In this document: positions 1 through 64,000 of the stretch, in pieces | Layout: each line of letters opens with the position of its first letter | How positions within the stretch are numbered: the stretch's first letter is position 1 | Assembly (NCBI GenBank): GCA_030837285.1 | Contig: JAUPKU010000162.1 | Location: 22,274-86,273, forward strand | Direction of reading: 5' to 3' | DNA: 64,000 bases | Source of the DNA: Thermoproteota archaeon | Lineage (GTDB): Archaea; Thermoproteota; Bathyarchaeia; RBG-16-48-13; GCA-020355125 | Translations under genes and position numbers: made by a program | The notes under the pieces: model-generated | Seen by the model: only the letters and a program-made list of their open reading frames with translations | Database searches by the model: none | What the model was told of the DNA's origin: nothing

Positions 1-1
1 C

Positions 2-1255
2 AATAGGCGGGAGAAAGCGGAGGAGACGGTTTCGGAGACGCTTCGGAGGGCGCGTCTCACGTTGGGCTCTCTTAAACGAAGTGACATCTTGTGGGTGGGT
101 CCGGTTCAGGGGGGAAACTATCTGGACTTGGTCGCCAAATCTGCTTCTGAGGTTGGGAGGATGCCTTTTCAGATTCACGCTCTGGGCAGTCCTACTCAGG
201 TGATGGAGCGCTATCTGTTCAGTACGCTTGTGGACATGATTGTGGCAGCGAAGAGGAATCTTCCGGCGGAGAGGCCTTTTCACCTCTTTGGTGCTGGTCA
301 CCCGTTTATGCTTGCGCTTGCAGTTGCCTTGGGCTGTGACATCTTTGACTCTGCTGCCTATGCCCTCTACGCGAAGGAGGGGAAGTACATGACTGAGTAT
401 GGGACTGCTAGGCTTAGGAACATGTCTTATTTCCCGTGTTCATGTGGCGTTTGCTCTAGACACACGCCTGCGGAGGTGTTGAAGATGGAGCCTTGGGAGC
501 GTACTCGGTTGCTTGCCTGGCATAATCTTTCGAGCTGTTTCACTGAGATAAGAAGGATTAAGCAGGCGATTAGGGAGGGGCGTCTCTGGGAGCTGCTTGA
601 GGTCAGGTGTAGGAGTCACCCGTCTCTGTTTCAGGCTTTGAAGGGGCTGCGACGATACGGGGAGTTTGTTGAGGCGGGGAGTTTAGTATCTAAAGAGCGT
701 GGTCTCTTCTACTATGATTCTGTGGGCTTGGCGCGGCCTGAGGTAGTCTACTATCGGCGGATACTTGGAGGCTGGGTTCCTCCTGATGTGTATGATGTTC
801 TTTTGCTGCTGCCTCAGAGTACTAGTAAACCGTTTCACGGATCGAAGGAGTACAGGAGAGTTATGAAGCTCTTGGAGGAAGCTTTGGGTGAGCGTTTGGA
901 GCGTGTTCACGTCTGCGTTTATGCTGCGCCCTTCGGGGTGATTCCGACTGAGTTGGACGAGGTTTATCCTCTCTCTCAGTTTGAAGCAGCCTTGCCTTTG
1001 GATGGGGAGACTGTTGAGTATGTTGGAGAGCAGGTTGAGGCATACCTGCTGAGTCAGAAGGGTAGATACGGGTCTGTGGTGTTGCATTATGACGTGGATG
1101 AGCTGGGGAGGAGGGTTGTAGCCGCTTGTGAGAAGGGTTGTAGGATGGTTGGAGCTAGATTCCTTCCATCTCTGGCTGAGGAGAAGACTTGGGGTAAAGC
1201 TGCTCTTGAGAATCTTGTGAAAGTAGTTTCTGGAGAGATGAAGGCTGAGGATTAG
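2..1255 (+). CDS. tgtA: Archaeosine tRNA-guanine transglycosylase family protein (TgtA/ArcS-like), 5'-partial
   Basis: The frame is open from base 2 with no stop before the listed TTG at 62, so the gene continues off the left edge. TGT-type motifs LFGAGHP and the zinc site CSCGVCS...H are present, followed by the PFG.IP C-terminal domain typical of archaeal TGT/ArcS. Confidence 0.8.
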   Translation, partial: NRREKAEETVSETLRRARLTLGSLKRSDILWVGPVQGGNYLDLVAKSASEVGRMPFQIHALGSPTQVMERYLFSTLVDMIVAAKRNLPAERPFHLFGAGHPFMLALAVALGCDIFDSAAYALYAKEGKYMTEYGTARLRNMSYFPCSCGVCSRHTPAEVLKMEPWERTRLLAWHNLSSCFTEIRRIKQAIREGRLWELLEVRCRSHPSLFQALKGLRRYGEFVEAGSLVSKERGLFYYDSVGLARPEVVYYRRILGGWVPPDVYDVLLLLPQSTSKPFHGSKEYRRVMKLLEEALGERLERVHVCVYAAPFGVIPTELDEVYPLSQFEAALPLDGETVEYVGEQVEAYLLSQKGRYGSVVLHYDVDELGRRVVAACEKGCRMVGARFLPSLAEEKTWGKAALENLVKVVSGEMKAED

Positions 1256-1281
1256 CCTTTATGCTTGAGATTTGTAGTGTC

Positions 1282-1289
1282 TTTTTTTT
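1282..1289 (+). terminator. Oligo-T tract (T8) about 27 nt after the tgtA stop; candidate archaeal terminator
   Basis: The sequence reads ...gtgtc tttttttt attatc directly downstream of the TAG stop at 1253-1255. Archaeal RNAP terminates at oligo-T runs. Confidence 0.3.
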
Positions 1290-1729
1290 ATTATCTGGAG
1301 ACTAAATTCATCTTATGAGGGGTTCTTGAGAGTGTTCATTTCTTACTCTGTCTGCTTGTCTCTGAGGCTGAGGCTCTTTTGTTTTAGATGGTGGGGGGTT
1401 GGTAGGCTGTTTCTGGCCTTTGTTTTTGGAATTTGGCTTTTTGCGTGCTTATTAGACTGCGGAAAAGTGCTAAAACGGACTCTTATTCGCATGAACTTGT
1501 ATGGAAACGGAACGTTATTCATGATGAAATGTAACAGAATTTTTCTATTATTTTCCAATATGGGCTATATAATGGATGTTGCTGTCTCTTAGCTTCTTTT
1601 CTCTCTTCATCTCTCGTCTACTAACTCTCTAGCGCGCGTGCAGATGATTTAGTGGTTGAGTACGAAAGATCTTGAAATGGTTAGCCTGTATAAGAAACGT
1701 TTACGTATATTTGTAGTCATAAAGATGGA

Positions 1730-2098
1730 TTGATGTTGATTACTATAGACATTAGTGAACTAGAGAATGGTAGGAATGGCCTCTCTGATTTTCTCAGATC
1801 AAGAATCCACGCATCAATAACTATCAAGGGTAAAACGTTATTCTTGGACTTAAGCGAAGAAAAGCTGTCCCCAAGAGACGTGAAAACGCTTGTGAAAAGT
1901 TTTCTCCATCGTGAAGGTCTATCAGAAATCTACAAGGTAAATGAGGAAAAAGAGGTTGTCAAAATTTTCAAACGTGGAAATGGCGGAGAACGAGAGCGAC
2001 GACCTAAGACGAAGGGAACGCCGCCTTCATCATATGATACTCTACCGTATTTCTTTCCAAATCGCCCGCAAATCCGTAAGCCAAAACTGTCAGACTAA
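1730..2098 (+). CDS. Hypothetical protein with a basic C-terminal tail
   Basis: A 122-aa ORF with ordinary amino-acid composition. I recognise no motif. Confidence 0.35.
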   Translation: MMLITIDISELENGRNGLSDFLRSRIHASITIKGKTLFLDLSEEKLSPRDVKTLVKSFLHREGLSEIYKVNEEKEVVKIFKRGNGGERERRPKTKGTPPSSYDTLPYFFPNRPQIRKPKLSD

Positions 2099-2200
2099 AT
2101 ACTCTTCCTTCAGATTATATCAAGAGCGCTAATAAGTAGAACACTTCCTCTTTCTTTCATGTGGCTTGTTGATGCATGAGACAAATTGGTAAGTTCTATC

Positions 2201-3754
2201 TTAGCCTTCTCTTCCACTGTGAATAAACGTAAGGATGCTTACCACCGCGTACGAAATCATATAAAATACTAGAATGAACACCAAACCGATGTTTGATTGT
2301 TGGAGAGCTTTCCCAATAGTGATAATACACAGTACTACGGCGATAATCTCCAGGTATAAAGTCTTATTCAGCGGAACCTGATACTTCTTGTTTTTCCATT
2401 CGTCAGCACTTCTTTTCAGCGCATATTTCGGCGTTCTTTCAAAAGAGTATTTTCTACTGCTTAAAAGAGCCTTGGCTGCCTGGATTGTGTTATTAATACT
2501 TATGCCAAATCCTATGATGCCAATGACAATAAGGTTCGGGATGCTTCTGATGATGCTTAAGCCTTCGGTTCTCAATGCTATGAGATAAAGTATCCAGACA
2601 GCAGCCCAACATAGAAATAGCAATGTAACAGCCAGTAGAATGAAAGGCTGACCTGCAATTGTATTCAATATTGCCAATGTTATTTGTTCTAAAGCTCTGC
2701 TGGGGTCCTGTCCTAGACCAGCTGGAATTGAAATCACAAGGCCTATCGTATCTATCCCTAATATTCCAGCGATTAGCGCCAGCAAGAAAGAGGTGAAGAT
2801 TAATGGATGAACCAGATAGTACGTTAAGTGTACAAGGGCTTGCATCTTCTGCTTACGACCTACTGTCTTTTCCCTTAACAGGCTTGGAAGTATCTTCTTG
2901 GCTGTTTGAAGAGAACCGCAAGCCCACCTTCCTTGCTGACGTTTAAAGCTTGTTATAGTCGGTGTAAGCTCACATGGAGCAAGGACGTCCCGAAGGAAGA
3001 GGACTCTGTATCCCTTCATCTGAATTCTGTAACTAGCATCCAAATCCTCAGCAAGCGTGTCGGATTGCCATCCTCCAGCATCTCTTAATGCTTTGGATCG
3101 AATTACTCCACCACTTCCATTAAAGTTGAGGAAACACTGTGACGCATATCTGCCTGGTTGCTCAATCAGAAAATGGGCGTTCATCCCTATCGCCACTGCT
3201 CTTGTGATGAAGTTGTATTCTCTGTTAAGGTAACTCCATCTGCCCTGGACAATGCCTACTTTTTCGTCAATGGCAATATGTGGAATGATATCCATTAGAA
3301 AATTAGGCGGAGGCAAAAAGTCCGAATCAAAAATCACTATATAATCCTCACTTGTTCTTTCTAGAGCTTTCTGAAGCGCCCCAGCCTTGTATCCTGCTCT
3401 GTTTTCCCTGTGGATAACTTCCATTCTGAAGCCTTGACTGGAATATGTTCGAGCCAACATCTCTAGCTCTTGCGTTGTTTCATCACTTGAATCGTCTAGA
3501 ATCATAGTCCTTACCAATTCTTTCCCGTAGCTTTCAGCCATATTTGTACATGACTCCAGTAGCCTTCCTACCACATACTTCTCGTTATAGACTGGCAGGT
3601 GTACAGCCACAGGTGGCCTTTCGTTTACGGGTAAATCCCGTTTCGGAATCTTGTATCCTCGTGAGGCTCCGATGAGATAGAAGCAGTTGTAACCATAGAT
3701 GAAAAACATCAGAGTGACGAAGATTGAAATGATGAGCAATATGTTTTCCATCAA
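2201..3754 (-). CDS. Family-2 glycosyltransferase, processive synthase type (cellulose/chitin-synthase-like)
   Basis: Carries the D,D,D,QxxRW set (LDDSSD, FDSDF, AEDLD, QQGRW), one N-terminal TM and a C-terminal TM bundle. Its start overlaps the upstream gene's stop (ATGA at 3751-3754). Confidence 0.85.
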   Translation of the reverse strand: MMENILLIISIFVTLMFFIYGYNCFYLIGASRGYKIPKRDLPVNERPPVAVHLPVYNEKYVVGRLLESCTNMAESYGKELVRTMILDDSSDETTQELEMLARTYSSQGFRMEVIHRENRAGYKAGALQKALERTSEDYIVIFDSDFLPPPNFLMDIIPHIAIDEKVGIVQGRWSYLNREYNFITRAVAIGMNAHFLIEQPGRYASQCFLNFNGSGGVIRSKALRDAGGWQSDTLAEDLDASYRIQMKGYRVLFLRDVLAPCELTPTITSFKRQQGRWACGSLQTAKKILPSLLREKTVGRKQKMQALVHLTYYLVHPLIFTSFLLALIAGILGIDTIGLVISIPAGLGQDPSRALEQITLAILNTIAGQPFILLAVTLLFLCWAAVWILYLIALRTEGLSIIRSIPNLIVIGIIGFGISINNTIQAAKALLSSRKYSFERTPKYALKRSADEWKNKKYQVPLNKTLYLEIIAVVLCIITIGKALQQSNIGLVFILVFYMISYAVVSILTFIHSGREG

Positions 3755-4764
3755 TGTTTTTTCAAGACCTTCCTTGTCCTATTGACAATACTTGATCCAT
3801 AAACGATTAAGACCAAATATACTATAATCCATGATATGAAGAACAACTCTCCATAGTTATCATGGAATATACTTGCCTCGACGTTACCAATTTTAAGTCC
3901 CACGACAAAGATTGTCACTATCCTAAAAATATTGGTTGCAAATGTCCCCATCGCCCCTACTACAACGTATAATATTTTCCGCAGTAGAGAGTAAGAAGTG
4001 TCTTTAATGAAGAGAAGAATCATCCCCGAGTAAATGACGAGACTCTGAATGCCAGCGCTCGGCCAATAGACCGCCGCGCTAAAAGACAAGTTCCCTCCCA
4101 TAACTGTAAGAAGGACACCTGGACCCCTCCAATCAGATATTTCTCCCACAAGAGTTCTGAATCCTAACAATTCTAGGATTCGAGCGGCAGATCTGGTTGT
4201 TAATGGCACAAATACCTGTAAGGCTCCAACGATTCCGTAAGGAGCAAACGTATTTAGTATGAAGAAGATGGCAGTAGACCAGATGAAGAATATGGCTGCG
4301 AGAAATCCCTTAAGCCCGTAGAATCCGTAAACCAGAACAACCGTCAAGGTGAAAGAACTTGCGAACACCAAATATTCTAGTGATATTGGCCAAGAGACGT
4401 CGATGAACCATTTTCCAAAAATTAAGTATGGCACACCGATACTCTTCCCGAGCTCCGATACAACATTATTGAGTCCCCAAAAAGATGTGGCTACTACGTA
4501 TATTGTAGGAATAGTCATGGCAATTATGGCAGCCAGAATCCTCTTTTCAAAAACAACTCTGCTTTTAAATCTTCTATACGCGAGAGCTATTTCTAACCCG
4601 AAGAACCAGACAAATAGAATATAAGGCGTCCTAGCCTCCCAGACGAGCTGGAAAGAATCTGGATTAAGAAAAAAAAGTATTGCTACAGGCAGTATGAAGA
4701 ATATGATAATGATTAAGATTGAAGAGTAATTGATTAAACTCGATAAGATTCTTGATCTATCCAT
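3751..4764 (-). CDS. Exosortase/archaeosortase-family membrane protein, Cys-free variant (candidate PEF-CTERM archaeosortase)
   Basis: Polytopic membrane protein with the ordered blocks WPSAGIQSL, TNIFRIV (NxxR) and IFHDNYGELFF (His block). There is no Cys anywhere in the 337 aa. Confidence 0.65.
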   Translation of the reverse strand: MDRSRILSSLINYSSILIIIIFFILPVAILFFLNPDSFQLVWEARTPYILFVWFFGLEIALAYRRFKSRVVFEKRILAAIIAMTIPTIYVVATSFWGLNNVVSELGKSIGVPYLIFGKWFIDVSWPISLEYLVFASSFTLTVVLVYGFYGLKGFLAAIFFIWSTAIFFILNTFAPYGIVGALQVFVPLTTRSAARILELLGFRTLVGEISDWRGPGVLLTVMGGNLSFSAAVYWPSAGIQSLVIYSGMILLFIKDTSYSLLRKILYVVVGAMGTFATNIFRIVTIFVVGLKIGNVEASIFHDNYGELFFISWIIVYLVLIVYGSSIVNRTRKVLKKH

Positions 4765-4874
4765 TTATGACTTTCCAATCCATTTTTCTAAACCAAAGGC
4801 GTAACAAATCCTATCAATTGAGGCAACTTATTTTTATTTCCTTCATAATATACAGAATTGTGGTTAATATTAGT

Positions 4875-5531
4875 ATGACCCGTAAACTACCGTTTGATAA
4901 ACTCTTCCAAACCGTCAAGTGGATAATAGAAGGATTAGCTGTTGGGGCAATTATCTTTTCTGTCACATCCATCATTCTCAAGCAGCTCTGGGTGGCTCCT
5001 CTAGGAAACATCAGCTCTTTCTCACTCTTGTCCTTAGCTCTGATTTACCTCTTATCCGAGTCATCATTAATTAGAGCAGGTTTGGAACTGGTTGAAGCCA
5101 TGGTTCTGTCGATTCTATTTGCATTCACATATCTGCAATCCTACGAGCTAATCTATCATTTCTCCTTCCCAATATACCTCAACTACTTCAGATTACCCAT
5201 TCTCGATGGTGAAGGAGCTAGGTACCTAATAGAGCGCCTTCCCGCAGTTCTGCCCATAGCACTAATGCGGAAGCACATGGCCTTCCATAGAATATCAGCA
5301 ATTTTCTTGCTTCTATTCATGACTATATGGGCAATATGGTTACTCTATGGGTTTCCCCAATACTTCGCACAAGACACCTTCTATCCTACCATACTAAAGA
5401 CTAGTGACCAGTACATATTGAGTCTAACGCTGAACTTCGGTTCTAAACTCGTCTTAGCATTATTTTTCATCTCGCTACTAAAACTCGACTTAACTCAAAA
5501 TCCAGTACTAACACTACTGAAGTTTTCATGA
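4875..5531 (+). CDS. Hypothetical polytopic membrane protein
   Basis: The listed ORF starts at TTG 4752, overlapping the divergent gene. The first ATG (4875, MTRKLPF...) is the more plausible start. Several hydrophobic segments; no motif recognised. Confidence 0.45.
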   Translation: MTRKLPFDKLFQTVKWIIEGLAVGAIIFSVTSIILKQLWVAPLGNISSFSLLSLALIYLLSESSLIRAGLELVEAMVLSILFAFTYLQSYELIYHFSFPIYLNYFRLPILDGEGARYLIERLPAVLPIALMRKHMAFHRISAIFLLLFMTIWAIWLLYGFPQYFAQDTFYPTILKTSDQYILSLTLNFGSKLVLALFFISLLKLDLTQNPVLTLLKFS

Positions 5532-5549
5532 ATTAAAAAAATAAGAATG

Positions 5550-6011
5550 CTAGTCTGTAACTCGTTCAGGCCAATACTCTAAACTTCTAAATCCTTTTAG
5601 CGATTGCTTTCTCTCGATGTAAAGCAGCGCCATAGATGACAATGTCAGAAGCAGAATCGTTGAAATTATTGTTGGAAATTCTGGTATGACAGTCGTACCT
5701 ATGACTTCGATCTTGTGGGTGCTGTGGGTGTAGAAGATTTATATGAAATAATGTGTTCCATTGAATGCTTAAGTATAGCCCGCGTTCAGAAATAAAGGTG
5801 ATCCATCGAGTTTCACGGTTAAAGTTCCTCCAAGCAAGGCACTGGGGAATGAGATGTTACATAACCCTGATGTCCCCCTCAACCCTGTCACGTTGAAGCT
5901 GATCTACTTCAAAGTGATGCGCGCTAGCTGTCAGATGTTCTCATGAACACTTGAGTAAAGTGGTGAAAGTAGCTAACATATAGAATCTACATGGCTATAC
6001 AGAGGCCAATC
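5550..6011 (-). pseudogene. Decayed PEF-CTERM surface-protein gene (3' part)
   Basis: One minus-strand frame reads ...ISFNVTGLRGTSGLCNISFPSALLGGTLTVKLDGSPLFLNAGYT*AFNGTHYFI*IFYTHSTHKIEVIGTTVIPEFPTIISTILLLTLSSMALLYIERK...* . This is a PEF motif, a TM helix and a basic tail. At least 4 in-frame stops of types TAA, TAG and TGA occur further upstream, and there is no start codon. Confidence 0.6.
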
Positions 6012-6281
6012 TGAAGGAGAAAAAAACCTTTCTAAAGAACCTAGTTTTAGTCAAAGTCTAATCGCGCGTTAGCAATCTAAATGGGGAGTAGTTTTCATCT
6101 ACCTTTTTCACTTTAAAGGAGGACAAGGCCTAGGTGTGGTAGACTTCTTAAACCCCTAAAAGAACAATTCGCTAATGACAAAATAGCCTTTATTCATTTA
6201 AGATACAGATTCCACTTCCATAAAATCACGCATACTGTTAATGCGTGCGCTAATTGGTTTAATTGTTTATTTTGAATTGAG

Positions 6282-6677
6282 CTAGGAGGGTAGAGGATTA
6301 TTAGTCCCTCTTTTTAGTGTAATGTTCTTCTGGTAGTCTTTGAATGCTTCGATGAAGTCTTCTGCAAACCTATTCGCGTATTTCTCTGTTCCTCTATGCT
6401 CCGCACCATGTGTTCGGAGGTGATGGTAAAACTCGTGGAGGATTACAAATGGGTTGTTGAGGTAGTCCTGATTTGTTATGTGGATCGTCTTGGTCTTGGA
6501 GACGTAGCATCCAAGGTTCTTTCGGTGTCCTTTGGGCATTCCAACCTTCAGACTTGGTTCTTCAACGTTGTAGTGGCAGCTCAGCATCCCTATCGCATCT
6601 GTACTTTCTTTAGTGAGGATCATCTGAACGATCTTGACTTTGAATAGATTTTCCTCTTCTCCCTCTTCTTCAGGCAT
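6282..6677 (-). CDS. Small putative zinc metallopeptidase (HExxH)
   Basis: Contains ILHEFYHHLRTHG (HExxH followed by a further His) in a 131-aa protein with an acidic N-terminus. Confidence 0.45.
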   Translation of the reverse strand: MPEEEGEEENLFKVKIVQMILTKESTDAIGMLSCHYNVEEPSLKVGMPKGHRKNLGCYVSKTKTIHITNQDYLNNPFVILHEFYHHLRTHGAEHRGTEKYANRFAEDFIEAFKDYQKNITLKRGTNNPLPS

Positions 6678-6884
6678 TGGAGTTTCTCCTTTCCTCGTTG
6701 CAGTCTTGAACCCTATTGTGGTTCCGTAATAAGCCTTCTTCGGTTAACAAGGGTGGACATCTATTATTCAATTGCACCGGATGGCTCAACCATTGCAATA
6801 GATAGACTCGTTACAAAGTAAATTACTCTCCGTTCTAGCTTAACCACTCTTTTCATGTAACTTATAAATTAGCCAATTAGCGTG

Positions 6885-7640
6885 TTAGGGAAGATTTGAA
6901 AAAATACCTAAGAAAACTGCTATATCGGTTCCTGCATGGAACAAAATGGATCCTAGTGTGCTATTGGTTTTCTGCATTAATGCACCCCATGCAAGGCCGA
7001 GTAGAAACGTGAATATAATTAGAGCAAATGTGTAGGGCGTGTATGCTATTTGTCCTCTTCCGGCTACTGCGTGACTCAACGAAAATATGATGGCTTGTAA
7101 GAGGTTGGAGTAACCTAGTCCCAGCAGAGGTTCATATTTTTTGAGGAAGAGGCCTCTGTACAGTAGTTCTTCTCTGATGCCATTTGCCATTATGGTTATG
7201 AGCAGCCAGGGTGCCCAGGCAATTGCCTTCTCCAGGCTTAAGTTCTGACCTTGGAACAAGTATGTGGCTTCGGGAACAGACGCTGCGGCGAAGATGAAGA
7301 AACCAGCTATGCCAGCAACAAGTCCTAGTCTGATGTTTCCCTTCTGTAGAAAAAGCGCGGCCCAGTTATCCCCTGAAATCATGGATAGTACAATAATTGG
7401 TGTAATAACCAACACTGTGCTTAACACCATACTTAAAACTACACTGGTGATGGACGTCGTCTGCCAATTGAGGAAGGCACTTGTTGTCTGTAGACTGAGG
7501 GCGAAAGAGGCAATGAAGAATGATAGGAAAATCCTCCAGTACTTTTTGAAGGTTTCCTTTCTGTACATTACAACGGATAGCAAGAGGAATGTGGTTGAAA
7601 GGCCCATTCGGTATACCAAATCATAGTTAGGTGGAATCAT
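6885..7640 (-). CDS. CPBP family intramembrane glutamic endopeptidase (CAAX protease/Abi)
   Basis: Shows the three family motifs REELLYRG (EExxxR), FSLSHA (FxxxH) and LFHAGTD (HxxxD/N) within a multi-TM protein. Confidence 0.8.
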   Translation of the reverse strand: MIPPNYDLVYRMGLSTTFLLLSVVMYRKETFKKYWRIFLSFFIASFALSLQTTSAFLNWQTTSITSVVLSMVLSTVLVITPIIVLSMISGDNWAALFLQKGNIRLGLVAGIAGFFIFAAASVPEATYLFQGQNLSLEKAIAWAPWLLITIMANGIREELLYRGLFLKKYEPLLGLGYSNLLQAIIFSLSHAVAGRGQIAYTPYTFALIIFTFLLGLAWGALMQKTNSTLGSILFHAGTDIAVFLGIFSNLP

Positions 7641-7744
7641 CGAGAAGGGAAAGACTAGTAAACCTTAGAGAGAGGAAAGGCTGATGCCGCATATTAGGAA
7701 CAACAGGAATAGACTGAGATGATTTAAATTCTTTAGAACGCTTT

Positions 7745-8215
7745 TCATATTTTTTCACCAATAATATTTTTATGATCTCCATGACTTGTTTGTGGAGAGT
7801 ATCCATTCACTCCCATGAATGGGATGAAGGTTGTAGCTATTGTGAGAAGACCGCCAAAAACGCGAAAAATCATCCCTAGGCGAGTTGCCTTGTATCTTTT
7901 GTTCTGTTTTTGTTTGACTTGTTTCTCTTCGTATTCGGTAAGCTGCTGTTGAATGGGTGCCTGAAACTCCTCCACGACCGCTTTTCTTCCTGCTCTCTTG
8001 AGAGCTGGTATGGATAAAGAGGAAAGAAGGATCATGGGCTCCTTGCCTCTTCCTTTAACGCATCCAAAAAGGTTCTTTTTCTTCCAGAGAGTTTTCACTA
8101 TACTTCTCTAGTCTTGACTTGGCTTCCTCAGAAGTCAATCCTCTCGCTGGATCTATTTCCAGTTGCTTAAGGCCATCCTCAAGTTTCTTCGACGCCCAAT
8201 CAGTTGCCCTATTCG
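7745..8215 (-). pseudogene. Remnant of the N-terminus of a P-type cation ATPase
   Basis: The minus strand reads ...DWASKKLEDGLKQLEIDPARGLTSEEAKSRLEKYSENSLEEKEPFW, the classic Cation_ATPase_N signature. It then shifts frame into the listed 117-aa ORF (..KEPMILLSSLSIPALK..). The roughly 700 aa catalytic body is missing. Confidence 0.5.
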
Positions 8216-8861
8216 CAGTGCCTATAGCAATAAATCATCCCATAATTCCTTTCCTTTCAGATAATTCATTTTTTTAAGCTTAAGCTGACCTTGTAAATCA
8301 ACGCGTTCAATTATCTAAAAACAAGTTAAATCTGTATTCGTTGTCATGAAAAGTAATTAACCAATTTTTCCAGTCTGTTTGTCTGAACCGCTTCAACAAT
8401 AATTACTTGTCTCTATTTTTTGGTCAGAAGATTTATGTAAACTAATCCTCAATGTATACATAGTCTGCATATCTCTTGAGATCCAGTAGGTTCACGTAAT
8501 CTGAATATTCCTCTTGATATGTTGACAGGTAGACCTTTTATCTTTCTAACCATTCTCCTTTTTTTCCATTATTCTTTCAACTACGGCTCTAAAGAAAAAC
8601 TAAGTACTAAACCAAATAATGCGCACGCCCTCTAAAACAGAATATATTAATGTCATATGATGGATATAATATTTATAACGTGCACTACAGCGGTACACGA
8701 TCTCAATTCTATCATCTTCTGAGTTAGGCCAAGCTAGAAATATCGTGAAGAAGATCCCGACTCTTTCTAGCCAAAACTTAATCTTTTTTAAGTCCGTCAT
8801 ATTCTGATACATTAGCAAATTACCGTGGTAAGTTAATAGTAATCTTGATTCAACCTTTGAG

Positions 8862-10049
8862 ATGATTAAATTGAATGGTAGGTATTTTTTTACATCTGAA
8901 TCTGTTGCAGAAGGTCATCCGGATAAGGTTAGTGATCAAATATCGGATGCTATTCTTGACGAGATAATAAAGAGAGATTCTAAAGCTAGAGTTGACTGTG
9001 AAACATTGATAATGAAAGGAGTCGTTCTCGTTACAGGTCAGATAACTACTTCTTGTTATGTAAATATACCAAGCATAATTAGGCAAACTCTGAAAGAAAT
9101 TGGATTTAATAATGCTAAAGATGGATTGGACTGGGAAACTTGTGGTATTCTAGTATCTGTGGAAGAACAATCTCCAGATATTTCAATTGGAGTAACTGAA
9201 ACCAAAACTCATGAGCAAGGTGCGGGAGACCAAGGTATGATGTTTGGGTATGCTTGTAATGAAACAAAAGAATTAATGCCTTTGCCTATCATGTTAGCTC
9301 ACAAACTTGTGATGAGACTTGCAGAAGTGAGAAAGAAAAAAATATTAACTTATCTACGACCTGATGGAAAATCGCAGGTCACAGTAGAGTATGATAATGT
9401 CAAGCCGATGAGAGTTGATTCGGTTGTTATTGCAGCACAACACCTTGCAAAAATAAATATAGAGAAATTAAGAGCAGATATACTCAAAGAAGTAATCAAA
9501 GAAGTAATACCTCCAGAATTGTTAGATGAGAATACAAAATATTTTATAAACGGAACTGGAAGGTTTGTTATTGGAGGCACTTTAGCAGATACTGGTCTAA
9601 CAGGAAGGAAAATAATTGTTGATACGTATGGCGGTATAAGCAGCCATGGTGGAGGATGTTTTTCTGGTAAAGATCCGTCAAAGGTTGACAGATCAGGTTC
9701 ATATATGGCAAGATACATTGCAAAGAACATTGTTGCTTCAGGATTAGCTGATAAATGTGGAGTTCAGATAGCATATGCTATCGGTATAGCTGACCCATTG
9801 TCTGTTATGGTTGATACTTATGGAACTGGCAAAATTCCTGAAGAAGAAATTGCAGAATTAGTCAAGAAACATTTTGACATGAAACCTAAAGCAATAATTG
9901 ATAATCTAAACCTACTTAGACCCATTTATAGGAAAACTGCTGTTTACGGGCATTTTGGCAGGAATGATCCAGATTTCACTTGGGAAGAAACCAATAAAGC
10001 AGAGATACTCAGAAAGGAAGCTAGCAACAGAAAAGCGGCTCTTAGATAG
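8862..10049 (+). CDS. metK: S-adenosylmethionine synthetase, bacterial/eukaryotic type
   Basis: Contains [33 protein letters not shown] and [17 protein letters not shown] at a full length of 395 aa. Confidence 0.95.
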
Positions 10050-10147
10050 CATGCGTACGCGAATCTTCTAAACACCTAGACTAGTTATTTATGCATACTA
10101 GCTAACTCACCCGCTGAAAATAATCTCTTATCTCCAGATATGATCCT

Positions 10148-10471
10148 TTAATCTAATATGTTTGGCGTATCTTCTCCAGATTTCCTACTTGCATTTCTTC
10201 TCCTTTTCAAAATACTATTCAAAAACATGGAAGAGGTATGGAAAAAATGAATCTTCCTTTCTCTTTTCAGGACTCTTGAGACCTCGGACATGGCACCACT
10301 GTAATCCTCTATGTAACGAATATCCATGAAATATGTTACTCGATAAAACTGGCTGTTCTGAAGATCTATTCGATCACATGCATCTGAAATATGGTACATT
10401 ATGCTGAGTTTTTCGTTCAACGATACTTGTTTTGCCGAGTCTATAGTCTTTTCAGAGAAGTCTATACCCAC
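10148..10471 (-). pseudogene. Truncated class I SAM-dependent methyltransferase (lacks the SAM-binding motif I)
   Basis: Starts at ..VGIDFSEKTIDSAKQ (post-motif-I region) and contains ..EVSRVLKRERK... An in-frame TAA lies just upstream, so the GxGxG loop is absent. A GGAGG box precedes the GTG, so a short product cannot be excluded. Confidence 0.4.
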
Positions 10472-10615
10472 CAGTGATCCTCCTTTTTAGCTAGAATCCT
10501 TGTGTTGTGCCTCTCTCCACATGCAAGCACGCGCTAAAGGTTTATATCTTTGGGAGGCTGCTTCTGGTTTTTCAGGTTGATGGATTCTAAAGATTTTGGT
10601 GGAGGCTGGGTTCCT

Positions 10616-11494
10616 ATGGAGTTAGTGGATTTATCGTCCAGTATTGCTCTTAGGTTTGGCAAGTGGGTTAGCGTTAATGATGTGGCTGAGTATATTCTCT
10701 TGAGACAGAATGATGATGGCGGCTACACTTTTGCTCAATGGACTGACTCATCTGCTCAAGACACATTCTTCGCTGTTGAAGTGCTGAAGATTCTTGGTGT
10801 CCAACCGCGGAAGGTAAGGGAGATGGCTGGTTTTCTCAAGAGATTGCAACACCCGGATGGGAGCTTCGACTCTGTCCGAGTTGCGTACTATGTTGTGAAG
10901 ACTCTTGCAGGTTTTGGGGAGAATCCGAGCCTGCCTGTTGTAGATTACATTCTCTTTTTGAAGAGGGAGCACGGGGGATTCAGCGGGTTAGAGGCTTTTT
11001 GGGATGTACCCTCGGAGATAGAGGACACTTATCTTGCATTGGAAGTGCTTAGAGAGGCGTGTAATGAGTCAAAACTTGAGAGCACAGCCGAATTAATCCT
11101 CAAATCGCAGAATAAGGATGGTAGCTTCGGTAAAACCAACTACTCCCGGATAGCCTCAACCTACTATGCACTAGCCAGCCTCAAGATTCTTGGCTACAAT
11201 GTAGAGAACTTCAAGGAGACACTGAAATGGCTGAGAGGGATGGAGCTTCCACAGGGCGGCTTCGGAGAGATATACGTGAACCCTGAGCAGTACATAGGAA
11301 TAGAGGATGTCTACTTCGGAGTGAAAGCCCTCGAAATCCTAAATGAGAGCCTAACGCATCCCAAAGAAGCTTTAGATCTGATTAGCCAATTTAGAAATAA
11401 TAATGGTGGCTTTCGTAGGTCCAATGTGCTAGGCATCTCCACCTTCGAAGCCACGTATCAAGCCATGGCTGCCATGGAATCAATCCTTACGTAA
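10616..11494 (+). CDS. Prenyltransferase/squalene-cyclase-repeat (alpha-alpha toroid) protein
   Basis: Six spaced repeats: QNDDGGYT, QHPDGSFD, REHGGFSG, QNKDGSFG, LPQGGFGE, NNNGGFRR. ATG 10616 is preceded by GGAGG (10601-10605). The listed TTG 10550 start looks too long. Confidence 0.75.
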   Translation: MELVDLSSSIALRFGKWVSVNDVAEYILLRQNDDGGYTFAQWTDSSAQDTFFAVEVLKILGVQPRKVREMAGFLKRLQHPDGSFDSVRVAYYVVKTLAGFGENPSLPVVDYILFLKREHGGFSGLEAFWDVPSEIEDTYLALEVLREACNESKLESTAELILKSQNKDGSFGKTNYSRIASTYYALASLKILGYNVENFKETLKWLRGMELPQGGFGEIYVNPEQYIGIEDVYFGVKALEILNESLTHPKEALDLISQFRNNNGGFRRSNVLGISTFEATYQAMAAMESILT

Positions 11495-11696
11495 AGAGCG
11501 TACCATAAAATTCAACTCATGATCTTTTTATTTCATTTACTTCTGTCTTTTAAGCCCCCAGCTACATGATATTCGTATTCATTCTAATCCCGCGCTATTA
11601 TGACTATTCAAATACTCCACTTGTAATAGTCACGTACTAATTTGATCAGAGGATTCAAAATCGTACAGGATAACTTAACGCGAGCACTCAAATAAG

Positions 11697-12714
11697 ATGA
11701 AAACATCTAACAGAAGCCAATATTTCTTCATATTACTGATATTCCTTCTGGAAATTCAGCTTATCCATATCTCACCAGTGGATGGTGCTACATACCAAGA
11801 CATTTTTTCATAGAACCTGAAAAACTTCAGGTTCACGATTGCTTGGATAACTGATACTCAGTACTATAGCAAATCTCACCCACAGATTCTGCAACAGACA
11901 ATTGGATGGATAAATAATGAAACACTAAATGGCAAAATACAATTCGTCGTTCATACTGGCGACATTAAGGATAGTTATGATGGCATGAAGCAGTGGCGAA
12001 CCTTCACTATCTATTGGGGAAACCTAACAGCAGAGAACTATGTGTTAGCTGGAAACCATGATAATGACTATTGAAATAATTGGACATCCTACGACTCGCA
12101 TTTTCCCAGCATGAGGTATTACTAAGTCAAAGGACGGGTATCTGTTCCTCTTCATATCTTACTCGCTTGGTTAAGATAACGAAGTCAAGACATGGCTGTG
12201 GAATACCGTTCAAAACCACAACGAGAAGATAATCGTTCTTACTCATACATATCTGAGTAACAGCGAACGATTGACTGGTGATGGAGACGCTATTGAAGGT
12301 ATCCTATCTGAATTCAAGCCACGAGTCTTTTCCGTCTGGTGTAGGCATTCAGCAATAAACAAAATAGTGCAGAGAACCAGTGACAATGTATTTGGCATAT
12401 TACATGACTTTCAAAGGTACAAGAATGGTGGAAAGGGGTACATAATTCTAACTGATATGTATGAGAATGGATTCTAAATGCATCTATATTCCGTCGTAGA
12501 AGGTTTTGACGGAAAAGGGAAAGGTCAAGGCTATGAACTTTCAATCATGCTTTCCTCAACCGATGTGAATTCTGGAGATAATAATATAGCCCTCATGATT
12601 CTTGTTGTCGGAATTGTGATAACCACTATAGTTATAGTTGGAGCTTTAGTTAAACCAAGAGTTCGCGACAAATATTCTATCTGGAGTTGGAATAAAATCA
12701 GAACACGCTCATAA
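11697..12714 (+). pseudogene. Decayed secreted calcineurin-like metallophosphoesterase
   Basis: Has a signal-like N-terminus (MKTSNRSQYFFILLIFLL), then the motifs ITDTQY, VHTGDI, LAGNHD and IIVLTHTYL, and a C-terminal TM. The frame is broken by TAG 11811, TGA 12072, TAA 12123 and at least one frameshift near 12170-12190. Confidence 0.65.
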
Positions 12715-13103
12715 CTCGGATAGTGAAAAACAAAGACCATTCATATCAGCAGTTTTTCATCTACTTGCCAAAATATCTATAACTGATTCGGCATTACCAT
12801 CCAAAGCCAGAGAAAAAAATACTACACCAACTCGGATGCAATAAACAAATCATAGAAAAAACATAGCGCGTCAAAGGGCAAAACAAAACTGGACTGCTAA
12901 CAAGGATCAGCACGCGCTACTTTGATCTTCACTCCTTTTTATGAGAACCAATTCGGACGCTATTGTCTGTGTGATTGTAAAACCTCAGTTTCACATCATA
13001 ATATATATCGAGAATCAAAGTTATTCTTGAGCATGGGAAGAAGTTTTTTTTATCAGTAGCGAGCTTAAAAAATGAGTTATCTAAAGTGATTGATACTAAA
13101 GAA

Positions 13104-13432
13104 ATGGCTACGTACGAGGGTGTCTGGGTGAGCTGTATGTGGAGTACGACGTATTCAGGGTGAGAATGGGCCCTACTCCTCTTTTGAAAGGTTTGCCAAA
13201 TGACCGTGATCCCTGCCCACACTGGGAGGAGATAGTAAAAGGTGAGATGTGGATAATATACAATAGAAAAGAAGAGATTGTGAAGGCAGGAGAAGCTTAT
13301 TACATGCCACCAGGGCATACGACTATAGTTGAAGCGGGTTGTGAACTCTAGGAGTTTAGTCCGAATGATCAGTTCCCAAAAATCATTGAAGTCATGATGA
13401 GTAACTTTGAGACAATGCAAAAAAGAACATAG
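13104..13432 (+). pseudogene. Decayed cupin-domain protein
   Basis: Reads ..PLLKGLPNDRDPCPHWEEIVKGEMWIIYNRKEEIVKAGEAYYMPPGHTTIVEAGCEL*EFSPNDQ.., with an in-frame TAG at 13349-13351 and an N-terminal frameshift. The longer antisense ORF 12929-13492 has implausible composition. Confidence 0.5.
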
Positions 13433-13725
13433 ATAACAGTGTGCGCGATCAGTAGTTAGATAGAATATGCATGCATCTATGAACTTTGACAAAGCGATTA
13501 ATAATAAAAATTTGAAGATCTACGTCGACAAACAGGCTTAGGTTAGCGAGTGCTAGATCATAGTGCTTGAAATTCTAGAAAAAAGTTTCTGGTTGTACAT
13601 AATTTTCTTTCTCAAAACATAATTTGAGTATCGTAAATTCTTATAAGCAGAATGTATGACCTTTGGGGCTGCGCGAATACTTCGCTCAATGAAGATTATC
13701 CTTAGAATTTCAGGAAGCCAAAGCT

Positions 13726-14079
13726 ATGGGGGCTATGGGCACTCAAATGAATGTGAAGAATAGCTACGCGATGACGCTAATCATCGGATTGTGTTTGAAG
13801 TCTATTGACCTTATAACAACTTTCTTTGCTTTAAATATAGAGGGGTTCTCAGAAGGAAACGTTATCGCATCATGGTTTTTGTCCCAATCCCCGCTTGTCT
13901 TTGTCATATTCAGCATTACGATGTTTCTTATTCCAATGAGTCTACTAAAGTGGGGAATGAGAAAATTTGAGCCATTAAGCAGTCACACAAAAACGGTCTA
14001 TGGCATAATGCTACTTCTATTGCTGATCCCTGTGACTAACAACTTGATAAACTTGATCCAGTGGAGTTTGAGTTTGTAA
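13726..14079 (+). CDS. Small membrane protein (DUF5658-like)
   Basis: Three to four TM segments. The block KSIDLITTFFALNIEGFSEGNVIAS resembles the D..T....G..E.N motif of that family. This assignment is weak. Confidence 0.4.
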   Translation: MGAMGTQMNVKNSYAMTLIIGLCLKSIDLITTFFALNIEGFSEGNVIASWFLSQSPLVFVIFSITMFLIPMSLLKWGMRKFEPLSSHTKTVYGIMLLLLLIPVTNNLINLIQWSLSL

Positions 14080-14335
14080 CTACTGCCTCTTTTATTTAGT
14101 TCACGCTCACCAGAGGGTCTAAATTCAAATCTCTTAATCTTTTGACCTCTTCGAGTTTGAAGGTTCTTTCATGAAACTATCCCACTGGCATTTTTTCCCT
14201 TCAAAAGCTTCCAACGCGTGCTAAAAAGATGAATCCAAAATTCATAAACGATTTCACTCTCTAATAACTAAGGAATTGTCAGTGACGAAGCGTGTTCTAA
14301 CGTATCGCTCACATTCACACAAGAGCGTGGTGTGT

Positions 14336-14627
14336 ATGAAACCTTTTGATTTGGAAAAGAAAAATGTTCTCTCCAAAGAGGCAAATTAGTTAGGTACTGT
14401 ATTAGGTATTGAAATAGACCCGGTGACTTGGAAAGTAACTAATCTTCGTGTGGGCTTGATGGATAAGGCATTGCAGAGTCTTGAATTAACGCTTGAAAAG
14501 AGACTTCGAAAAACTTGTAGAAGTCTTCATCCCAACTGAGGCTGTTGAGATTGTTTCTGACTTCATCGTTCTTAACAAAAAGACAGATGAACTAAAGGAT
14601 ATCATTAAAATAACCAGCGTCAAATAA
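14336..14627 (+). pseudogene. Decayed PRC-barrel protein, paralogue of 23176-23454
   Basis: MKPFDLEKKNVLSKEAN*LGTVLGIEIDPVTWKVTNLRVGL.. parallels GKKVVETQAKVLGEVIDIEFDEKTMQLTKICLKL in the intact copy. There is an in-frame TAG plus a frameshift before ..LVEVFIPTEAVEIVSDFIVLNKKTDELKDIIK. Confidence 0.5.
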
Positions 14628-14978
14628 AGCCAAATAGTTAGTCATTGAATAACACTACAGCTTTCGTTTGAACAAAAGAAAGCACATGCGCACCACCGAT
14701 CGTAGATGTCTTTTTAAATATTAGAAACAAGACTTCGAAACTTTGGCTTTTAAGAGTTGGCAAAGATAAGAAGAAAACTTCAGGCTTTAGGGCCGTCAGT
14801 TTTTTAGACGCACGCGTCTGTCCTTTATGTTTAATAGTCATTGTTGTGATTGGAAGGATTATTGAATGCTCATCCAAATAATTGAAGCGAGGGAATTCTA
14901 CTGTCTGAAACTTCTTGGAGGAAGTCGGCTTTTCTCGTTCTTCTCTCAGTAGTCTTCCTTGATAGCCTAGGTTTTTCT

Positions 14979-16091
14979 GTGGTTCTACCATACCTCTTCT
15001 ACTTCGTTCAGGCACTCGGAGCCGACGTCTTCACCTATGGTCTGATTCTAACCTCCTACAGTCTAATGCAGTTCATCTCCGCACCGATAATCGCACGGCT
15101 GAGCGACCGTTACGGACGACGCAGAATACTGCTGTTTGCACTCCTTGTCTCGGGCTTATCGTACTTCGTTTTAGGAACGGCGAATGCCTTATGGCTCATC
15201 TTCTTAGCCAGGATGCTTTCTGGAACCACAGCTGCAACGGTGCCTGTGGCACAGGCTTACGTAGCCGACGTGACAAATGAGAACGAGCGCATTAAGTACT
15301 TGGGTCGGCTGGGTGCTGTGAGTGGCATCGCCTTCGTTTCAGGCTCAGCCATAGGTGGTACCTTAAGTGGGCTTTTCGGATACGCATTACCATCTTTCAT
15401 GGCCTCAACTTTCGCCTTCACCAATCTTGTTTCCGCATACTTCAAGCTGCCTGAGCCGGAGCATGCTGGAAGAGACCCTGAAAAATCCGCTTTCACTTTG
15501 AAAGCTCTGCGGAATCTGCTGAAGGATAGGCGAATGAAAATTCTATTCGCTGCCTCCTTCTTATTCACTGTTGCCTTCATGTTCTTGCAGGTGGTCTTTC
15601 CACCGTGGCTTCAGACTAACTTTGGCTTCGGCTCATTCGAGACTGGCCTCATGTTCTTCTACATTGGCATAGTAGCCGCGGTCACTCAAGGAGTATTCTT
15701 GCCAAAACTATCGGCGAAGCGCTCTCCAGCAACACTAGTGTCGTATGGACTGGTAATCCTCGCAGCCGGCTTTGTCGCGCTTGCAGCTGTTATAAATCTG
15801 CAATCACTATTACTGATTTCAATCTTGATTCCTTTGGGATTCGGAATTCTAAACACAGCCTTAAACACGCTTATCTCACTCAGTGTTCCCACAGAAGCTC
15901 AAGGTGGATCATTGGGCATAGCGAATTCGCTTGGCGGCCTTGCACAAACTATTACTCCAGCCTTTGCAACAATCTTATATGCGTTTGGACAGTCCATTGG
16001 CTTAAACTGGTTTGCATTCATCATTTCCGGAGCAATCACCCTCTCAATAATCCCCATAATCGCAAGTCTAAGAAAACAATCTAAAAACTAG
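14979..16091 (+). CDS. MFS transporter (drug:H+ antiporter-like)
   Basis: Contains LSDRYGRRRILL (the MFS loop 2-3 motif) and multiple TMs. The homologous frame stays open upstream to 14886 (..SWRKSAFLVLLSVVFLDSLGFS) but has no ATG/GTG/TTG there. Confidence 0.8.
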   Translation: MVLPYLFYFVQALGADVFTYGLILTSYSLMQFISAPIIARLSDRYGRRRILLFALLVSGLSYFVLGTANALWLIFLARMLSGTTAATVPVAQAYVADVTNENERIKYLGRLGAVSGIAFVSGSAIGGTLSGLFGYALPSFMASTFAFTNLVSAYFKLPEPEHAGRDPEKSAFTLKALRNLLKDRRMKILFAASFLFTVAFMFLQVVFPPWLQTNFGFGSFETGLMFFYIGIVAAVTQGVFLPKLSAKRSPATLVSYGLVILAAGFVALAAVINLQSLLLISILIPLGFGILNTALNTLISLSVPTEAQGGSLGIANSLGGLAQTITPAFATILYAFGQSIGLNWFAFIISGAITLSIIPIIASLRKQSKN

Positions 16092-16615
16092 ACTCGCGCA
16101 TGTGGTGTTGCTTCAGGTTCTGAGCAAACACTTCCGCATGTTTGGGATCCTCATCGTCAGGTCTCCCCTAATTCGTTTCCCCAAACCATTTAAGAAAACT
16201 ATTCGTGTTAAAGCCTTTACAATTGAATTCGTCAATAATCGTGTAACCTTTAAATTGTATTTCCCCCAGCACAGTGATTTTTGCAGCTTCTATCATTGCA
16301 CTGGTTGAGAAAATGTATGTTCTCTTATTGGTGACCTGTAGTAGTCTATCAGCAATGTCAAGCAGATATTTATGATGTTTTTTATATTCCTGAGCCAAAG
16401 CCAATTAACTCATATTCTTGAAGCTTTTCAGGATTTATTTGCTGTGGCACTTTTTATTGGTGCATCAAACTTTTACGAAGACATTAACGATTTTCTTAGT
16501 ATTATTATGATAATACGAAAACAAAACCAATAAAGCTTTCATAGGCAACTACTATTAGATAACGCGTACTATTTCTTTCTGTAAAGCATAACCCTGTCCT
16601 AACACTATATTTTGA

Positions 16616-16996
16616 TTACTGCCACCTATACAAGTTCTTCCTGTTTAGCGCGCGCGTCCTTAACTCGTCTACATTGCAGTGAAAACATAAGCCATTATGG
16701 CAGCATATTGCTTCATCACATTTTGAACATCGCCATTGTTTCTCCTGTGTCTTCAAGAACTTTAACATCCCATGTTTTTTGATAAATTCAAGGTTGCCGA
16801 TGAGGCTTATTCGGATAAGCGTTTGATATCGCTTGTCAATATGTTTCAGTTCTTCGCAGGGAAAGTCTTCACACTCATAGCAAAACTCTACTTTATTGCT
16901 CAACAGCAACTCGCATCTCTTTTTGAGAAAGGCGCACTTCTTGTTTCTTGGTCGGCAGCCTTTACAATACGGCATTCGAATTCCATTATTCTTCAC
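16616..16996 (-). CDS. Cys-rich DUF3795-type protein
   Basis: Shows the pattern CKGC..(n)..C..(n)..FCYECEDFPCEEL and a second Cys cluster, CSKCDEAICCHNGLCFHC. Confidence 0.55.
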   Translation of the reverse strand: MKNNGIRMPYCKGCRPRNKKCAFLKKRCELLLSNKVEFCYECEDFPCEELKHIDKRYQTLIRISLIGNLEFIKKHGMLKFLKTQEKQWRCSKCDEAICCHNGLCFHCNVDELRTRALNRKNLYRWQ

Positions 16997-17334
16997 ATCG
17001 TTTTTGAATGCGAGATATCCACTACAAACAGCTCAATTCATCCCACACGGTGCTATGAGCTCAGGTGTATCATGCATAGTTAATCAATAAGTAGGACAAC
17101 GTCTTAAACTCTTATGACATTTTATGACGAAAAAGCAAGAAAAAATTAGAGAGTAGTTATATGAGTATATGGTTTGGTAGCGGGGAGATGATTTGAACTT
17201 CCGATATTCAGTCCTTTGCGATATTAGACGATCTTTAAAAATGGTCAATTTTAAATTCTATGTCTAATTCAAAGAAGATGGAAAAATTTGAGAAGATGTT
17301 TTAGAGCTAATGATTAATCAAAGTCTTAGCTCTA

Positions 17335-18482
17335 TTACCAGGAGTCTATTTTCTGTTGACTCCATAGATACTTTGCTGTAATGTCTTCATTCAGTTCCAC
17401 TCCGAGTCCAGGTTTAGTCGGCGGTATGATGAAGCCTTTCTCATATTTTGGGGGTCCTTCATGATTTCCCACATCACCGGTCGACCTGTGGGCCATTCTT
17501 GGATGAGGAAGTTTGGACAACAAATATCCAACTGTATCGCTGCCATCCCAGCAACAGGACCACAAGGCATATGAGGAGCAATCGTAGCGTACCGGGCTTC
17601 AGCCATAGCCGCGATCTTCTTACTCTCCAAGAACCCACTACAGTGAATAACATCCAACTGCAAGACAGACGCTGCATCTGCCTCCATAATGTCGAAGAAG
17701 TCAAACTTTGAAGAACCGCTCTCCAGTAGCAATCGGAATCGTCTTAGCCCGCGCAACCCTCGCCAGCGCCCAATGTTCTCGGGTGGCACAGGCTCCTCCA
17801 AGAATAGTGGATCATACTTCTCAAGACGCTTCGCCAACCTAATGACACTAGTAGTGTTGAGTTTACCATGAGACTCAACAAGAATATCCGCCTCATCACC
17901 AACAGCCCTAGCACAATCTTCTGTAGAGCGGAGCCTCTTAAGAGAAATTGGTCTAGGATTCGGATAGGTAGGTCCAAGAGTATCCCACTTCAAACCCGTG
18001 AAACCCTGCTCAACAGCCTCAACCGCCCTCTTCGCATACGCCTTAAGTTCTGGAAGCGGTGACGTATAATCTAATGGAATTGGCGATCCTACACTGATGT
18101 GTGTATAAACTCTTATCTTATCTTTTACTCGTCCGCCCATCAGGTTGTAGATCGGTTGCTTAACCGATTTTCCAATGACATCCCAGCACGCCACCTCAAC
18201 AGCGCTCATCGGAGCATTCATGAGAATTCCAGGGTGATGAAAATCATGGGTTAACGCATACATCCTCTGCCACATCTTCTCCACGTCAAAAGGGCTCTCA
18301 CCGACCACCTACTGCTTAAGCTCATTCACATGCTGCACCAAAGTCAAATCTCTACCACCATAAGAGACAGAAGCCTCAATAATACCCTCCACACCCTCGT
18401 CCGTCAGAAGCTTAACGAAGATTCAGCCACCCCTTCCCGGAATAGGGCTCATCATAAGAGTTTTAACATCCGTTATCTTCAA
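17335..18482 (-). pseudogene. Decayed enolase-superfamily dehydratase (galactonate dehydratase/mandelate racemase-like)
   Basis: Reads LKITDVKTLMMSPIPGRGG*IFVKLLTDEGVEG (TGA at 18423-18425) and ..NELKQ*VVGESPFDVEKMWQRMY (TAG at 18309-18311). A C-terminal frameshift near 17460-17480 joins to ..GFIIPPTKPGLGVELNEDI. Confidence 0.75.
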
Positions 18483-18552
18483 AACCAAAACCTCGAAAAA
18501 ACCATCATAAAGAATTGGTTTCCACTAATATCTTCTTTAACAGCAAAGGACA

Positions 18553-19134
18553 TCAGAGTTGCTTAGAAACGCTCTTCCACACCCTCTCGGCAACCTCACC
18601 CGCCGATCCCTCACCATCCACGACAATCCAATTCAGCTTCTTAGCCAGACTCAAATAATTCTTTCTAACCTTTTCTAGAAAGGGTTTGTTCTTCTCATAG
18701 ACATCCCTCTTCTCAGGGTCACATCTCTTAAGGCTAGTCTCCACAGCCACGTCAATTATAACAACCACATCCGCAGTTGGTAGCTTCTCCTCCAACTGCA
18801 TCATCCAATTCAAATCAAGATCATTCGCTAAACCATACGCAAGCCCCGAAGGAATATACCTATCTGCAACAACAATCTTCCCTTCTCTAAGCCACAAGTC
18901 AATGTCCTTTTTTCTCTCCCACCTATTAGCCACATAAAGAAACTGACGTACCTCAGGAGAGAACTCAACACGCCCGCTAAGAAAGAGCCTGATCTCCCTT
19001 CCAAGAGGCGTCCTATAATCTGGGAACTCGATGCACTCCACCCCGCGACCAGCAGCCTTAAGTCGCCTAAACAATAATTCCGCCTGTGTACCCTTACCAG
19101 ACTTGTCAATGCCCTCAAATGCAATCAAGACCAT
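18553..19134 (-). CDS. tmk: Thymidylate (dTMP) kinase
   Basis: Has the P-loop FEGIDKSGKGTQ and the DRY motif (VADRYIPSG) at a length of 193 aa. Confidence 0.9.
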   Translation of the reverse strand: MVLIAFEGIDKSGKGTQAELLFRRLKAAGRGVECIEFPDYRTPLGREIRLFLSGRVEFSPEVRQFLYVANRWERKKDIDLWLREGKIVVADRYIPSGLAYGLANDLDLNWMMQLEEKLPTADVVVIIDVAVETSLKRCDPEKRDVYEKNKPFLEKVRKNYLSLAKKLNWIVVDGEGSAGEVAERVWKSVSKQL

Positions 19135-19986
19135 AACAATTCAGCCATCCACGAATTGAATAAAGAAATACCTGCCTGAATAAAAGATTAAACATAACAC
19201 AAAGAGAAATCATGTAAACCTACTATAATTAATCAACTAAACTCGTGTTCTTTGAAGAAAAAATGGCAATTGGCATTGTCTTAAGAACTAATTAAGTTCC
19301 CAAACATATTCTTGCTAACTAACGTTCTCTCTATCTCATTCTCTAACTAACTCTCTCTACAAACCAAAAAAATCCCAAAAAACCGTCACTAAAGCCGAAA
19401 AAAGATCGAAAAAGAATAAGCTAGATGTTTTTAAATCTTTATGGTCTTGTGATACGTACCTATAATTCATTATTATTTTATGTCATAATTCATTAGACTG
19501 TAACATCGCGTATACTGAATTTTTTCGCCTCGTCAATATATCTGTTTAAAGAGCACACGCTATAGGGGTAATATGATGTAGATAATCTGATAAATTGTCT
19601 AATCAAGATAAATGGTCAGCGTTGAAAGTAATCACTGTCCTCTTCGGAATTATTTTTTTATCCTTTCAAGATTTGCAGATTTAGCTTCAATAATGCTTGG
19701 AGAAAAGACTGCTCTATCTCTCTTGAGTATTCTTGGGACGGGTATGCTCAAAATGATAGTCGGCATTATCATGGTCTCAGCTGTAATCTCCACAGATACA
19801 CTAGAAAGTGTATATGATGAACTTATTACAACCATATAGAAGTAAGCTCGCAAGCTACATTGAAAAAAATAGTAGCGAAATTATGGGATACGTAAAAGAA
19901 GTTAATTGATAGGTGATCCGACTTGGAGAGTGGAACACTATTGTTCTTTCTTCTATCCAGAAGATGCTGTCATAGGAAAATTGGGT

Positions 19987-20262
19987 TTAGCCTTTCCATA
20001 ATCCTAGTGCTAATCCGATAATAAATGTGAAAGAAGAATAAGGAAATCTGGTAAATAATCCATTTCCTGTCTCAATTAGTGCGCTAGCTAAAATATCTTG
20101 AAAACTAATAGTTATAACCTCTGAAAACACAAGCAGGCTTACCAAAGCAGCAATAACAAATATTAACTTTATCGTATGCTTAACCGTGTAACTGACTAAT
20201 AATCCTACAATTAAAGGCACAATGATCGGGACCATCCAAATAATTTCAGGCAGAGTCGTCAA
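19987..20262 (-). CDS. Small hypothetical membrane protein
   Basis: A 91-aa ORF with three hydrophobic segments and no recognised motif. Confidence 0.3.
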   Translation of the reverse strand: MTTLPEIIWMVPIIVPLIVGLLVSYTVKHTIKLIFVIAALVSLLVFSEVITISFQDILASALIETGNGLFTRFPYSSFTFIIGLALGLWKG

Positions 20263-21095
20263 CTCTTTCCATCCACCTTCCTAATGGCAAATGCTTGTTG
20301 AGGAGTAGAAGAGAGGGAAAACTAAAAACCTCCCTTCATACTCTGAACTTAGAGCTTATACATCGCTGTTATATCGATTATAACTATTATGACTAATGAA
20401 CCACTGGTACGTATCATATGACCAGTATGTATCATTTTTTAGCACATTACCAAGAACCGAAGGTTAGAGTCCAACAATTTCTTAGAACATTTTAGTTTAG
20501 GTTTACACTAGGGCAATTTTACAGTAAAACAATCGTATCAACCATATTGACATCATAAAACAAATCAGTTGCACCATAATGAAGATAAGTAAGCCCACGC
20601 GGTTAACCCGCCAATTAATTTCTGTATATCTTTAATAAAAATTGAAGAGAGACAAAAATGTCATTATTAAGGAAGCACACGTTTGCGTGTTTTCTGATAT
20701 ATGTAAACTAGCAAATGGATGACTATTTTACAGCAGTGTTTTTAGGCCTCTTTCTCAACATCATCAGCACTATTGCTACAACCGCTACAGCTGCGATACC
20801 TTCTTCGATCAAGAGGTAATTCGAATCAGTTCCTATCCCCGTGCTTGAGCCCGTGAGCGGGGGTGCTTCCCATGATAGCGTAAACTCATGCCATGCTAAT
20901 CCTGAATATGGTATGCTATGTCTGTTTTGTGTCTAGCGTGGGCTTTTTGTTTATTTTCAACTACTCAAAGGTAAAAAAATGTTTTTTTATTTGTATGTTG
21001 ATTAAATTTAGTCTATTACGCAGAAGCCAAATAATTTAGTCAGTCTATGGAAAAAGATTATTTTCAAGTAGAGCGTATTAATAAAGTGATAAAAA

Positions 21096-21677
21096 ATGGC
21101 TCAGAATAATATTCTGGAAGAAGTTTTTAAATCTCTTGACGAATATTTCGCATCTCAAAATGATGATATCATAAAAGGCTTGACTATAGGCATTGAGTTG
21201 GAGACGAAGGGCAGAAGTTTCTACTTAGCCAAATATCAAGAATTTAAAAATGATGTTTTCAACTTTCTAGCAGATGATGAGCTCCAACATTTGAAAGCTC
21301 TTGAGAATGTGAAAGAAATCATTGAGAGACGAGGTCAATGGGTGGAAGTGAGAAAGGTGCAGCTAAAAAATCTTGGAAGACCTAAACTCTTTGAAGGTGG
21401 ACAAACAGAGCCTAAAATAGCTGATGAGTCTTCTACAAGGAGCATATTACTGGCAGCCCTAAGTGCGGAAAGTAAGTCCGAAGAATTCTACAACAGAATG
21501 GCTGAAAAGGTAAAGGATGAAGATGCAAAGAAGTTTTTTACAGCTTTAGCTAATCTCGAAAGACGGCATTTTGAAATCATTAGAAATCAACTTCCAAAAG
21601 AGAAGGAAGGTGGAGTCATAAGCAGATTCACTGAAGGAAGAGTTCATAAGCACACACGCTCCAGACGCTTCCACTAA
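21096..21677 (+). CDS. Rubrerythrin-like ferritin-fold protein
   Basis: Two half-sites with E...ExxH spacing: ELETKGRSFY...DDELQHL and AESKSEEFY...LERRHFE. Confidence 0.6.
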   Translation: MAQNNILEEVFKSLDEYFASQNDDIIKGLTIGIELETKGRSFYLAKYQEFKNDVFNFLADDELQHLKALENVKEIIERRGQWVEVRKVQLKNLGRPKLFEGGQTEPKIADESSTRSILLAALSAESKSEEFYNRMAEKVKDEDAKKFFTALANLERRHFEIIRNQLPKEKEGGVISRFTEGRVHKHTRSRRFH

Positions 21678-21835
21678 AAAGTAGGTCATAGGTTACATTC
21701 TATTATACTATAATATACTTTGAAAAGAAGACGCAACGATTCCTTAAGTGCCTAAGGATACACTTTTGAAATCTGGATGCCACAACGGGGAAGCCCGTGC
21801 TAGGTCCTGCAGAGTACGATAAAAAAGAAAAGATG

Positions 21836-22270
21836 TTAAGGTAGATCGTAGGGGAACATTATTCTCCGCTCGTTTTCATCAACGTATTCTCCGACAATGT
21901 CTGCTTTGAAGGTTGATCCTCTGCGATTAAAGAGGACAAGCGTTGTAATCGTCGTATCCTTATGAAGTTTTTCTAGGACAAACTTCATGGCAATCCCCTG
22001 ATCCAACCAATCATCCACGACCAGAACTCTTCCACGCACCGCGTCTATCTGACACAGGTCATGAACCATGATCTTCATGCTCTCTCCTTCCCCGGTGTGT
22101 CGTACAAAGACTGAGCAGAATGTCGGTATTCCCATCTTCGATGACATATAAGCTGCAACTAGGGAGCCGCCCCTGCCTATCCCTACAATGCTATCGAATG
22201 TTCTAAGTCGTATCTCATCATAGAGTTTATCCAACAAATTAGTGTACTCATACCAAGCAACTATCTTCAA
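21836..22270 (-). CDS. Phosphoribosyltransferase family protein
   Basis: Has the PRPP-binding acidic loop VLVVDDWLDQGIAM preceded by GIGRGG. Confidence 0.75.
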   Translation of the reverse strand: MKIVAWYEYTNLLDKLYDEIRLRTFDSIVGIGRGGSLVAAYMSSKMGIPTFCSVFVRHTGEGESMKIMVHDLCQIDAVRGRVLVVDDWLDQGIAMKFVLEKLHKDTTITTLVLFNRRGSTFKADIVGEYVDENERRIMFPYDLP

Positions 22271-22564
22271 ACTCTCTCACTCACACTATTTTCCAATTAT
22301 TTAAAATATATTCAACACATGCATATATGATTTTAGCATATTCACAACAGGTTCCATTCTCACTTCCCTACCTAAAAATCCTGCTTCCCCACACGCGCAA
22401 CGACACATCTAACGCATAACAGACCACGCATGCTACATCGCCAACTTGATTATTTACATTACTGAAGGAGAAAAAATCAGTTTATATTAGAAACATGACT
22501 TGTAATTCCTCAGCGCAAGCTACTAAATCCAAGTATCACGACTAAAAAGGGAGATGGACTAGAA

Positions 22565-23005
22565 CTATTTACTCAGTCTAAGTTGTTTCATAAAGCCGAC
22601 GACATCGTACAACAGTTTTTCTTCGACTATTTCACCGTTCTTCCACGTGGCGGCCGTGCAAAATTTAAGCTTCGCTATCTTTCTTGTCGGCGGAATCACT
22701 TTTCCATCTGCGCCTTTCATTGGCATCTTCATCGTTATTGTCCAATCGGCGACAGCGCAAGTGTGGTCTCCCTGACCGAAAGCAATATTGTAAGGCTTGT
22801 TAACCAATTTATTGTCGAAGGTTTTGAAGAACTCCTTAGCCTCGACATCATGGTTGTGTCGTCCTCTTGTAGGATCAGGCTGAGCTGGCCAGTACACCTT
22901 AACGTCTTCCCTATGAATCTTCTTAAAAATCTCCCAAAGAGGGCTACTAGACCCAGCATTTCATGCATTATCAATCGTCCTCATCAACTCGAGGTTTTCT
23001 TTCAC
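22565..23005 (-). pseudogene. SnoaL-like (NTF2-fold, ester-cyclase-type) protein with a single nonsense codon
   Basis: GTG 23005: VKENLELMRTIDNA*NAGSSSPLWEIFKKIHREDVKVYWPAQ... continues in frame into the listed 110-aa ORF. The TGA at 22961-22963 sits where the fold usually has Trp (..daWN.g..). Confidence 0.6.
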
Positions 23006-23175
23006 TCCCAAACAAAATCACCCTAAATAATTTGGGCTTTAGGAATAGATTTCAAAATTGCTGCAATTTCAGCTAAAGTGCGCGTGTAGTCCAATAACAG
23101 GATGTAAACGCAGTGCAATAGCCTCACAGTTTTTTATTCTTAAAGATCATATCTTAGAGTGGAGGGAGATGTCAA

Positions 23176-23454
23176 TTGCATATGGAAGAGTTGATAGGAA
23201 AGAAAGTAGTGGAAACGCAGGCTAAAGTGTTAGGAGAGGTGATTGACATCGAATTCGACGAGAAGACAATGCAACTTACTAAAATATGCCTCAAACTTAA
23301 CGAGAACATCGTTGAAGAAATGGGACTGAAGAAGCCAAGGTTGATAGGCAGCGTGAAAGCTGACTTACCTATCACCGTAATAAAAGCCATCAGCGACGTT
23401 GTAACCTTAAACAGAAGTGCAAAAGAACTCGGACCAATAGCAGTACAGCATTAA
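23176..23454 (+). CDS. PRC-barrel domain protein
   Basis: Reads ELIGKKVVETQAKVLGEVIDIEFDEKTMQLTKICLKL, a typical PRC-barrel N-terminal strand pattern. Confidence 0.6.
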   Translation: MHMEELIGKKVVETQAKVLGEVIDIEFDEKTMQLTKICLKLNENIVEEMGLKKPRLIGSVKADLPITVIKAISDVVTLNRSAKELGPIAVQH

Positions 23455-23551
23455 AACAATCAACAATACATTTCTAAGAAGAGGATTAAATCCTCAAATC
23501 ATTTTTTGTATAGCTCTCTCTCCATCCCATACGCGCTACATCCTCACATCT

Positions 23552-23859
23552 TCCTAGAAGACTGTGGTAAACTTAGTCTGTGCCTTCAGAAACTTTAGAA
23601 CTTCGCTTTTCTCGCGCTATCTGTCTAGAGTGCGCTTCAACCTTTTTCCTACTCCATTCAGCGCCTCATAGAGGCTCTTGAACTTGAGAGACCCCTTCCT
23701 CAAAGCCTCATAGTAAAGCCATGTTGTTGTATATTGACAGTCACACGTGTTTATGAAGACGTCTGATCCATTAATTAGTAAAGCCCTTAGGCAGATCAGT
23801 GCATAAAACCACTTATTCCAAGATTTCATAGAGAAAACAGAGACGAACAAGAATGACAA
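23552..23859 (-). pseudogene. Duplicated 3' fragment of the Nre gene at 27438-28709
   Basis: ..EALRKGSLKFKSLYEALNGVGKRLKRTLDR*REKSEVLKFLKAQTKFTTVF* matches ..EALRKEPIKFKSLDEALYGVGKRLKLPLARWREKSEVLKFLKVQTRLTTFF* in the intact gene. The nucleotide alignment is obvious over about 170 nt. A TAG (23617-23619) replaces the TGG of the intact copy. Confidence 0.65.
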
Positions 23860-24662
23860 AAATGAATCCAGTAGTTCATTTCGAAATGCCGTATGAAAAC
23901 CGCGAACGCCTCGTTAAATTCTACACCGAGGCTTTTGGCTGGCAGATGCAAATGCTCGGCAAAGACATGGGTGATTACGTTACTGCATCCACTACAGAGA
24001 CTGATGAAAAGAGGATGGTAAAAAGACCCGGCGCCGTAAACGGCGGTTTCTTTCCCAAGAAAACTGATTGGCCAGCCCGGTATCCATCAGTAGTTATTGA
24101 TGTGGATGATATCATAGAAGCGATGAAAAAAGTCGCCGAAGCAGGTGGTAGAGTCCTTGAACCAATGGAGATCCCCGGCATTGGGCAATACATCTCATTC
24201 ATCGATACAGAGGGCAATGGCGTAAGCATGATTCAATCATCCAATTATACTATGACCGAAGCTGTCAAGAAATTCTTCGCCGAATATGAGAAAGCCTTTA
24301 TCGCCCTTGAAGTGGAACGTCAGGTGCCAATGTTCGCTGAACACTTCATGTCAGCTGGACCCAAAGGAAACATTGCAAGAAGCAGAGATGAATTCGAAAA
24401 AATGGCGCACCAGGCAGCGGAATTCTACAAGAGTGTCGGACAAACCGAAGCCAAGATTCTTTACATGTGGGAAACTCCTATTTCAAACGAGTACTCCATG
24501 GTCTTGGTGCACTGGGGAGTCAAATTCAAGAAGACAGGTGACAAATTGATCGAGTTCGACGTGACATACTTCATTCAAAATCCTGTTAGCGACCCTAAGA
24601 TAATCATGTTCATCGCTCATCAAGATGAGGAGAAGGCGATGAAAGAGTTAGGGCTAAGATAA
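23853..24662 (+). CDS. VOC (glyoxalase/bleomycin-resistance) domain fused to an NTF2-like domain
   Basis: The N-terminus VVHFEMPYENRERLVKFYTEAFGW...GQYISFIDTEGN is VOC-type. The roughly 130-aa C-terminus has an NTF2/SnoaL-like pattern. Confidence 0.7.
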   Translation: MTKMNPVVHFEMPYENRERLVKFYTEAFGWQMQMLGKDMGDYVTASTTETDEKRMVKRPGAVNGGFFPKKTDWPARYPSVVIDVDDIIEAMKKVAEAGGRVLEPMEIPGIGQYISFIDTEGNGVSMIQSSNYTMTEAVKKFFAEYEKAFIALEVERQVPMFAEHFMSAGPKGNIARSRDEFEKMAHQAAEFYKSVGQTEAKILYMWETPISNEYSMVLVHWGVKFKKTGDKLIEFDVTYFIQNPVSDPKIIMFIAHQDEEKAMKELGLR

Positions 24663-24700
24663 TTGTAGATAGAACTTCGTAACATCAAAGAGGTAAGAAT

Positions 24701-25588
24701 GTGATGCAGAAGATTACGCCGTTTTTGTGGTATGACAAAGAGGCTGTTGAGGCCGCAAACTTATACACGTCAATCTTCGAGAACTCGAGAATCAAGAAGA
24801 CATCGACTCTCAATAATACCCCTTCTGGCAAGGTTGAAATAGTAAGCATAGAGCTTTATGGTCAAGAGTTCACATTGATGAGCGCAGGCCCCTATTTCAA
24901 ATTCAACCCGTCCGTGTCATTCCTCGTTGCCTGCAAGGCAAAGGAGGAAGTGGAGAAGCTATGGAAAGAATTATCTGATGGAGGCAAACCGCTCATGGAA
25001 CTTGGCGCATATCCTTTCAGCGAGAACTATGGATGGTTGGAGGATAGGTATGGGCTTTCATGGCAGATCATGTTCATAGGTGATCGTAAAATAACACAGA
25101 ATATCATTCCAACACTTATGTTTGTAGGAAATGTCTGTGGAAAAGCGGAAGAAGCCATCGAATTCTACATATCCGTTTTCAAGAATTCACGCGTAGGTGA
25201 TATCCTCCGCTACGGCAAGAATCAAGCACCAGACAAGGAAGGTACAGTAGTACACGCTTCATTCACCCTTGAGCAGCAAGAATTTGCTGCCATGGACAGT
25301 GCCCAACCACATAACTTCGTCTTCAACGAAGCAATATCATTCGTGGTAAACTGCGAAACACAGAAAGAGATTGACTATTACTGGGAAAACCTCTCAGCCA
25401 ACCCAACAGTCGAGCAGTGTGGCTGGCTGAAGGATAAGTACGGCCTTTCATGGCAGATCGTCCCTATAGTCCTGCAAGAAATGCTTGAGGACAAGGACCC
25501 CCAGAAAATATCGCGTGTGACTGAAGTGTTCCTCAAGATGAAAAAGTTTGATATTGCGGCTCTTCAAAGAGCTTATAAAGGAGAATAG
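24701..25588 (+). CDS. Tandem PhnB-like / 3-demethylubiquinone methyltransferase-domain (VOC superfamily) protein
   Basis: Two repeats, each with ..P.LMF.. and YGLSWQI (ITPFLWYDKEAVEAANLYTSIF...RYGLSWQIM, then IIPTLMFVGN...KYGLSWQIV). Confidence 0.75.
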   Translation: MMQKITPFLWYDKEAVEAANLYTSIFENSRIKKTSTLNNTPSGKVEIVSIELYGQEFTLMSAGPYFKFNPSVSFLVACKAKEEVEKLWKELSDGGKPLMELGAYPFSENYGWLEDRYGLSWQIMFIGDRKITQNIIPTLMFVGNVCGKAEEAIEFYISVFKNSRVGDILRYGKNQAPDKEGTVVHASFTLEQQEFAAMDSAQPHNFVFNEAISFVVNCETQKEIDYYWENLSANPTVEQCGWLKDKYGLSWQIVPIVLQEMLEDKDPQKISRVTEVFLKMKKFDIAALQRAYKGE

Positions 25589-25840
25589 TATAAAAAAGCG
25601 CGCGTGCATGTGTCATTCATTTCTTCATACCGCGCGATAAATTAGAAGTTTAAGGATTAAATTTTAATTTTTTTCTCCCTGACGACCTAACGCCCTAGAG
25701 GTTTATACGTATTTCCACAAAATTATCTTGCACATACGGATACAAATTATACCACATTAACCTGTTAAGAAAAAGAAAAAAGAAGAAAACAGCATCAGAA
25801 AATCGTGCGTATTTTCGTTGTTGTAGAAACTCTATCCCAT

Positions 25841-25850
25841 ATATTTAAAT
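25841..25850 (+). promoter_or_regulatory. Candidate TATA box for the PEF-CTERM gene
   Basis: atatttaaat lies 36-45 nt upstream of the proposed TTG start. Confidence 0.3.
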
Positions 25851-25885
25851 TACTTAAGTCAAGTATTTTATTAGGAGGCGATTGT

Positions 25886-27229
25886 TTGTATAAAAAATTC
25901 CTACCTTTTCTGTTGATATTAGTGTTCGCGTCAAGCTTTGCAGGTCAAATACTCCTTTTCAGCTCTAAAGTGGCGCCGAATAACATTGAAATCGCAAACG
26001 CCGCGGCTGGTCCTTTAGCAAGCGCCTATTTATATGCTGACCCTTCAAATTCTAGTGAAGATGGTTCATCCTTCGCTATTACGAATAGTAATGGACAATT
26101 CAATATGACAACGGGCTTAATCCCTGGAACATACAATATTACAGCTTTTGCAATTGGCTATATTCAAGAGAAAATTGATTTAGTAAATGTCGTCGCAGGT
26201 CAAACAACACCTGGCATAAACTTCAATCTACAACTATCTGGAGGAATTTCAGGAAAGGTCACCGATGCAGTTAACGGAGATCCAATTAACGGCACTTTCA
26301 TATTCGCAGAACTCTCAAATGGCACTGGAACTTACGGATGGTTTGGTACTGCTGGACAAGATGGTTCATATCTTTTAATGACAAACCTTGTAACTGGAAT
26401 ATACAATGTCTCAGTCTTTTACGCAGACGGGTATATCAGTGGGATGGCAACATCAAGTGTTGTTGCGGGAGTTGAAACTAAGAATATAAATCTCCAACTA
26501 CCACGATCAGGAATCATCTCAGGAAAAGTGATGGCGCCAAATGGCACTGGACTCTACGGTATTTCTGTAATCGCAAGTGGCACATCATACTTCGGTTCTG
26601 CTACGACGGATGTATCGGGTAATTTCAGAATAGCCACAGGACTCGGAACAGCTAATTACACAGTATATGCCAATGGAGCTGGAAATTACTCAGCATACGG
26701 CGGTATTCTTTCACCTACGTTGGTTCATGTTACAGCAGGTCAAGAAACACCTAATATAAACATTGAGCTTACCCCTGTTACATCTCCTCCAACACCTTCT
26801 GGTGAAATAAGGGGCCGTATAATAGACATAAATAATAATCCGATAAGATCAGCATCGGTTGCAGCATCAGGGAGCAATGGAACAGGCTATGGCTCTACAG
26901 ACGATAATGGCGACTATAACATTTCAAGTGGCTTGCTAACAGGAAACGATTACAATGTAAGTGTAACGGCTACAGGATACTTCGATGCTTATTATCCAAC
27001 TCTTGTCAGTGTCACAATTGGACAAACAACAGATAATATAAACATCCAAATGTTAGCAGAACCTGCAACTACATTCGGAACTATTACTGGTAGTGTCATT
27101 GGAAACCCAATCATAATTCCTGAATTCTCAAGTACAATAATCGAAATAATCTCGCTAGCACTAGTAACCGCAGTCGCAATAAAGCTAAAACGCACTCAAT
27201 TTAAACCAAATGTCCACATAAGTTCATAG
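25886..27229 (+). CDS. PEF-CTERM surface protein with carboxypeptidase-regulatory-like (CarboxypepD_reg) repeats
   Basis: TTG 25886 lies 7 nt after GGAGG (25874-25878) and gives the signal peptide YKKFLPFLLILVFASSFA. There are about 5 repeats of G.ISGKV.D...G.PI......G.Y......G.Y.V....GY and many N-x-S/T sequons. The C-terminus IIIPEFSSTIIEIISLALVTAVAIKLKR (27119-27226) is a PEF motif, a TM helix and a basic patch. Confidence 0.75.
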   Translation: MYKKFLPFLLILVFASSFAGQILLFSSKVAPNNIEIANAAAGPLASAYLYADPSNSSEDGSSFAITNSNGQFNMTTGLIPGTYNITAFAIGYIQEKIDLVNVVAGQTTPGINFNLQLSGGISGKVTDAVNGDPINGTFIFAELSNGTGTYGWFGTAGQDGSYLLMTNLVTGIYNVSVFYADGYISGMATSSVVAGVETKNINLQLPRSGIISGKVMAPNGTGLYGISVIASGTSYFGSATTDVSGNFRIATGLGTANYTVYANGAGNYSAYGGILSPTLVHVTAGQETPNINIELTPVTSPPTPSGEIRGRIIDINNNPIRSASVAASGSNGTGYGSTDDNGDYNISSGLLTGNDYNVSVTATGYFDAYYPTLVSVTIGQTTDNINIQMLAEPATTFGTITGSVIGNPIIIPEFSSTIIEIISLALVTAVAIKLKRTQFKPNVHISS

Positions 27230-27437
27230 TGGAATTACAAACATTTCTCCATTTTTTATTATTGACTTCTTCTGAGTATTGGACTTTTATATCTCCCAAT
27301 ATAACAAAGTCCTTAACAATCTCCGCGCCATTGCTACTGAGTTTTAACAGCAAATGATTAGCAAGTAAATTTTATTTTTTCAAGAAAAAGATTTTGGTTG
27401 GGGGCTAAAACTAAACAAGTAGCTAAATAATTCGCTT

Positions 27438-28709
27438 CTAGAAGAATGTAGTCAGTCTAGTTTGCACCTTCAGAAACTTTAGAACCTCGCTCTTCTCACG
27501 CCATCTGGCAAGAGGAAGCTTCAGCCTCTTTCCCACCCCGTACAATGCTTCATCAAGACTCTTAAACTTAATAGGCTCCTTCCTCAAAGCCTCACGGCAG
27601 ATCTCCCTGAACCTCCAAACACCCAATGGAATCCACTCAGGATACACTTCCATAAACACGATAACCCCCGCCTGGCGTCTAATACTCCTCAAATACTCCA
27701 ACGCCGGCAGACGCGTGGCATAATAGGCTCCTTCCAAGTCCGAAGCATAGGACTTTCTACCCCTCTGAAACTCATAGTCCACTCCCGGCGAAGGATTGGG
27801 ATTAGCCGATGTCAGCCAAGCCTCCTGAGCCTCAAACATCCACGAAGAGGGGAAGAAGAGAATCTGAACGTTATTCCCCAACGCCTTGTGACCAAAAATC
27901 AAGGAATCGCTTATCCAAGGATAGTCAAGGATCTCTCTGTGAATCGCCTTCCCTAGAATATCATCGATGGCAGTTATGCTCCACTCCGTCGGAACGAGCC
28001 TCCGCTCCTTCTTAACCCCAAGCAGGCCAATGGAGAGCATCCTCGTTATCTGCTGCTGAGGAATCTCAGAATCATAAAGCCACAGTATCCCCTCTCCAGC
28101 TTTCAAGTCCTTATCAGACACAACACGGTCCACAGGCCTGGGCACATGTGGGTTCTCAGTTAGAACAGCTTGTTTAATCGATGCTGAGGGACCTGACGGC
28201 GCCTCCCTAGACGAGAAGACAAGAGACAGTTGAGGCTTCTTGTCAAACCACATCTCCACATCCGTCGGCCTGGACGCCATGACAATCTCCTGAAAAGTTG
28301 ACAGGAACCTGCTGGGTTCTCTCGCAGATTTAACATCCATGAAGCTTTTTCCCCTCACCAGAGAGAGCCTGTACGTCAGGATATCATTGAACGTTTTGTC
28401 AACCCAGCGCTCAGGCAAATCCATTATAGAAGCGTCATCCACAGAAATTGGCGGAACCAGCGGACCAGCTAGAACCTTAGGATAATTCCAGGAGCCCACA
28501 AAGATGGCTGGAGGCGACGCTCCAAAAATATTCTCTTTAGTAAGACTCTTCTCAAGCCTGATCAAAGTCTCAGCTTTAACTATGATAGGGCAGACTCCTT
28601 TTCCGCATAGCCTTCGATGTCCTCGGCAGATAGAACACAAGTTCCTCTTCTGCTCACTCATCATGACGCTGAACAGCTTTGCCTGTGCGGCCACTACAGC
28701 ATCCTCCAA
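27438..28709 (-). CDS. nreA: Nre-family archaeal DNA repair protein with a C-terminal PCNA-interacting (PIP) box
   Basis: The N-terminal Cys cluster is CSICRGHRRLCGKGVCP. There is a long conserved body and the extreme C-terminus is QTRLTTFF (QxxLxxFF). Confidence 0.7.
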   Translation of the reverse strand: MEDAVVAAQAKLFSVMMSEQKRNLCSICRGHRRLCGKGVCPIIVKAETLIRLEKSLTKENIFGASPPAIFVGSWNYPKVLAGPLVPPISVDDASIMDLPERWVDKTFNDILTYRLSLVRGKSFMDVKSAREPSRFLSTFQEIVMASRPTDVEMWFDKKPQLSLVFSSREAPSGPSASIKQAVLTENPHVPRPVDRVVSDKDLKAGEGILWLYDSEIPQQQITRMLSIGLLGVKKERRLVPTEWSITAIDDILGKAIHREILDYPWISDSLIFGHKALGNNVQILFFPSSWMFEAQEAWLTSANPNPSPGVDYEFQRGRKSYASDLEGAYYATRLPALEYLRSIRRQAGVIVFMEVYPEWIPLGVWRFREICREALRKEPIKFKSLDEALYGVGKRLKLPLARWREKSEVLKFLKVQTRLTTFF

Positions 28710-28887
28710 AGCATCCTTGAAAAGAATACAAACCTATTTGATACTAAAAACTCAAGGTATCACTAATGAGATAAGCCTATCTAAACTAACACGGAGTGGT
28801 TTCACTACTTAATGCGGTATTGTCCTCCGAAAAATAAAGGATATACAGAGTAAATGAGATTCTTGAGTTCCGTTAACTGGGCTGCTC

Positions 28888-29853
28888 TTATTCTGTTTCT
28901 GTTGGAATTTTTGATTCACACGGCACTCCTGTTTGGCAAAGTCCACAGCCGTATCCTTCAAAGTGGTAGTTTGCTCGTACGAACTCTCTTGTGACGTCTA
29001 GGTATTTGGAGCACTTGACTTTATCATGACCCGATTTTGAGAGGGCACCAGCTGGACATCTGTCAATACATTTTCCGCATATCCCCTTCGAATAGAACAG
29101 GCAGTAGGCATGATGGTCAGTATAAGGCCTCTTAGAAGGAGGAACATCAATCTTCGCAATCACTGAACCACAGCGCATAGCAATCCCCTTCGAAGTAATC
29201 AACCCATCGGACAAACCAAAAGTTCCCAAACCAGCAGCATAAGCTGTGTGCCGCTCAGACCATGTTGAAGCGTTCAAATACTTCACTGACTTTCTGCCAC
29301 CAAAGAGAGGCGAAAGCATCGGTGCCACTGCCTCATATCCCGCCTGCTGAAGCGTAGCAACAACGTGCTTGCAGAGTTTGACGTTCACTTCCTCGCCGAA
29401 GATGCGGCTTCTAGCCCATCTCTCATTAGGAAATTTTGTTTGCAAGCGGTGCTCCGATTTCGTAGCTTCAGTCTGAGGTAGTATCCAGCTAATTATCGTT
29501 AGCTGTTCAGGTCTTACTTTCACACTAGGATAGGCATTAGCGAATACTTCTATTGGTGAAAGGAAGAAGTCGCCAATATCCTCCTTATAAAATTGGTACA
29601 GAGGATCAGCCCCGTTTACAAATCCGACTAGTGGCTCTACCCAAGCCTTCTCATTCTCCTTGTTCTTCAAGGTATTCTCAGGGGACTCGTTGATAAAACG
29701 CTTGACAACTGTTTCAATCCACTGAGCTGAACTCTTTTCATTATCTTGCAATTTTGACTCCTCATAAAAAATTGAATTCGAAGTTAATGAGTCTTTACTT
29801 CTTACCCGAAGAGATCTTTCTAAGTTTACCTTGAGAATTAAATTCCATAGCAT
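28888..29853 (-). CDS. QueG/reductive-dehalogenase-like 4Fe-4S protein
   Basis: Contains ..GLGTFGLSDGLIT.., CGKCIDRCPAGAL and CGLCQTGVPCE. The start codon is uncertain. Confidence 0.55.
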   Translation of the reverse strand: MLWNLILKVNLERSLRVRSKDSLTSNSIFYEESKLQDNEKSSAQWIETVVKRFINESPENTLKNKENEKAWVEPLVGFVNGADPLYQFYKEDIGDFFLSPIEVFANAYPSVKVRPEQLTIISWILPQTEATKSEHRLQTKFPNERWARSRIFGEEVNVKLCKHVVATLQQAGYEAVAPMLSPLFGGRKSVKYLNASTWSERHTAYAAGLGTFGLSDGLITSKGIAMRCGSVIAKIDVPPSKRPYTDHHAYCLFYSKGICGKCIDRCPAGALSKSGHDKVKCSKYLDVTREFVRANYHFEGYGCGLCQTGVPCESKIPTETE

Positions 29854-29886
29854 TAGAGAACTAGAACACGCACTCTAAACAGAATC

Positions 29887-30390
29887 CTATTCATTGGATT
29901 TTAGTAGACGTCCTTCCCGGTCTATCTCATTCTTCCTTATCCGTGTTGTAGAGATTGGTGTGCAATCCTGAGCCAGAATCATATTAATTGCAATCATGTC
30001 CAAGGGCTTCAATCCTCTTTCTACCCTTAGCCTATTGATTTCCACTACTCCATCCACCGTCTCACGGCTCGATAGAATAGCCTCGATACCACCATCATTC
30101 AGTGTAGGCCCGTACGCATCATCTATGGGAACAATCTGGACTCTGTCAAGAACGTCCATTTTTCTCAGCTGGGCGGTGAGCTCCCTCTTTCTATAACTGT
30201 AGACTGCAACCTCATGTGGCTTAGGATTCTTCCTGAGCATCCTATCCGTTGTCAAACCTATCACAACGCAGTCACCCATCTCCAAAGCCTTCTCAATCAG
30301 TTTTATGTGGCCTCTATGGAGCTTGTCAAAGGTGCCTCCGAGACCAACCTTCCCATACTTCCTTCGAATGGCAGGCAATGGTGTTCCCAA
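29887..30390 (-). CDS. coaD: Phosphopantetheine adenylyltransferase, archaeal type
   Basis: Has the nucleotidyltransferase motif GGTFDKLHRGH and a length and layout typical of archaeal PPAT. Confidence 0.8.
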   Translation of the reverse strand: MGTPLPAIRRKYGKVGLGGTFDKLHRGHIKLIEKALEMGDCVVIGLTTDRMLRKNPKPHEVAVYSYRKRELTAQLRKMDVLDRVQIVPIDDAYGPTLNDGGIEAILSSRETVDGVVEINRLRVERGLKPLDMIAINMILAQDCTPISTTRIRKNEIDREGRLLKSNE

Positions 30391-30440
30391 ACCCTTTTAA
30401 TAATGATTCAGCTCTTATGAACAGTGATTGAAGATTCATC

Positions 30441-31358
30441 TTGAGGATTATAACTTTGCTGTCAAGAGACGTTTTAGAATGCTACATCAAGGCTGGAAAA
30501 ATAGCATCTGAAGTTCGAAGTGAGGCAAAGGAAATCGTAAAAAAGGGTGTACCCCTCCTCGAAATCTGCGAGAAAGTCGAGGCCTCAATCAAAGCGAAGG
30601 GAGGAGAACTAGCCTTCCCCTGCAACATCTGCCTCAACGAGATAGCCGCGCACTACTCATCACCCCCAGAAGACGCCCAAACCGTGCCAAAGAACGCTGT
30701 TGTGAAGATTGATTTGGGCGTCCACATCGACGGCTACATCGCCGACACAGCTATGACCGTCTGCCTGAACCCAGAGTTCGACGGAATGGTCTACGCGGTG
30801 AACGAAGCGCTGAAGCAGGTTATCAACATGGTTCGCCCAGGTGTTAAAACTTCACAGATAGGAGAGGTAGTCCAGAAGACTGCTCAACGATATGGGTTAA
30901 AACCCATCTGGAACCTAACTGGACACCAGCTGAGCAAGTACGTCTTACACACCGGAAAACCAATTCCCAACGTCCCACGATTCGACTTTGCAAGAATTAA
31001 CGCTGGAGAAGTCTTCGCAATCGAACCCTTCTTCACCCTCTCATCAGGCAAAGGCGAAATCCGCAGCGGAACAGACTCGTACATATTCCGTCTACAGAGG
31101 GAAAGAGGCGTTAAGAGCCCCACGGCAAAGGATCTCATGGATAAGATCAAGGAGAATTTCAAGACTTTACCCTTCTCGAAGAGGTGGCTGAACGGGTTTA
31201 TGCCAAAAAGCGAATTAGATGCAGCCTTCAAAGAACTGCTTTCTGCGAAAAATCTGATGGACTATCCAATCCTGATTGAAGCTGCAGGAAAAACCGTGGT
31301 CCAGGCAGAGCACACAGTCATAGTAACGGATGACGGCCGCATAGTAACAACGCAGTAA
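30441..31358 (+). CDS. map: Methionine aminopeptidase, type 2
   Basis: Shows the pita-bread fold pattern ..AFPCNICLNEIAAHY.., KIDLGVHIDGYIADTA, ..GHQL...LH.GK.IPN.., FAIEPF. Confidence 0.9.
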   Translation: MRIITLLSRDVLECYIKAGKIASEVRSEAKEIVKKGVPLLEICEKVEASIKAKGGELAFPCNICLNEIAAHYSSPPEDAQTVPKNAVVKIDLGVHIDGYIADTAMTVCLNPEFDGMVYAVNEALKQVINMVRPGVKTSQIGEVVQKTAQRYGLKPIWNLTGHQLSKYVLHTGKPIPNVPRFDFARINAGEVFAIEPFFTLSSGKGEIRSGTDSYIFRLQRERGVKSPTAKDLMDKIKENFKTLPFSKRWLNGFMPKSELDAAFKELLSAKNLMDYPILIEAAGKTVVQAEHTVIVTDDGRIVTTQ

Positions 31359-31754
31359 CTAACTTTTCTTCGGCGGTTCTTCGACGTAAATGGCTGTGAT
31401 CATCATCGGCTCATTGCACTTCTGGCAGTTTTCTACGGTCTTGAATACATAGTCACCCTTAGCAAAGGGTCTCACGTTCTTGAAACCGTCATTTTTACAT
31501 TCAACAGTCGTCAGTATCTTCGGGACAGGCGGAGGAGTCATAGTCAGTCTCTTTAGGAACTGTGCTAATGCTAAGAAGGATGTGGCGAAGCCAAACAAGC
31601 CTAAGAAAAGTTGAAAACTCGCGTTCGCGGAGCCGTTGAAGAAGGCGGTCACCGCGTCATAAAGATAGTATATGGAGAAGAGGAATATTCCCACTACGAA
31701 TATCAGGAATATTGGTATTGGCGGTCCTTTCTGAGCTGTTTTCATTGATTTCAC
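31359..31754 (-). CDS. Small membrane protein with a soluble C-terminal domain
   Basis: Two TMs followed by ..VECKNDGF...NCQKCNEPM. The gene is overlapped by 4 nt by the upstream DUF1512-like gene (31751-31754). Confidence 0.45.
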   Translation of the reverse strand: MKSMKTAQKGPPIPIFLIFVVGIFLFSIYYLYDAVTAFFNGSANASFQLFLGLFGFATSFLALAQFLKRLTMTPPPVPKILTTVECKNDGFKNVRPFAKGDYVFKTVENCQKCNEPMMITAIYVEEPPKKS

Positions 31755-32938
31755 TGTCCTATCCCAACCGAATTCCCTATACCTGCGACTATTACTATGT
31801 CTCCTTCCTTCGCCCTCTCGTGAATAAGCCTCTTAACCCTGGCGACGGCTATGTCGGTACCCTCGTAAATGTCCTTAGTCATTGGCGAGACGGACTCCTT
31901 AACGGATTCTTTGACTATTACGGCGTGAACTGGAATCTTGTACTTTAGCGTGATCTCCTCAATAGTATACTGGTCCACTCCTATTCCGCCAATGGCAGCA
32001 CCTGTTCCCTCAGAGGTCTCTCCGCTCTTCTCTCCCTCGTACTTCCCAGCCGCGTCTATCATTATTACAGCTGCGACTTTGCCTTCGTTCTCGTCAATAA
32101 GCTTCTTTATAGCTTCTCCGGGCTTACCAACAGTTGACCCCGGACCCTCTGCCTTCAAGACAAGAAGTCTGCGTCCTTCAAACTGTGTCTCGGCTACAAC
32201 AACATCCTTTGCAATCTTCCTCGTCTCATTTCCATGCATAAACTTGGCAGCTACCAGGGCGCCGGCTCCATCGCCTATAGGCTGTCCGTCGGCGAAGGCC
32301 TTGATCGCCACAGAATAGGACTCCGCTATCTCCATAATCATCGGAAGCTGCATCTGTATCTGCATAATGAGGTACAGGCTCATCGTCTTCTTTCCCAAGA
32401 GGTAAAAATGGTTTACAACTCGGTAAATGGTATTCAGGCTTATGGCTACTTCCAGCACTCCTTCGATGTCATTCGTCTTCACATCATCCGCAGTGGGAGC
32501 GATCAGCTTAACCTCATCTCTAAATCGCTGATCCCTAACGTCAAGTGCGTGGTCTAGCTTAGGGACGATTCCCGTTGGATCGAGGCTGGCAGGCATTATA
32601 GTGAAGTACTCTAAGAAGTGGTCGATTCTGGGAGTGGGGTCAATAGCCTCTTTCGTCGACTCTTTTAGCGTGGCTATAGCTAGATTTCGAGCAGTGTCTT
32701 TCATGCCTTTCAAGCGACCAGCAGCGTTCCCAATCTCCCTTAGCATTAGGTACGTCTGAAGCCTATTCCCATAGAATATGAATAGGAAGAATGATAACAA
32801 ATAGAAGAACTGGAGTATCAGTGAAGTTGGATCACCAGTATTTATTTGAGCGAAAATAGAAGAAAACATACTCTGAACCTTCAAAGTAAACTCTGAAAAG
32901 AGAGTTATAAACATTAAGTTAGCAAACACACCATCCAC
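31751..32938 (-). CDS. DUF1512-like archaeal protein (N-terminal TM, large cytoplasmic domain)
   Basis: The overall pattern (N-terminal TM, ..LDPTGIVPKLDH.., ..GDGAGALVAA.., Gly-rich ..GTGAAIGGIGVD..) recalls the archaea-specific DUF1512 family. The likely start is the internal Met (MFSSIF, about 32869). Confidence 0.55.
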   Translation of the reverse strand: MDGVFANLMFITLFSEFTLKVQSMFSSIFAQINTGDPTSLILQFFYLLSFFLFIFYGNRLQTYLMLREIGNAAGRLKGMKDTARNLAIATLKESTKEAIDPTPRIDHFLEYFTIMPASLDPTGIVPKLDHALDVRDQRFRDEVKLIAPTADDVKTNDIEGVLEVAISLNTIYRVVNHFYLLGKKTMSLYLIMQIQMQLPMIMEIAESYSVAIKAFADGQPIGDGAGALVAAKFMHGNETRKIAKDVVVAETQFEGRRLLVLKAEGPGSTVGKPGEAIKKLIDENEGKVAAVIMIDAAGKYEGEKSGETSEGTGAAIGGIGVDQYTIEEITLKYKIPVHAVIVKESVKESVSPMTKDIYEGTDIAVARVKRLIHERAKEGDIVIVAGIGNSVGIGQ

Positions 32939-33030
32939 AAGTCAATCTCGAATATAGTAGACAATAATTTAATTCTCAAAGGATTAAACCTTTTGTTTTC
33001 ACCCGCAGAGCAAATAAGAGCATAAATGGG

Positions 33031-33150
<120 letters not shown>

Positions 33151-33267
33151 CCCAAGAGGTACTCTAAGGTGACTACGAATAAACGTTTCGGTTTTCCAGA
33201 GAGTATCTCCTCTGTAATTATGCAAGAATTAAAAGTTATTATGCCCTGATAGCGTCTTTCCAATCTA

Positions 33268-34116
33268 ATGTCAATCAGCAATGTGAAGCCCCTAATACCA
33301 TTTCCAGCGTTGCTCATCGAAGAAGATGCTGAAAGCATCTTGGTCGTCGGCGACCTTCACATTGGATGGGAATTAAGCTTAACCGACAGAGGAATCTTCA
33401 TCCCCTCGCAAGTCTCTCGAATCCAAGCTCGGCTGCTCCAACTGATTGAAGAGTACAAACCCACACGCCTAATATTCTTAGGTGACGTGAAAGAGGCTAT
33501 TCCCATGATAAGCCTTGAAGAGTGGAAGGACGTTCCAGAATTCTTTGAGGCTATGCAGAAGGCTGTCGGTGATGTCTCTGTTACCCTTGGCAACCACGAC
33601 GGAGACTTGGAGCCTCTGACTCCTCCGAACATAAAGATTCTTCCCTCAAGCGGAATAGTCGTCGGAAAGAATACTAAAATTGGGCTCTTTCACGGGCACG
33701 CCTGGCCATCACCAGAGGTTATCTCCTCCGACTTACTGATAATGGGACATGTTCACCCTGTAATATGGTTCAGGGACAAGATGGATCTCTGGACAGTTAG
33801 ACAAGTCTGGGTTAAGGCGAAATGTGAAGGAGACAAGCTGGCGAAAGCCTATTTGAAGTATCGAAAAATTAAGCCTGAGGGAAGGGCGAAGGAGGTTTTA
33901 AAAGAGAAGTTCCAAGTCGAGGTAAGCGATGCAGGGCTAATAATCATACCCGCATTCAACGATTTGGTAGGTGGCTTATCAATTAACAGGCTAGAGAAGG
34001 GTCTTATGGGGCCTATTCTAGGCTCTGGCGTGGTTGACATGGAAGCTGCGGAGGTATATCTCCTAGATGGAACGTATATCGGAGTGGTGAAGCAATTAAG
34101 AAACTATACAACTTAA
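33268..34116 (+). CDS. Metallophosphoesterase (SbcD/Mre11-related, MJ0037/PdeM-like)
   Basis: Carries GDLHIG, LGDVKE, GNHDG, FHGHAWP and GHVHP, the full calcineurin-like motif set. Confidence 0.8.
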   Translation: MSISNVKPLIPFPALLIEEDAESILVVGDLHIGWELSLTDRGIFIPSQVSRIQARLLQLIEEYKPTRLIFLGDVKEAIPMISLEEWKDVPEFFEAMQKAVGDVSVTLGNHDGDLEPLTPPNIKILPSSGIVVGKNTKIGLFHGHAWPSPEVISSDLLIMGHVHPVIWFRDKMDLWTVRQVWVKAKCEGDKLAKAYLKYRKIKPEGRAKEVLKEKFQVEVSDAGLIIIPAFNDLVGGLSINRLEKGLMGPILGSGVVDMEAAEVYLLDGTYIGVVKQLRNYTT

Positions 34117-34156
34117 ATCTGCTTAAAATTCACTGAAGAGGGCTGAAAACAGCGAT

Positions 34157-34795
34157 ATGGAACAGACTGTAACGGAAAACGAGGCTATAGATAGGATTTA
34201 TCAAGAAATACAGCAGGCTGGGAACATAAGCAACGATCAAAAGAATCGTCTAACCGAACTGTTCGGTAATAGGTTTCAGAGTGCTCTTAAGGCTATAGAT
34301 GTGGGAAAAGTCAAGAAGTACCTCTTTCACCCGAGCGAAAGGATTGTATGGATTGTCGTTGGGAAGGAGGGTGATTACCAGATTCTCCCCAGAGTGGGCT
34401 TCTGCTCATGTAACGACTTCTACTTCCGCGTCATAAGCCATGAGGCTACTCTATGCTACCATTTAATCGCGCAGAAGTTAGCTGAAGCCCTCAAGAAATT
34501 CATTCTTATTGAAAATTCCGATGAAGCCTACGGTCCTCTGATGGATGATTGGCGGAAGATTCAGTCTGAGACGAGACGTCTACCAATTGGAGAAGTGGAA
34601 AACGTAAGGAAGATAGTTGAAATCATATTGTCCGAGGAAGGAGAGCTACCCATAAGCCCACTCCTCGAAGAAGTCAAGAAAACGGGCTTCAACTCTCTAA
34701 CCACCCGCCACCTTTCAAGCATTATGATAGCCGATAAAAGAAAACGATTTAAATGTAAGCAAGGATTATGGATTCTGGTCAAGGCTTCAGTATAA
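34157..34795 (+). CDS. SWIM zinc-finger protein
   Basis: The CxC...CxH signature is present as GFCSCNDFYFRVISHEATLCYHLIA. Confidence 0.65.
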   Translation: MEQTVTENEAIDRIYQEIQQAGNISNDQKNRLTELFGNRFQSALKAIDVGKVKKYLFHPSERIVWIVVGKEGDYQILPRVGFCSCNDFYFRVISHEATLCYHLIAQKLAEALKKFILIENSDEAYGPLMDDWRKIQSETRRLPIGEVENVRKIVEIILSEEGELPISPLLEEVKKTGFNSLTTRHLSSIMIADKRKRFKCKQGLWILVKASV

Positions 34796-35006
34796 GCGGG
34801 GTAATCACTCTTGGCATCGATTATACCATTTGGGCTCCTCCACGACATCGTCTTTCCGATTTTAGTATTCCTGACGCTACTTCTAGTCTTCGTCTACTTA
34901 CTATATCAGAGGCGAAGCGAGCAGGAGTAGGATTAAGTGGGAACCCCAGTGTTTTCTCTAATTATCTCCGCGACTTTTATAATACTGCCATGACAAGTGA
35001 GGTCTA

Positions 35007-37862
35007 ATGGAAAGGGAAGTATTCTCCCTCCTTTCTAAGCCTCTGAGAGAGGAGATTGATAATCTCGGTTGGAAGAAGGCAACAGAGATCCAAGAGATAG
35101 CTGTGCCAGTAATCCTGAAGAAAGAGGATGTTTTACTCATCGCTCCAACTGGGACGGGAAAGACCGAGGCAGCAGTCTTCCCAGTCTTCGAGCTTTTTCT
35201 TCAAGAGCGGTGTAACGCGGTTCTACAGGGCATATCCATCCTCTATATTACTCCTCTAAGGGCGTTGAACAGGGATATCTTTGGAAGACTCATCGAGATT
35301 GGAGAGCGCCTTGACATAAATGTTCAAGTCAGGCATGGGGACACGACGCAGCACACCCGGAGAAAGCAAGCCCTAAAGCCTCCTAACATGTTGATAACTA
35401 CTCCTGAGACTCTGCAAGCCATTCTTCCTGGAAATAGAATGCAACAACACCTCAAGGAGGTCCGATGGGTCATCATCGATGAGATTCACGAACTAGCAAC
35501 CGACAAGCGTGGAGTTCAATTAACAGTCTGTCTTGAGAGGCTTAGGCAGATAGCTGGAAGGGATTTTCAGAGAGTTGGCCTGTCGGCGACGATCGGAAGT
35601 CCAGAGTTGATAGCCCAGTTCCTGCGAGGTGACGGCCGCTCCGCCAGAATCTTGAGAACAGGAGAGTTCAAAGACATTGAGGTCTCGGTTGAGTCTCCCA
35701 CGACAAAGAGGGATGATGAGAGAATCGCGAGCAACGTGATGATTTCCGCTGGTAGCGTAAGGCGAATTCAGAGATTATTCGAAATAATCGAAGCGCACAA
35801 GTCTACTCTAGTCTTCACAAACACGCGGGAGCACGCGGAAGCTCTCTCATCCCGTATGCTAGCTCTGAGGCCTGAGCTGGAGATTGGCGTTCACCACGGT
35901 TCACTCTCGAAGGACATGCGTGTAGAAACGGAGGGAAAACTGAAGAAGGGCGAGTTGAGGGCGGTTATCTGCACTTCCTCTCTTGAACTTGGGATTGATG
36001 TTGGAGACGTCGAGTTCGTAGTGCAGTACATGTCTCCGAAGCAGGTTACGCGGCTTCTTCAGAGAATCGGCAGAAGCGGACACGTCATTGGAGCCACGTC
36101 CAAAGGATGCATAATCGCGAGTTGGCCTGATGACATTCTAGAGTCAGCTGTAATTTCTAAATTTGCTCTAGAGGGGTTGCTAGAGACTCCTAAAATCCAC
36201 GAAAACGCGTTGGATGTACTAGCTCAGCAGGTCGCTGGGATAGCCTTGGATCATGGGAGAATTAGACTTGATGATGCTTTCCGCATTGTTACTAGAGCTT
36301 GGCCTTATAGAAACCTCAGTTTAGAAGAATTCACCAGCGTGATCTGGCAGCTCGAGAAGAGGAAGCTCGTCTGGTTCGATGGGGACGTGATCGGAAAAAG
36401 GTATCCTCAACTCTTCAGATACTACTATGAAAACCTCTCTATGATCGCAGATGTGAAGCACTATGACGTCATAGAATTCCTTAACCGAAGGAAGATCGGG
36501 ACACTTGATCAAGAGTTCATAGCCAAGAATGGCAAGGCAGGCCAGGAATTCATTATGCATGGCCAGAACTGGAAGATACTTGGCGTAGACGATGAAAAAG
36601 GCGTGGTTCAAATTGAACCAGTCCATCAGAGCTTCGGCTCCATTCCATCCTGGGAAGGAGAGATGATCCCCGTATCATATGAGGTAGCCCAAAAAGCCGG
36701 AAGAATCAGAGGGGAGATTGAGGCGCAGCTAGTCAAAGGTCTGGATTCAAGCGAGGTTTTCAGCGGTTATTCCATTGATAAGGAAGCAGCTGAGAAGATC
36801 GTTGATATTGTCAAAAGACAGATTGACGAGAAGTATCCAGTTCCAACCGACAAGAAGATATTGATCGAATCCTTTGAAAATTATGCAATAATCCACAGCT
36901 GTTTTGGTGATCTCGTAAACGAGACGCTTGGGAAAGCTTTAGCCTCGATGCTCAGCTCCAGAGTCGGAATCAACATCGGCACCCAAGCTGACCCCTATCG
37001 TATTGCACTGATCTTCCCGACGTATGTCAACTCCGAAGCGATAAAGAAGGAACTAGCAAACATAAGGCCGGAAGATCTGGATATAATCATAGTGAATACT
37101 ATGGCTGAGACATCCCTTCTAGCCTGGCGCCTCTGGAACGTAGCAAAGCGCTTCGGTTTGGTGTCTCGCAACGCAGAGTTTAAACTAAGCCACGGCAGAA
37201 TGATGGTGAAGGTTCTTCAAGGCACTCCCGTCTACAAGGAGGCTCTAAGAGAGATCTACGTTGAGAAGCTGGACTTGGAGTATGCAAAGAAAATCTTAGC
37301 TATGATCCAGAGCGGTGAGATCGAGGTGGAAACAGCTCATAGGCATAGTGAGTATTCAGCCTTCGCACTTCCAATTCTAGACAGAATCGCGCCTCACGAT
37401 GTCTTAAGGCCAATAATCCCCACGAAGTCCATAATCGAAGTGATCAAGGACAGGCTTGAATCCGAAGACATGAAGCTAATCTGCATCTTCAAAGGAGACT
37501 ATGAAGGAGTGAGGAAAGTCAGAAGCCTCCCCAAAGATATTAAATGTCCAAAATGCGGGTCCACCCTCATAGCTGCAACCTACAAAAATGACCTTAATCT
37601 GATCAACATAGTCCGAAAGAAGGTGAAGAAGACAAAGCTTTCCTCAGAAGAGGAGAAGGCCTGGCAGACAGCTTGGAAAAACGCAAGTATAGTGCAGAAT
37701 TATGGCAAAAAAGCTATAACAGCAATGGCTGCTAGAGGCGTAGGCCCAACAAATGCCGTGAGAATCCTTCACACCTACCATCGAACCGAGGATGACTTCT
37801 ACCTGGACATAATCAGAGCAGAAAGAGATTACGCTAGAACAAGGATGTTCTGGGACAAGTAA
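35007..37862 (+). CDS. lhr: Lhr-family ATP-dependent DEAH-box helicase
   Basis: Contains APTGTGKTEAA (motif I), IIDEIHEL (motif II), SATIG, the Lhr-type WH/domain-4 region and a C-terminal CPKCGS ribbon, at 951 aa. GAGGT lies 5 nt upstream of the ATG. Confidence 0.9.
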   Translation: MEREVFSLLSKPLREEIDNLGWKKATEIQEIAVPVILKKEDVLLIAPTGTGKTEAAVFPVFELFLQERCNAVLQGISILYITPLRALNRDIFGRLIEIGERLDINVQVRHGDTTQHTRRKQALKPPNMLITTPETLQAILPGNRMQQHLKEVRWVIIDEIHELATDKRGVQLTVCLERLRQIAGRDFQRVGLSATIGSPELIAQFLRGDGRSARILRTGEFKDIEVSVESPTTKRDDERIASNVMISAGSVRRIQRLFEIIEAHKSTLVFTNTREHAEALSSRMLALRPELEIGVHHGSLSKDMRVETEGKLKKGELRAVICTSSLELGIDVGDVEFVVQYMSPKQVTRLLQRIGRSGHVIGATSKGCIIASWPDDILESAVISKFALEGLLETPKIHENALDVLAQQVAGIALDHGRIRLDDAFRIVTRAWPYRNLSLEEFTSVIWQLEKRKLVWFDGDVIGKRYPQLFRYYYENLSMIADVKHYDVIEFLNRRKIGTLDQEFIAKNGKAGQEFIMHGQNWKILGVDDEKGVVQIEPVHQSFGSIPSWEGEMIPVSYEVAQKAGRIRGEIEAQLVKGLDSSEVFSGYSIDKEAAEKIVDIVKRQIDEKYPVPTDKKILIESFENYAIIHSCFGDLVNETLGKALASMLSSRVGINIGTQADPYRIALIFPTYVNSEAIKKELANIRPEDLDIIIVNTMAETSLLAWRLWNVAKRFGLVSRNAEFKLSHGRMMVKVLQGTPVYKEALREIYVEKLDLEYAKKILAMIQSGEIEVETAHRHSEYSAFALPILDRIAPHDVLRPIIPTKSIIEVIKDRLESEDMKLICIFKGDYEGVRKVRSLPKDIKCPKCGSTLIAATYKNDLNLINIVRKKVKKTKLSSEEEKAWQTAWKNASIVQNYGKKAITAMAARGVGPTNAVRILHTYHRTEDDFYLDIIRAERDYARTRMFWDK

Positions 37863-37877
37863 CTCAACCTAATCTGA

Positions 37878-38357
37878 TCACTTGAGAGCGTCTCCAGGCA
37901 GTCTATGGGACATCGCCTTCACAACATCATAAACGATATTTACATCCACCCTTTCTATCTCCTTCCAAGCCCTCAGCTCCTCAACAAGTCTGTTCAACTC
38001 AAGAGGGTCCTTCGACCGGCAGTTCGCCAGTATAGAGTGTGTCGGTCCAAGTGAAAGAGCTACAAAGTTGATAGGATCCAGTTTGGTCAGTTTTTCAGCC
38101 ACAGACCGGGTGTCCACGCCTGGTGCCAGAACCAAACCTATCTGGTAAAAGTTTGTGTATCCAAATTTTCTGGCGTTGAAGACAGCCTCTATCCTGAAGT
38201 AGTCTCCTTCTTCGAGCCGTTGTCTTCGGCGTCGTATGGTATCGTCAGAGACATCGATGACCTTAGCTATTTCAATGTCGCGCATTCGACCGTTTTTCAT
38301 GAGAAGGCGAATTATTGCCTTGTCTATCTTGTCTATTTTAGGTTTTTTCTCTGACAT
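37878..38357 (-). CDS. Lrp/AsnC family transcriptional regulator
   Basis: Has the HTH IDKAIIRLLMKNGRMRDIEIAKVIDVSDDTIRRRRQRLEE plus a C-terminal RAM-like domain. Confidence 0.85.
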   Translation of the reverse strand: MSEKKPKIDKIDKAIIRLLMKNGRMRDIEIAKVIDVSDDTIRRRRQRLEEGDYFRIEAVFNARKFGYTNFYQIGLVLAPGVDTRSVAEKLTKLDPINFVALSLGPTHSILANCRSKDPLELNRLVEELRAWKEIERVDVNIVYDVVKAMSHRLPGDALK

Positions 38358-38435
38358 GGCTCAACTCTTGCGTATTATTCGCATAATACATTTAAATATT
38401 GCTATTTAAGAATTATGTAGGAACAAAAAAACCTG

Positions 38436-38460
38436 TCAGATATATTTCGAATATATCTGA
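38436..38460. promoter_or_regulatory. Perfect 10-bp inverted repeat (TCAGATATAT-ttcga-ATATATCTGA); candidate operator or 5'-hairpin
   Basis: I read both arms directly from the sequence. The element ends 3 nt before the ABC exporter ATG (38464), lies downstream of the TATA-like tttaaata/atttaag (38391-38410), and sits in the Lrp/ABC divergent intergenic region. Confidence 0.4.
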
Positions 38461-38463
38461 TTT

Positions 38464-40281
38464 ATGTTTCACATATCTTACTACAATAAGACGGTGAAAA
38501 ATAACTTGGGCACAATAACCCGCCTATTCGGATATCTTAAACCTTACTGGTACCTCGTAGCCGCTTGCCTAATCATGGCTGAGGTTACAGCGTACCTAGG
38601 AGCGCTTGAGCCGATCTACACACAACAAGTAATTGACAACGTCATCGAAAAACAGCAGTACAACCAACTCACCTCTCTCATACTGAGTTTGATAATCATA
38701 GTTGTAGGAAGCGGTTTCATCAGCTACATCGATCACTATATCCAGATGTATGTAACTCAGCGAGTTATGGCCAATATTCGCCGGCTTCTTCTGGACTCCC
38801 TACAGAAGAAGAGCTTCTCCTTCTACGATAGAAACAAGGTGGGGCAACTCGTCTCAAGAGTGACAGTTGATGTTGAGGCAATTGGACGACTATTGGGGAC
38901 GATGATCGAGCACATAGCTTCAACGGTAATGACGGTTACAACCGCGTTTTTCATAATGTACGGGATTAATCCCACTATGGCACTTATCACTATGGCACCA
39001 ATGCCCTTCATCTTCCTACTTTCCATGCGCTTCGCCCAGAAGATGATTCCTCTAATGCGCGAGCAACAGAATATACTAGCAAACATAGGTGTAAGCATAC
39101 AGCAGAACATCTTTGGCATGAAGGTCGTACGAGCATTTCAAGCAGAGGATGAAGCAGTGGAGTCGTATAGGAGTGTAGAGAGAAACTATGTCAACAACGG
39201 TGTACTCTCTGGAAAACTCAGAGCACAGAACATGCCAGTGGGTGGCTACATACTGACTATGGCCGTCGCAGTCATCTACGTCTACGGCGCCAGCATCATT
39301 ATCTCCCCGAATCCCGTATTAACGGTCGGCATGATCTACATGTTCAGCCGCTACGTAACACGTCTGGCAATGCCCTTCAGAATGCTGAGCATGATGATTA
39401 CTCAGTTTACGAATGCACAGGCGGGTGCTGAGCGGGTATTCACGATTATGGATGAGGAGCCAGACATAAAAGAAGATTCTGGCGCCGAAGTACTCCCGCA
39501 CGTTCAAGGTACAGTTGGATTAGAGCACGTTTACTTCGAGTATTTACCTGGAAAGACCGTTCTTGAAGATGTGAACTTCGAAGCAAAGCCAGGAGAGGTC
39601 ATAGCGATTCTAGGTGCAACAGGATCTGGCAAAAGCACACTCATCTACCTGATTCCTAGATTCTATGATGTAACAAAAGGAAGAATAACCATCGACGGAG
39701 TGGACATTCGCGATGTTACAATCAAGTCTCTAAGGCAGCAAGTCGGTGTGGTTCTCCAAGAAATATTCCTATTCACAGGAACTATCCGAGATAATATTGC
39801 CTTCGGCAAACCCGATGCAACCCAAGAGGAAATAGAAAACGCAACCAAACTAGCCAAGGCTCATGACTTCATAATGTCTTTCCCACAGGGCTACGATACA
39901 ATGGTTGGGGAGCGAGGCATAACCCTCTCCGGCGGACAAAAGCAGAGAGTAGCCATCGCTAGAACACTGGTTACAAACCCAAGGATACTAATCCTCGATG
40001 ACTCACTCTCATACGTGGACGCAAAGACTGAGCAGGATATTCAGCAAGCTCTTAAAGCAGTCATGAAAGGAAGGACGACATTCGTCATAGCCCAGCGCCT
40101 CTCAACAATCAAGAATGCAAATAGAATCATGATTCTCGAAAATGGTCGAATTGCAGAGATGGGCACCCATGAGGAGCTAATCGCCTTCGACGGGGTTTAC
40201 AAGCGGATTTACGAGACGCAGTTTGAAGCACTGCTGGAGACACCTCCAATCTACGGAAACAGCGCACAGGAGGGATCCTAA
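38464..40281 (+). CDS. ABC exporter half-transporter (TMD-NBD), degenerate-site subunit
   Basis: Has six-TM ABC_membrane, Walker A GATGSGKST and the canonical signature LSGGQKQR. The Walker B reads ILILDDS, with Asp in place of the catalytic Glu. Confidence 0.9.
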   Translation: MFHISYYNKTVKNNLGTITRLFGYLKPYWYLVAACLIMAEVTAYLGALEPIYTQQVIDNVIEKQQYNQLTSLILSLIIIVVGSGFISYIDHYIQMYVTQRVMANIRRLLLDSLQKKSFSFYDRNKVGQLVSRVTVDVEAIGRLLGTMIEHIASTVMTVTTAFFIMYGINPTMALITMAPMPFIFLLSMRFAQKMIPLMREQQNILANIGVSIQQNIFGMKVVRAFQAEDEAVESYRSVERNYVNNGVLSGKLRAQNMPVGGYILTMAVAVIYVYGASIIISPNPVLTVGMIYMFSRYVTRLAMPFRMLSMMITQFTNAQAGAERVFTIMDEEPDIKEDSGAEVLPHVQGTVGLEHVYFEYLPGKTVLEDVNFEAKPGEVIAILGATGSGKSTLIYLIPRFYDVTKGRITIDGVDIRDVTIKSLRQQVGVVLQEIFLFTGTIRDNIAFGKPDATQEEIENATKLAKAHDFIMSFPQGYDTMVGERGITLSGGQKQRVAIARTLVTNPRILILDDSLSYVDAKTEQDIQQALKAVMKGRTTFVIAQRLSTIKNANRIMILENGRIAEMGTHEELIAFDGVYKRIYETQFEALLETPPIYGNSAQEGS

Positions 40282-40282
40282 A

Positions 40283-42145
40283 GTGGGCTTTGGCGGTGGA
40301 CCAATGGGCCCAGGAATGGGTCCGGGAATGGGTGGTGGTGCAGGAGTCTTTGGCGGTAGATCGGAGCGGGAGGGTAGGAGAAAGCTCTCTGATACAGTCC
40401 TTCTCAAGAGACTTGTACGTTACATGCGACGGTATCAGCACCAACTAATCATAATTATTGCCTCGGTGATTACAAGTTCTCTCTGTAATACGATGATGCC
40501 GTATCTGCACAGTATAGCCATCGATCAAATCATCAGCCCCGGGAACTTCAGCGGCTTCTATTGGTGGGTACCTGTTTTCCTCAGTATCGCCACTTTAGGC
40601 TTTATTACAATGTATTTGCAACAGTATCTCATCGCCTATGTAGGCGAGAATGTTATCTCAGAAGTTCGCCGCGACATGATGAAGCACTTGCAGGTTCTAT
40701 CTCTCAGATACTTCGCTGAGGGAGAAACAGGCAGAGTCATGTCGAGGGTGACTAACGACGCAGAAGCAGTTCGCGTCTTCTTTAGAATGGGGATTACGAC
40801 GGTCTTCATGGACATCGCGACGATAACTGGAGCTCTTGTCCTAATGACATATCTAAACCCTCAACTCACGCTAATATCTGTTATAATGATCCCTATCATA
40901 CTTGGATTCACTTTCATCTTAGGTCATTTCTCGAGGAAAGCATACCGAGTCACTCGTATGACTATTTCCACTGTAACCTCTTTGTCTCAGGAAGCCATAT
41001 CCGGAATGAAGGTAATCCAATCATTCACAAGAGAAGAGGGGACGATGGATACCTTCAACAAAGCCCAAGATGAGAATGTAAAGTCAAATCTTAATGCAGC
41101 AAGAATCTCCCTCAGTTCAATGCCCGTTACAAGCTCGATGCGCATCTTAGGCACAGTTCTAATCCTCTGGTTCGCCACAACTCTGTACCAGTCAGGTGTG
41201 CTAAATGTTTCAACACAGCTTGGAATCTTAGTCGCGTTCCTAGAATACCAGATGCAACTATTCATGCCCCTTATGACCATCAGCCAAGTATACATTCAGT
41301 ATCAGTCGGCGATGTCAGGGCTTGAGCGAATGTTCGACGTACTCGACACAGACGTCGAAGTGAAAGAGCTCCCGCAAAACGAGATCCTGGAGCTTCCACC
41401 CCTAGAAAAGGAAATCCTATTCGACCATGTAACATTTGGCTATGACCAGAAGGTCCCTGTGATACATGATGTATCATTCAACATACCCTACAACCAGAAG
41501 GTCGCCATAGTCGGTCCCACCGGGGCTGGTAAGAGCACACTGATAAACCTTCTATGCAGATTCTATGATCCTCTAAGCGGAAACATCTCCATTGACGGCC
41601 ATGACTTAAAGGCCATCTCCCTCAGCTCACTACGGAGCAAAATCGGCATCGTCCTCCAAGACTCATTTCTCTTCAACACCACAGTTAGAGAGAACATCCG
41701 CTATGGAAGGCCATTAGCGAGCGACGAGGAAGTTATTAACGCAGCTAAGGCAGTTGGCGCTCACGATTTCATCATGCGCTTACCAGACGGATATGACATG
41801 GTGATAAGCGAAGGCTCCTCAAACATATCCTTAGGCCAGAGGCAGCTTATCTCATTCGCCAGAGCGCTACTCGTGGACCCCACGATACTCATCCTAGACG
41901 AAGCAACCTCCAGCGTCGACCCCTACACTGAGCTCATCATACAGAACGCCCTCCAGAAGCTCTTAGAGAATCGCACAGCTATAATCATCGCCCACCGCCT
42001 CTCAACCGTGAGATCCGCCAACAAGATAGTAGTCCTTAACGGCGGGCAGATCGTCGAGGAAGGAACACACAGGCAGCTACTTGGCAAGGACGGATTATAC
42101 AGCCTCCTGTATCGAAGCCAACTGAGAGACGACATCAAAGTCTGA
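40283..42145 (+). CDS. ABC exporter half-transporter (TMD-NBD), consensus-site subunit
   Basis: GTG 40283 follows the upstream TAA by 1 nt and an AGGAGGG box. Has a Gly/Pro/Met-rich N-tail, Walker A GPTGAGKST, Walker B ILILDEAT and a degenerate signature ISLGQRQ. Confidence 0.9.
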   Translation: MGFGGGPMGPGMGPGMGGGAGVFGGRSEREGRRKLSDTVLLKRLVRYMRRYQHQLIIIIASVITSSLCNTMMPYLHSIAIDQIISPGNFSGFYWWVPVFLSIATLGFITMYLQQYLIAYVGENVISEVRRDMMKHLQVLSLRYFAEGETGRVMSRVTNDAEAVRVFFRMGITTVFMDIATITGALVLMTYLNPQLTLISVIMIPIILGFTFILGHFSRKAYRVTRMTISTVTSLSQEAISGMKVIQSFTREEGTMDTFNKAQDENVKSNLNAARISLSSMPVTSSMRILGTVLILWFATTLYQSGVLNVSTQLGILVAFLEYQMQLFMPLMTISQVYIQYQSAMSGLERMFDVLDTDVEVKELPQNEILELPPLEKEILFDHVTFGYDQKVPVIHDVSFNIPYNQKVAIVGPTGAGKSTLINLLCRFYDPLSGNISIDGHDLKAISLSSLRSKIGIVLQDSFLFNTTVRENIRYGRPLASDEEVINAAKAVGAHDFIMRLPDGYDMVISEGSSNISLGQRQLISFARALLVDPTILILDEATSSVDPYTELIIQNALQKLLENRTAIIIAHRLSTVRSANKIVVLNGGQIVEEGTHRQLLGKDGLYSLLYRSQLRDDIKV

Positions 42146-42236
42146 ACGTAATAAAATAAACCCGGAAACGAGCTCCTACATCCTCTAATTCAATCCAAGT
42201 CTCAATCCATTTTTCTATTCTTTTAGGAAATTGTAA

Positions 42237-43292
42237 CTACTCTGTTATTTCTTGCATGTCTATTTGTAGTTTATCTGCCAAGATTTTAAATTCTGTCCAA
42301 GTGATATCTGCTAATGGTATTCCCTCTGCCAGTCTCTTCTTCTCCATTCTCTCTTCAGGATCTCCTGGGACTAGAATATCATTAGAGCCTGGTGCTTTCT
42401 TCGAGTTCCTCATTGCTTTAACTATTGTCTCCATCTGTTTTCTAAACTCCGTGATGTCGATGAATGAGCTAATGTTTATTGCCTCAAAGAAGACGCCGTT
42501 ACCTCCCTTGAACTCGCTGTTGTATTCACATCCAGTGCCACTCATTATTCCGGCGAGGATTTCAGTCATCAAGCTCAAGCCGTATCCCTTATACGCCGCG
42601 TAGCCTCCAAATGGTAGGATTGCTCCTCCGGAGTAGAGGTCGCTTGGATTGATACTAGGTTTTCCTTCTTTGTCCAAAATCCATCCCTCTGGAAGCTGCT
42701 GCTTGCTTTGAAGTCTCACCCATACTTTTCCTTCAGCACAGACGCTTGTAGCCATATCAAATACAAAAGGTCTCCCCTCTGCTGAAGGAGCAGCAAAGCT
42801 TATCGGGTTTGTACCGAGCATTCTCTCCATCCCGCCGAATGGTACCACCATCTTCGAAGCATTAACAAAAGCTAGGCCTATCATATTCTTCTCCGCAGCC
42901 ATAAGAGTATAATCAGCAAGCCTTCCAACGTGATTGCAGTTAAAGACAGAGGAAACTCCTATTGTATTCCTCTCAGCCTTCTCTATTGCAATCCCCATTG
43001 CCTTAATCCCCACCACTTGGCCGAAGCCCCAGTTTCCATTCAGGAGAACTGATGAAGGCGTCTCTCGTACAACCTCTAATCTGGCGCCGGGCTTAATTCT
43101 CTTCTCCAATAAATTGTTAGTATATCGTAGTATGCGAATTATTCCATGTGAGTCATGACCTGCAAGATTAGCTCTTACAAGGAAGTCCGACACCAGTTCA
43201 GCCTCTTCCTTCATAGCCCCAGCCGCTGTCAGATATTTTTCCCCAAGCTGCCTCAGTTTATCAGCTGATAGAACAATCATACACAATCCCAT
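42237..43292 (-). CDS. Ldh_2 family (malate/L-lactate/sulfolactate) dehydrogenase
   Basis: Shows ..LAGHDSHGIIRI.., ..NPISFAAP.. and ..GYGLSLMTEILAG.., the typical family pattern. Confidence 0.8.
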   Translation of the reverse strand: MGLCMIVLSADKLRQLGEKYLTAAGAMKEEAELVSDFLVRANLAGHDSHGIIRILRYTNNLLEKRIKPGARLEVVRETPSSVLLNGNWGFGQVVGIKAMGIAIEKAERNTIGVSSVFNCNHVGRLADYTLMAAEKNMIGLAFVNASKMVVPFGGMERMLGTNPISFAAPSAEGRPFVFDMATSVCAEGKVWVRLQSKQQLPEGWILDKEGKPSINPSDLYSGGAILPFGGYAAYKGYGLSLMTEILAGIMSGTGCEYNSEFKGGNGVFFEAINISSFIDITEFRKQMETIVKAMRNSKKAPGSNDILVPGDPEERMEKKRLAEGIPLADITWTEFKILADKLQIDMQEITE

Positions 43293-43375
43293 ACTCTAGA
43301 TATCCTCAGAAGATTCTAAAAACTTTCCATAGGAGAATTCTTAAAGCAGGCGTACCTTAAGCATTTAAGATAAAA

Positions 43376-44140
43376 ATGGACGGGATAAATCTAGAATCAG
43401 TGACAAAATCCTTCGGCTCCAAGGTTGCCGTGAGAGACCTGACCCTCTATGTTGCGCCAGGGGAGATTCATGGTCTTCTAGGCCCCAACGGTTCAGGCAA
43501 AAGCACAACTATGAAGATGGTTATGGGCATTGTAAAACCCGACCGCGGTCAGATAAATCTGTTCGGAGCAGATGTATTGCATCGCCCCGTAGAGGCTAAA
43601 AGACTTGTAGGATACGTTCCCGAGTTGCCTTACCTCTACGAGTACTTGACTCCTTCAGAATACCTAGACTTCATAGGCACCGCCTACCACATAGACGTGA
43701 AGACCAGAAGGGAGAGAGTTGATGAGCTCTTGGAAGCACTGCAAATGAGAGAACACATCAACGAGGTCATGAGTGGTTTCTCTCAAGGGATGAAGCAGAA
43801 GATCGCCATAACCGCTTCTCTCCTCCACCGGCCAAAAGCCCTCATTCTGGATGAGCCGCTAAACGGTTTAGACCCTCGGTCAGTCAGGATTGTCAAGGAT
43901 ATCCTTCAGCGTCTCACTGGAGAAGGTGTAGCCGTCCTCTTCAGCACCCACGTTCTTGAGATCGCTGAAGCCATGTGCCACAAGATTACAATAATGAGTG
44001 AAGGAACTATCTTAGCGGAGGGAACCATGCAGGAACTTAGATCCAAGGCTGGAATGCCAGGTTCGACGTTGGAGGATACGTTTTTAAAGCTCACTGGCAG
44101 CGAAGACACTGAGAAGATAGTTGAGGCACTGAAGCTTTGA
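43376..44140 (+). CDS. ABC transporter ATP-binding protein (ABC-2 type)
   Basis: Has GPNGSGKST, FSQGMKQK, LILDEPLNGLD and an H-loop STHVL. Confidence 0.9.
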   Translation: MDGINLESVTKSFGSKVAVRDLTLYVAPGEIHGLLGPNGSGKSTTMKMVMGIVKPDRGQINLFGADVLHRPVEAKRLVGYVPELPYLYEYLTPSEYLDFIGTAYHIDVKTRRERVDELLEALQMREHINEVMSGFSQGMKQKIAITASLLHRPKALILDEPLNGLDPRSVRIVKDILQRLTGEGVAVLFSTHVLEIAEAMCHKITIMSEGTILAEGTMQELRSKAGMPGSTLEDTFLKLTGSEDTEKIVEALKL

Positions 44141-45771
44141 ATCTGTCAACAGTCCTGAGCCTCGCAGCAGTCTTATTCAAGTCATACTTCCGAGCGAGTA
44201 GACCGGGGTATAGAAGTCCGTTCTCTAATCCCCGCGTAGTCATTCTGGTAGACGTGGTACTCTTCACAGCTTCCTTTGGATTGATTTCCTATCTACTACC
44301 CTCTCTTCCATCAGATCTCACAATCTTGCTTCAACCTGTTGTTGCACAGGCCATAGTAGGACTCCCCGTCATCTTAACTTCGGCAGTTATACTAGCGGGG
44401 ATACTCTTTGAACTGGGGCAGACAAGTGGTCTCGCCTCAAGTGAAGCAGTGAACTGGCTTCCAGTTACCCCACAAGAATACGTCATAGGATCCAGTGTCT
44501 CAGTGTGCTTTGCCTATTCACTCTTCCCCGCTCTTGCATTCGGCTTAACTATACCACTTGCCTTACGCTTCGGAATGTCTTCTGTGATTCCATTCTTCGT
44601 CCTAATTTCTCTTCTCTCCTTCCTCTGGGGAGCCGTTATCGTTGAGACACTCAGAGCAGTAATGAACCGTATTTCCACCAGCGTTTACAAGAGAAGCGGC
44701 AGATTCGGCGTTGTCTTACGCCTAGCCCTCCTAGTCACCTTACTTGTTGCCGTACAAATCGCATTCAATCCTTACATCCTCTACGCAGTTCTCTCAAGCA
44801 TCGTTAGTGGCATAAACCTAGCCTGGTTTGTTCCAATGGTTTGGCCTTCTGTAGTTGTTTTGTCCCTTCTATTATCTGATAATACAAGGGCCGCCGTGTT
44901 CGTCCTTCTCTCCGCTGTATTCACATTCCTAATCCTAGAATCTGCAGCTTGGCTTAGAGTCAGATACTGGTCGCCAATGGCTGTTACTATATCCGTCTCC
45001 ACTTCAACCGTCTATACTCCAAAAGAGAGGTCCTTTCTGTGGCTAGATTCTGTAAGCTTCTCGTTGGCTTCCAAAGAACTAAAATCCCTCTCTAGACGAA
45101 AGGACATGGCTAGATTCCTTGCTATACCCATAATGCTTGTAATAGTGACCATACTTCCAATAATAACCTCTGGCGAAGACTCGCAGACTGCCTTGTCCGG
45201 GGTAAGCCTCCTCCTCCTCAGCGAAGCCTCAATCATCCTGCCGATAATGCTATCCTCGGTGAGCATAGGTCAGGAGGGAAGATCCATCACCAACATCTAC
45301 ATGCTTCCCATCTCTGCAGAGGAACTCATCAAGGGAAAGCTCTTCCATGCTTGGATCATCTCAGGAGTGGCTGTGTTCGGCATAGCAGTGCTCATGCAGA
45401 TTCTAGCACCTGTATCACCCTTACAGTTCCTGGTAACACTCGTCGCCATAGCATTCATAGTAGTTACAGAGGGATATATCGGACTTGGAGCTGGCTCACG
45501 CCACCCCGACTTCACAATAGGACCCAGAGCGAGATACGTCACATTCACAGGCTTCATAATCGCCTTTGCCTTGGGACTCGCGGTTACAGCCACCACTCTA
45601 CTCCCTCTTATATTATACTTCACCGGATTCTTCACGATATTAATCGGAGGCTCCATATCAATTCTGCTAACAATCATGTCAACGATAGTAGTGGGAATGG
45701 CTCTTCTAATCCTCGCCCGCTCCTACTGCAAGAGAGGTGTAGAGAAGTTCCTCTCTAACATGGAAGTCTAG
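44137..45771 (+). CDS. Large polytopic membrane protein, putative ABC-2 permease partner
   Basis: Overlaps the ATPase gene by 4 nt. A 544-aa protein with more than 10 hydrophobic segments. Confidence 0.6.
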   Translation: MNLSTVLSLAAVLFKSYFRASRPGYRSPFSNPRVVILVDVVLFTASFGLISYLLPSLPSDLTILLQPVVAQAIVGLPVILTSAVILAGILFELGQTSGLASSEAVNWLPVTPQEYVIGSSVSVCFAYSLFPALAFGLTIPLALRFGMSSVIPFFVLISLLSFLWGAVIVETLRAVMNRISTSVYKRSGRFGVVLRLALLVTLLVAVQIAFNPYILYAVLSSIVSGINLAWFVPMVWPSVVVLSLLLSDNTRAAVFVLLSAVFTFLILESAAWLRVRYWSPMAVTISVSTSTVYTPKERSFLWLDSVSFSLASKELKSLSRRKDMARFLAIPIMLVIVTILPIITSGEDSQTALSGVSLLLLSEASIILPIMLSSVSIGQEGRSITNIYMLPISAEELIKGKLFHAWIISGVAVFGIAVLMQILAPVSPLQFLVTLVAIAFIVVTEGYIGLGAGSRHPDFTIGPRARYVTFTGFIIAFALGLAVTATTLLPLILYFTGFFTILIGGSISILLTIMSTIVVGMALLILARSYCKRGVEKFLSNMEV

Positions 45772-45847
45772 CCTCCATTTCATAAGACTCCCACCAACCT
45801 TTCTCTTTACTACGTATCATTTTCAATAGAACCAGCTTTGAAGACGC

Positions 45848-46669
45848 TCACTTCTCCGCAGTGATCCTTATCCAATGATGATTAAAGTTGATTCTACTAC
45901 CATCTTCAAAACGTAGGTTAATACCGCCTGTCACTCCAGCCTCAGCCAGATATTTCATAACTGTGAAGAGAGGTCTTTCACGCTCAGGCGCATTGGCTAT
46001 TTTGATCCACTCTCCAAATTCCCGTTCGTTGATCCACTCATCCAAACCAGTAATCTTAAGACCAGATGTCTCTACAAAACTCTTAAGTTCTTTAAATGAA
46101 AGCATTTTAAGATGGGAAGGATCGCGGAGAGCCTCCAGAGCATTGTGAATTTCAGCTTCTCTTGTGTTCTCAGAGGAGATCACATCCGCTATTATCAATT
46201 TCCCGCCCCTTCGAAGAACCCTAACCATCTCACCCAAAACTCTTGCTGGCGATGTGAAATGATGAAACGTCAGACGAGTCACAATGGCATCGAAGTATGA
46301 GTCTCCGAAAGGTAGGTTTTCGGCCTCGCCAACCTCGAATCGAACATTTTGTAATCCAAGTTTAATGCTTCTCTGGCAGGCACGCTCAATCATTTCAGGA
46401 GTAATGTCAAGGCCAACCACCTCACTCACATGAGAAGCAAGAGCCGTTGTGAGAATGCCTGGACCACAACCCAAATCCAAAACGCGGATACTACCCTGCA
46501 TCTCGATGACAGGAGCGCTTATTCTATCGATTATCTCTTTATCAGAGAACAATCTTGATTCTTGCATAGACTCTGATTGACGAGCGAACTCCTTTTTTAC
46601 AGTGAAATTGTGGTCTTGATTTCCATCTTTTGAAGACATAAGAATTATCATCTCATGAAATCTAGACAC
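45848..46669 (-). CDS. Class I SAM-dependent methyltransferase
   Basis: Has motif I VLDLGCGPG, FDAIV, and the post-motif RVLRRGGKLIIAD. Confidence 0.8.
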   Translation of the reverse strand: MSRFHEMIILMSSKDGNQDHNFTVKKEFARQSESMQESRLFSDKEIIDRISAPVIEMQGSIRVLDLGCGPGILTTALASHVSEVVGLDITPEMIERACQRSIKLGLQNVRFEVGEAENLPFGDSYFDAIVTRLTFHHFTSPARVLGEMVRVLRRGGKLIIADVISSENTREAEIHNALEALRDPSHLKMLSFKELKSFVETSGLKITGLDEWINEREFGEWIKIANAPERERPLFTVMKYLAEAGVTGGINLRFEDGSRINFNHHWIRITAEK

Positions 46670-46747
46670 TGGTTGATATTGTTTTGCATTCGAAAAGGCT
46701 AGTTTTCATTTCGAGACCCTTGTTAGGATTTGTACATTCATTTTCGT

Positions 46748-47221
46748 TCAGAGGTTCTTCCATCCCATCGCGGGCGGTTCAATTCCCATTTGCCATAGAA
46801 GAGCGATTAGTTCACCTCTATGATGAACTTCCTCTTCAAAGAGGTGAATAAGAACATCTTCACCTGTTACCTCTATAGTCGTATCAGACTTAACTCTCTT
46901 GTATTTCATCGCTAATCTGCTAGGGGTCAGAGAATCAAGGAATATCCTCATGCGTGCTTCTACACGCTCCATGTATTCTAGGATATCTTTCACATTCTCG
47001 TATTCTTCGTATCTTCCTTGGGTGCGGCGATGCTCTCCTAACAGAAAGTCAAGCCAGTAATCGCTGCATCCCATGGTGTGTATGAAAATGTTACGGAGAG
47101 ACTGAAAACTGGCTTCACGATTTTTAACTAGTTCATCCCATGGAAGACTTGCGAGAGTCTCAAAGTATTTGTGTCTAATTTCCTCATTGTATCTCAGAAG
47201 CTCTACTATGGATATCATCAA
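46748..47221 (-). CDS. DinB-family (four-helix bundle, metal-binding) protein
   Basis: Shows the His-triad pattern ..IFIHTMG.., ..EEEVHHRGELIALL.. Confidence 0.65.
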   Translation of the reverse strand: MMISIVELLRYNEEIRHKYFETLASLPWDELVKNREASFQSLRNIFIHTMGCSDYWLDFLLGEHRRTQGRYEEYENVKDILEYMERVEARMRIFLDSLTPSRLAMKYKRVKSDTTIEVTGEDVLIHLFEEEVHHRGELIALLWQMGIEPPAMGWKNL

Positions 47222-47377
47222 TTCATCCTCTTGACAATAAATCCCTGAATTTTACCTCTCTAATAGTTGCTCTATTACTTTTACACCTTGCCAAAAGTCC
47301 TTCGCATACGTAGCGTCAACTTTCTTAGATATTTTCGTCTAATCATTTCCTCGCTTTTGATTCAAGAATTTAATTGT

Positions 47378-48539
47378 TCATACCCGTAATCTCAAAGGAT
47401 ACTTTCCATACTTCCTAGCCTCGTCAACATAGAAGAGGATATTTTCGAACTTCACATTAGGATGCATGGAGTTGCTCTCAGAAAGCACGAAGCCTCCACC
47501 TTGCGCAGCAGTATCTATGCAGCGTCTGACGTCTCTCCTTACATCTTCTTCACTTCCATTCGGAAGGATCCATGTGCAGTCGACGTTGCCTTGAATGTAA
47601 ACTCTTCCTCTATATCGCTTCTTAACATCGGCGATATCCATAACCTGTGGCTCAATCGGAATGATCACATCGATTCCAAGTGCTATTAGTGCATCCAAAA
47701 TCGGGTAGAGGTTACCATCTGAGTGCTTCAAGTAAGTGATTCCATGCCGATGGCAAATTCCCGTCATCTCCTCAATATATGAAAAGACAAGTTTAGTATT
47801 GGGAGCCTGTAAAATTGTGTCATCTTTCCCTGCTATGTCATCAGACTCCGATATTGCGTCTACACCTCTATCAATCATATTCATCGCTATCTTCAGCTGC
47901 ATATCTCCAACCATCCTCGTCAAGCTTCGGGCGAAATTCCGATTCAAGTATACGTCTCGGCAGTACTTGTCCAAGCCGCCTCGTATCAGTAGGGAAACAT
48001 GCCAGCCAAGTGTATCCCCTATGACCGGATACTCGTCACTCGCAAGTTTCACTACCAAATCAACAATATCATAGTTCATCTCATCGGGATCAGGAGGAAC
48101 GAAATTGGTCAAGTCCTCCTCACTCTTTATGATACCGTCAACCCAGTAGTTAGTACTAACTTCAGGAGCCAACCTGTATATCTTACCCCAGAAGTCTTTG
48201 TAAGTGTAAGTATCAAGCATTGTCGGCGTATAGTTTTGTGGATGAATGTTGTAATCAGATACATTGTAAAGGTCCGTTCCCAGCTTCCGAATTGCCTCAA
48301 AGAGGAGCTTCTGGTTCCTAAGTTGTGCTTCATGGAATTCAGGCTGAGCTTCTCACATTTCTTCCCTCCGATCCACCACCGTGATGAACACCTACCACAC
48401 TGGCTGCCTTCCTTCCAGTCAAAATCTCCAAAAACTTCGTGTCAAGGCCAGCTGAAACCGGAACCATATCAGGCTCCTCATGGCGAATTGCCGTAAAGAA
48501 CCGTTCCTTATGAGTAATCAATTCAAAGCAGATCTTCAT
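47378..48539 (-). pseudogene. Decayed URO-D family (MtaA/CmuA-like methyltransferase or decarboxylase) gene
   Basis: The N-terminus MKICFELITHKERFFTAIRHEEPDMVPV lies in one frame (48539-48339). After a 1-nt shift near 48400 and an in-frame TGA (..VDRREEM*EAQPEF..), the body continues in the 280-aa ORF (..LKHSDGNLYPILDALIALGIDVI..). Confidence 0.65.
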
Positions 48540-48769
48540 TAACCCTTATGAGAATCTCAGAATTTAGTTCTTTCCTCCTCTCATATCCAGACTTTTTAGA
48601 AATTAAGTATAAACAGAAAAACAACAAATTTCCAAAGTGGATACCTTGCGGTTACACCAGATAAATGATTTGAATATGCACAGCGGAATAAGAAATTGCC
48701 TATTCAACGAAATTCGAAGATTTGGCACGTGTATTCCAAGAATGAGTTGTTAATCAAGCACCATTTGGT

Positions 48770-49339
48770 TTATGTGCCTTTCATCTTCTCTACATACTCG
48801 TTCGCACGCTTTCTTTGAACGTACTTCTCTTCTAGCCAGTCAACATCGTGGAGCGAAGCCATGCCCATAGAGTCTATCCTGAAGAAAGCGCTTTCCGCCA
48901 ACTTCTTCGCTATTCTGTGATGCTCTATTTCATCGTCCCTCAGCTTCTTTATAAGCTCAGATAACCCTCCTATCTCCCTTATCCAGCCGTTCTTCAACAT
49001 CTTATTCGCAGCGTCTATCGACTCCTTCTCCAATTCAACATGATGCTGCATCCCTCTCAATATTTCAACTTTCTCTGGCTTCAAGACATCGTTTCCTTCA
49101 AGAACCTCAATGGCTGTCATGCAAATATCAACATGTTTCCTTGAGTCCACTGCCAGCATGTTCAGTATATGCTTTACAGCGCTGCTCTGGATGTTAGACT
49201 CCGTTTCGTCATACAGCCGAATTAGCTCGCCTTCAACCTTCAATTGTGTGCGAAGGAGTTCAAGTGCGTCTTTCTTCTCCTTTTCCTCTCTTTCCTTCAT
49301 AAGAGAGTACATGTCTTTAATCATATGACCACTTACCAT
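48770..49339 (-). CDS. Ferritin-like/rubrerythrin-like helical protein
   Basis: Helical protein with ..VEGELIRLY.., ..DSRKHVD.., ..ELEKESID.. and ..DDEIEHHRIA.. This is a weak family call. Confidence 0.45.
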   Translation of the reverse strand: MVSGHMIKDMYSLMKEREEKEKKDALELLRTQLKVEGELIRLYDETESNIQSSAVKHILNMLAVDSRKHVDICMTAIEVLEGNDVLKPEKVEILRGMQHHVELEKESIDAANKMLKNGWIREIGGLSELIKKLRDDEIEHHRIAKKLAESAFFRIDSMGMASLHDVDWLEEKYVQRKRANEYVEKMKGT

Positions 49340-49547
49340 CTATCAGATTATAATCTTATTCAAGAGGACTATAAATATGGCGTCCACTCCATTTAGTCCT
49401 TGCCCATCCAATAACAAGTTCAAAAGACTCAAATGTCTTCTTTCCACCAATCCTTATCATAAAACCAATTTCCTCTAAATCTCAAGTTCTCCTATATCAT
49501 GAACTCCATAATACGCAGAGATGTAAAGTAGATAAAGCGAATTCAAC

Positions 49548-50885
49548 TTATGAGTTAGAAGAATCGGATGAAAGATTATTCTTAGCTTCTGTTCGCGGGT
49601 CCCTCACATACAGCCAAAGTATCGCTGAAGATGAGACTCCTATGATTGATGATATTATCAAGGTCATGTCTGGGCCAACGAGTTCGCTCTCCCAGCTATA
49701 GGCTCCAATGTAGGGGGCAAAGAAGGCTGCCAGACCACTCATAGTTCCCATTAAGCCACTTAGTCTTCCTCTCTTCTTCGAGGGCACCAGATCCGCAAGG
49801 AGAGCAGACCATGCAGGGCCTCCCAGGAGCCCTTCAACGTTAGCGCCGCTTATACCCATGGCAGCTCCGGCGATAACTCGTACACCTATAATCTGCCAGA
49901 GACTACGAAAAGTTATATAACCTATGTTGGTGGCAGGCTCTACTGCCCTTGAAAAGACCAGGAGTTTTCGCCTGTCGTATTTATCACTTATCATTCCACC
50001 TGGTATAGCTGTTATGAGGCTGAGTACACTCATTATAGTCGTTATGACTCCCCACTCTGTTTTGCTAAGACCGATTATGTTTACAGCGTAGATGACGATA
50101 TATGCCGAGGAGAGCCCCGACGCGAATTGGGTGACAGCAGAGGCCACCAGCATGCCCTTGAGGGTTCCTTTTAGGAGCGGGAAGACTTCTGAGAGGTCTT
50201 TCACCATGTCTTGTTTCTGCTTTTTCTCTGGAGTCAGAGTTTCTGTAACCAGGAAGTATCGTACGAGAAAAACTATGAAGGCGATAATAGATGCGCCGAT
50301 GAAGCAGAGTTTCGTTGCTTCTCTTACTCCAATCGCATCCATCAGAATTCCTCCGATCAGTGCCGTGAAGACAGAGGGTACTCGCTGTATCGTATTGTAC
50401 ATTCCATATCCTGACCCTATCTGATTCAGGGGGAGAGATTCTGCAACTAATGCTTGGAATGCTGGTCCACTGATAGAGTCAAAGCCGCTAAGGATTGAAG
50501 CGAAAAGAATGCCTTCCCAGCTTGTGGAGAAGTAAAAGACGATTGGTGTGAATATGCGCGTGAATGCCACTAATACAAGCACTTTCTTTCTCCCTATTCT
50601 ATCCGCGAGCATGCCTCCGGGCAGCTGGAGGAGAAACTGCTGAGAACTTCGAATTGCAGAAAGGATGCCTATTTGAATTATTGATAAGCCAAGGGCTCCT
50701 AGGTAGAGAGACCAGAAGGGATTGTATACTTGTTGGAAGAAGCCAATAACTGAAGATGTGACGGATACGGTCATGACATTTCTGTTGTGAAGGATTCGCT
50801 TCATCCTTTCTATTCCACTTAGCTCAAGGAAATAGAATGAACGAGTAGTAATAGTTTTCGAGATTTGAGTGTGCTTGGCGCTCAT
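49548..50885 (-). CDS. MFS transporter
   Basis: Has 12 predicted hydrophobic segments and LADRIGRKKVLV. The likely start is an internal Met (MKRILHN). Confidence 0.8.
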   Translation of the reverse strand: MSAKHTQISKTITTRSFYFLELSGIERMKRILHNRNVMTVSVTSSVIGFFQQVYNPFWSLYLGALGLSIIQIGILSAIRSSQQFLLQLPGGMLADRIGRKKVLVLVAFTRIFTPIVFYFSTSWEGILFASILSGFDSISGPAFQALVAESLPLNQIGSGYGMYNTIQRVPSVFTALIGGILMDAIGVREATKLCFIGASIIAFIVFLVRYFLVTETLTPEKKQKQDMVKDLSEVFPLLKGTLKGMLVASAVTQFASGLSSAYIVIYAVNIIGLSKTEWGVITTIMSVLSLITAIPGGMISDKYDRRKLLVFSRAVEPATNIGYITFRSLWQIIGVRVIAGAAMGISGANVEGLLGGPAWSALLADLVPSKKRGRLSGLMGTMSGLAAFFAPYIGAYSWESELVGPDMTLIISSIIGVSSSAILWLYVRDPRTEAKNNLSSDSSNS

Positions 50886-51185
50886 GAATCAAGGAGTATT
50901 CGAGAGATTCTGTTTTCTTCATTTTGTGAATGGCTCTTTTCATCTTTCTCCTCTTTGATGATGCAGTAGATCTGATTAAGTTTAGCAGTCTTTTTTAGAA
51001 TTGATGTTGTTTGAGCGTAAGGTTTATAAGCAATATATGTTGTATATGTATATAACATACGTTATATTATGGTTATTTAGATAAAACGACCATAAAGCGA
51101 ATTCAAGCACAAGAATTCGCAGAGCAAACAAGCTCAAAGTGTAATTGAATATTTCTACTCAATAGGTAAGGGAGAAGAATTTGAA

Positions 51186-52106
51186 ATGACAATAAATGAG
51201 ACAGTATTAGATAAAAAATGCCCCAACTGTGGTAGTGAAAGCTTCGTTGAAGACTCTGACGCGGGAGAAGTCATATGCCGTAGATGTGGCTTAGTCAGTG
51301 AAAAAATTATAAACAAAGGACCGGAATGGAGGTCCTTCGGCGAAGGCGGAGAAGAGAGAAGTCGAGTTGGAATGCCATTATCATTATCCATGCACGACAA
51401 GGGTTTATCCACTGTGATCGATATGTCAAATAGAGACGCTTTCGGAAGACAGCTTCCAACACTGACGAGGCAAGGCATGTTCAGGTTAAGAAAATGGCAG
51501 AACAGAATCACCTACCACTCATCCTCTAGCAAGAACCTGACTAAAGCCATGCTTGAACTAGACAGATTAGCAGATGAGCTTTCCATAGCCTCGCCTGTCA
51601 AGGAGCAAGCCGCACAGATCTACCGAAAAGCCTTGAATAGACAGCTTATCAGAGGAAGATCAATCCTAGCGATAGTTGCTGCTGCATTATACGCTGCTTG
51701 TAGATTTACCCAGACTCCAAAGACTCTGAAGCAGATTTCCAAAGCGAGCATTTCCGATAAAAAGGACGTAGCCCGATCGTATCGCCTACTTTTGAACGAA
51801 CTTGATATCCAGATGCCAATTGTGGACGCAGCAACTTGTGTATCTAAGATTGCCTCAAAAATCGGTTTAGAAGAGAGGGTACAGCAGAGAGCCAAAGACC
51901 TTTTGAATAGAGCTGAGAAAAAGAAGTTTACAACAGGTAAAGAACCCATGGGAATGGCAGCTACAGCTCTGTATATTGCCACTATCCTTGACTGCGACTC
52001 AAAGAAAAGGACACAAAAGGAAATTGCCAAGGCAGCCGACATTACAGAGGTAACACTCAGAAACAGGTACAAGTGCCTTAAAAGACAACTTAAACTAGAC
52101 ATCTAA
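51186..52106 (+). CDS. tfb: Transcription initiation factor IIB (TFB)
   Basis: Has the N-terminal Zn ribbon CPNCGS...CRRCGLV, a B-reader/linker, and two cyclin-fold repeats. Confidence 0.95.
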   Translation: MTINETVLDKKCPNCGSESFVEDSDAGEVICRRCGLVSEKIINKGPEWRSFGEGGEERSRVGMPLSLSMHDKGLSTVIDMSNRDAFGRQLPTLTRQGMFRLRKWQNRITYHSSSSKNLTKAMLELDRLADELSIASPVKEQAAQIYRKALNRQLIRGRSILAIVAAALYAACRFTQTPKTLKQISKASISDKKDVARSYRLLLNELDIQMPIVDAATCVSKIASKIGLEERVQQRAKDLLNRAEKKKFTTGKEPMGMAATALYIATILDCDSKKRTQKEIAKAADITEVTLRNRYKCLKRQLKLDI

Positions 52107-52246
52107 AGAAAGCTTCTAATCGAATGCTGGAGTAATTTCTGCAACATATTTTATGCCACTAGTAAACTTTGCCTGAATAGTATCAGCTTTGCTTTGTTTA
52201 GTTTAGTAACACGTGTTTTTAAGCATCCGCTCTAATAGATTAAAAT

Positions 52247-53323
52247 ATGAGTCGGTCAACTGGTTTTTCCGTTCTTAGACTTGGAATTTTCTTTGTCAGT
52301 CTAGGAGCAGGATGGATTTTCTTTAGCAGCTACCCGATCACACTTCGAACCTTTGTTCTTATACTAATTGCAGCTGGCGCGATGCTAATTCTAGTTTCAT
52401 TGTTTTCTTGGCGCAAACCTTCATTGCGTTCAACCGGTCTGGTAACAGGGGTAATTCTAGGAATAATAGTCTCCATGCTTCTGACTTCAGGCGTGGCTCT
52501 AGCTCAAAACATTTCTGACGGTGGATTTGGACCTTACACTGCTCAAGAGATTATAACCTACAATGGTGTGGCCTCTGAGAGTAGCGTCTATTTTGAAGTC
52601 CATAACTTCAATGGTCCCATTACCATTTCAACGTGGGATAGAGCTAGTTACAGTGTGAACTTGACGATTAGGGCAAGAGACACGACAAGCGGAAGTGCTC
52701 AGAGTAATTTGGCAGCATTGAAGACTAGTCTTGATGAGAGTGTTGCAGGAGGCAGCAAGAGGCTAATTCTTGTATACGATATGCCATTAACAGGGAATTC
52801 CGCATACTCCATTGAAGTCCAGGCTTTTCTTCCTTCGAAGACACTGAGCCTTGACCTTAGCTCAAGCAACGGTGGAATCTTTCTTTCTAGAATAAATGGT
52901 ACGACCGTGAGTCTGAGCACTTCGAATGGGCAGCTCGAACTCAACGGCGTCTACGTTGACAGGTTGGAGGGCAGCACTAGCAATGGACGCATTCAGGGTA
53001 CAGTAGACATTGGACGAACAACACTTTCAACAAGCAATGGCCAGATTAGACTAACCATACCAAGTTTGAAGAGTGGAAGCTATGACCTCGTAACAAGCAA
53101 TGGAGCGGTTACTACTACGGTTTCTCCATTACCTAGCGTGGGCTACAGTTTGGACCTGTCAACTAGCAATGGCGTGATAAACATAAGCTTGCCAAATTTG
53201 AGCTATAGCCTTGATCAGAGAACGGCTAAAAGGGCGCAGACAACAGATTTCAGCGGCAAAGCCATTCAGCTGACAATAAACATAGATACATCAAATGCTA
53301 ATATCAGTGTTGAGACATCTTAA
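52247..53323 (+). CDS. Membrane-anchored DUF4097-type (putative adhesin, beta-helix) protein
   Basis: Three N-terminal TMs, then a regular series of (S/T)SNG repeats: SSSNGGIFL, STSNGQLEL, STSNGRIQG, STSNGQIRL, VTSNGAVTT, STSNGVINI, DTSNANISV. Confidence 0.65.
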   Translation: MSRSTGFSVLRLGIFFVSLGAGWIFFSSYPITLRTFVLILIAAGAMLILVSLFSWRKPSLRSTGLVTGVILGIIVSMLLTSGVALAQNISDGGFGPYTAQEIITYNGVASESSVYFEVHNFNGPITISTWDRASYSVNLTIRARDTTSGSAQSNLAALKTSLDESVAGGSKRLILVYDMPLTGNSAYSIEVQAFLPSKTLSLDLSSSNGGIFLSRINGTTVSLSTSNGQLELNGVYVDRLEGSTSNGRIQGTVDIGRTTLSTSNGQIRLTIPSLKSGSYDLVTSNGAVTTTVSPLPSVGYSLDLSTSNGVINISLPNLSYSLDQRTAKRAQTTDFSGKAIQLTINIDTSNANISVETS

Positions 53324-53607
53324 GCAGTCTTTCTTGGCTGTAGAATTGTCGCTTTCCCTCGCCTTCTATACGATCATTCGCCAATTATCAAAAAAAGACT
53401 CTATTTGATCATGATAAACCAGCTTCGAGAGACTAGACCCTTCCTGCCACTATAGCAGATAGATAAAGTAAAGCAAATAACCAATGTATGAAAGCAGTTT
53501 ACAAATTCGAAGAAAGTTCAAATTAGCGTGTCTGATGAGAAATTGAGGGTTTTTTGCCGAGGGCTTCCCGCGTATTCTTGGAGAAGATCAACCTACTTAT
53601 CGGAGGT

Positions 53608-53928
53608 CTATTCTAGCTGTTTCTTTCCTAACAATCTGATTTTTTCTTGAATAAGCAATGTCATGAACTCTATTCTTGAGGGTATTTCGTTAATGTCGAG
53701 TAGCTGCTTCGTTCTTCCATTATCTGCACTAAAATACACTTTAGTGTCTTTGGAGTATTGCGCTATAGAGTTCTCTGACTCACCTATAGAACAGCTCTCA
53801 CAATTATAGCCATCATTATCACAAAAGCAGCATACTCCATATTCTGAGAGGTAATAATCAAGGTTAAACCATTTTGGATGAATTCTAGAATGCTCAGGAT
53901 CAGAGCATTTCTTCCAGTTCTTAATCAT
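53608..53928 (-). CDS. Hypothetical Cys-rich protein
   Basis: A 106-aa ORF with the cluster CCFCDNDGYNCESC and no recognised family. Confidence 0.3.
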   Translation of the reverse strand: MIKNWKKCSDPEHSRIHPKWFNLDYYLSEYGVCCFCDNDGYNCESCSIGESENSIAQYSKDTKVYFSADNGRTKQLLDINEIPSRIEFMTLLIQEKIRLLGKKQLE

Positions 53929-54246
53929 GAACCTACTTCTTCCTGTAGAAACAATTTCTACGTATCAACTCTGAATGTCTCAATCACCAAAAATTAGATA
54001 GGGCTTTTAAAATAAAACTTATTATATAAATCAAGAAGGCTCCTGCTAACCCTATATATCAACTATTTGGCAGTTTTTGCTACTGCAAGAATGTAGAAAG
54101 TCGTATCTGTATATTTGATGTCTTTTAGAATATTAATCTTTAAATAGCGAGATAATAGTACCGTTGTTTCATATACAATTTGAATGTTTTCAAGGTTTTT
54201 TCAGAAAATTTCTAGTTGTATAATTATTGAATAGAGGTGAAAAGGA

Positions 54247-54396
54247 ATGGGTTTTGAAAGACGCGATTTCGGTCCTAGGACTATGCACAAGGCAACATGT
54301 TCTGATTGCGGAAAAGAATGTGAAGTTCCTTTTGTTCCGAAAGAGGGACGTCCAGTCTATTGTAGGGAATGCTTCCAAAAGCACAGAAAGTTCTAG
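54247..54396 (+). CDS. Small CxxC-x17-CxxC zinc-ribbon protein (49 aa); absent from the ORF track
   Basis: Translates to MGFERRDFGPRTMHKATCSDCGKECEVPFVPKEGRPVYCRECFQKHRKF*. A GAGGTG box lies about 9 nt upstream. The listed antisense ORF 54190-54384 is probably spurious. Confidence 0.6.
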   Translation: MGFERRDFGPRTMHKATCSDCGKECEVPFVPKEGRPVYCRECFQKHRKF

Positions 54397-54675
54397 TTGT
54401 TGCTAGATTTTCGTGTAAATATTCTCTTTTTCTATTTTTAATTTTACTCCTTTCATATTTTTAAATACCATGTGAAATTTGGTACCTAATTTTAAACTTC
54501 TTAAAACTTTTCCTTCTCTTCGTACGCTTATTCTTTAATTTTACCGAAAACTCCTTGTATGATATCTTCAGCCTGGAAGGCATGCGTGTAGTCATTGAAG
54601 GAATAAAAAAAGCCTGGAGGTGATCTGTTGGGCGTGTACCAAAAAACTGATAATCTTCTTGTATGGTTCTAATGG

Positions 54676-55224
54676 TTGTGGTTTGAGTTGAAGAAAGCAC
54701 TTATTGTATATTGGTCTGCCACTGGGAATACTGAGAAAGTAGCTATGGCTTTAAAAGATGGATTAGTTGAAGGCGACATGGATGTTTCCTTATTCAAGAC
54801 CAAAGGCGCAGAGGAGTTGGATTACTTTGATTATGATCTTGCATGCGTCGGCTTTCCTGTCTATCACTTTCATCCTCCAGATATTATAGTCAGATTCCTG
54901 AAGAGCCGGTTTGACAAGTATCAGAAGGAGAAACGTATTCTTCCGTGCTGTCCTATCGTAAAGGGGAAAAATGCTTTGGTATTCTGTACGTATTCAGGCC
55001 CCCACTCAGGAATTGATGAGGCATTACCAGCAGTCAAGTACACTGCTCAATTCTTCATCCACGTCGGGATTCCCGTAATCAATGAGTGGTATATCATTGG
55101 GGAATTCCATGGAAGAGAAGACTTGAGCACAAGAGGTAAATTAGGAGACATAAGGGGCAAACCATCCGCAGAAGATCTTGATAAAATTAGGAAAGACGCA
55201 CTAAAATTGGTATCCAAAATATGA
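54676..55224 (+). CDS. Flavodoxin-family protein
   Basis: Has the FMN-phosphate loop LIVYWSATGNTEKVA. The start is ambiguous between TTG 54676 and TTG 54688. Confidence 0.75.
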   Translation: MWFELKKALIVYWSATGNTEKVAMALKDGLVEGDMDVSLFKTKGAEELDYFDYDLACVGFPVYHFHPPDIIVRFLKSRFDKYQKEKRILPCCPIVKGKNALVFCTYSGPHSGIDEALPAVKYTAQFFIHVGIPVINEWYIIGEFHGREDLSTRGKLGDIRGKPSAEDLDKIRKDALKLVSKI

Positions 55225-55778
55225 TACATTTCTGAACGATTAGATTCATCCATGAAGTTGGAATAAGCTATAGTTGGCAATCTTTAAGCAACATGCAAGC
55301 TCCTGATATCACAAATGATTACGAAAATTATGGATATGCTTCCTTTTTCCAGGAAGCATTTCCCTTAGTGTCTGATAAAAGCTTACGATTATAAAATGGA
55401 TTGTGGAAAAATGGCTTTGGATATTCTTGAGTTTGATACAAGAAGCCATTGCCGAAATAGCCAGTCTTCCTATTAGTAGATGCTCTTCTTGCTATACAGT
55501 TCATATCTAACATAAATAGAGCATACTACCCTCGTCAGATTACCGTAGATTTGTTTCTTTTCCGTCTAATCATATAATTCTTTCTTATTCCAGCTATCCT
55601 GCAATAGTCATTGGTATCATAATCCATTTTGTGTTAGGAAAACGCAACATATTGACAAAAAAAATTATGATTGAGCCCTCTGATATTCAATAACTTTTCA
55701 TTATCTATGACTGACATATGTTTCTAACGCTTATGTAGAGTATGTAAGTTAGGATAATTCTTTATTTTCTCATAAAAA

Positions 55779-56285
55779 ATGATTATCAGATTAACAGATA
55801 AATCTTTAAAACCGTCAGTATATAACAAATACTCAAGAACGATAATGACACAAAACACGACTACTGACAAAACGACAAATGAAAAGCTGCTCACAGAAAC
55901 ACTTCAAAGACTAAAAAAACTAGAAGAAACCGTACAAATTCTTCAGCAGAAACTGCAAGAATACAAAACTGAACAACCATCTCCACATCAAAAAGAAGTT
56001 CAACTATTCCAGCCAGAAACTACCATAGAGAAACCGCGGAGGCAGAAAAGTCTCTCCCCAGAAGCAATCCTTGAAATCGACCTTATGAACCTGCCAGATA
56101 GTCAACGAAAAACCATGCTTGTAATTGTAGAGCAAGGAGAAGCTACACCTGAAGAGGTCGCTGATGAAACCAACAGAACAAGAGGATTGGAAAACATCTA
56201 TCTCAACCAACTTGAAAGACTAGGCTACGTTGAAAAAACTAAAAAAGGAAAACGAGTCTACTTTAAAAGTCTAAGAACAACCTGA
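55779..56285 (+). CDS. Coiled-coil plus winged-helix (MarR/ArsR-like) putative regulator
   Basis: The C-terminus reads ..RKTMLVIVEQGEATPEEVADETNRTRGLENIYLNQLERLGYVEKTKKGKRVYF. The likely start is an internal Met (MTQNT, 55845). Confidence 0.5.
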   Translation: MIIRLTDKSLKPSVYNKYSRTIMTQNTTTDKTTNEKLLTETLQRLKKLEETVQILQQKLQEYKTEQPSPHQKEVQLFQPETTIEKPRRQKSLSPEAILEIDLMNLPDSQRKTMLVIVEQGEATPEEVADETNRTRGLENIYLNQLERLGYVEKTKKGKRVYFKSLRTT

Positions 56286-56469
56286 TCAACCCTGATACCA
56301 ACAATAGCCAGTGCTTTAACGTGACAAAGAACAAGCAAATGGTGAAGGCATTAAGTACTAAGAGGTTGAGCAAGTCATATTATACACATAATAGAAAATA
56401 CATGCACATTATTCTAGTCGATTGGATCTAAATGGAAGATTACTAATGGTCGCAAATAGTTAATACACC

Positions 56470-56946
56470 GTGCCTTCCTCATCAGTGAGAGTCGTTGTTG
56501 GAGGTTCTTCAAAGCTGATCAGAGTTTTTATTGATGGTCTCTGCGAACCTGTTAACCCCGGTGGAGTGGCAACATTTGGCTTCTCAGTCTATAGGGATAG
56601 CTTAAAGTTGGAAGAGAAAGCAGGCGCTGTCGGGGAGGGCTCTTCTATGAGCAATAACGTAGCCGAATACTCTGCTCTCTGTGAAGTCCTGAAATCACTT
56701 CTAGCTCGAGGTTTAGGTGGTGAGGAGGTAATTGTCCACTCTGATAGCCGCCTCCTCGTTAATCAGATGAGTGGTCACTGGAAGGCAAGGAGGGGATTAT
56801 ACCTTCGTTGGCACGATGATGCATCTTTGCTGGTACGAGGCTTCAAGAACATCTTTTTTAAATGGATTCCGAGGGAAGAGAATTCTGAAGCAGACGCTTT
56901 AAGCCGAAGAGCCTACAAAGAGCATTCTAAGCAAACGAGAGGCTAG
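56470..56946 (+). CDS. rnhA: Ribonuclease HI (archaeal type 1 RNase H)
   Basis: The DEDD residues sit in FIDGLC, NNVAEYSAL, VHSDSRLLV and NSEADALS. Confidence 0.8.
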   Translation: MPSSSVRVVVGGSSKLIRVFIDGLCEPVNPGGVATFGFSVYRDSLKLEEKAGAVGEGSSMSNNVAEYSALCEVLKSLLARGLGGEEVIVHSDSRLLVNQMSGHWKARRGLYLRWHDDASLLVRGFKNIFFKWIPREENSEADALSRRAYKEHSKQTRG

Positions 56947-57454
56947 TTCATGGTTAACTATCTGTGGTTAATGCCTTATGACGCATATTTTGTATAACAT
57001 ATGTGATAAACTTTAAGTATCACCAAATTACTATATTAGACTGATAACAACATGATAGACGACTATGGATATCAACAAAAATACCGAAGGTTCGTCCAAG
57101 GGATGATATCTGAAGACGAATTCAAAAGATACATTTTCACCCAACTAACCAAGGATGACCTCATAGAAATCATAGTATCATCCGCCAAATCGCTAAGAGA
57201 AGCAATAGCCATCGGTGAACCTCTACACGAACACTAAGACCTTGACACTCTATTAGTAAAAAAAGATGCAAGACACCAAGTAAACATGATATTGCCTTTC
57301 ACATAGATAACAGAATGAACCAAACATCATCCGCAGTTCTCTCTTTTAAAGAAGCAAAACAGAATTTGAGATCTATTAAAGAAGTTTTCTGAACTATTTT
57401 CTTTCCATCGATTAAGTTGCTATTGCAAAGCAAAGTAAGAAACAGTCAGTACAG

Positions 57455-58948
57455 TTAGTGTCTCTTCTTCAGTACGATGATTATCATTATTATTGATGCT
57501 ACTAAACCGCCTATTATCAGGAATCCCATTTGATTGAATCGAGTCTGTGTTATGGTGGGCGCAAAGTATATCGTTGTAACAGGGTCGTGTTCTACTCTAT
57601 ATCCACTGTATGAAGGATATGATATAAGGTAAAGGTAGTCTGCACGGGTCATATTTGCTATGGTGTCCTTGGCTTTCTCGTAGAGTTGAGGTTGTAGTCG
57701 CATTACTAGGAGTGGCAGATATTTTGCGAAATTGGATTGGTATTTGAAGAGTTCGGAATTCTTGCTAAAACCACTTGTCTGGCTTGTCCTTGAGATTGAT
57801 ACGTATTGATTCGCTGTCTTCTCGCTTGAGTCTTGAGTGTAGTTGAATAAATTATAATTCTGTTTGACTCCGAAGGACGTGTCCAGTATCTTTTCTCCTC
57901 CGTCAGCATATGTTGAGATTTCAGAGTCACTTACTAATACGTCTCTGTCAGTGACGTTCTGTCCAGTATAAGATGTACTGTAGGTGCTTCTGTCAAATAT
58001 GATCGAAGTCTGATATTCCACTATGCTCATCTTCACCTTGTTCCTGTATAAGAACTGGTAGATTGTTTCGTTGGAGACTTTTGTGTTATAGCTATAACAT
58101 CCAGTGTTGTTGTAATGATTGTATATTGGCCAGATAATGAACCATCCTCCAAAGACCCATAGATCCCTCATGCGTCCTATTATGAAGTCCTGAGAAATCG
58201 TTGCCTTGTGTGTGTTCGGATCAATATTTAGCGTATAGTTGAATGTCAACTCGTCATACGTTGCAAGACCAAATGGCTTACTAGTCTCAGTTCCATTCTG
58301 ACCTGTAATCTGAGTTGTCGTCCATAACGCGGTTAGATTTGAGTACCTCATTCCCCACTTCCACGCCAACCCATTATTTGAAGAAGCAAGAGGGTAGATC
58401 TCTGCTTTGCTCGTGAATGAGGGAAGTTTAATGTTAGGAAATATCTCCTGAAGGTTAACACCTAAACTGAAAGAAGCCCATAGAGTATCATTCTTGTCAG
58501 GCGAATCTTGATAAATTGATTTTCCTGTATCATTAAAGCCCATTATCATGAGAAAATTAGACGCAACCAGAGCGTCTCTGTTATTCTTATCTGTCTTATA
58601 GTGCAGAAGAATAGACTGCATTGGAATCGTAAGATAAGCTTGATCAACCAAGCTAATGTTAAGGAGCCCCGCATACAGCATTTGCAGCCCGGTCTTATTC
58701 ACATATGCTGTATAGACATTTGCATGCCAGTTATCATTTGGCTTAGGAAGTCCATTAAGCAAGGCATAAGCTCTAGCATAATCGAAATAATCTATAGTTT
58801 TAGAGAAACTATCCTTCTGAAAATCATCTTTTAATAGTTCATCTGCTGAAACCAATGGCATAAATGGAGTGGCTAAACAGGAAATTATGATGAAACTAAA
58901 AATAATCTTTGAGCTAATATGTGAAGACATATTAATTATCACGTCCAA
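57455..58948 (-). CDS. Secreted protein rich in N-glycosylation sequons, with a C-terminal TM anchor
   Basis: Has an N-terminal signal (IIFSFIIISCLATPFMPLVSA), about 12 N-x-S/T sequons, and the C-terminus MGFLIIGGLVASIIMIIIVLKKRH. No PEF or PGF motif is present. Confidence 0.55.
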   Translation of the reverse strand: MDVIINMSSHISSKIIFSFIIISCLATPFMPLVSADELLKDDFQKDSFSKTIDYFDYARAYALLNGLPKPNDNWHANVYTAYVNKTGLQMLYAGLLNISLVDQAYLTIPMQSILLHYKTDKNNRDALVASNFLMIMGFNDTGKSIYQDSPDKNDTLWASFSLGVNLQEIFPNIKLPSFTSKAEIYPLASSNNGLAWKWGMRYSNLTALWTTTQITGQNGTETSKPFGLATYDELTFNYTLNIDPNTHKATISQDFIIGRMRDLWVFGGWFIIWPIYNHYNNTGCYSYNTKVSNETIYQFLYRNKVKMSIVEYQTSIIFDRSTYSTSYTGQNVTDRDVLVSDSEISTYADGGEKILDTSFGVKQNYNLFNYTQDSSEKTANQYVSISRTSQTSGFSKNSELFKYQSNFAKYLPLLVMRLQPQLYEKAKDTIANMTRADYLYLISYPSYSGYRVEHDPVTTIYFAPTITQTRFNQMGFLIIGGLVASIIMIIIVLKKRH

Positions 58949-59428
58949 ACGATTAAAACCAAAGAGATTTGTGTCTTAACTGAATTCAAATTTAATTTCT
59001 GAATGATAATCGGAATTATCATTTATTTTGAATAAAAGACTTATGAATTTTCAATCACATGGTGCCATGTAAAAGTAATAGTAGCTACATTGAATGGAAA
59101 TCCGCAGTTTTATATCCTAAGTGTCAACAATTTATGGAAAATTGAGATGGGTTCATTTCCGTGTAATAGCAGGTCTATTATCATTTATACAATTTCATTT
59201 TCTATTGGCCTGGCGGTCTTCGTGTTCTGTTTCGCGTATCCTTTGATATTTCAGCCTGCCAGTCCTACTTTTGAAAGGGGCTTCTCTATTTATTATACTG
59301 CTGCATGGAGGTTAATTCATAATCCTGATAAGGTGTACTCATTGAATGTGGAGTCTGGGATTATTCAATTTCGCCTTCAGCTGTTTTCAAGTATATATTC
59401 GGTAAAAAGTAGCTCTGCTGTCTTACTT

Positions 59429-59952
59429 TTATGAAAATACAGCCCGTGTGTAAAATGTTCCTTGAAATACATAATCATTGTCCAAGACAACTTTTATAGT
59501 GTAAGGAGTCAGGATGCTGAGATCAGACTTCAATATTGACCAGATAGTAGTAACACTTGGACTGCCAACTTCAGCTCGTGTAGTTGGCAGAGGTTCCATG
59601 TATGGGAGAAGAAGATACCATGGAGAGAGGTCATCGGCAAAGCCTAAATGCACCCAGACTTGAGGGATTTAAAGTAAGATCTATATTATTCCACACAATG
59701 ACTTGTGTATTGTTACTGTATACGTAGAGCGTCTGTATCCTAGTGTTTAATGTTCCAGTATTTTCTACAATCACTTCCAATCCATCATAAATATTATCTC
59801 CAAAAGTGGATTGTCCAAATTGCACTTGCTCAATTATTACTTTTGTTATATGTGTTCCTATCTGGGTATTTTTACCAATTATTGAGTATGTGAAACACCG
59901 ATGCCACTAGAATCATAGCCACCAATATAAGAATCGCCTTCACTGTACTCAT
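59429..59952 (-). pseudogene. Possible frameshifted small secreted protein gene
   Basis: The signal/TM MSTVKAILILVAMILVASV (ATG 59952), the listed ORFs 59631-59825 and 59429-59653 follow each other in three different frames. This is weak: they could be unrelated short ORFs. Confidence 0.25.
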
Positions 59953-60471
59953 AGTTTTATTTTTTAATAGTGAGCGATTTCATTTCACAGCCTCATACAC
60001 TAAAATTCTGTCTTTTCTCTCAGAAATCTCTGATTTCTGTAACCGATAAACAGGATTAGATTAATCTTATGCACTTTCTTCTATAGAAGTTCGTCTAATC
60101 TGGCTAGAAATAGAGATTATGAAAAGATTAAAAACATTCCTAATGTTTTCTCCCATTCTCTTCTTAATAATGCTGTCTTGGGGTAGTTTTTCTCGTTTTC
60201 TTTTGGCCAATTTAACATTATTTTGTTTTTCTTCAGATGTCTGTTCTTCACTCTCTATTACAAGGTGTAATAGCAATATTTATATTTGAATCCAATATAT
60301 TGCGTCGGATATTTGCAGTAGGAGAAGTTAACGTATGCCTTGTATCACTTCTAAGGCAAGCAGAGAGAACTGTGAGATAATAAACTTGATTTTAAGAGAA
60401 ATCTTCTCCATGATTGAGTATGCTTATTTTACACTTGTTAAACCATGAAATCTCGTCAAGAGATGTAGATT

Positions 60472-62250
60472 TTGAATCAGAAAATCGTAAAAATTGATGG
60501 GAAGTTGAGGAGTAACTACATTTTTAGAATCCTCAGCTATCTTAAGCCTTACTGGAAGACTATCATAATAGCCATTGTACTACTAGTTGTATCGGTTGCA
60601 GCTGATTTGGCAATTCCCTCTTTGATTCGGAGGATCATTGACCTTGGTATCACTCCTAAAGACTTAGATGTGATCAGGATGACGACTTTGCTTATGATTT
60701 TAATCGCAGTCTTAGAGGCCATTGCCTCAATAGGCAATACATTTCTTTCTGTAAGGGTGGCTCAGAGCTTTGCCGCCAGAGTTAGAGCTGAAGCTTTCCA
60801 TAAAATACAGAAATTTAGTTTTGGAAACCTTGACAGATTCCTGACTGGACAGATTATTGTCCGCCTCACAAGCGATATAAACATGGTTCAGATGATGGTG
60901 ATGATAGCGCTCAGAATGTTCATCCGTGCCCCCATAATGGTGACAGGTAGCATCGCCCTTATGTTCATTATAAATGCCCAATTGACGGAGATTATCCTTT
61001 TGATTCTACCACTGACACTTGTTTTATCTGTCCTATTTATTGTGAGGGCGCAGCCAATGTTTCTTGAGGTTCAGAGGAGGTTGGATAGATTGAACTCGGT
61101 ACTGCAGGAGAATCTTGCAGGCGTTAGGGTTGTTAAAGCCTTTGTTAGAACCGATCATGAGTCTAAAAGATTTGAGAAGGCTAATGTCGCCCTAACAAAC
61201 CAAAATACTAAGGTTCTGACTATGTTTTCCTTCCTATTTCCGTCGATGCAGATAATTATCAACTTAAGTATCCTGAGTGTATTGTGGTTCGGTGGATTAC
61301 AGGTTGCTGAGGGGAGCTTCAGTATCGGAGAAATTTTAGCCTTCGCCAACTACCTTCTAACAGCAATTATGCCATTGTTGTTTCTTGCAATGATGGCGAG
61401 TCAGTTGTCTGCAGCGAACGCTTCTGCTCAGCGAATCTACGAGATCATAGATGTTGAACCTGAGGTAAAAGATAAGCCCGATGCAAAGACTCTGCATGAT
61501 ATAAAGGGACAAGTCGTATTCGATAATGTCTGCTTCAATTATAACGGAAACTCTGGAGAGCTTGTACTCCAGAACATTAACCTCATTGCTGAGCCTGGTC
61601 AGACTATAGCTATTTTAGGCGCCACAGGCTCAGGTAAATCTTCCTTAATCGACCTAATACCAAGGTTTTACGATGTGGTAGAGGGCAGTGTGAAGGTTGA
61701 TGGTATAGATGTTAGAGATGTAACTGTCAGATCCCTTCGATCAAACATCGGCATTGCACTGCAGGAAGCTATTCTTTTCAGTGGAACTATAAGAGAAAAT
61801 ATAAGATTTGGAAAGCCTGAAGCTTCAGACCAAGAGGTCGAAGCCGCAGCAAAGGCAGCTCAAGCACACGAGTTCATAATGAGCTTTCCAAAAGGTTACG
61901 ACTCAGACGTTGGTGAAAGAGGCGCTGGCCTCTCAGGCGGACAGAAACAGAGGATTAGCATAGCTAGAGCATTGCTTGTACAACCAAAGATATTGATTTT
62001 GGATGACAGCACAAGCTCTGTAGATGTAGAGAACGAAGCTAAAATCCAAGAGCAACTTGATAAGTTGATGGAGAATAGAACCTCCTTCATCATAGCTCAG
62101 CGAATAAGCACTGTTCTCAAGGCAGATAAAATAATTGTGCTTGACAAGGGGCAGATAGCTGCAGAGGGCACACATGAAGAACTGATGAAGTCAAGCTCTA
62201 TTTACAAAGAGATATACGATTCTCAGCTAGGAGGAGGATTCCGCTCATGA
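60472..62250 (+). CDS. ABC exporter half-transporter, degenerate-site subunit (paralogue of 38464-40281)
   Basis: Has Walker A GATGSGKSS, signature LSGGQKQR and Walker B ILILDDS (Asp for Glu). Confidence 0.9.
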   Translation: MNQKIVKIDGKLRSNYIFRILSYLKPYWKTIIIAIVLLVVSVAADLAIPSLIRRIIDLGITPKDLDVIRMTTLLMILIAVLEAIASIGNTFLSVRVAQSFAARVRAEAFHKIQKFSFGNLDRFLTGQIIVRLTSDINMVQMMVMIALRMFIRAPIMVTGSIALMFIINAQLTEIILLILPLTLVLSVLFIVRAQPMFLEVQRRLDRLNSVLQENLAGVRVVKAFVRTDHESKRFEKANVALTNQNTKVLTMFSFLFPSMQIIINLSILSVLWFGGLQVAEGSFSIGEILAFANYLLTAIMPLLFLAMMASQLSAANASAQRIYEIIDVEPEVKDKPDAKTLHDIKGQVVFDNVCFNYNGNSGELVLQNINLIAEPGQTIAILGATGSGKSSLIDLIPRFYDVVEGSVKVDGIDVRDVTVRSLRSNIGIALQEAILFSGTIRENIRFGKPEASDQEVEAAAKAAQAHEFIMSFPKGYDSDVGERGAGLSGGQKQRISIARALLVQPKILILDDSTSSVDVENEAKIQEQLDKLMENRTSFIIAQRISTVLKADKIIVLDKGQIAAEGTHEELMKSSSIYKEIYDSQLGGGFRS

Positions 62251-64000
62251 GTAGTCATGAATCTCAAAATACTAGACCAAGAGGTCCGATAGGCCCTGGG
62301 GGGCGAGGAGGGCCCTTCTCAATGGATGTTGGTAGAGCAAAGAATCCTACAACAACACTCCTCAGACTTTCACTCTATCTTCTTAGATCAAAGTTACGCC
62401 TTCTCTTTATCGGATTATTTGTTGTTATAGGAACGGTGGCCTCTGTACTTGGTCCTTATTATATCGGTAGAGCAATAGACCAGTACATTAGGGTAGGAGA
62501 TGTGCAAGGCCTTTTAGGAATAGTTTTTCTTCTTCTGGGAATCTACCTGACGGCCTATATAGCGAATGCCCTCCAATCCGCTCTTATGGCTAGGGTGGCA
62601 CAGCAAGTGCTTAAACAACTTAGAAAAGAACTTTTCGAGAACCTCCAAACTCTTGACCTCAGTTTCTTTGACAAGCATACGCAAGGAGAACTTATGAGCA
62701 GGCTCACGAACGACATAGATGTCGTTAACACTGCTCTGAGTCAGAGTATAACCCAGCTCATATCCAGCTTCCTTTCTATATTCCTGATATTAGTCACGAT
62801 GTTCGTTCTAAATGCGTGGCTTGCTCTCGGAAGTCTCTTGGTATTCCCGTTGATGGTGTTTGTCACGGTTTTCATCGGTAGCAGAACTCTCTCTGGCTTC
62901 AGAGGTCTTCAAAGCATCCTCGGCCGTCTTAATGGAACCATGGAGGAGACCATAAGCGGTGAACGCGTGGTTTTAGCCTTTGGTAGACAAGACGGGGTCA
63001 TAAAAAACTTTGACGAGGCAAACGAAGCCGTTAGAAAGCTTGCCATCCGAGCGAACAGCTATGCATTCGTCATAATGCCCCTTTTGAACATTATGGGTTC
63101 CATAGCGGTTGCTGTTGTAGCTGGTCTAGGAGGTTGGATGGCACTTCAGAACTTGGTCACAGTTGGAGTAATAACCAGCTTTATACTGTATGCTAGAAAC
63201 TTTACTCAGCCCCTTCAGCAGCTCGCTAACCTCTATAATACCATACAGTCTGCCTTAGCAGGCGCGGAACGGATTTTCGAAATTATTGACATGAGGTCTG
63301 AGATAAAGGATAAGTCAGATGCCATACCTCTTAAGGAGATAGTGGGCGATGTAGTTTTTGAGCATGTTGACTTCAGCTACGACCGAAAGACGCCTGTTCT
63401 TAGAAACGTCAGTTTTCATGCAGAGCCAGGACAGATAGTGGCATTAGTCGGTCCAACAGGAGCAGGAAAGACTACGATGGTGAATGTTCTTGGTAGGTTC
63501 TACGACATACAAGGAGGCTCAATCAAAATCGATGGAATTGACATAAAGGATATCTCTGCGGACAGTTTGAGAAGGCAGCTTGGTACAGTTCTTCAAGATA
63601 ACTTCTTATTCGCCGACACCGTAATGGCGAATATCAGGTATGGCAATTTAGAGGCAACAGACGAGGAATGTATTGCCGCTGCCAAGCTTGCGAATGCTGA
63701 TCAATTTATCACTCGCCTTCCTAAAGGATATGCGACTATGTTAATTGAGAGAGGAAGTAATCTCAGCCAAGGCCAGCGCCAACTCTTAGCCATTGCCCGA
63801 GCTGTTGTAGCGAACCCTAAGATTTTGGTGCTTGACGAGGCAACCAGCAATGTTGATACACGCACAGAGATTAGGATACAGGATGCCCTCCTTCAACTAA
63901 TGAAGGGTCGGACGAGTTTCGTCATTGCCCACCGCCTGAGCACCATTAGGAAAGCAGACCAGGTTCTGGTAATCCGAGATGGAGAGATAATTGAGCGGGG
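62247..64000 (+). CDS. ABC exporter half-transporter, consensus-site subunit, 3'-partial (paralogue of 40283-42145)
   Basis: The ATG overlaps the upstream TGA (ATGA at 62247-62250). Has the Gly/Pro-rich N-tail RGPIGPGGRGGP, GPTGAGKTT, a degenerate signature LSQGQRQ and ILVLDEAT. The frame is open to the window end, so it is not in the ORF track. Confidence 0.9.
   Translation, partial: MSSHESQNTRPRGPIGPGGRGGPFSMDVGRAKNPTTTLLRLSLYLLRSKLRLLFIGLFVVIGTVASVLGPYYIGRAIDQYIRVGDVQGLLGIVFLLLGIYLTAYIANALQSALMARVAQQVLKQLRKELFENLQTLDLSFFDKHTQGELMSRLTNDIDVVNTALSQSITQLISSFLSIFLILVTMFVLNAWLALGSLLVFPLMVFVTVFIGSRTLSGFRGLQSILGRLNGTMEETISGERVVLAFGRQDGVIKNFDEANEAVRKLAIRANSYAFVIMPLLNIMGSIAVAVVAGLGGWMALQNLVTVGVITSFILYARNFTQPLQQLANLYNTIQSALAGAERIFEIIDMRSEIKDKSDAIPLKEIVGDVVFEHVDFSYDRKTPVLRNVSFHAEPGQIVALVGPTGAGKTTMVNVLGRFYDIQGGSIKIDGIDIKDISADSLRRQLGTVLQDNFLFADTVMANIRYGNLEATDEECIAAAKLANADQFITRLPKGYATMLIERGSNLSQGQRQLLAIARAVVANPKILVLDEATSNVDTRTEIRIQDALLQLMKGRTSFVIAHRLSTIRKADQVLVIRDGEIIER

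What the first reader, a model, noticed from the sequence alone, without database searches (positions are those of the whole stretch)
2201..4764. Cysteine-free archaeosortase homologue translationally coupled to a processive GT2 synthase
The 337-aa product of 3751-4764(-) is a polytopic membrane protein. It carries the exosortase/archaeosortase signature blocks in the usual order: AAVYWPSAGIQSLVIY, then GTFATNIFRIVTIF (NxxR), then ASIFHDNYGELFF (His block). The Arg and His blocks are intact. The position that holds the catalytic Cys in the canonical C-S-G-(I/L)-x-S block reads S-A-G-I-Q-S, and the whole protein contains no Cys at all. If it is active, it must use Ser as the nucleophile. Its stop overlaps (ATGA, 3751-3754) the start of a 517-aa GT2 enzyme with the D,D,D,QxxRW set and flanking TM bundles, which is a cellulose/chitin/hyaluronan-synthase-like processive enzyme. 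Exosortases are classically embedded in bacterial EPS loci. As far as I know, a compact two-gene sortase-synthase operon in an archaeon, with a Ser-for-Cys sortase, is not a described arrangement. It suggests that sorting or anchoring of PEF-CTERM proteins is mechanistically tied to synthesis of a beta-glycan.
Basis: partly seen in the sequence, partly recalled or inferred. Interest (0 to 1): 0.72.

Follow-up and report, generated by a model that had tools for sequence, protein, structure and literature searches.

The report
Serine-type archaeosortase cassette with glycan synthase
An uncultured archaeon carries a small gene cassette for a surface-protein sorting enzyme whose usual catalytic cysteine is a conserved serine, joined to a cellulose-synthase-like enzyme; the serine form also occurs in an already curated enzyme family and similar sortase-plus-glycosyltransferase cassettes are known in bacteria, so this is an interesting variant rather than a new kind of system.

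Summary
Window 3751-4764(-) encodes a 337-aa, Cys-free member of the exosortase/archaeosortase superfamily. Ser236 sits exactly where 83 of 105 homologues carry Cys (WPC[AS]G[IV]xS). Asn278, Arg281 and His301 are invariant. Its stop overlaps the start of a 516/517-aa GT2 whose sequence and predicted fold match the cellulose synthase BcsA.

Ser is not a dead allele: all 22 homologues at 47% identity or more have it.

It is not unprecedented either. Proteins that pass NCBI's curated thaumarchaeosortase model (TIGR04297) also carry WPSAG. Tree position and codons (AGC here, TCT there) suggest the two lineages switched independently.

GT2 linkage is limited to a sub-lineage. There, an orphan membrane protein, the Ser-sortase, the GT2 and often a PEF-tailed protein form a conserved cassette. 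Other Ser-type genes, a bona fide thaumarchaeosortase and all 80 Cys-type Bathyarchaeia loci lack the GT2, and GT2 orthologues also occur alone.

PEF+TM+basic tails are enriched next to these sortases (P about 6e-5). The window holds one intact PEF-tailed protein and one decayed remnant. The bacterial XrtG system is a described analogue.

Verdict: a new variant of a known kind. Physical coupling to glycan synthesis is plausible but unproven.

The parts
3751..4764 (-). Ser-type archaeosortase-family protein, 337 aa, no Cys. It is predicted to have about 8 TM helices plus a three-stranded beta element (residues 203-232) just before the nucleophile.
   Evidence: ORF. TIGR04178 scores 45.9 bits against cutoff 23; TIGR04297 scores 66.6 against cutoff 250. 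105 homologues. Alignment invariants. AF2 model pLDDT 93, pTM 0.88. It is the only family member in the window.
4057..4059 (-). Codon AGC for Ser236, in the column that holds the catalytic Cys in relatives.
   Evidence: Column counts are 22 Ser / 83 Cys. AGC is used in the window and in 10 of the 11 fetched Ser-type loci typed at that point (TCA in L160); Cys relatives use TGT or TGC. Coordinates.
3922..3933 (-). Codons for Asn278...Arg281 (the NxxR block).
   Evidence: N278 and R281 are invariant in 105 of 105 sequences. Coordinates.
3862..3864 (-). Codon for His301 (the His block, FHDxYGE).
   Evidence: H301 is invariant in 105 of 105 sequences. Coordinates.
2201..3754 (-). BcsA-like membrane-embedded GT2 synthase: 516 aa from ATG 3751, or 517 aa from TTG 3754.
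   Evidence: Pfam Glyco_trans_2_3, Glyco_tranf_2_3, Glycos_transf_2 and GT21. BcsA chains 4p00/5ej1 at E about 1e-20, with D/DxD/TED/QxxRW aligned. Invariant motifs plus FxRTPKY. AF2 model pLDDT 91.4. Foldseek top hit BcsA with TM-score 0.69, followed by HAS, CesA and Chs.
3749..3754 (-). Gene junction TTGATG, where the sortase stop TGA overlaps the GT2 start (ATG by 1 nt, or TTG by 4 nt).
   Evidence: Sequence read directly. A 4-nt overlap is also called in L172.
4875..5531 (+). Orphan polytopic membrane protein, about 218 aa from ATG 4875, divergent from the sortase. It is the third conserved member of the cassette.
   Evidence: Homology to relatives starts at ORF residue 43-44. Only 17 homologues were found. 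It is adjacent to the Ser-sortase in L083, L084, L086, L087, L088 and L171. Conserved QSYELIYHF, R116, WILYGFPQYF and LNFGSK. No Pfam or PDB relative.
5550..5909 (-). Decayed remnant of a PEF-CTERM surface-protein gene. About the last 100 codons survive, including IPEFPT + TM + basic tail, interrupted by in-frame TAG, TAA and TAA.
   Evidence: tblastn hits at E 1e-9 to 3e-14 to the C-termini of PEF-tailed proteins that flank sortases in L011, L081, L089, L112 and L131. Stop codons read.
25805..27229 (+). Intact candidate substrate: a 474-aa secreted-type protein with four CarboxypepD_reg domains and a C-terminal IIPEFSST + TM + KLKR tail.
   Evidence: ORF. Tail found. Pfam CarboxypepD_reg 107 bits over 4 stretches. 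Not detected by the short curated CTERM models.

Best explanation
This is a protein-sorting cassette of an uncultured archaeon, built around a serine-type archaeosortase.

Shown:
- The 337-aa protein belongs to the exosortase/archaeosortase superfamily. It sits in a small subfamily (465 clusters at 50% identity) centred on Bathyarchaeia and related to thaumarchaeosortase.
- Its clade has replaced the nucleophile Cys by Ser while keeping Asn278/Arg281, His301 and the rest of the signature invariant.
- Proteins ending in [IV]PEF[PSTN] + TM helix + basic tail are encoded next to sortases of this subfamily, both Cys-type and Ser-type.
- In one sub-lineage of the Ser clade, the sortase sits in a conserved cassette with an orphan polytopic membrane protein, a BcsA-like GT2 and often a PEF-tailed protein.

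Inferred:
- The enzyme is active at the outer membrane face. Ser236-O attacks the PEF signal of exported surface proteins, assisted by His301, with Arg281 stabilising the transition state. This releases the TM/basic tail and forms an acyl-O-enzyme ester instead of the thioester proposed for ArtA.
- The ester is resolved by an acceptor, which may be a lipid head group, a glycan or water.
- The GT2 polymerises and extrudes a beta-linked glycan through its own TM channel.
- The cassette co-produces the glycan and the surface proteins that are displayed in or on it. This parallels bacterial PEP-CTERM/EPS and XrtG systems.
- Whether the glycan is itself the acceptor is open.
For: Family membership:
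- TIGR04178 is above its cutoff.
- The alignment is colinear with 105 homologues, and W234, G238, S241, N278, R281 and H301 are invariant.
- The AF2 model is a confident polytopic fold.

Ser is selected, not decay:
- All 22 homologues at 47% identity or more have Ser, and 67 columns are invariant among 12 Ser-clade sequences that are 44-75% identical.
- 32 of the 150 best 50%-identity representatives have Ser.
- Bona fide thaumarchaeosortases (527, 363 and 265 bits on TIGR04297) also have WPSAG with NxxR and His kept.
- An aromatic residue at position -3 accompanies Ser in 18/18 and 15/15 members of the two Ser groups, against 16/138 Cys-type proteins.

Independent switches:
- Our protein is 23-28% identical to thaumarchaeosortases but 40-45% identical to the nearest Cys-type relatives.
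- All-Ser monophyly appears in 0 of 100 bootstraps.
- The Ser codon is AGC here and TCT in P0372, each one step from a Cys codon.

Substrates:
- 10 of 12 PEF-type tails lie within 1.5 kb of the sortase, a zone holding 26% of the flanking sequence (P about 6e-5). Control motifs are not enriched.
- Ser-type examples are L081, L084/L171, L160 and L172.
- The L084 tail scores 21.3 bits on TIGR03024 PEF-CTERM, cutoff 23.
- The window holds one intact PEF-tailed protein and one remnant.

Cassette:
- The TM protein, Ser-sortase and GT2 are together in the window, L083, L084/L171 and L086. L172 has the sortase and GT2, but that contig begins just upstream of the sortase. GT2 identity across these is 46-64%.
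- Gene overlap occurs in the window and in L172.

GT2 nature.

Precedents:
- artA-pssA-pssD synteny and the acceptor model (PMC7157517).
- The XrtG system (PMC12854382).
Against: - There is no biochemical evidence that any Ser-type family member is active. In ArtA the Cys is critical (PMC9263693).
- I could not measure Ser-Arg-His distances because model coordinates are not exposed. No solved relative exists.
- GT2 linkage is partial. L081, L082, L138 and L160 are Ser-type without the GT2 or the TM protein. The bona fide thaumarchaeosortase locus L170 lacks it.
- GT2 orthologues at 49-57% identity stand alone in unrelated contexts.
- Gene spacing in L083, L084 and L086 is roughly 50-200 nt, not an overlap.
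- The PEF gene adjacent to the window's cassette is decayed.
- The tree is NJ on divergent membrane proteins, and support for the boundaries of our clade is weak (core clade 26/100).
Confidence: 0.55

Rival explanations
1. The sortase and the GT2 are only co-located or co-regulated envelope genes. The GT2 is a housekeeping glycan synthase that happens to sit downstream of the sortase in one lineage, and sorting chemistry and glycan synthesis are mechanistically independent.
For: - The GT2 family is very large (more than 1,167 proteins at E<=1e-30, many at about 48-50% identity).
- Orthologues stand alone next to UbiA/SRP19/ribosomal genes, a glycoside hydrolase, or an MptA-like GT.
- About half of the assessable Ser-type loci, and all 80 Cys-type GTDB loci, lack it.
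- L170 lacks it.
Against: - Synteny persists although the GT2 has diverged to 46-64% identity.
- An orphan membrane protein, found adjacent to the Ser-sortase in every assessable locus except one truncated copy (L165), co-occurs with the GT2 in every locus where both could be assessed. It is absent from the stand-alone GT2 loci.
- A substrate gene follows the GT2 in L084, L171 and L172.
- Start/stop overlap occurs in two loci.
Confidence: 0.3
2. The Ser-type protein is a catalytically inactive pseudo-sortase. It would act as a receptor, scaffold or chaperone for PEF-tailed proteins or for the synthase, with cleavage done by another enzyme, for example a Cys-type paralogue elsewhere or the nearby CPBP protease.
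For: - The Cys is critical in ArtA (PMC9263693).
- From my own knowledge, Cys-to-Ser swaps usually cripple cysteine transpeptidases.
- A CPBP/Rce1-like intramembrane protease lies 2 kb away at 6885-7640.
- Only 64 kb of the genome is visible.
Against: - Arg, His, Asn and the whole signature stay invariant in Ser lineages across 23-75% identity.
- Ser arose at least twice, together with a matching second-shell aromatic change. That pattern fits retuning of an active site rather than loss.
- No CPBP homologue was found in the other cassette loci.
- Ser-His chemistry inside membranes has a precedent in rhombosortase (PMC3237569).
Confidence: 0.12
3. The GT2 does not make a free polysaccharide. 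It makes a glycolipid or short lipid-linked glycan that serves as the anchor or acceptor for the sortase reaction, by analogy with PssA/PssD supplying archaetidylethanolamine to ArtA.
For: - The GT21 (ceramide glucosyltransferase-like) Pfam model hits at 51.8 bits.
- There is no PilZ or other regulatory domain.
- The high conservation of stand-alone orthologues would suit a membrane-lipid function.
- The ArtA precedent for a gene neighbour that supplies the acceptor (PMC7157517).
Against: - The best sequence and fold matches over the whole length, TM region included, are processive, channel-forming synthases: BcsA TM-score 0.69, then HAS, CesA and Chs.
- QxxRW and a gating-loop-like FxRTPK motif are invariant.
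Confidence: 0.12

Closest known systems
Thaumarchaeosortase (NCBIfam TIGR04297)
   Same: It is the best full-length model hit. It has the same architecture and signature. Members that pass the curated cutoff carry the same W-P-S-A-G-x-x-S block with Ser in the nucleophile column, NxxR and His, and P0372 also has no Cys at all.
   Different: The window protein scores 66.6 bits against a cutoff of 250 and is only 23-28% identical. Its nearest relatives are Cys-type Bathyarchaeia proteins. The Ser codon class differs (AGC against TCT). The bona fide locus examined has no GT2.
Archaeosortase A (ArtA) of Haloferax volcanii with PGF-CTERM substrates
   Same: It belongs to the same superfamily. It is a polytopic enzyme with conserved Cys/Arg/His-type residues needed for C-terminal processing of tripartite signals (motif + TM + basic tail) (PMC9263693). 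In methanogens the gene neighbours pssA and pssD supply the proposed acceptor (PMC7157517).
   Different: ArtA uses Cys173, with a proposed thioester intermediate. Its signal is PGF, not PEF, and its partner genes make a lipid rather than a glycan. No ArtA sequence was available for a direct alignment here.
Bacterial exosortase G (XrtG) system, and PEP-CTERM/EpsH exosortases in EPS loci
   Same: The XrtG system is a compact cassette of a CTERM-signal protein, an exosortase-family protein and associated GT2 glycosyltransferases (PMC12854382). NCBIfam curates XrtG- and XrtP-associated GTs, to which this GT2 shows weak similarity. Bona fide and near-threshold thaumarchaeosortase-type relatives give weak XrtG hits.
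   Different: These systems are bacterial. The window proteins do not reach those models' cutoffs (TIGR03111 33.8 bits against 364; no TIGR03110 hit). The signal here is PEF-type. The extra orphan TM protein is specific to this cassette.
Cellulose synthase BcsA and related processive GT2 synthases (HAS, CesA, Chs)
   Same: D, DxD, TED and QxxRW motifs, a gating-loop-like FxRTPK motif, and a GT-A domain fused to a TM bundle. The fold matches BcsA with TM-score 0.69 over 554 columns.
   Different: There is no PilZ domain and no BcsB-like partner. It has fewer TM helices. It is far below the CelA equivalog cutoff (98.7 bits against 699). The product is unknown.
Rhombosortase / GlyGly-CTERM
   Same: It is a membrane-embedded Ser-nucleophile enzyme that removes a tripartite C-terminal sorting signal (PMC3237569; bioRxiv 10.1101/2023.06.07.544157). 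This is a functional analogy for Ser chemistry in sorting.
   Different: The fold and family are unrelated (rhomboid).

Membership tests
Exosortase/archaeosortase superfamily | Signature-region HMM (NCBIfam TIGR04178) at or above its curated cutoff | tested here: met
   45.9 bits against cutoff 23, residues 232-319 on profile positions 3-90 of 97.
Exosortase/archaeosortase superfamily | Pfam PF09721 (Exosortase_EpsH) at or above its gathering score | tested here: not met
   19.9 bits against 25.7 in this Pfam copy. Most homologues do carry a precomputed PF09721 hit.
Exosortase/archaeosortase superfamily | Polytopic (about 8-TM) membrane architecture | tested here: met
   AF2 model pLDDT 93, pTM 0.88, with long helices throughout.
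Exosortase/archaeosortase superfamily | Conserved Arg (NxxR) and His blocks after the nucleophile block, in that order | tested here: met
   N278, R281 and H301 are invariant in 105 of 105 sequences.
Exosortase/archaeosortase superfamily | Catalytic Cys in the C-[SA]-G-[IVL]-x-S block | tested here: not met
   Ser236 occupies the column. 83 of 105 homologues have Cys there, and the protein has no Cys anywhere.
Exosortase/archaeosortase superfamily | Nucleophile, Arg and His converge at the extracytoplasmic membrane face | not testable with these tools
   Model coordinates are not exposed and there is no solved relative. Only topology could be inferred. Ser236 precedes helix 239-254, His301 lies in the short helix 294-303, and the basic C-terminal tail suggests these helix ends face outward (inference).
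Exosortase/archaeosortase superfamily | Cognate tripartite C-terminal sorting signal on other proteins of the genome or locus | tested here: met
   PEF + TM + basic tails are enriched beside sortases of this subfamily (10 of 12 within 1.5 kb, P about 6e-5). The window has one intact example (25805-27229) and one remnant (5550-5909).
Thaumarchaeosortase (TIGR04297) | Full-length HMM score at or above the curated cutoff (250 bits) | tested here: not met
   66.6 bits. By contrast P0359 scores 527, P0372 scores 363 and P0339 scores 265.
Thaumarchaeosortase (TIGR04297) | Ser in the nucleophile column (a feature observed here in members that pass the cutoff) | tested here: met
   WPSAG in P0359, P0372 and P0339. 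All 15 members of that group have Ser at the aligned column.
Thaumarchaeosortase (TIGR04297) | Partner signal PEFG-CTERM and restriction to ammonia-oxidising Thaumarchaeota (from my own knowledge of the TIGRFAMs pairing; PEFG-CTERM proteins in Nitrosopumilus: PMC6593220) | tested here: inconclusive
   No PEFG-CTERM model hit on any PEF-tailed protein tested. The tails read PEF[PSTN], not PEFG. The taxon of the window is unresolved.
Archaeosortase C (TIGR03762; PEF-CTERM partner) | HMM at or above its cutoff (100 bits) | tested here: not met
   14.8 bits. The PEF-CTERM model TIGR03024 reaches 21.3 bits against 23 on the L084 cassette protein.
BcsA-like processive membrane GT2 synthases | GT-A domain with D, DxD, TED and QxxRW motifs | tested here: met
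   Aligned with BcsA. D86/D87, D142/D144, E235/D236 and Q272/Q273/R275/W276 are invariant in 51 sequences.
BcsA-like processive membrane GT2 synthases | TM bundle and interface helices forming a translocation channel; whole-length fold similarity | tested here: met
   Foldseek: 4p00_A TM-score 0.69 (query-normalised) over 554 columns, E 4e-20, followed by HAS, CesA, Chs and CGS. Model pLDDT 91.4.
BcsA-like processive membrane GT2 synthases | Gating-loop motif FxVTxK | tested here: inconclusive
   An invariant F437-x-R439-T440-P441-K442-Y443 fits F-x-[VR]-T-x-K. Equivalence to the BcsA loop was not checked by structural superposition.
BcsA-like processive membrane GT2 synthases | Cellulose synthase proper: CelA equivalog score and PilZ domain | tested here: not met
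   TIGR03030 scores 98.7 bits against 699.1. No PilZ hit in Pfam.
XrtG-type exosortase + glycosyltransferase system | Cassette of a CTERM-signal protein, an exosortase-family gene and an associated GT2 | tested here: met
   Ser-sortase, then GT2, then a PEF-tailed protein in L084, L171 and L172. The window has the sortase-GT2 pair with a decayed PEF gene nearby.
XrtG-type exosortase + glycosyltransferase system | Membership of the XrtG (TIGR03110) and XrtG-associated GT (TIGR03111) families | tested here: not met
   No TIGR03110 hit for the window sortase. TIGR03111 scores 33.8 bits against 363.95 for the GT2.

The most novel reading that the evidence does not exclude
The Ser-type archaeosortase, the orphan membrane protein and the BcsA-like synthase form one membrane machine. 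It cleaves PEF-tailed surface proteins through an acyl-O-serine intermediate and transfers their new C-terminus directly onto the nascent beta-glycan, or onto a glycan-lipid primer, as it emerges from the synthase channel. This would be a protein-polysaccharide conjugation system in archaea. In this reading the Cys-to-Ser change adapts the enzyme to a hydroxyl (sugar) acceptor instead of an amine acceptor.
Probability: 0.1. Interest if true: 0.8.

Novelty: new variant of a known kind. Interest (0 to 1): 0.45.

Why it matters
What exosortases and archaeosortases attach their substrates to, and why they sit in polysaccharide loci, has been open since the family was defined. Only ArtA has experimental support, for a lipid acceptor. 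This cassette offers two natural experiments.

1. The nucleophile has been exchanged from Cys to Ser repeatedly in one subfamily, with the rest of the active site conserved and a matching second-shell change. That makes 'can this fold run on serine?' directly testable by S236C/C-to-S swaps between close relatives.

2. It is a minimal module of three or four genes (membrane partner, sortase, glycan synthase, substrate). It is small enough to reconstitute heterologously and to ask whether the glycan is the acceptor.

It also shows that much of the Bathyarchaeia-type 'thaumarchaeosortase' annotation in metagenomes is loose. Those proteins form their own subfamily with a PEF-type signal.

Tried and rejected
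- Dead-allele hypothesis: rejected. Every homologue at 47% identity or more has Ser, and the signature is under clear constraint.
- Ser variant unique to this clade: rejected. Curated thaumarchaeosortases also have it.
- Single origin of Ser: not supported (0 of 100 bootstraps; different codon classes). The tree is weak, so this is not excluded.
- Cys-less homologues always next to a GT2: rejected.
- GT2 specific to sortase loci: rejected.
- In-frame stops in the 5550-5909 remnant as recoding: rejected, because they are a mix of TAG, TAA and TAA at non-conserved positions.
- Window ORF 57455-58975(-), with a C-terminal TM + LKKRH, as a PEF substrate: rejected. It has no PEF motif and no family hit.
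- Structure comparison of the sortase with solved structures: nothing found (Foldseek best E 0.1; profile against PDB sequences 0 hits).
- Orphan TM protein: no Pfam, NCBIfam or PDB relative.
- Literature: 'thaumarchaeosortase' gives 0 papers in the searchable library. Haft et al. 2012 (PMC3256604) is not held, so I could not check whether the Ser variant is discussed in print.
- Taxonomy of the window: GTDB species representatives contain only Cys-type relatives at 40% identity or less, nearly all Bathyarchaeia. Cluster look-ups gave no names. Only 'archaeon' is supported (TgtA/ArcS-like and Nre genes).
- Direct alignment with H. volcanii ArtA: not possible, because no sequence was available in the tools.

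Full report
**1. The observation**

The two ORFs exist as described: 3751..4764(-) encodes 337 aa and 2201..3754(-) encodes 517 aa. The 337-aa product has no cysteine. It passes NCBI's exosortase/archaeosortase signature model TIGR04178 (45.9 bits, cutoff 23). Its best full-length hit is thaumarchaeosortase TIGR04297, but at 66.6 bits against a cutoff of 250. ArtC scores 14.8 against 100, and Pfam PF09721 falls just below its gathering score (19.9 against 25.7).

A search of 5.8 billion proteins returned 105 homologues. In their alignment W234, G238, S241, N278, R281 and H301 are invariant. The column of Ser236 holds Ser in 22 sequences and Cys in 83. Some Cys-type sequences read W-P-C-S-G-[IV]-x-S, the canonical block.

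One correction concerns the junction. On the minus strand it reads CAT-TGA-TGG. The stop TGA is at 3753-3751. The GT2 starts at ATG 3751-3749 (1-nt overlap) or at TTG 3754-3752 (4-nt overlap). It is not ATGA.

**2. Ser is a clade character, not a dead allele**

All 22 homologues at 47% identity or more carry Ser, and all 83 at 43% or less carry Cys. Twelve full-length Ser-clade proteins, 44-75% identical to ours, share 67 invariant columns that include the whole signature.

An exhaustive profile search of 1.84 billion representatives clustered at 50% identity found only 465 family clusters. Among the best 150, 98 have Cys and 32 have Ser.

**3. Ser is not unprecedented**

A second, more distant set of Ser-bearing representatives turned out to be bona fide thaumarchaeosortases. 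P0359, P0372 and P0339 score 527, 363 and 265 bits on TIGR04297 (cutoff 250), and each carries WPSAG plus NxxR and His. In a 173-sequence alignment all 15 members of that group have Ser at the aligned column. P0372 also has no Cys at all. The Ser replacement is thus a property of a family that NCBI already curates. I found no paper that discusses it. The term 'thaumarchaeosortase' returned nothing, and the founding paper is not held.

**4. One switch or several?**

Several lines of evidence point to recurrent Cys-to-Ser exchange:
- Our protein is 23-28% identical to thaumarchaeosortases but 40-45% identical to its nearest Cys-type relatives.
- With the catalytic column masked, neither all-Ser monophyly nor 'our clade + thaumarchaeosortases' appeared in any of 100 NJ bootstraps. 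The thaumarchaeosortase core had 83% support and our core clade only 26%.
- Our clade uses AGC in 10 of 11 fetched loci, and L160 uses TCA. The bona fide thaumarchaeosortase P0372 uses TCT. AGC and TCT are each one step from a Cys codon but two steps from each other.
- In both Ser groups the residue three positions upstream is aromatic (18/18 and 15/15), against 16/138 in Cys-type proteins. That looks like a correlated second-shell change.

The evidence is suggestive rather than conclusive, because the phylogeny is coarse.

**5. Substrates**

Proteins ending in [IV]PEF[PSTN] + hydrophobic helix + basic residues are encoded beside sortases of this subfamily. The neighbours are Cys-type in L004, L005, L009, L011, L042, L089, L112, L131 and L132, and Ser-type in L081, L084/L171, L160 and L172. 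Ten of 12 such tails lie within 1.5 kb of the sortase, a zone that makes up 26% of the flanking sequence (binomial P about 6e-5). Five control motifs show no enrichment. The L084 tail matches the curated archaeal PEF-CTERM model end to end at 21.3 bits, with a cutoff of 23.

In the window, 25805-27229(+) encodes an intact 474-aa protein with four CarboxypepD_reg domains and an IIPEFSST + TM + KLKR tail. Region 5550-5909(-) is a single-frame remnant homologous (E 1e-9 to 3e-14) to the last 100 or so residues of PEF proteins from five other loci. It is broken by TAG, TAA and TAA.

**6. The GT2**

By sequence it aligns with BcsA across the catalytic core (E about 1e-20), with D, DxD, TED and QxxRW in register. 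In 51 homologues these motifs are invariant, and so is F-x-R-T-P-K-Y near residue 437, which resembles the BcsA gating-loop motif FxVTxK. The AF2 model (pLDDT 91.4) superposes on BcsA over 554 columns with TM-score 0.69. The next matches are hyaluronan, plant cellulose, chitin and cyclic-glucan synthases. 'Processive, channel-forming synthase' is supported at the sequence and fold level. The product is unknown. It is not cellulose synthase proper: CelA scores 98.7 bits against 699, and there is no PilZ domain.

**7. How general is the linkage?**

- None of the 80 Cys-type loci from GTDB species representatives (nearly all Bathyarchaeia) has this GT2 within 8 kb.
- Within the Ser clade there are two arrangements.
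 - Cassette loci: the orphan TM protein, the Ser-sortase and the GT2 are together in the window, L083, L084/L171 and L086. L172 has the sortase and GT2, but that contig starts too close to the sortase to show the TM protein. L087 and L088 have the TM protein and sortase and end before the GT2 position. A PEF-tailed protein follows the GT2 in L084, L171 and L172.
 - Non-cassette loci: L081, L082, L138 and L160 have neither the GT2 nor the TM protein. L081 and L082 sit beside other glycan genes.
- A bona fide thaumarchaeosortase locus, L170, has no GT2.
- The GT2 family is very large (more than 1,167 proteins at E<=1e-30), and orthologues at 49-57% identity stand alone.
- The orphan TM protein (window 4875-5531) has only 17 homologues. 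It carries conserved polar motifs and has no detectable relatives. Except for one truncated copy (L165), it was seen only next to the Ser-sortase, and it accompanies the GT2 wherever both could be assessed.
- Start/stop overlap recurs only in L172. Elsewhere the gap is roughly 50-200 nt.

**8. Interpretation**

The best-supported reading is an archaeal PEF-type sorting cassette whose sortase uses, or at least conserves, a Ser in the nucleophile position. In one sub-lineage it is joined to a beta-glycan synthase and a dedicated membrane partner.

The chemistry is inferred, not shown. It would involve an acyl-O-enzyme intermediate with His301 as base and Arg281 stabilising. I could not measure active-site distances because model coordinates are not exposed, and there is no solved relative.

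Two precedents frame the synteny. In methanogens artA sits next to pssA and pssD, whose product is proposed as the amine acceptor for ArtA (PMC7157517). The bacterial XrtG system combines a CTERM protein, an exosortase and two glycosyltransferases (PMC12854382).

The main rivals are mere co-location or co-regulation, a pseudo-enzyme, and a GT2 that makes a lipid-linked acceptor.

**9. Novelty**

Neither the Ser variant nor the sortase-plus-GT2 arrangement is categorically new. The following do appear to be new:
- a distinct, uncurated Ser clade nested among Cys-type Bathyarchaeia proteins, implying recurrent nucleophile exchange;
- a PEF-type signal for this subfamily;
- a conserved cassette that includes an orphan membrane protein.

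I rate it a new variant of a known kind, with interest 0.45.

Noticed in passing
window 6885-7640 (-): A CPBP/Rce1-like intramembrane glutamic protease (Pfam PF02517 56 bits; weak hits to the myxosortase/MrtS/MrtJ sorting-protease models) lies 2 kb from the sortase cassette. CPBP proteases are themselves sorting enzymes in other systems. No homologue was found in the other cassette loci.
   Followed up: partly
window 6282-6677 (-): A 131-aa ORF with an HEFYHH (HExxH-like) motif and no Pfam or NCBIfam hit. It may be a small metallopeptidase-like protein. It lies between the PEF remnant and the CPBP protease.
   Followed up: no
window 57455-58975 (-): A roughly 500-aa protein that looks N-glycosylation-rich and secreted. 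It has a C-terminal TM helix and an LKKRH tail but no PEF motif (the preceding sequence is ...RFNQMGF), and no family hit. It could carry a different sorting or anchoring signal.
   Followed up: partly
P0005, P0007, P0008, P0011, P0012, P0018-P0020 (Ser-clade homologues; e.g. L084 1842-2630): One Ser-clade subgroup has a Cys immediately before the invariant Arg (N-I-C-R-I instead of N-I-F-R-I). A thiol therefore reappears next to the active site in enzymes that have Ser in the nucleophile column. The window protein and P0002/P0003 lack it.
   Followed up: no
L081 9632-12487 (-) and L081/L082 upstream genes: The PEF-tailed protein next to the L081 Ser-sortase (951-962 aa) contains an archaeal signal-peptidase-I domain (TIGR02228 58 bits, cutoff 51.85). 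The locus also holds a large PTPS_related (PF10131) membrane protein, two small GT2s, an epimerase and a radical SAM/SPASM enzyme. From my own recollection, PF10131 proteins also accompany bacterial XrtG systems.
   Followed up: partly
L173 82-1152 (+): The GT2 homologue at 64% identity in L173 is preceded not by a sortase but by a TSP3-repeat protein ending in ...SEPF + TM + KRRQKF, a tripartite-looking tail with a permuted motif. The contig ends just upstream, so a sortase could lie beyond it.
   Followed up: partly
L165 8001-8435: A truncated homologue (144 aa) of the orphan TM protein sits alone on an 83-kb contig with no sortase or GT2 nearby. It may be a relic of a lost cassette.
   Followed up: partly
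window 62-1255 (+): The TgtA/ArcS-like ORF matches only positions 154-439 of the archaeal TgtA model and then DUF5591. Its N-terminal catalytic part is not in this ORF, so it may be a split gene, a frameshift, or cut off by the window edge.
   Followed up: no
window 33030-33150 (-): A 5S rRNA gene is the only Rfam hit in 64 kb, with no 16S or 23S nearby.
   Followed up: no
one search hit table (e.g. P0085, P0096): Many Cys-type Bathyarchaeia proteins are labelled 'thaumarchaeosortase' by JGI. The window's own Ser-type protein, from the same Bathyarchaeia-centred subfamily, scores far below the TIGR04297 cutoff, which suggests the name is being propagated loosely in metagenome annotation.
   Followed up: partly

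Follow-up and report, generated by a model that had tools for sequence, protein, structure and literature searches.

Half of the genes are dead in an 18-kb stretch of an uncultured sediment archaeon

Half of the genes in an 18-kb stretch of DNA from an uncultured, Bathyarchaeia-like archaeon of freshwater sediment are dead. The stretch occupies positions 5550–23859 of the window, by which we mean the whole 64-kb piece of DNA analysed here (the complete contig has 112,770 bp). Intact genes make up 36% of the region and remnants 27%. An earlier sequence-only reading had described it as a gene graveyard and listed twelve items. Ten of them stand: seven are firmly broken (a P-type ATPase stub, a methyltransferase stub, a metallophosphoesterase, a cupin, an enolase-family dehydratase, a SnoaL-like gene and a 3' fragment of nre) and three are probably broken (a PEF-CTERM tail, a PRC-barrel gene and a start-less MFS gene). 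One broken gene is added here, with a DUF3795 domain. Judged by sequence comparison, the stops and small deletions in the stretch appear to be absent from related organisms. We consider it probable (about 0.7) that this is a flexible, rearranging region of the chromosome which is losing accessory genes under relaxed selection, and from which the dead DNA is slowly removed. It would be the ordinary loss of dispensable genes, unusually densely packed.

For the dehydratase and the phosphoesterase, intact orthologues at 78–79% nucleotide identity define the lesions base by base. The dehydratase pseudogene (17338–18482, minus strand), a galactonate-dehydratase-like member of the enolase superfamily, was compared with P0001 of the related contig L081, which adjoins tmk (84% amino acid identity), and with P0002 of L082 (78%). 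It has six lesions: two tryptophan codons that have become stops (TGG to TGA at 18425 and TGG to TAG at 18311), a loss of 12 bp, and frameshifts caused by three deletions of 1, 2 and 1 bp. The metallophosphoesterase (11697–12714, plus strand), predicted to be secreted and membrane-anchored, was set against the intact P0121 of L093 (337 residues; 69% amino acid and 79% nucleotide identity). The four stops and the frameshift reported earlier are all present (TAG at 11811, TGA at 12072, a 2-bp deletion at 12123, TAA at 12172 and TAA at 12475), together with a 3-bp deletion near 12552. When read through, the gene matches the Metallophos family with an E-value of 5.7e-8; catalytic residues have been lost as well (GH to RH).

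The small cupin pseudogene (13100–13432, plus strand) has an in-frame TAG at 13349 (residue 84), and its first 15 or so codons are lost behind four stops. Its Cupin_2 match has an E-value of 0.012. At E ≤ 1e-3 there are 747 homologues; they start 15–25 residues earlier, and the best alignment (query residues 8–108) crosses the TAG. The SnoaL-like gene (22568–22984, minus strand; SnoaL E 2e-15) is interrupted eight codons into the frame by one TGA, at 22963, as had been noted. In the DUF3795 pseudogene (16619–17083, minus strand; E 6.9e-9) a TGA at 17035 lies within the first cysteine motif, the N-terminal CGxxC, and the Pfam match over residues 10–80 spans it. In these five genes, as in the PRC-barrel gene discussed below, homology to a functional family runs across the stop or frameshift.

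The remaining firm cases are fragments. A stub of a P-type cation ATPase (8058–8234, minus strand) matches positions 1–49 of the 69 in Cation_ATPase_N (E 7.7e-9), and the other 800 or so codons are missing. The class I SAM-methyltransferase remnant (10082–10558, minus strand; UbiE/MenG-like, Methyltransf_25/11 E 3e-7) joins its profile only at position 22, lacks motif I, and has stops at both ends; its NCBIfam UbiE-type match (1.9e-9) is far below the cut-off. The nre fragment (23554–23710, minus strand) is a displaced copy of the last 52 or so codons of nre, forming a direct repeat with 27438–27594, the end of the intact gene (27438–28709, minus strand; Nre_N E 1e-91, Nre_C E 6e-34). Its 157 nt are 77–78% identical to that end and include a TGG to TAG change at 23619.

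Three genes are graded as probably broken. The PEF-CTERM surface-protein remnant (5553–6050, minus strand) has several in-frame stops and no start. Its sorting tail (5595–5684) carries a PEF, hydrophobic and basic signal found once in the window and never in 200 shuffles; however, TIGR03024 reaches only E 0.099, and searches found no wider homology and no significant match to the intact PEF-CTERM cargo gene at 25805–27229. The PRC-barrel pseudogene (14336–14627, plus strand) aligns to an intact paralogue at 23176–23451 (E 2e-8) across both a TAG at 14387 and a −2 frameshift near 14503–14506. This frameshift is polymorphic: contigs from the sequencing runs X4 and X6 hold a haplotype in which two extra bases restore the frame, and decay is therefore still segregating. 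The MFS transporter (14886–16091, plus strand; DHA1-type, MFS_1 E 2e-52) has an open frame, with the conserved TM1 motif LSVVFLD placed upstream of the first ATG, GTG or TTG. Homologues of 380–410 residues align to the start-less upstream extension. The start was probably lost very recently.

Two listed items, the open frame at 16102–16404 and a presumed TM-anchor fragment at 20726–20932, match no family and are unsupported as broken genes. The latter lies within some 2 kb (19141–21092) that have no open frame of at least 120 aa on either strand and no family match. This sequence is absent from the nre–tmk spacer of L081, and possibly represents very old remnants.

Read support for the lesions was sought in Logan contigs, rather than raw reads, from up to eight public runs belonging to several studies. 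Twelve lesions in five genes were checked, and all but one are present in these contigs, which were assembled separately per run and come in part from other studies. The lesions are thus not consensus errors. Five of the six dehydratase lesions occur in X1, X2 or X3, and each of the five disabling lesions of the phosphoesterase in two or more runs, three studies being represented. The SnoaL stop is covered by X2 and X6, the DUF3795 stop by X3 and X4 without differences, the nre fragment by X1 and X2, and the PRC-barrel TAG is carried by X2 and X4. The depth of the region is about the same as that of the intact block at 28–47 kb, and the region therefore belongs to the main population.

It is scarcely credible, then, that the pattern arises from errors in a low-coverage MAG assembly, or from stop reassignment or programmed frameshifting. 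Per-run coverage is indeed low (word depth 2–5), the 2-bp dehydratase deletion at 17709 and the window's PRC-barrel frameshift allele are covered by no contig, TAG accounts for five of the in-frame stops, and pyrrolysine machinery exists in some Bathyarchaeia. However, identical lesions recur, free of indels, in contigs from several samples and studies, and the adjoining 28–47 kb has none at equal depth. The stops of the broken genes comprise TAA, TAG and TGA, mixed with deletions of 1, 2, 3 and 12 bp, several per gene, and they stand where orthologues have Trp, Gly, Arg, Tyr and Asp codons; the loss of catalytic residues in the phosphoesterase also argues against both artefact and recoding. 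The 36 intact genes themselves end in all three codons (16 TAA, 11 TGA, 9 TAG), so this is not recoding.

Within the 64-kb window the decay is clustered. Around ten of the eleven broken genes fall in 29% of its length (binomial p about 3e-5), giving approximately 5.5e-4 per bp inside the region against 2e-5 outside, with a window average of 1.7e-4. The share covered by stop-free frames of 100 aa or more is 0.43–0.75 in 4–24 kb and 0.87–0.98 in 24–52 kb. Over 24–51 kb one long open frame follows another almost without a break; this block was judged intact by that continuity rather than by a six-frame homology scan, and just two gaps of 250 nt or more interrupt it: the 5S rRNA gene and the N-terminus of a URO-D/MtaA-family gene. 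A six-frame Pfam scan of 51–60.6 kb found no gene remnants. The URO-D gene (47381–48541, minus strand; URO-D E 2.8e-21), which had been suspected of decay, is the sole further broken gene found in the window: its reading frame covers only profile positions 99–346, the N-terminal portion being disrupted, the upstream frame has no match, and MtaA-type NCBIfam matches are far below their cut-offs.

The broken genes are of accessory types: an efflux pump, a sugar-acid dehydratase, a cupin, a SnoaL-like protein, a secreted phosphoesterase and a surface protein. Among them stand metK and tmk, correctly described before as intact. metK (8862–10049, plus strand) encodes a bacterial-type S-adenosylmethionine synthetase with three full-length S-AdoMet_synt domains, 77% identical to that of a Bathyarchaeia MAG. 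tmk (18553–19134, minus strand) encodes a thymidylate kinase matching the full profile (Thymidylate_kin E 1e-34), with 76% amino acid identity to its L081 orthologue and a dN/dS of 0.09.

The region is absent or different at the same chromosomal place in related genomes, these being distant relatives (about 78% nucleotide identity) available as short contigs only. In L081 and L083, nre, tmk and the dehydratase gene are contiguous, and 185 nt separate the 3' end of nre from tmk. Here the same distance is 8.3 kb, and the block is split by two insertions. One, of 3.9 kb relative to L081, lies between nre and the displaced copy of its 3' end and contains intact glyoxalase-family genes and the PEF-CTERM cargo gene; the other, of 4.35 kb, lies in the nre–tmk spacer. 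The neighbours of metK and of the phosphoesterase also differ in the relatives L001, L002 and L093. The dehydratase pseudogene is itself part of the ancestral block syntenic with tmk, not inserted DNA, which counts against the preferred reading of a flexible region; so does the negative search for island hallmarks described below.

The sequence-only reading had offered either a decaying accessory region or genome-wide reduction through host association, a small population or a bottleneck. The former fits the gene types, the clustering and the missing synteny. The latter finds no support inside the window, where 24–51 kb is nearly gapless and 51–60.6 kb free of remnants; host association in particular is unsupported, every run that holds the sequence being labelled as a freshwater, freshwater sediment or sediment metagenome.

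We infer relaxed selection as the cause of the decay, and slow deletion as the reason why the remnants persist. Dispensable accessory genes would no longer be held by selection, and would be destroyed singly by ordinary mutation, mostly by stop-creating G/C-to-A/T changes and deletions of 1–12 bp, while metK and tmk in between would stay under purifying selection. If dead DNA is slow to go, remnants of very different ages would therefore adjoin, and decay ages do differ widely across the region. The start-less MFS gene, and the SnoaL and DUF3795 genes with one stop each, would be near-intact remnants; the dehydratase would be recently dead and the phosphoesterase older; beyond these would come the short stubs and the 2 kb of unrecognisable sequence.

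The substitutions suggest that the dehydratase died recently. It shows 93 lineage-specific changes on the window branch against 73 on that of L081, and 63% of the window's are still at third positions. First and second positions hold 34 changes against 20 (relative-rate test p 0.12). The excess dN is about 0.02. dN/dS is 0.036 for the dehydratase, 0.165 for the phosphoesterase and 0.094 for tmk, with dS between the lineages saturated. The window branch is AT-biased (61 GC to AT changes against 22 AT to GC), and the ratio of small deletions to substitutions is about 0.2. When the two copies of the nre end were aligned with their counterparts from L081 and L083, 21 changes proved unique to the 157-nt fragment and 12 to the live copy.

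Could the 18 kb be merely a local peak of genome-wide erosion by drift, in a slow-growing, energy-limited sediment archaeon where pseudogenes accumulate throughout because the effective population size is small? Sediment Bathyarchaeia MAGs have 125–278 called pseudogenes, at 1.1–1.6e-4 per bp and 10–14% of CDS (PMC13288992, Table S2). The window-wide density is similar, a broken gene does lie outside the region, and the window and L081 lineages both drift to AT. These published counts also temper the earlier remark that the density far exceeds what a free-living archaeon would be expected to show: against their 1.1–1.6e-4 per bp stand about 1.7e-4 for the window and about 5.5e-4 for the region. 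However, the counts stem from an automatic caller applied to fragmented MAGs and could be too high, and the strong clustering, the two lone gaps of 24–51 kb and the clean scan of 51–60.6 kb make general erosion unlikely. A still more far-reaching version seems to us quite doubtful: that of an archaeon which, buried and barely dividing, has long been losing genes across its whole lineage, with the stretch as a visible sample of this erosion. Dead DNA would then survive on the time scale on which species diverge; 13% of the nre fragment is unique change, and some 2 kb can no longer be recognised. If true, such stretches would be a natural neutral clock and a recorder of the mutation spectrum (AT bias, deletion to substitution ratio) for unculturable organisms.

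The wreck of at least one integrated mobile element or imported segment, whose passenger genes decayed after arrival, is a very improbable origin. Integration, or one-sided homologous recombination into a gene end, produces patterns like that of nre and its displaced end with 3.9 kb between them, and the additional 4.35 kb in the spacer and a GC content lower than that of the 28–46 kb block agree with it. Yet six-frame Pfam scans turned up neither an integrase nor a transposase, searches for tRNA genes gave no target, and the repeat search returned no terminal inverted repeat but only the 157-nt nre end (78% identity). Intact genes lie in the 3.9-kb insert, the dehydratase pseudogene is ancestral, and the phosphoesterase orthologue looks vertically inherited, with the same divergence as core genes.

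The region has parallels in known systems. Recombination exchanges flexible genomic islands, and in doing so displaces gene ends and leaves passenger genes to decay. The region resembles such islands in its lost synteny, displaced nre fragment, lower GC, and accessory and cell-surface genes, with a sortase cassette on one side and PEF-CTERM cargo on the other. It differs in that mobility genes and att-like identical repeats were not found (the nre ends are only 77–78% identical), and in that one dead gene lies within an ancestral block. Mycobacterium leprae and Sodalis glossinidius are recently host-restricted and pseudogene-rich, with decay that is genome-wide and tied to host restriction. 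The stretch is like them in that point mutations and small deletions have killed about half of its genes, in its low coding density (36% intact), in its retained remnants and in its AT-biased drift; unlike them, it shows decay that is regional within the window and no sign of IS expansion, and its organism lives free in sediment. Pseudogene-rich sediment Bathyarchaeia are already known from published genomes: in MAGs from the anoxic sediments of Lake Cadagno and Polar Fox Lagoon the load is treated as a matter of selection and drift during burial (PMC13288992). They belong to the same archaeal class and the same kind of habitat, and the window average is similar. Those counts, however, are automatic and genome-wide, with no base-level verification or map position, whereas the lesions described here were checked against intact orthologues and reads, and are concentrated 4–5-fold in 18 kb.

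The window, 64 kb of a contig of 112,770 bp, is archaeal; among its genes are those for Nre, TFIIB and a PEF-CTERM cargo protein, and a free-standing 5S rRNA gene. Metagenomes of freshwater, freshwater sediment and sediment, from four studies, contain near-identical sequence at low depth. In the region at 5550-23859, about 18 kb, intact genes make up 36% and recognisable remnants 27%; the remaining 37% has no assignment, and about 2 kb of it (19141-21092) contain nothing recognisable. The fraction covered by stop-free frames of 100 aa or longer is 0.43-0.75 in 4-24 kb, compared with 0.87-0.98 in 24-52 kb.

The six frames of 5.4-24 kb were scanned with Pfam, with stops written as X, and then gene-sized read-throughs were scanned. 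In the long frames, Pfam at first missed the remnants of a secreted metallophosphoesterase (11697-12714, plus strand), a cupin and a PRC-barrel protein (14336-14627), which the gene-sized read-throughs recovered; an NCBIfam scan of the same read-throughs gained little beyond Pfam. The read-throughs contain a Cation_ATPase_N stub (7.7e-9), a methyltransferase without motif I (3e-7), the metallophosphoesterase, with a match that crosses its frameshift (5.7e-8), and a SnoaL protein (2e-15). The N and C domains of an MR_MLE dehydratase of the enolase superfamily (17338-18482, minus strand) are spread over two frames, and the matches to Cupin_2 and PRC are weak. One broken gene, a DUF3795 protein, was not in the sequence-only reading: its match (6.9e-9) crosses a stop, a TGA inside the first Cys motif.

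The weaker cases were followed up individually. The cupin read-through has 747 homologues, with alignments crossing its TAG, and the PRC read-through aligns with its intact paralogue at 23176, the match running through both the stop and the frameshift (E 2e-8). In the MFS gene, the conserved TM1 motif precedes the first canonical start, and a TGA lies 20 codons before this motif, with no ATG, GTG or TTG between them. The PEF-CTERM tail has a signal that is unique (0 of 200 shuffles), with no wider homology, and the remnant does not match the intact cargo protein significantly. In all, with DUF3795 counted, eight broken genes in the region are firm and three probable; the items at 16102-16404 and 20726-20932 of the sequence-only list found no support. 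It is worth adding that a 187-aa open frame (12929-13492, minus strand) lies antisense to the cupin pseudogene. It matches no family and is probably spurious, but a gene caller might annotate it.

For two of the genes, intact orthologues allow the damage to be read base by base. The dehydratase has orthologues at 84% and 78% aa identity, one of which, on the relative's contig L081, adjoins tmk as it does in the window. A three-way alignment shows TGG>TGA, TGG>TAG, a 12-bp deletion, and further deletions of 1, 2 and 1 bp. Compared with its intact orthologue (69% aa, 79% nt), the phosphoesterase has GAC>TAG, GGA>TGA, a 2-bp deletion, CGA>TAA, TAC>TAA and a 3-bp deletion, and its GH motif is gone. 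A fragment of the nre 3' end (23554-23710, minus strand) contains TGG>TAG.

Such lesions could be errors of sequencing or assembly. Read support was checked in Logan contigs, which are assembled run by run from public data, and nearly all of the lesions tested are carried there without differences. Of the six dehydratase lesions, five are present, the sixth (the 2-bp deletion, at 17709) lying outside contig coverage; all five disabling lesions of the phosphoesterase are found, each in at least two runs, with runs from other studies among them. The stops of SnoaL, DUF3795 and the nre fragment are present, again with no differences, as is the PRC TAG in separately assembled contigs. At the PRC frameshift site (14472-14506), two runs, X4 and X6, have another haplotype, which differs at six places within 35 bp; two of the differences are extra bases that restore the frame, and the TAG is kept. 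This frameshift is therefore polymorphic, and the window's own allele is in none of the contigs at this site. An origin of the region in a minority strain is ruled out because its depth equals that of the intact block at 28-47 kb. Stop-codon reassignment and pyrrolysine read-through are likewise ruled out, by stop usage and by the lesions against orthologues: intact genes end in all three stop codons, and all three also occur among the in-frame stops. Elsewhere, one X4 contig joins 39831 to 41897, skipping 2065 nt across two adjacent ABC exporter genes; the shorter side of the junction is only 20 nt, and it may therefore represent a paralogue or a chimera, and not a deletion variant.

The region has also been rearranged. 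In L081 and in a second relative's contig, L083, the nre 3' end, tmk and an intact dehydratase are contiguous. In the window, the last 157 nt of nre occur twice (23554-23710 and 27438-27594, 77-78% identical), the latter copy belonging to the live gene (27438-28709, minus strand). The 3.9-kb insert between nre and its 3' copy contains two intact glyoxalase-family genes and the PEF-CTERM cargo gene, and a further 4.35 kb, with an intact PRC gene, the dead SnoaL, a phosphoribosyltransferase, a rubrerythrin and the 2-kb blank, separate the fragment from tmk. The duplicated end resembles a scar left by an insertion, or by a one-sided recombination into the 3' end of the gene. No integrase, transposase, tRNA, inverted repeat or IS element was found in the region, and no repeat apart from the nre end. 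The motif GCACGCGCGCTA, of the CGCG type, has six matches with up to two mismatches in 1630-25607, against 1.3 expected, and shows no relation to the lesions.

The two nearest archaeal genome contigs around metK share only metK with the window, and the neighbours of the phosphoesterase in its nearest relative are unrelated to those here. When metagenome contigs were searched with tmk, only L083 was close, matching L081; three others share tmk alone. MetK itself (8862-10049) is of the bacterial/eukaryotic three-domain type, with its best matches in two archaeal MAGs, one of Bathyarchaeia (77%) and one of Nitrososphaerota (71%), followed by bacterial proteins (57-66%). A DinB_2 gene lies about 2 kb past the dehydratase in L081 (4396-4944) and 29 kb away in the window (46748-47221), beside the broken URO-D-family gene, and the mechanosensitive channel gene of L081 has no counterpart in the window. 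Rearrangement therefore reaches beyond the graveyard.

The dead genes appear to differ in age. For the dehydratase, 93 changes fall on the window branch and 73 on that of L081 (p 0.12). First and second positions show an excess (34 against 20), but third positions still account for 63% of the changes. Its excess dN is small (about 0.02) and dS between the lineages is saturated, so the dehydratase probably died recently. The phosphoesterase, with a dN/dS of 0.165, looks older. By 26 shared sites, the nre fragment falls with the live nre of the window and not with that of L081; with 21 unique changes in its 157 nt, compared with 12 in the live copy, it would be several times older, unless imported. 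Older still, we infer, are the stubs of the ATPase, methyltransferase and PEF genes and the 2-kb blank. On the window branch there are 61 GC>AT and 22 AT>GC changes, in agreement with the lower GC of the region.

The broken genes are clustered, with about 10 of 11 in 29% of the window (p ~3e-5). Judging by open-frame continuity only, long open frames run through 24-51 kb except at two gaps: one is the 5S gene, and the other is where the N-terminus of a URO-D/MtaA-family gene is indeed disrupted, as had been proposed from the sequence. Low open-frame coverage made 51-60.6 kb a candidate second graveyard; the stretch was rejected as such when a six-frame scan gave nothing but small intact genes between long spacers. 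One 1.3-kb spacer, otherwise empty, contains a small treble-clef zinc-finger ORF at 54277-54387 (zf_Tbcl_2, E 3e-18).

The observations fit an ordinary, continuing process in which dispensable genes are lost from a part of the chromosome that is being rearranged, and dead DNA would be removed slowly. No new mechanism is shown. Host association, suggested earlier as a cause of the decay, found no support. What the region offers is densely packed gene decay, verified at base level, in an archaeon of sediments that is uncultured, with a rough mutation spectrum and age series for the neutral DNA of such organisms. In metabolic reconstructions, some ten 'genes' here should not be counted, among them the dehydratase, the phosphoesterase, the MFS pump and a possible MtaA-like methyltransferase.

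Genome-wide drift is possible as a background to this local loss. Sediment Bathyarchaeia MAGs are reported to have 1.1-1.6e-4 called pseudogenes per bp (PMC13288992), which is near the window average; the region is 4-5 times denser. Decay is uneven along the chromosome, as seen in the window, and the case favours reading the automatic pseudogene counts of Bathyarchaeia MAGs as, at least in part, real biology.
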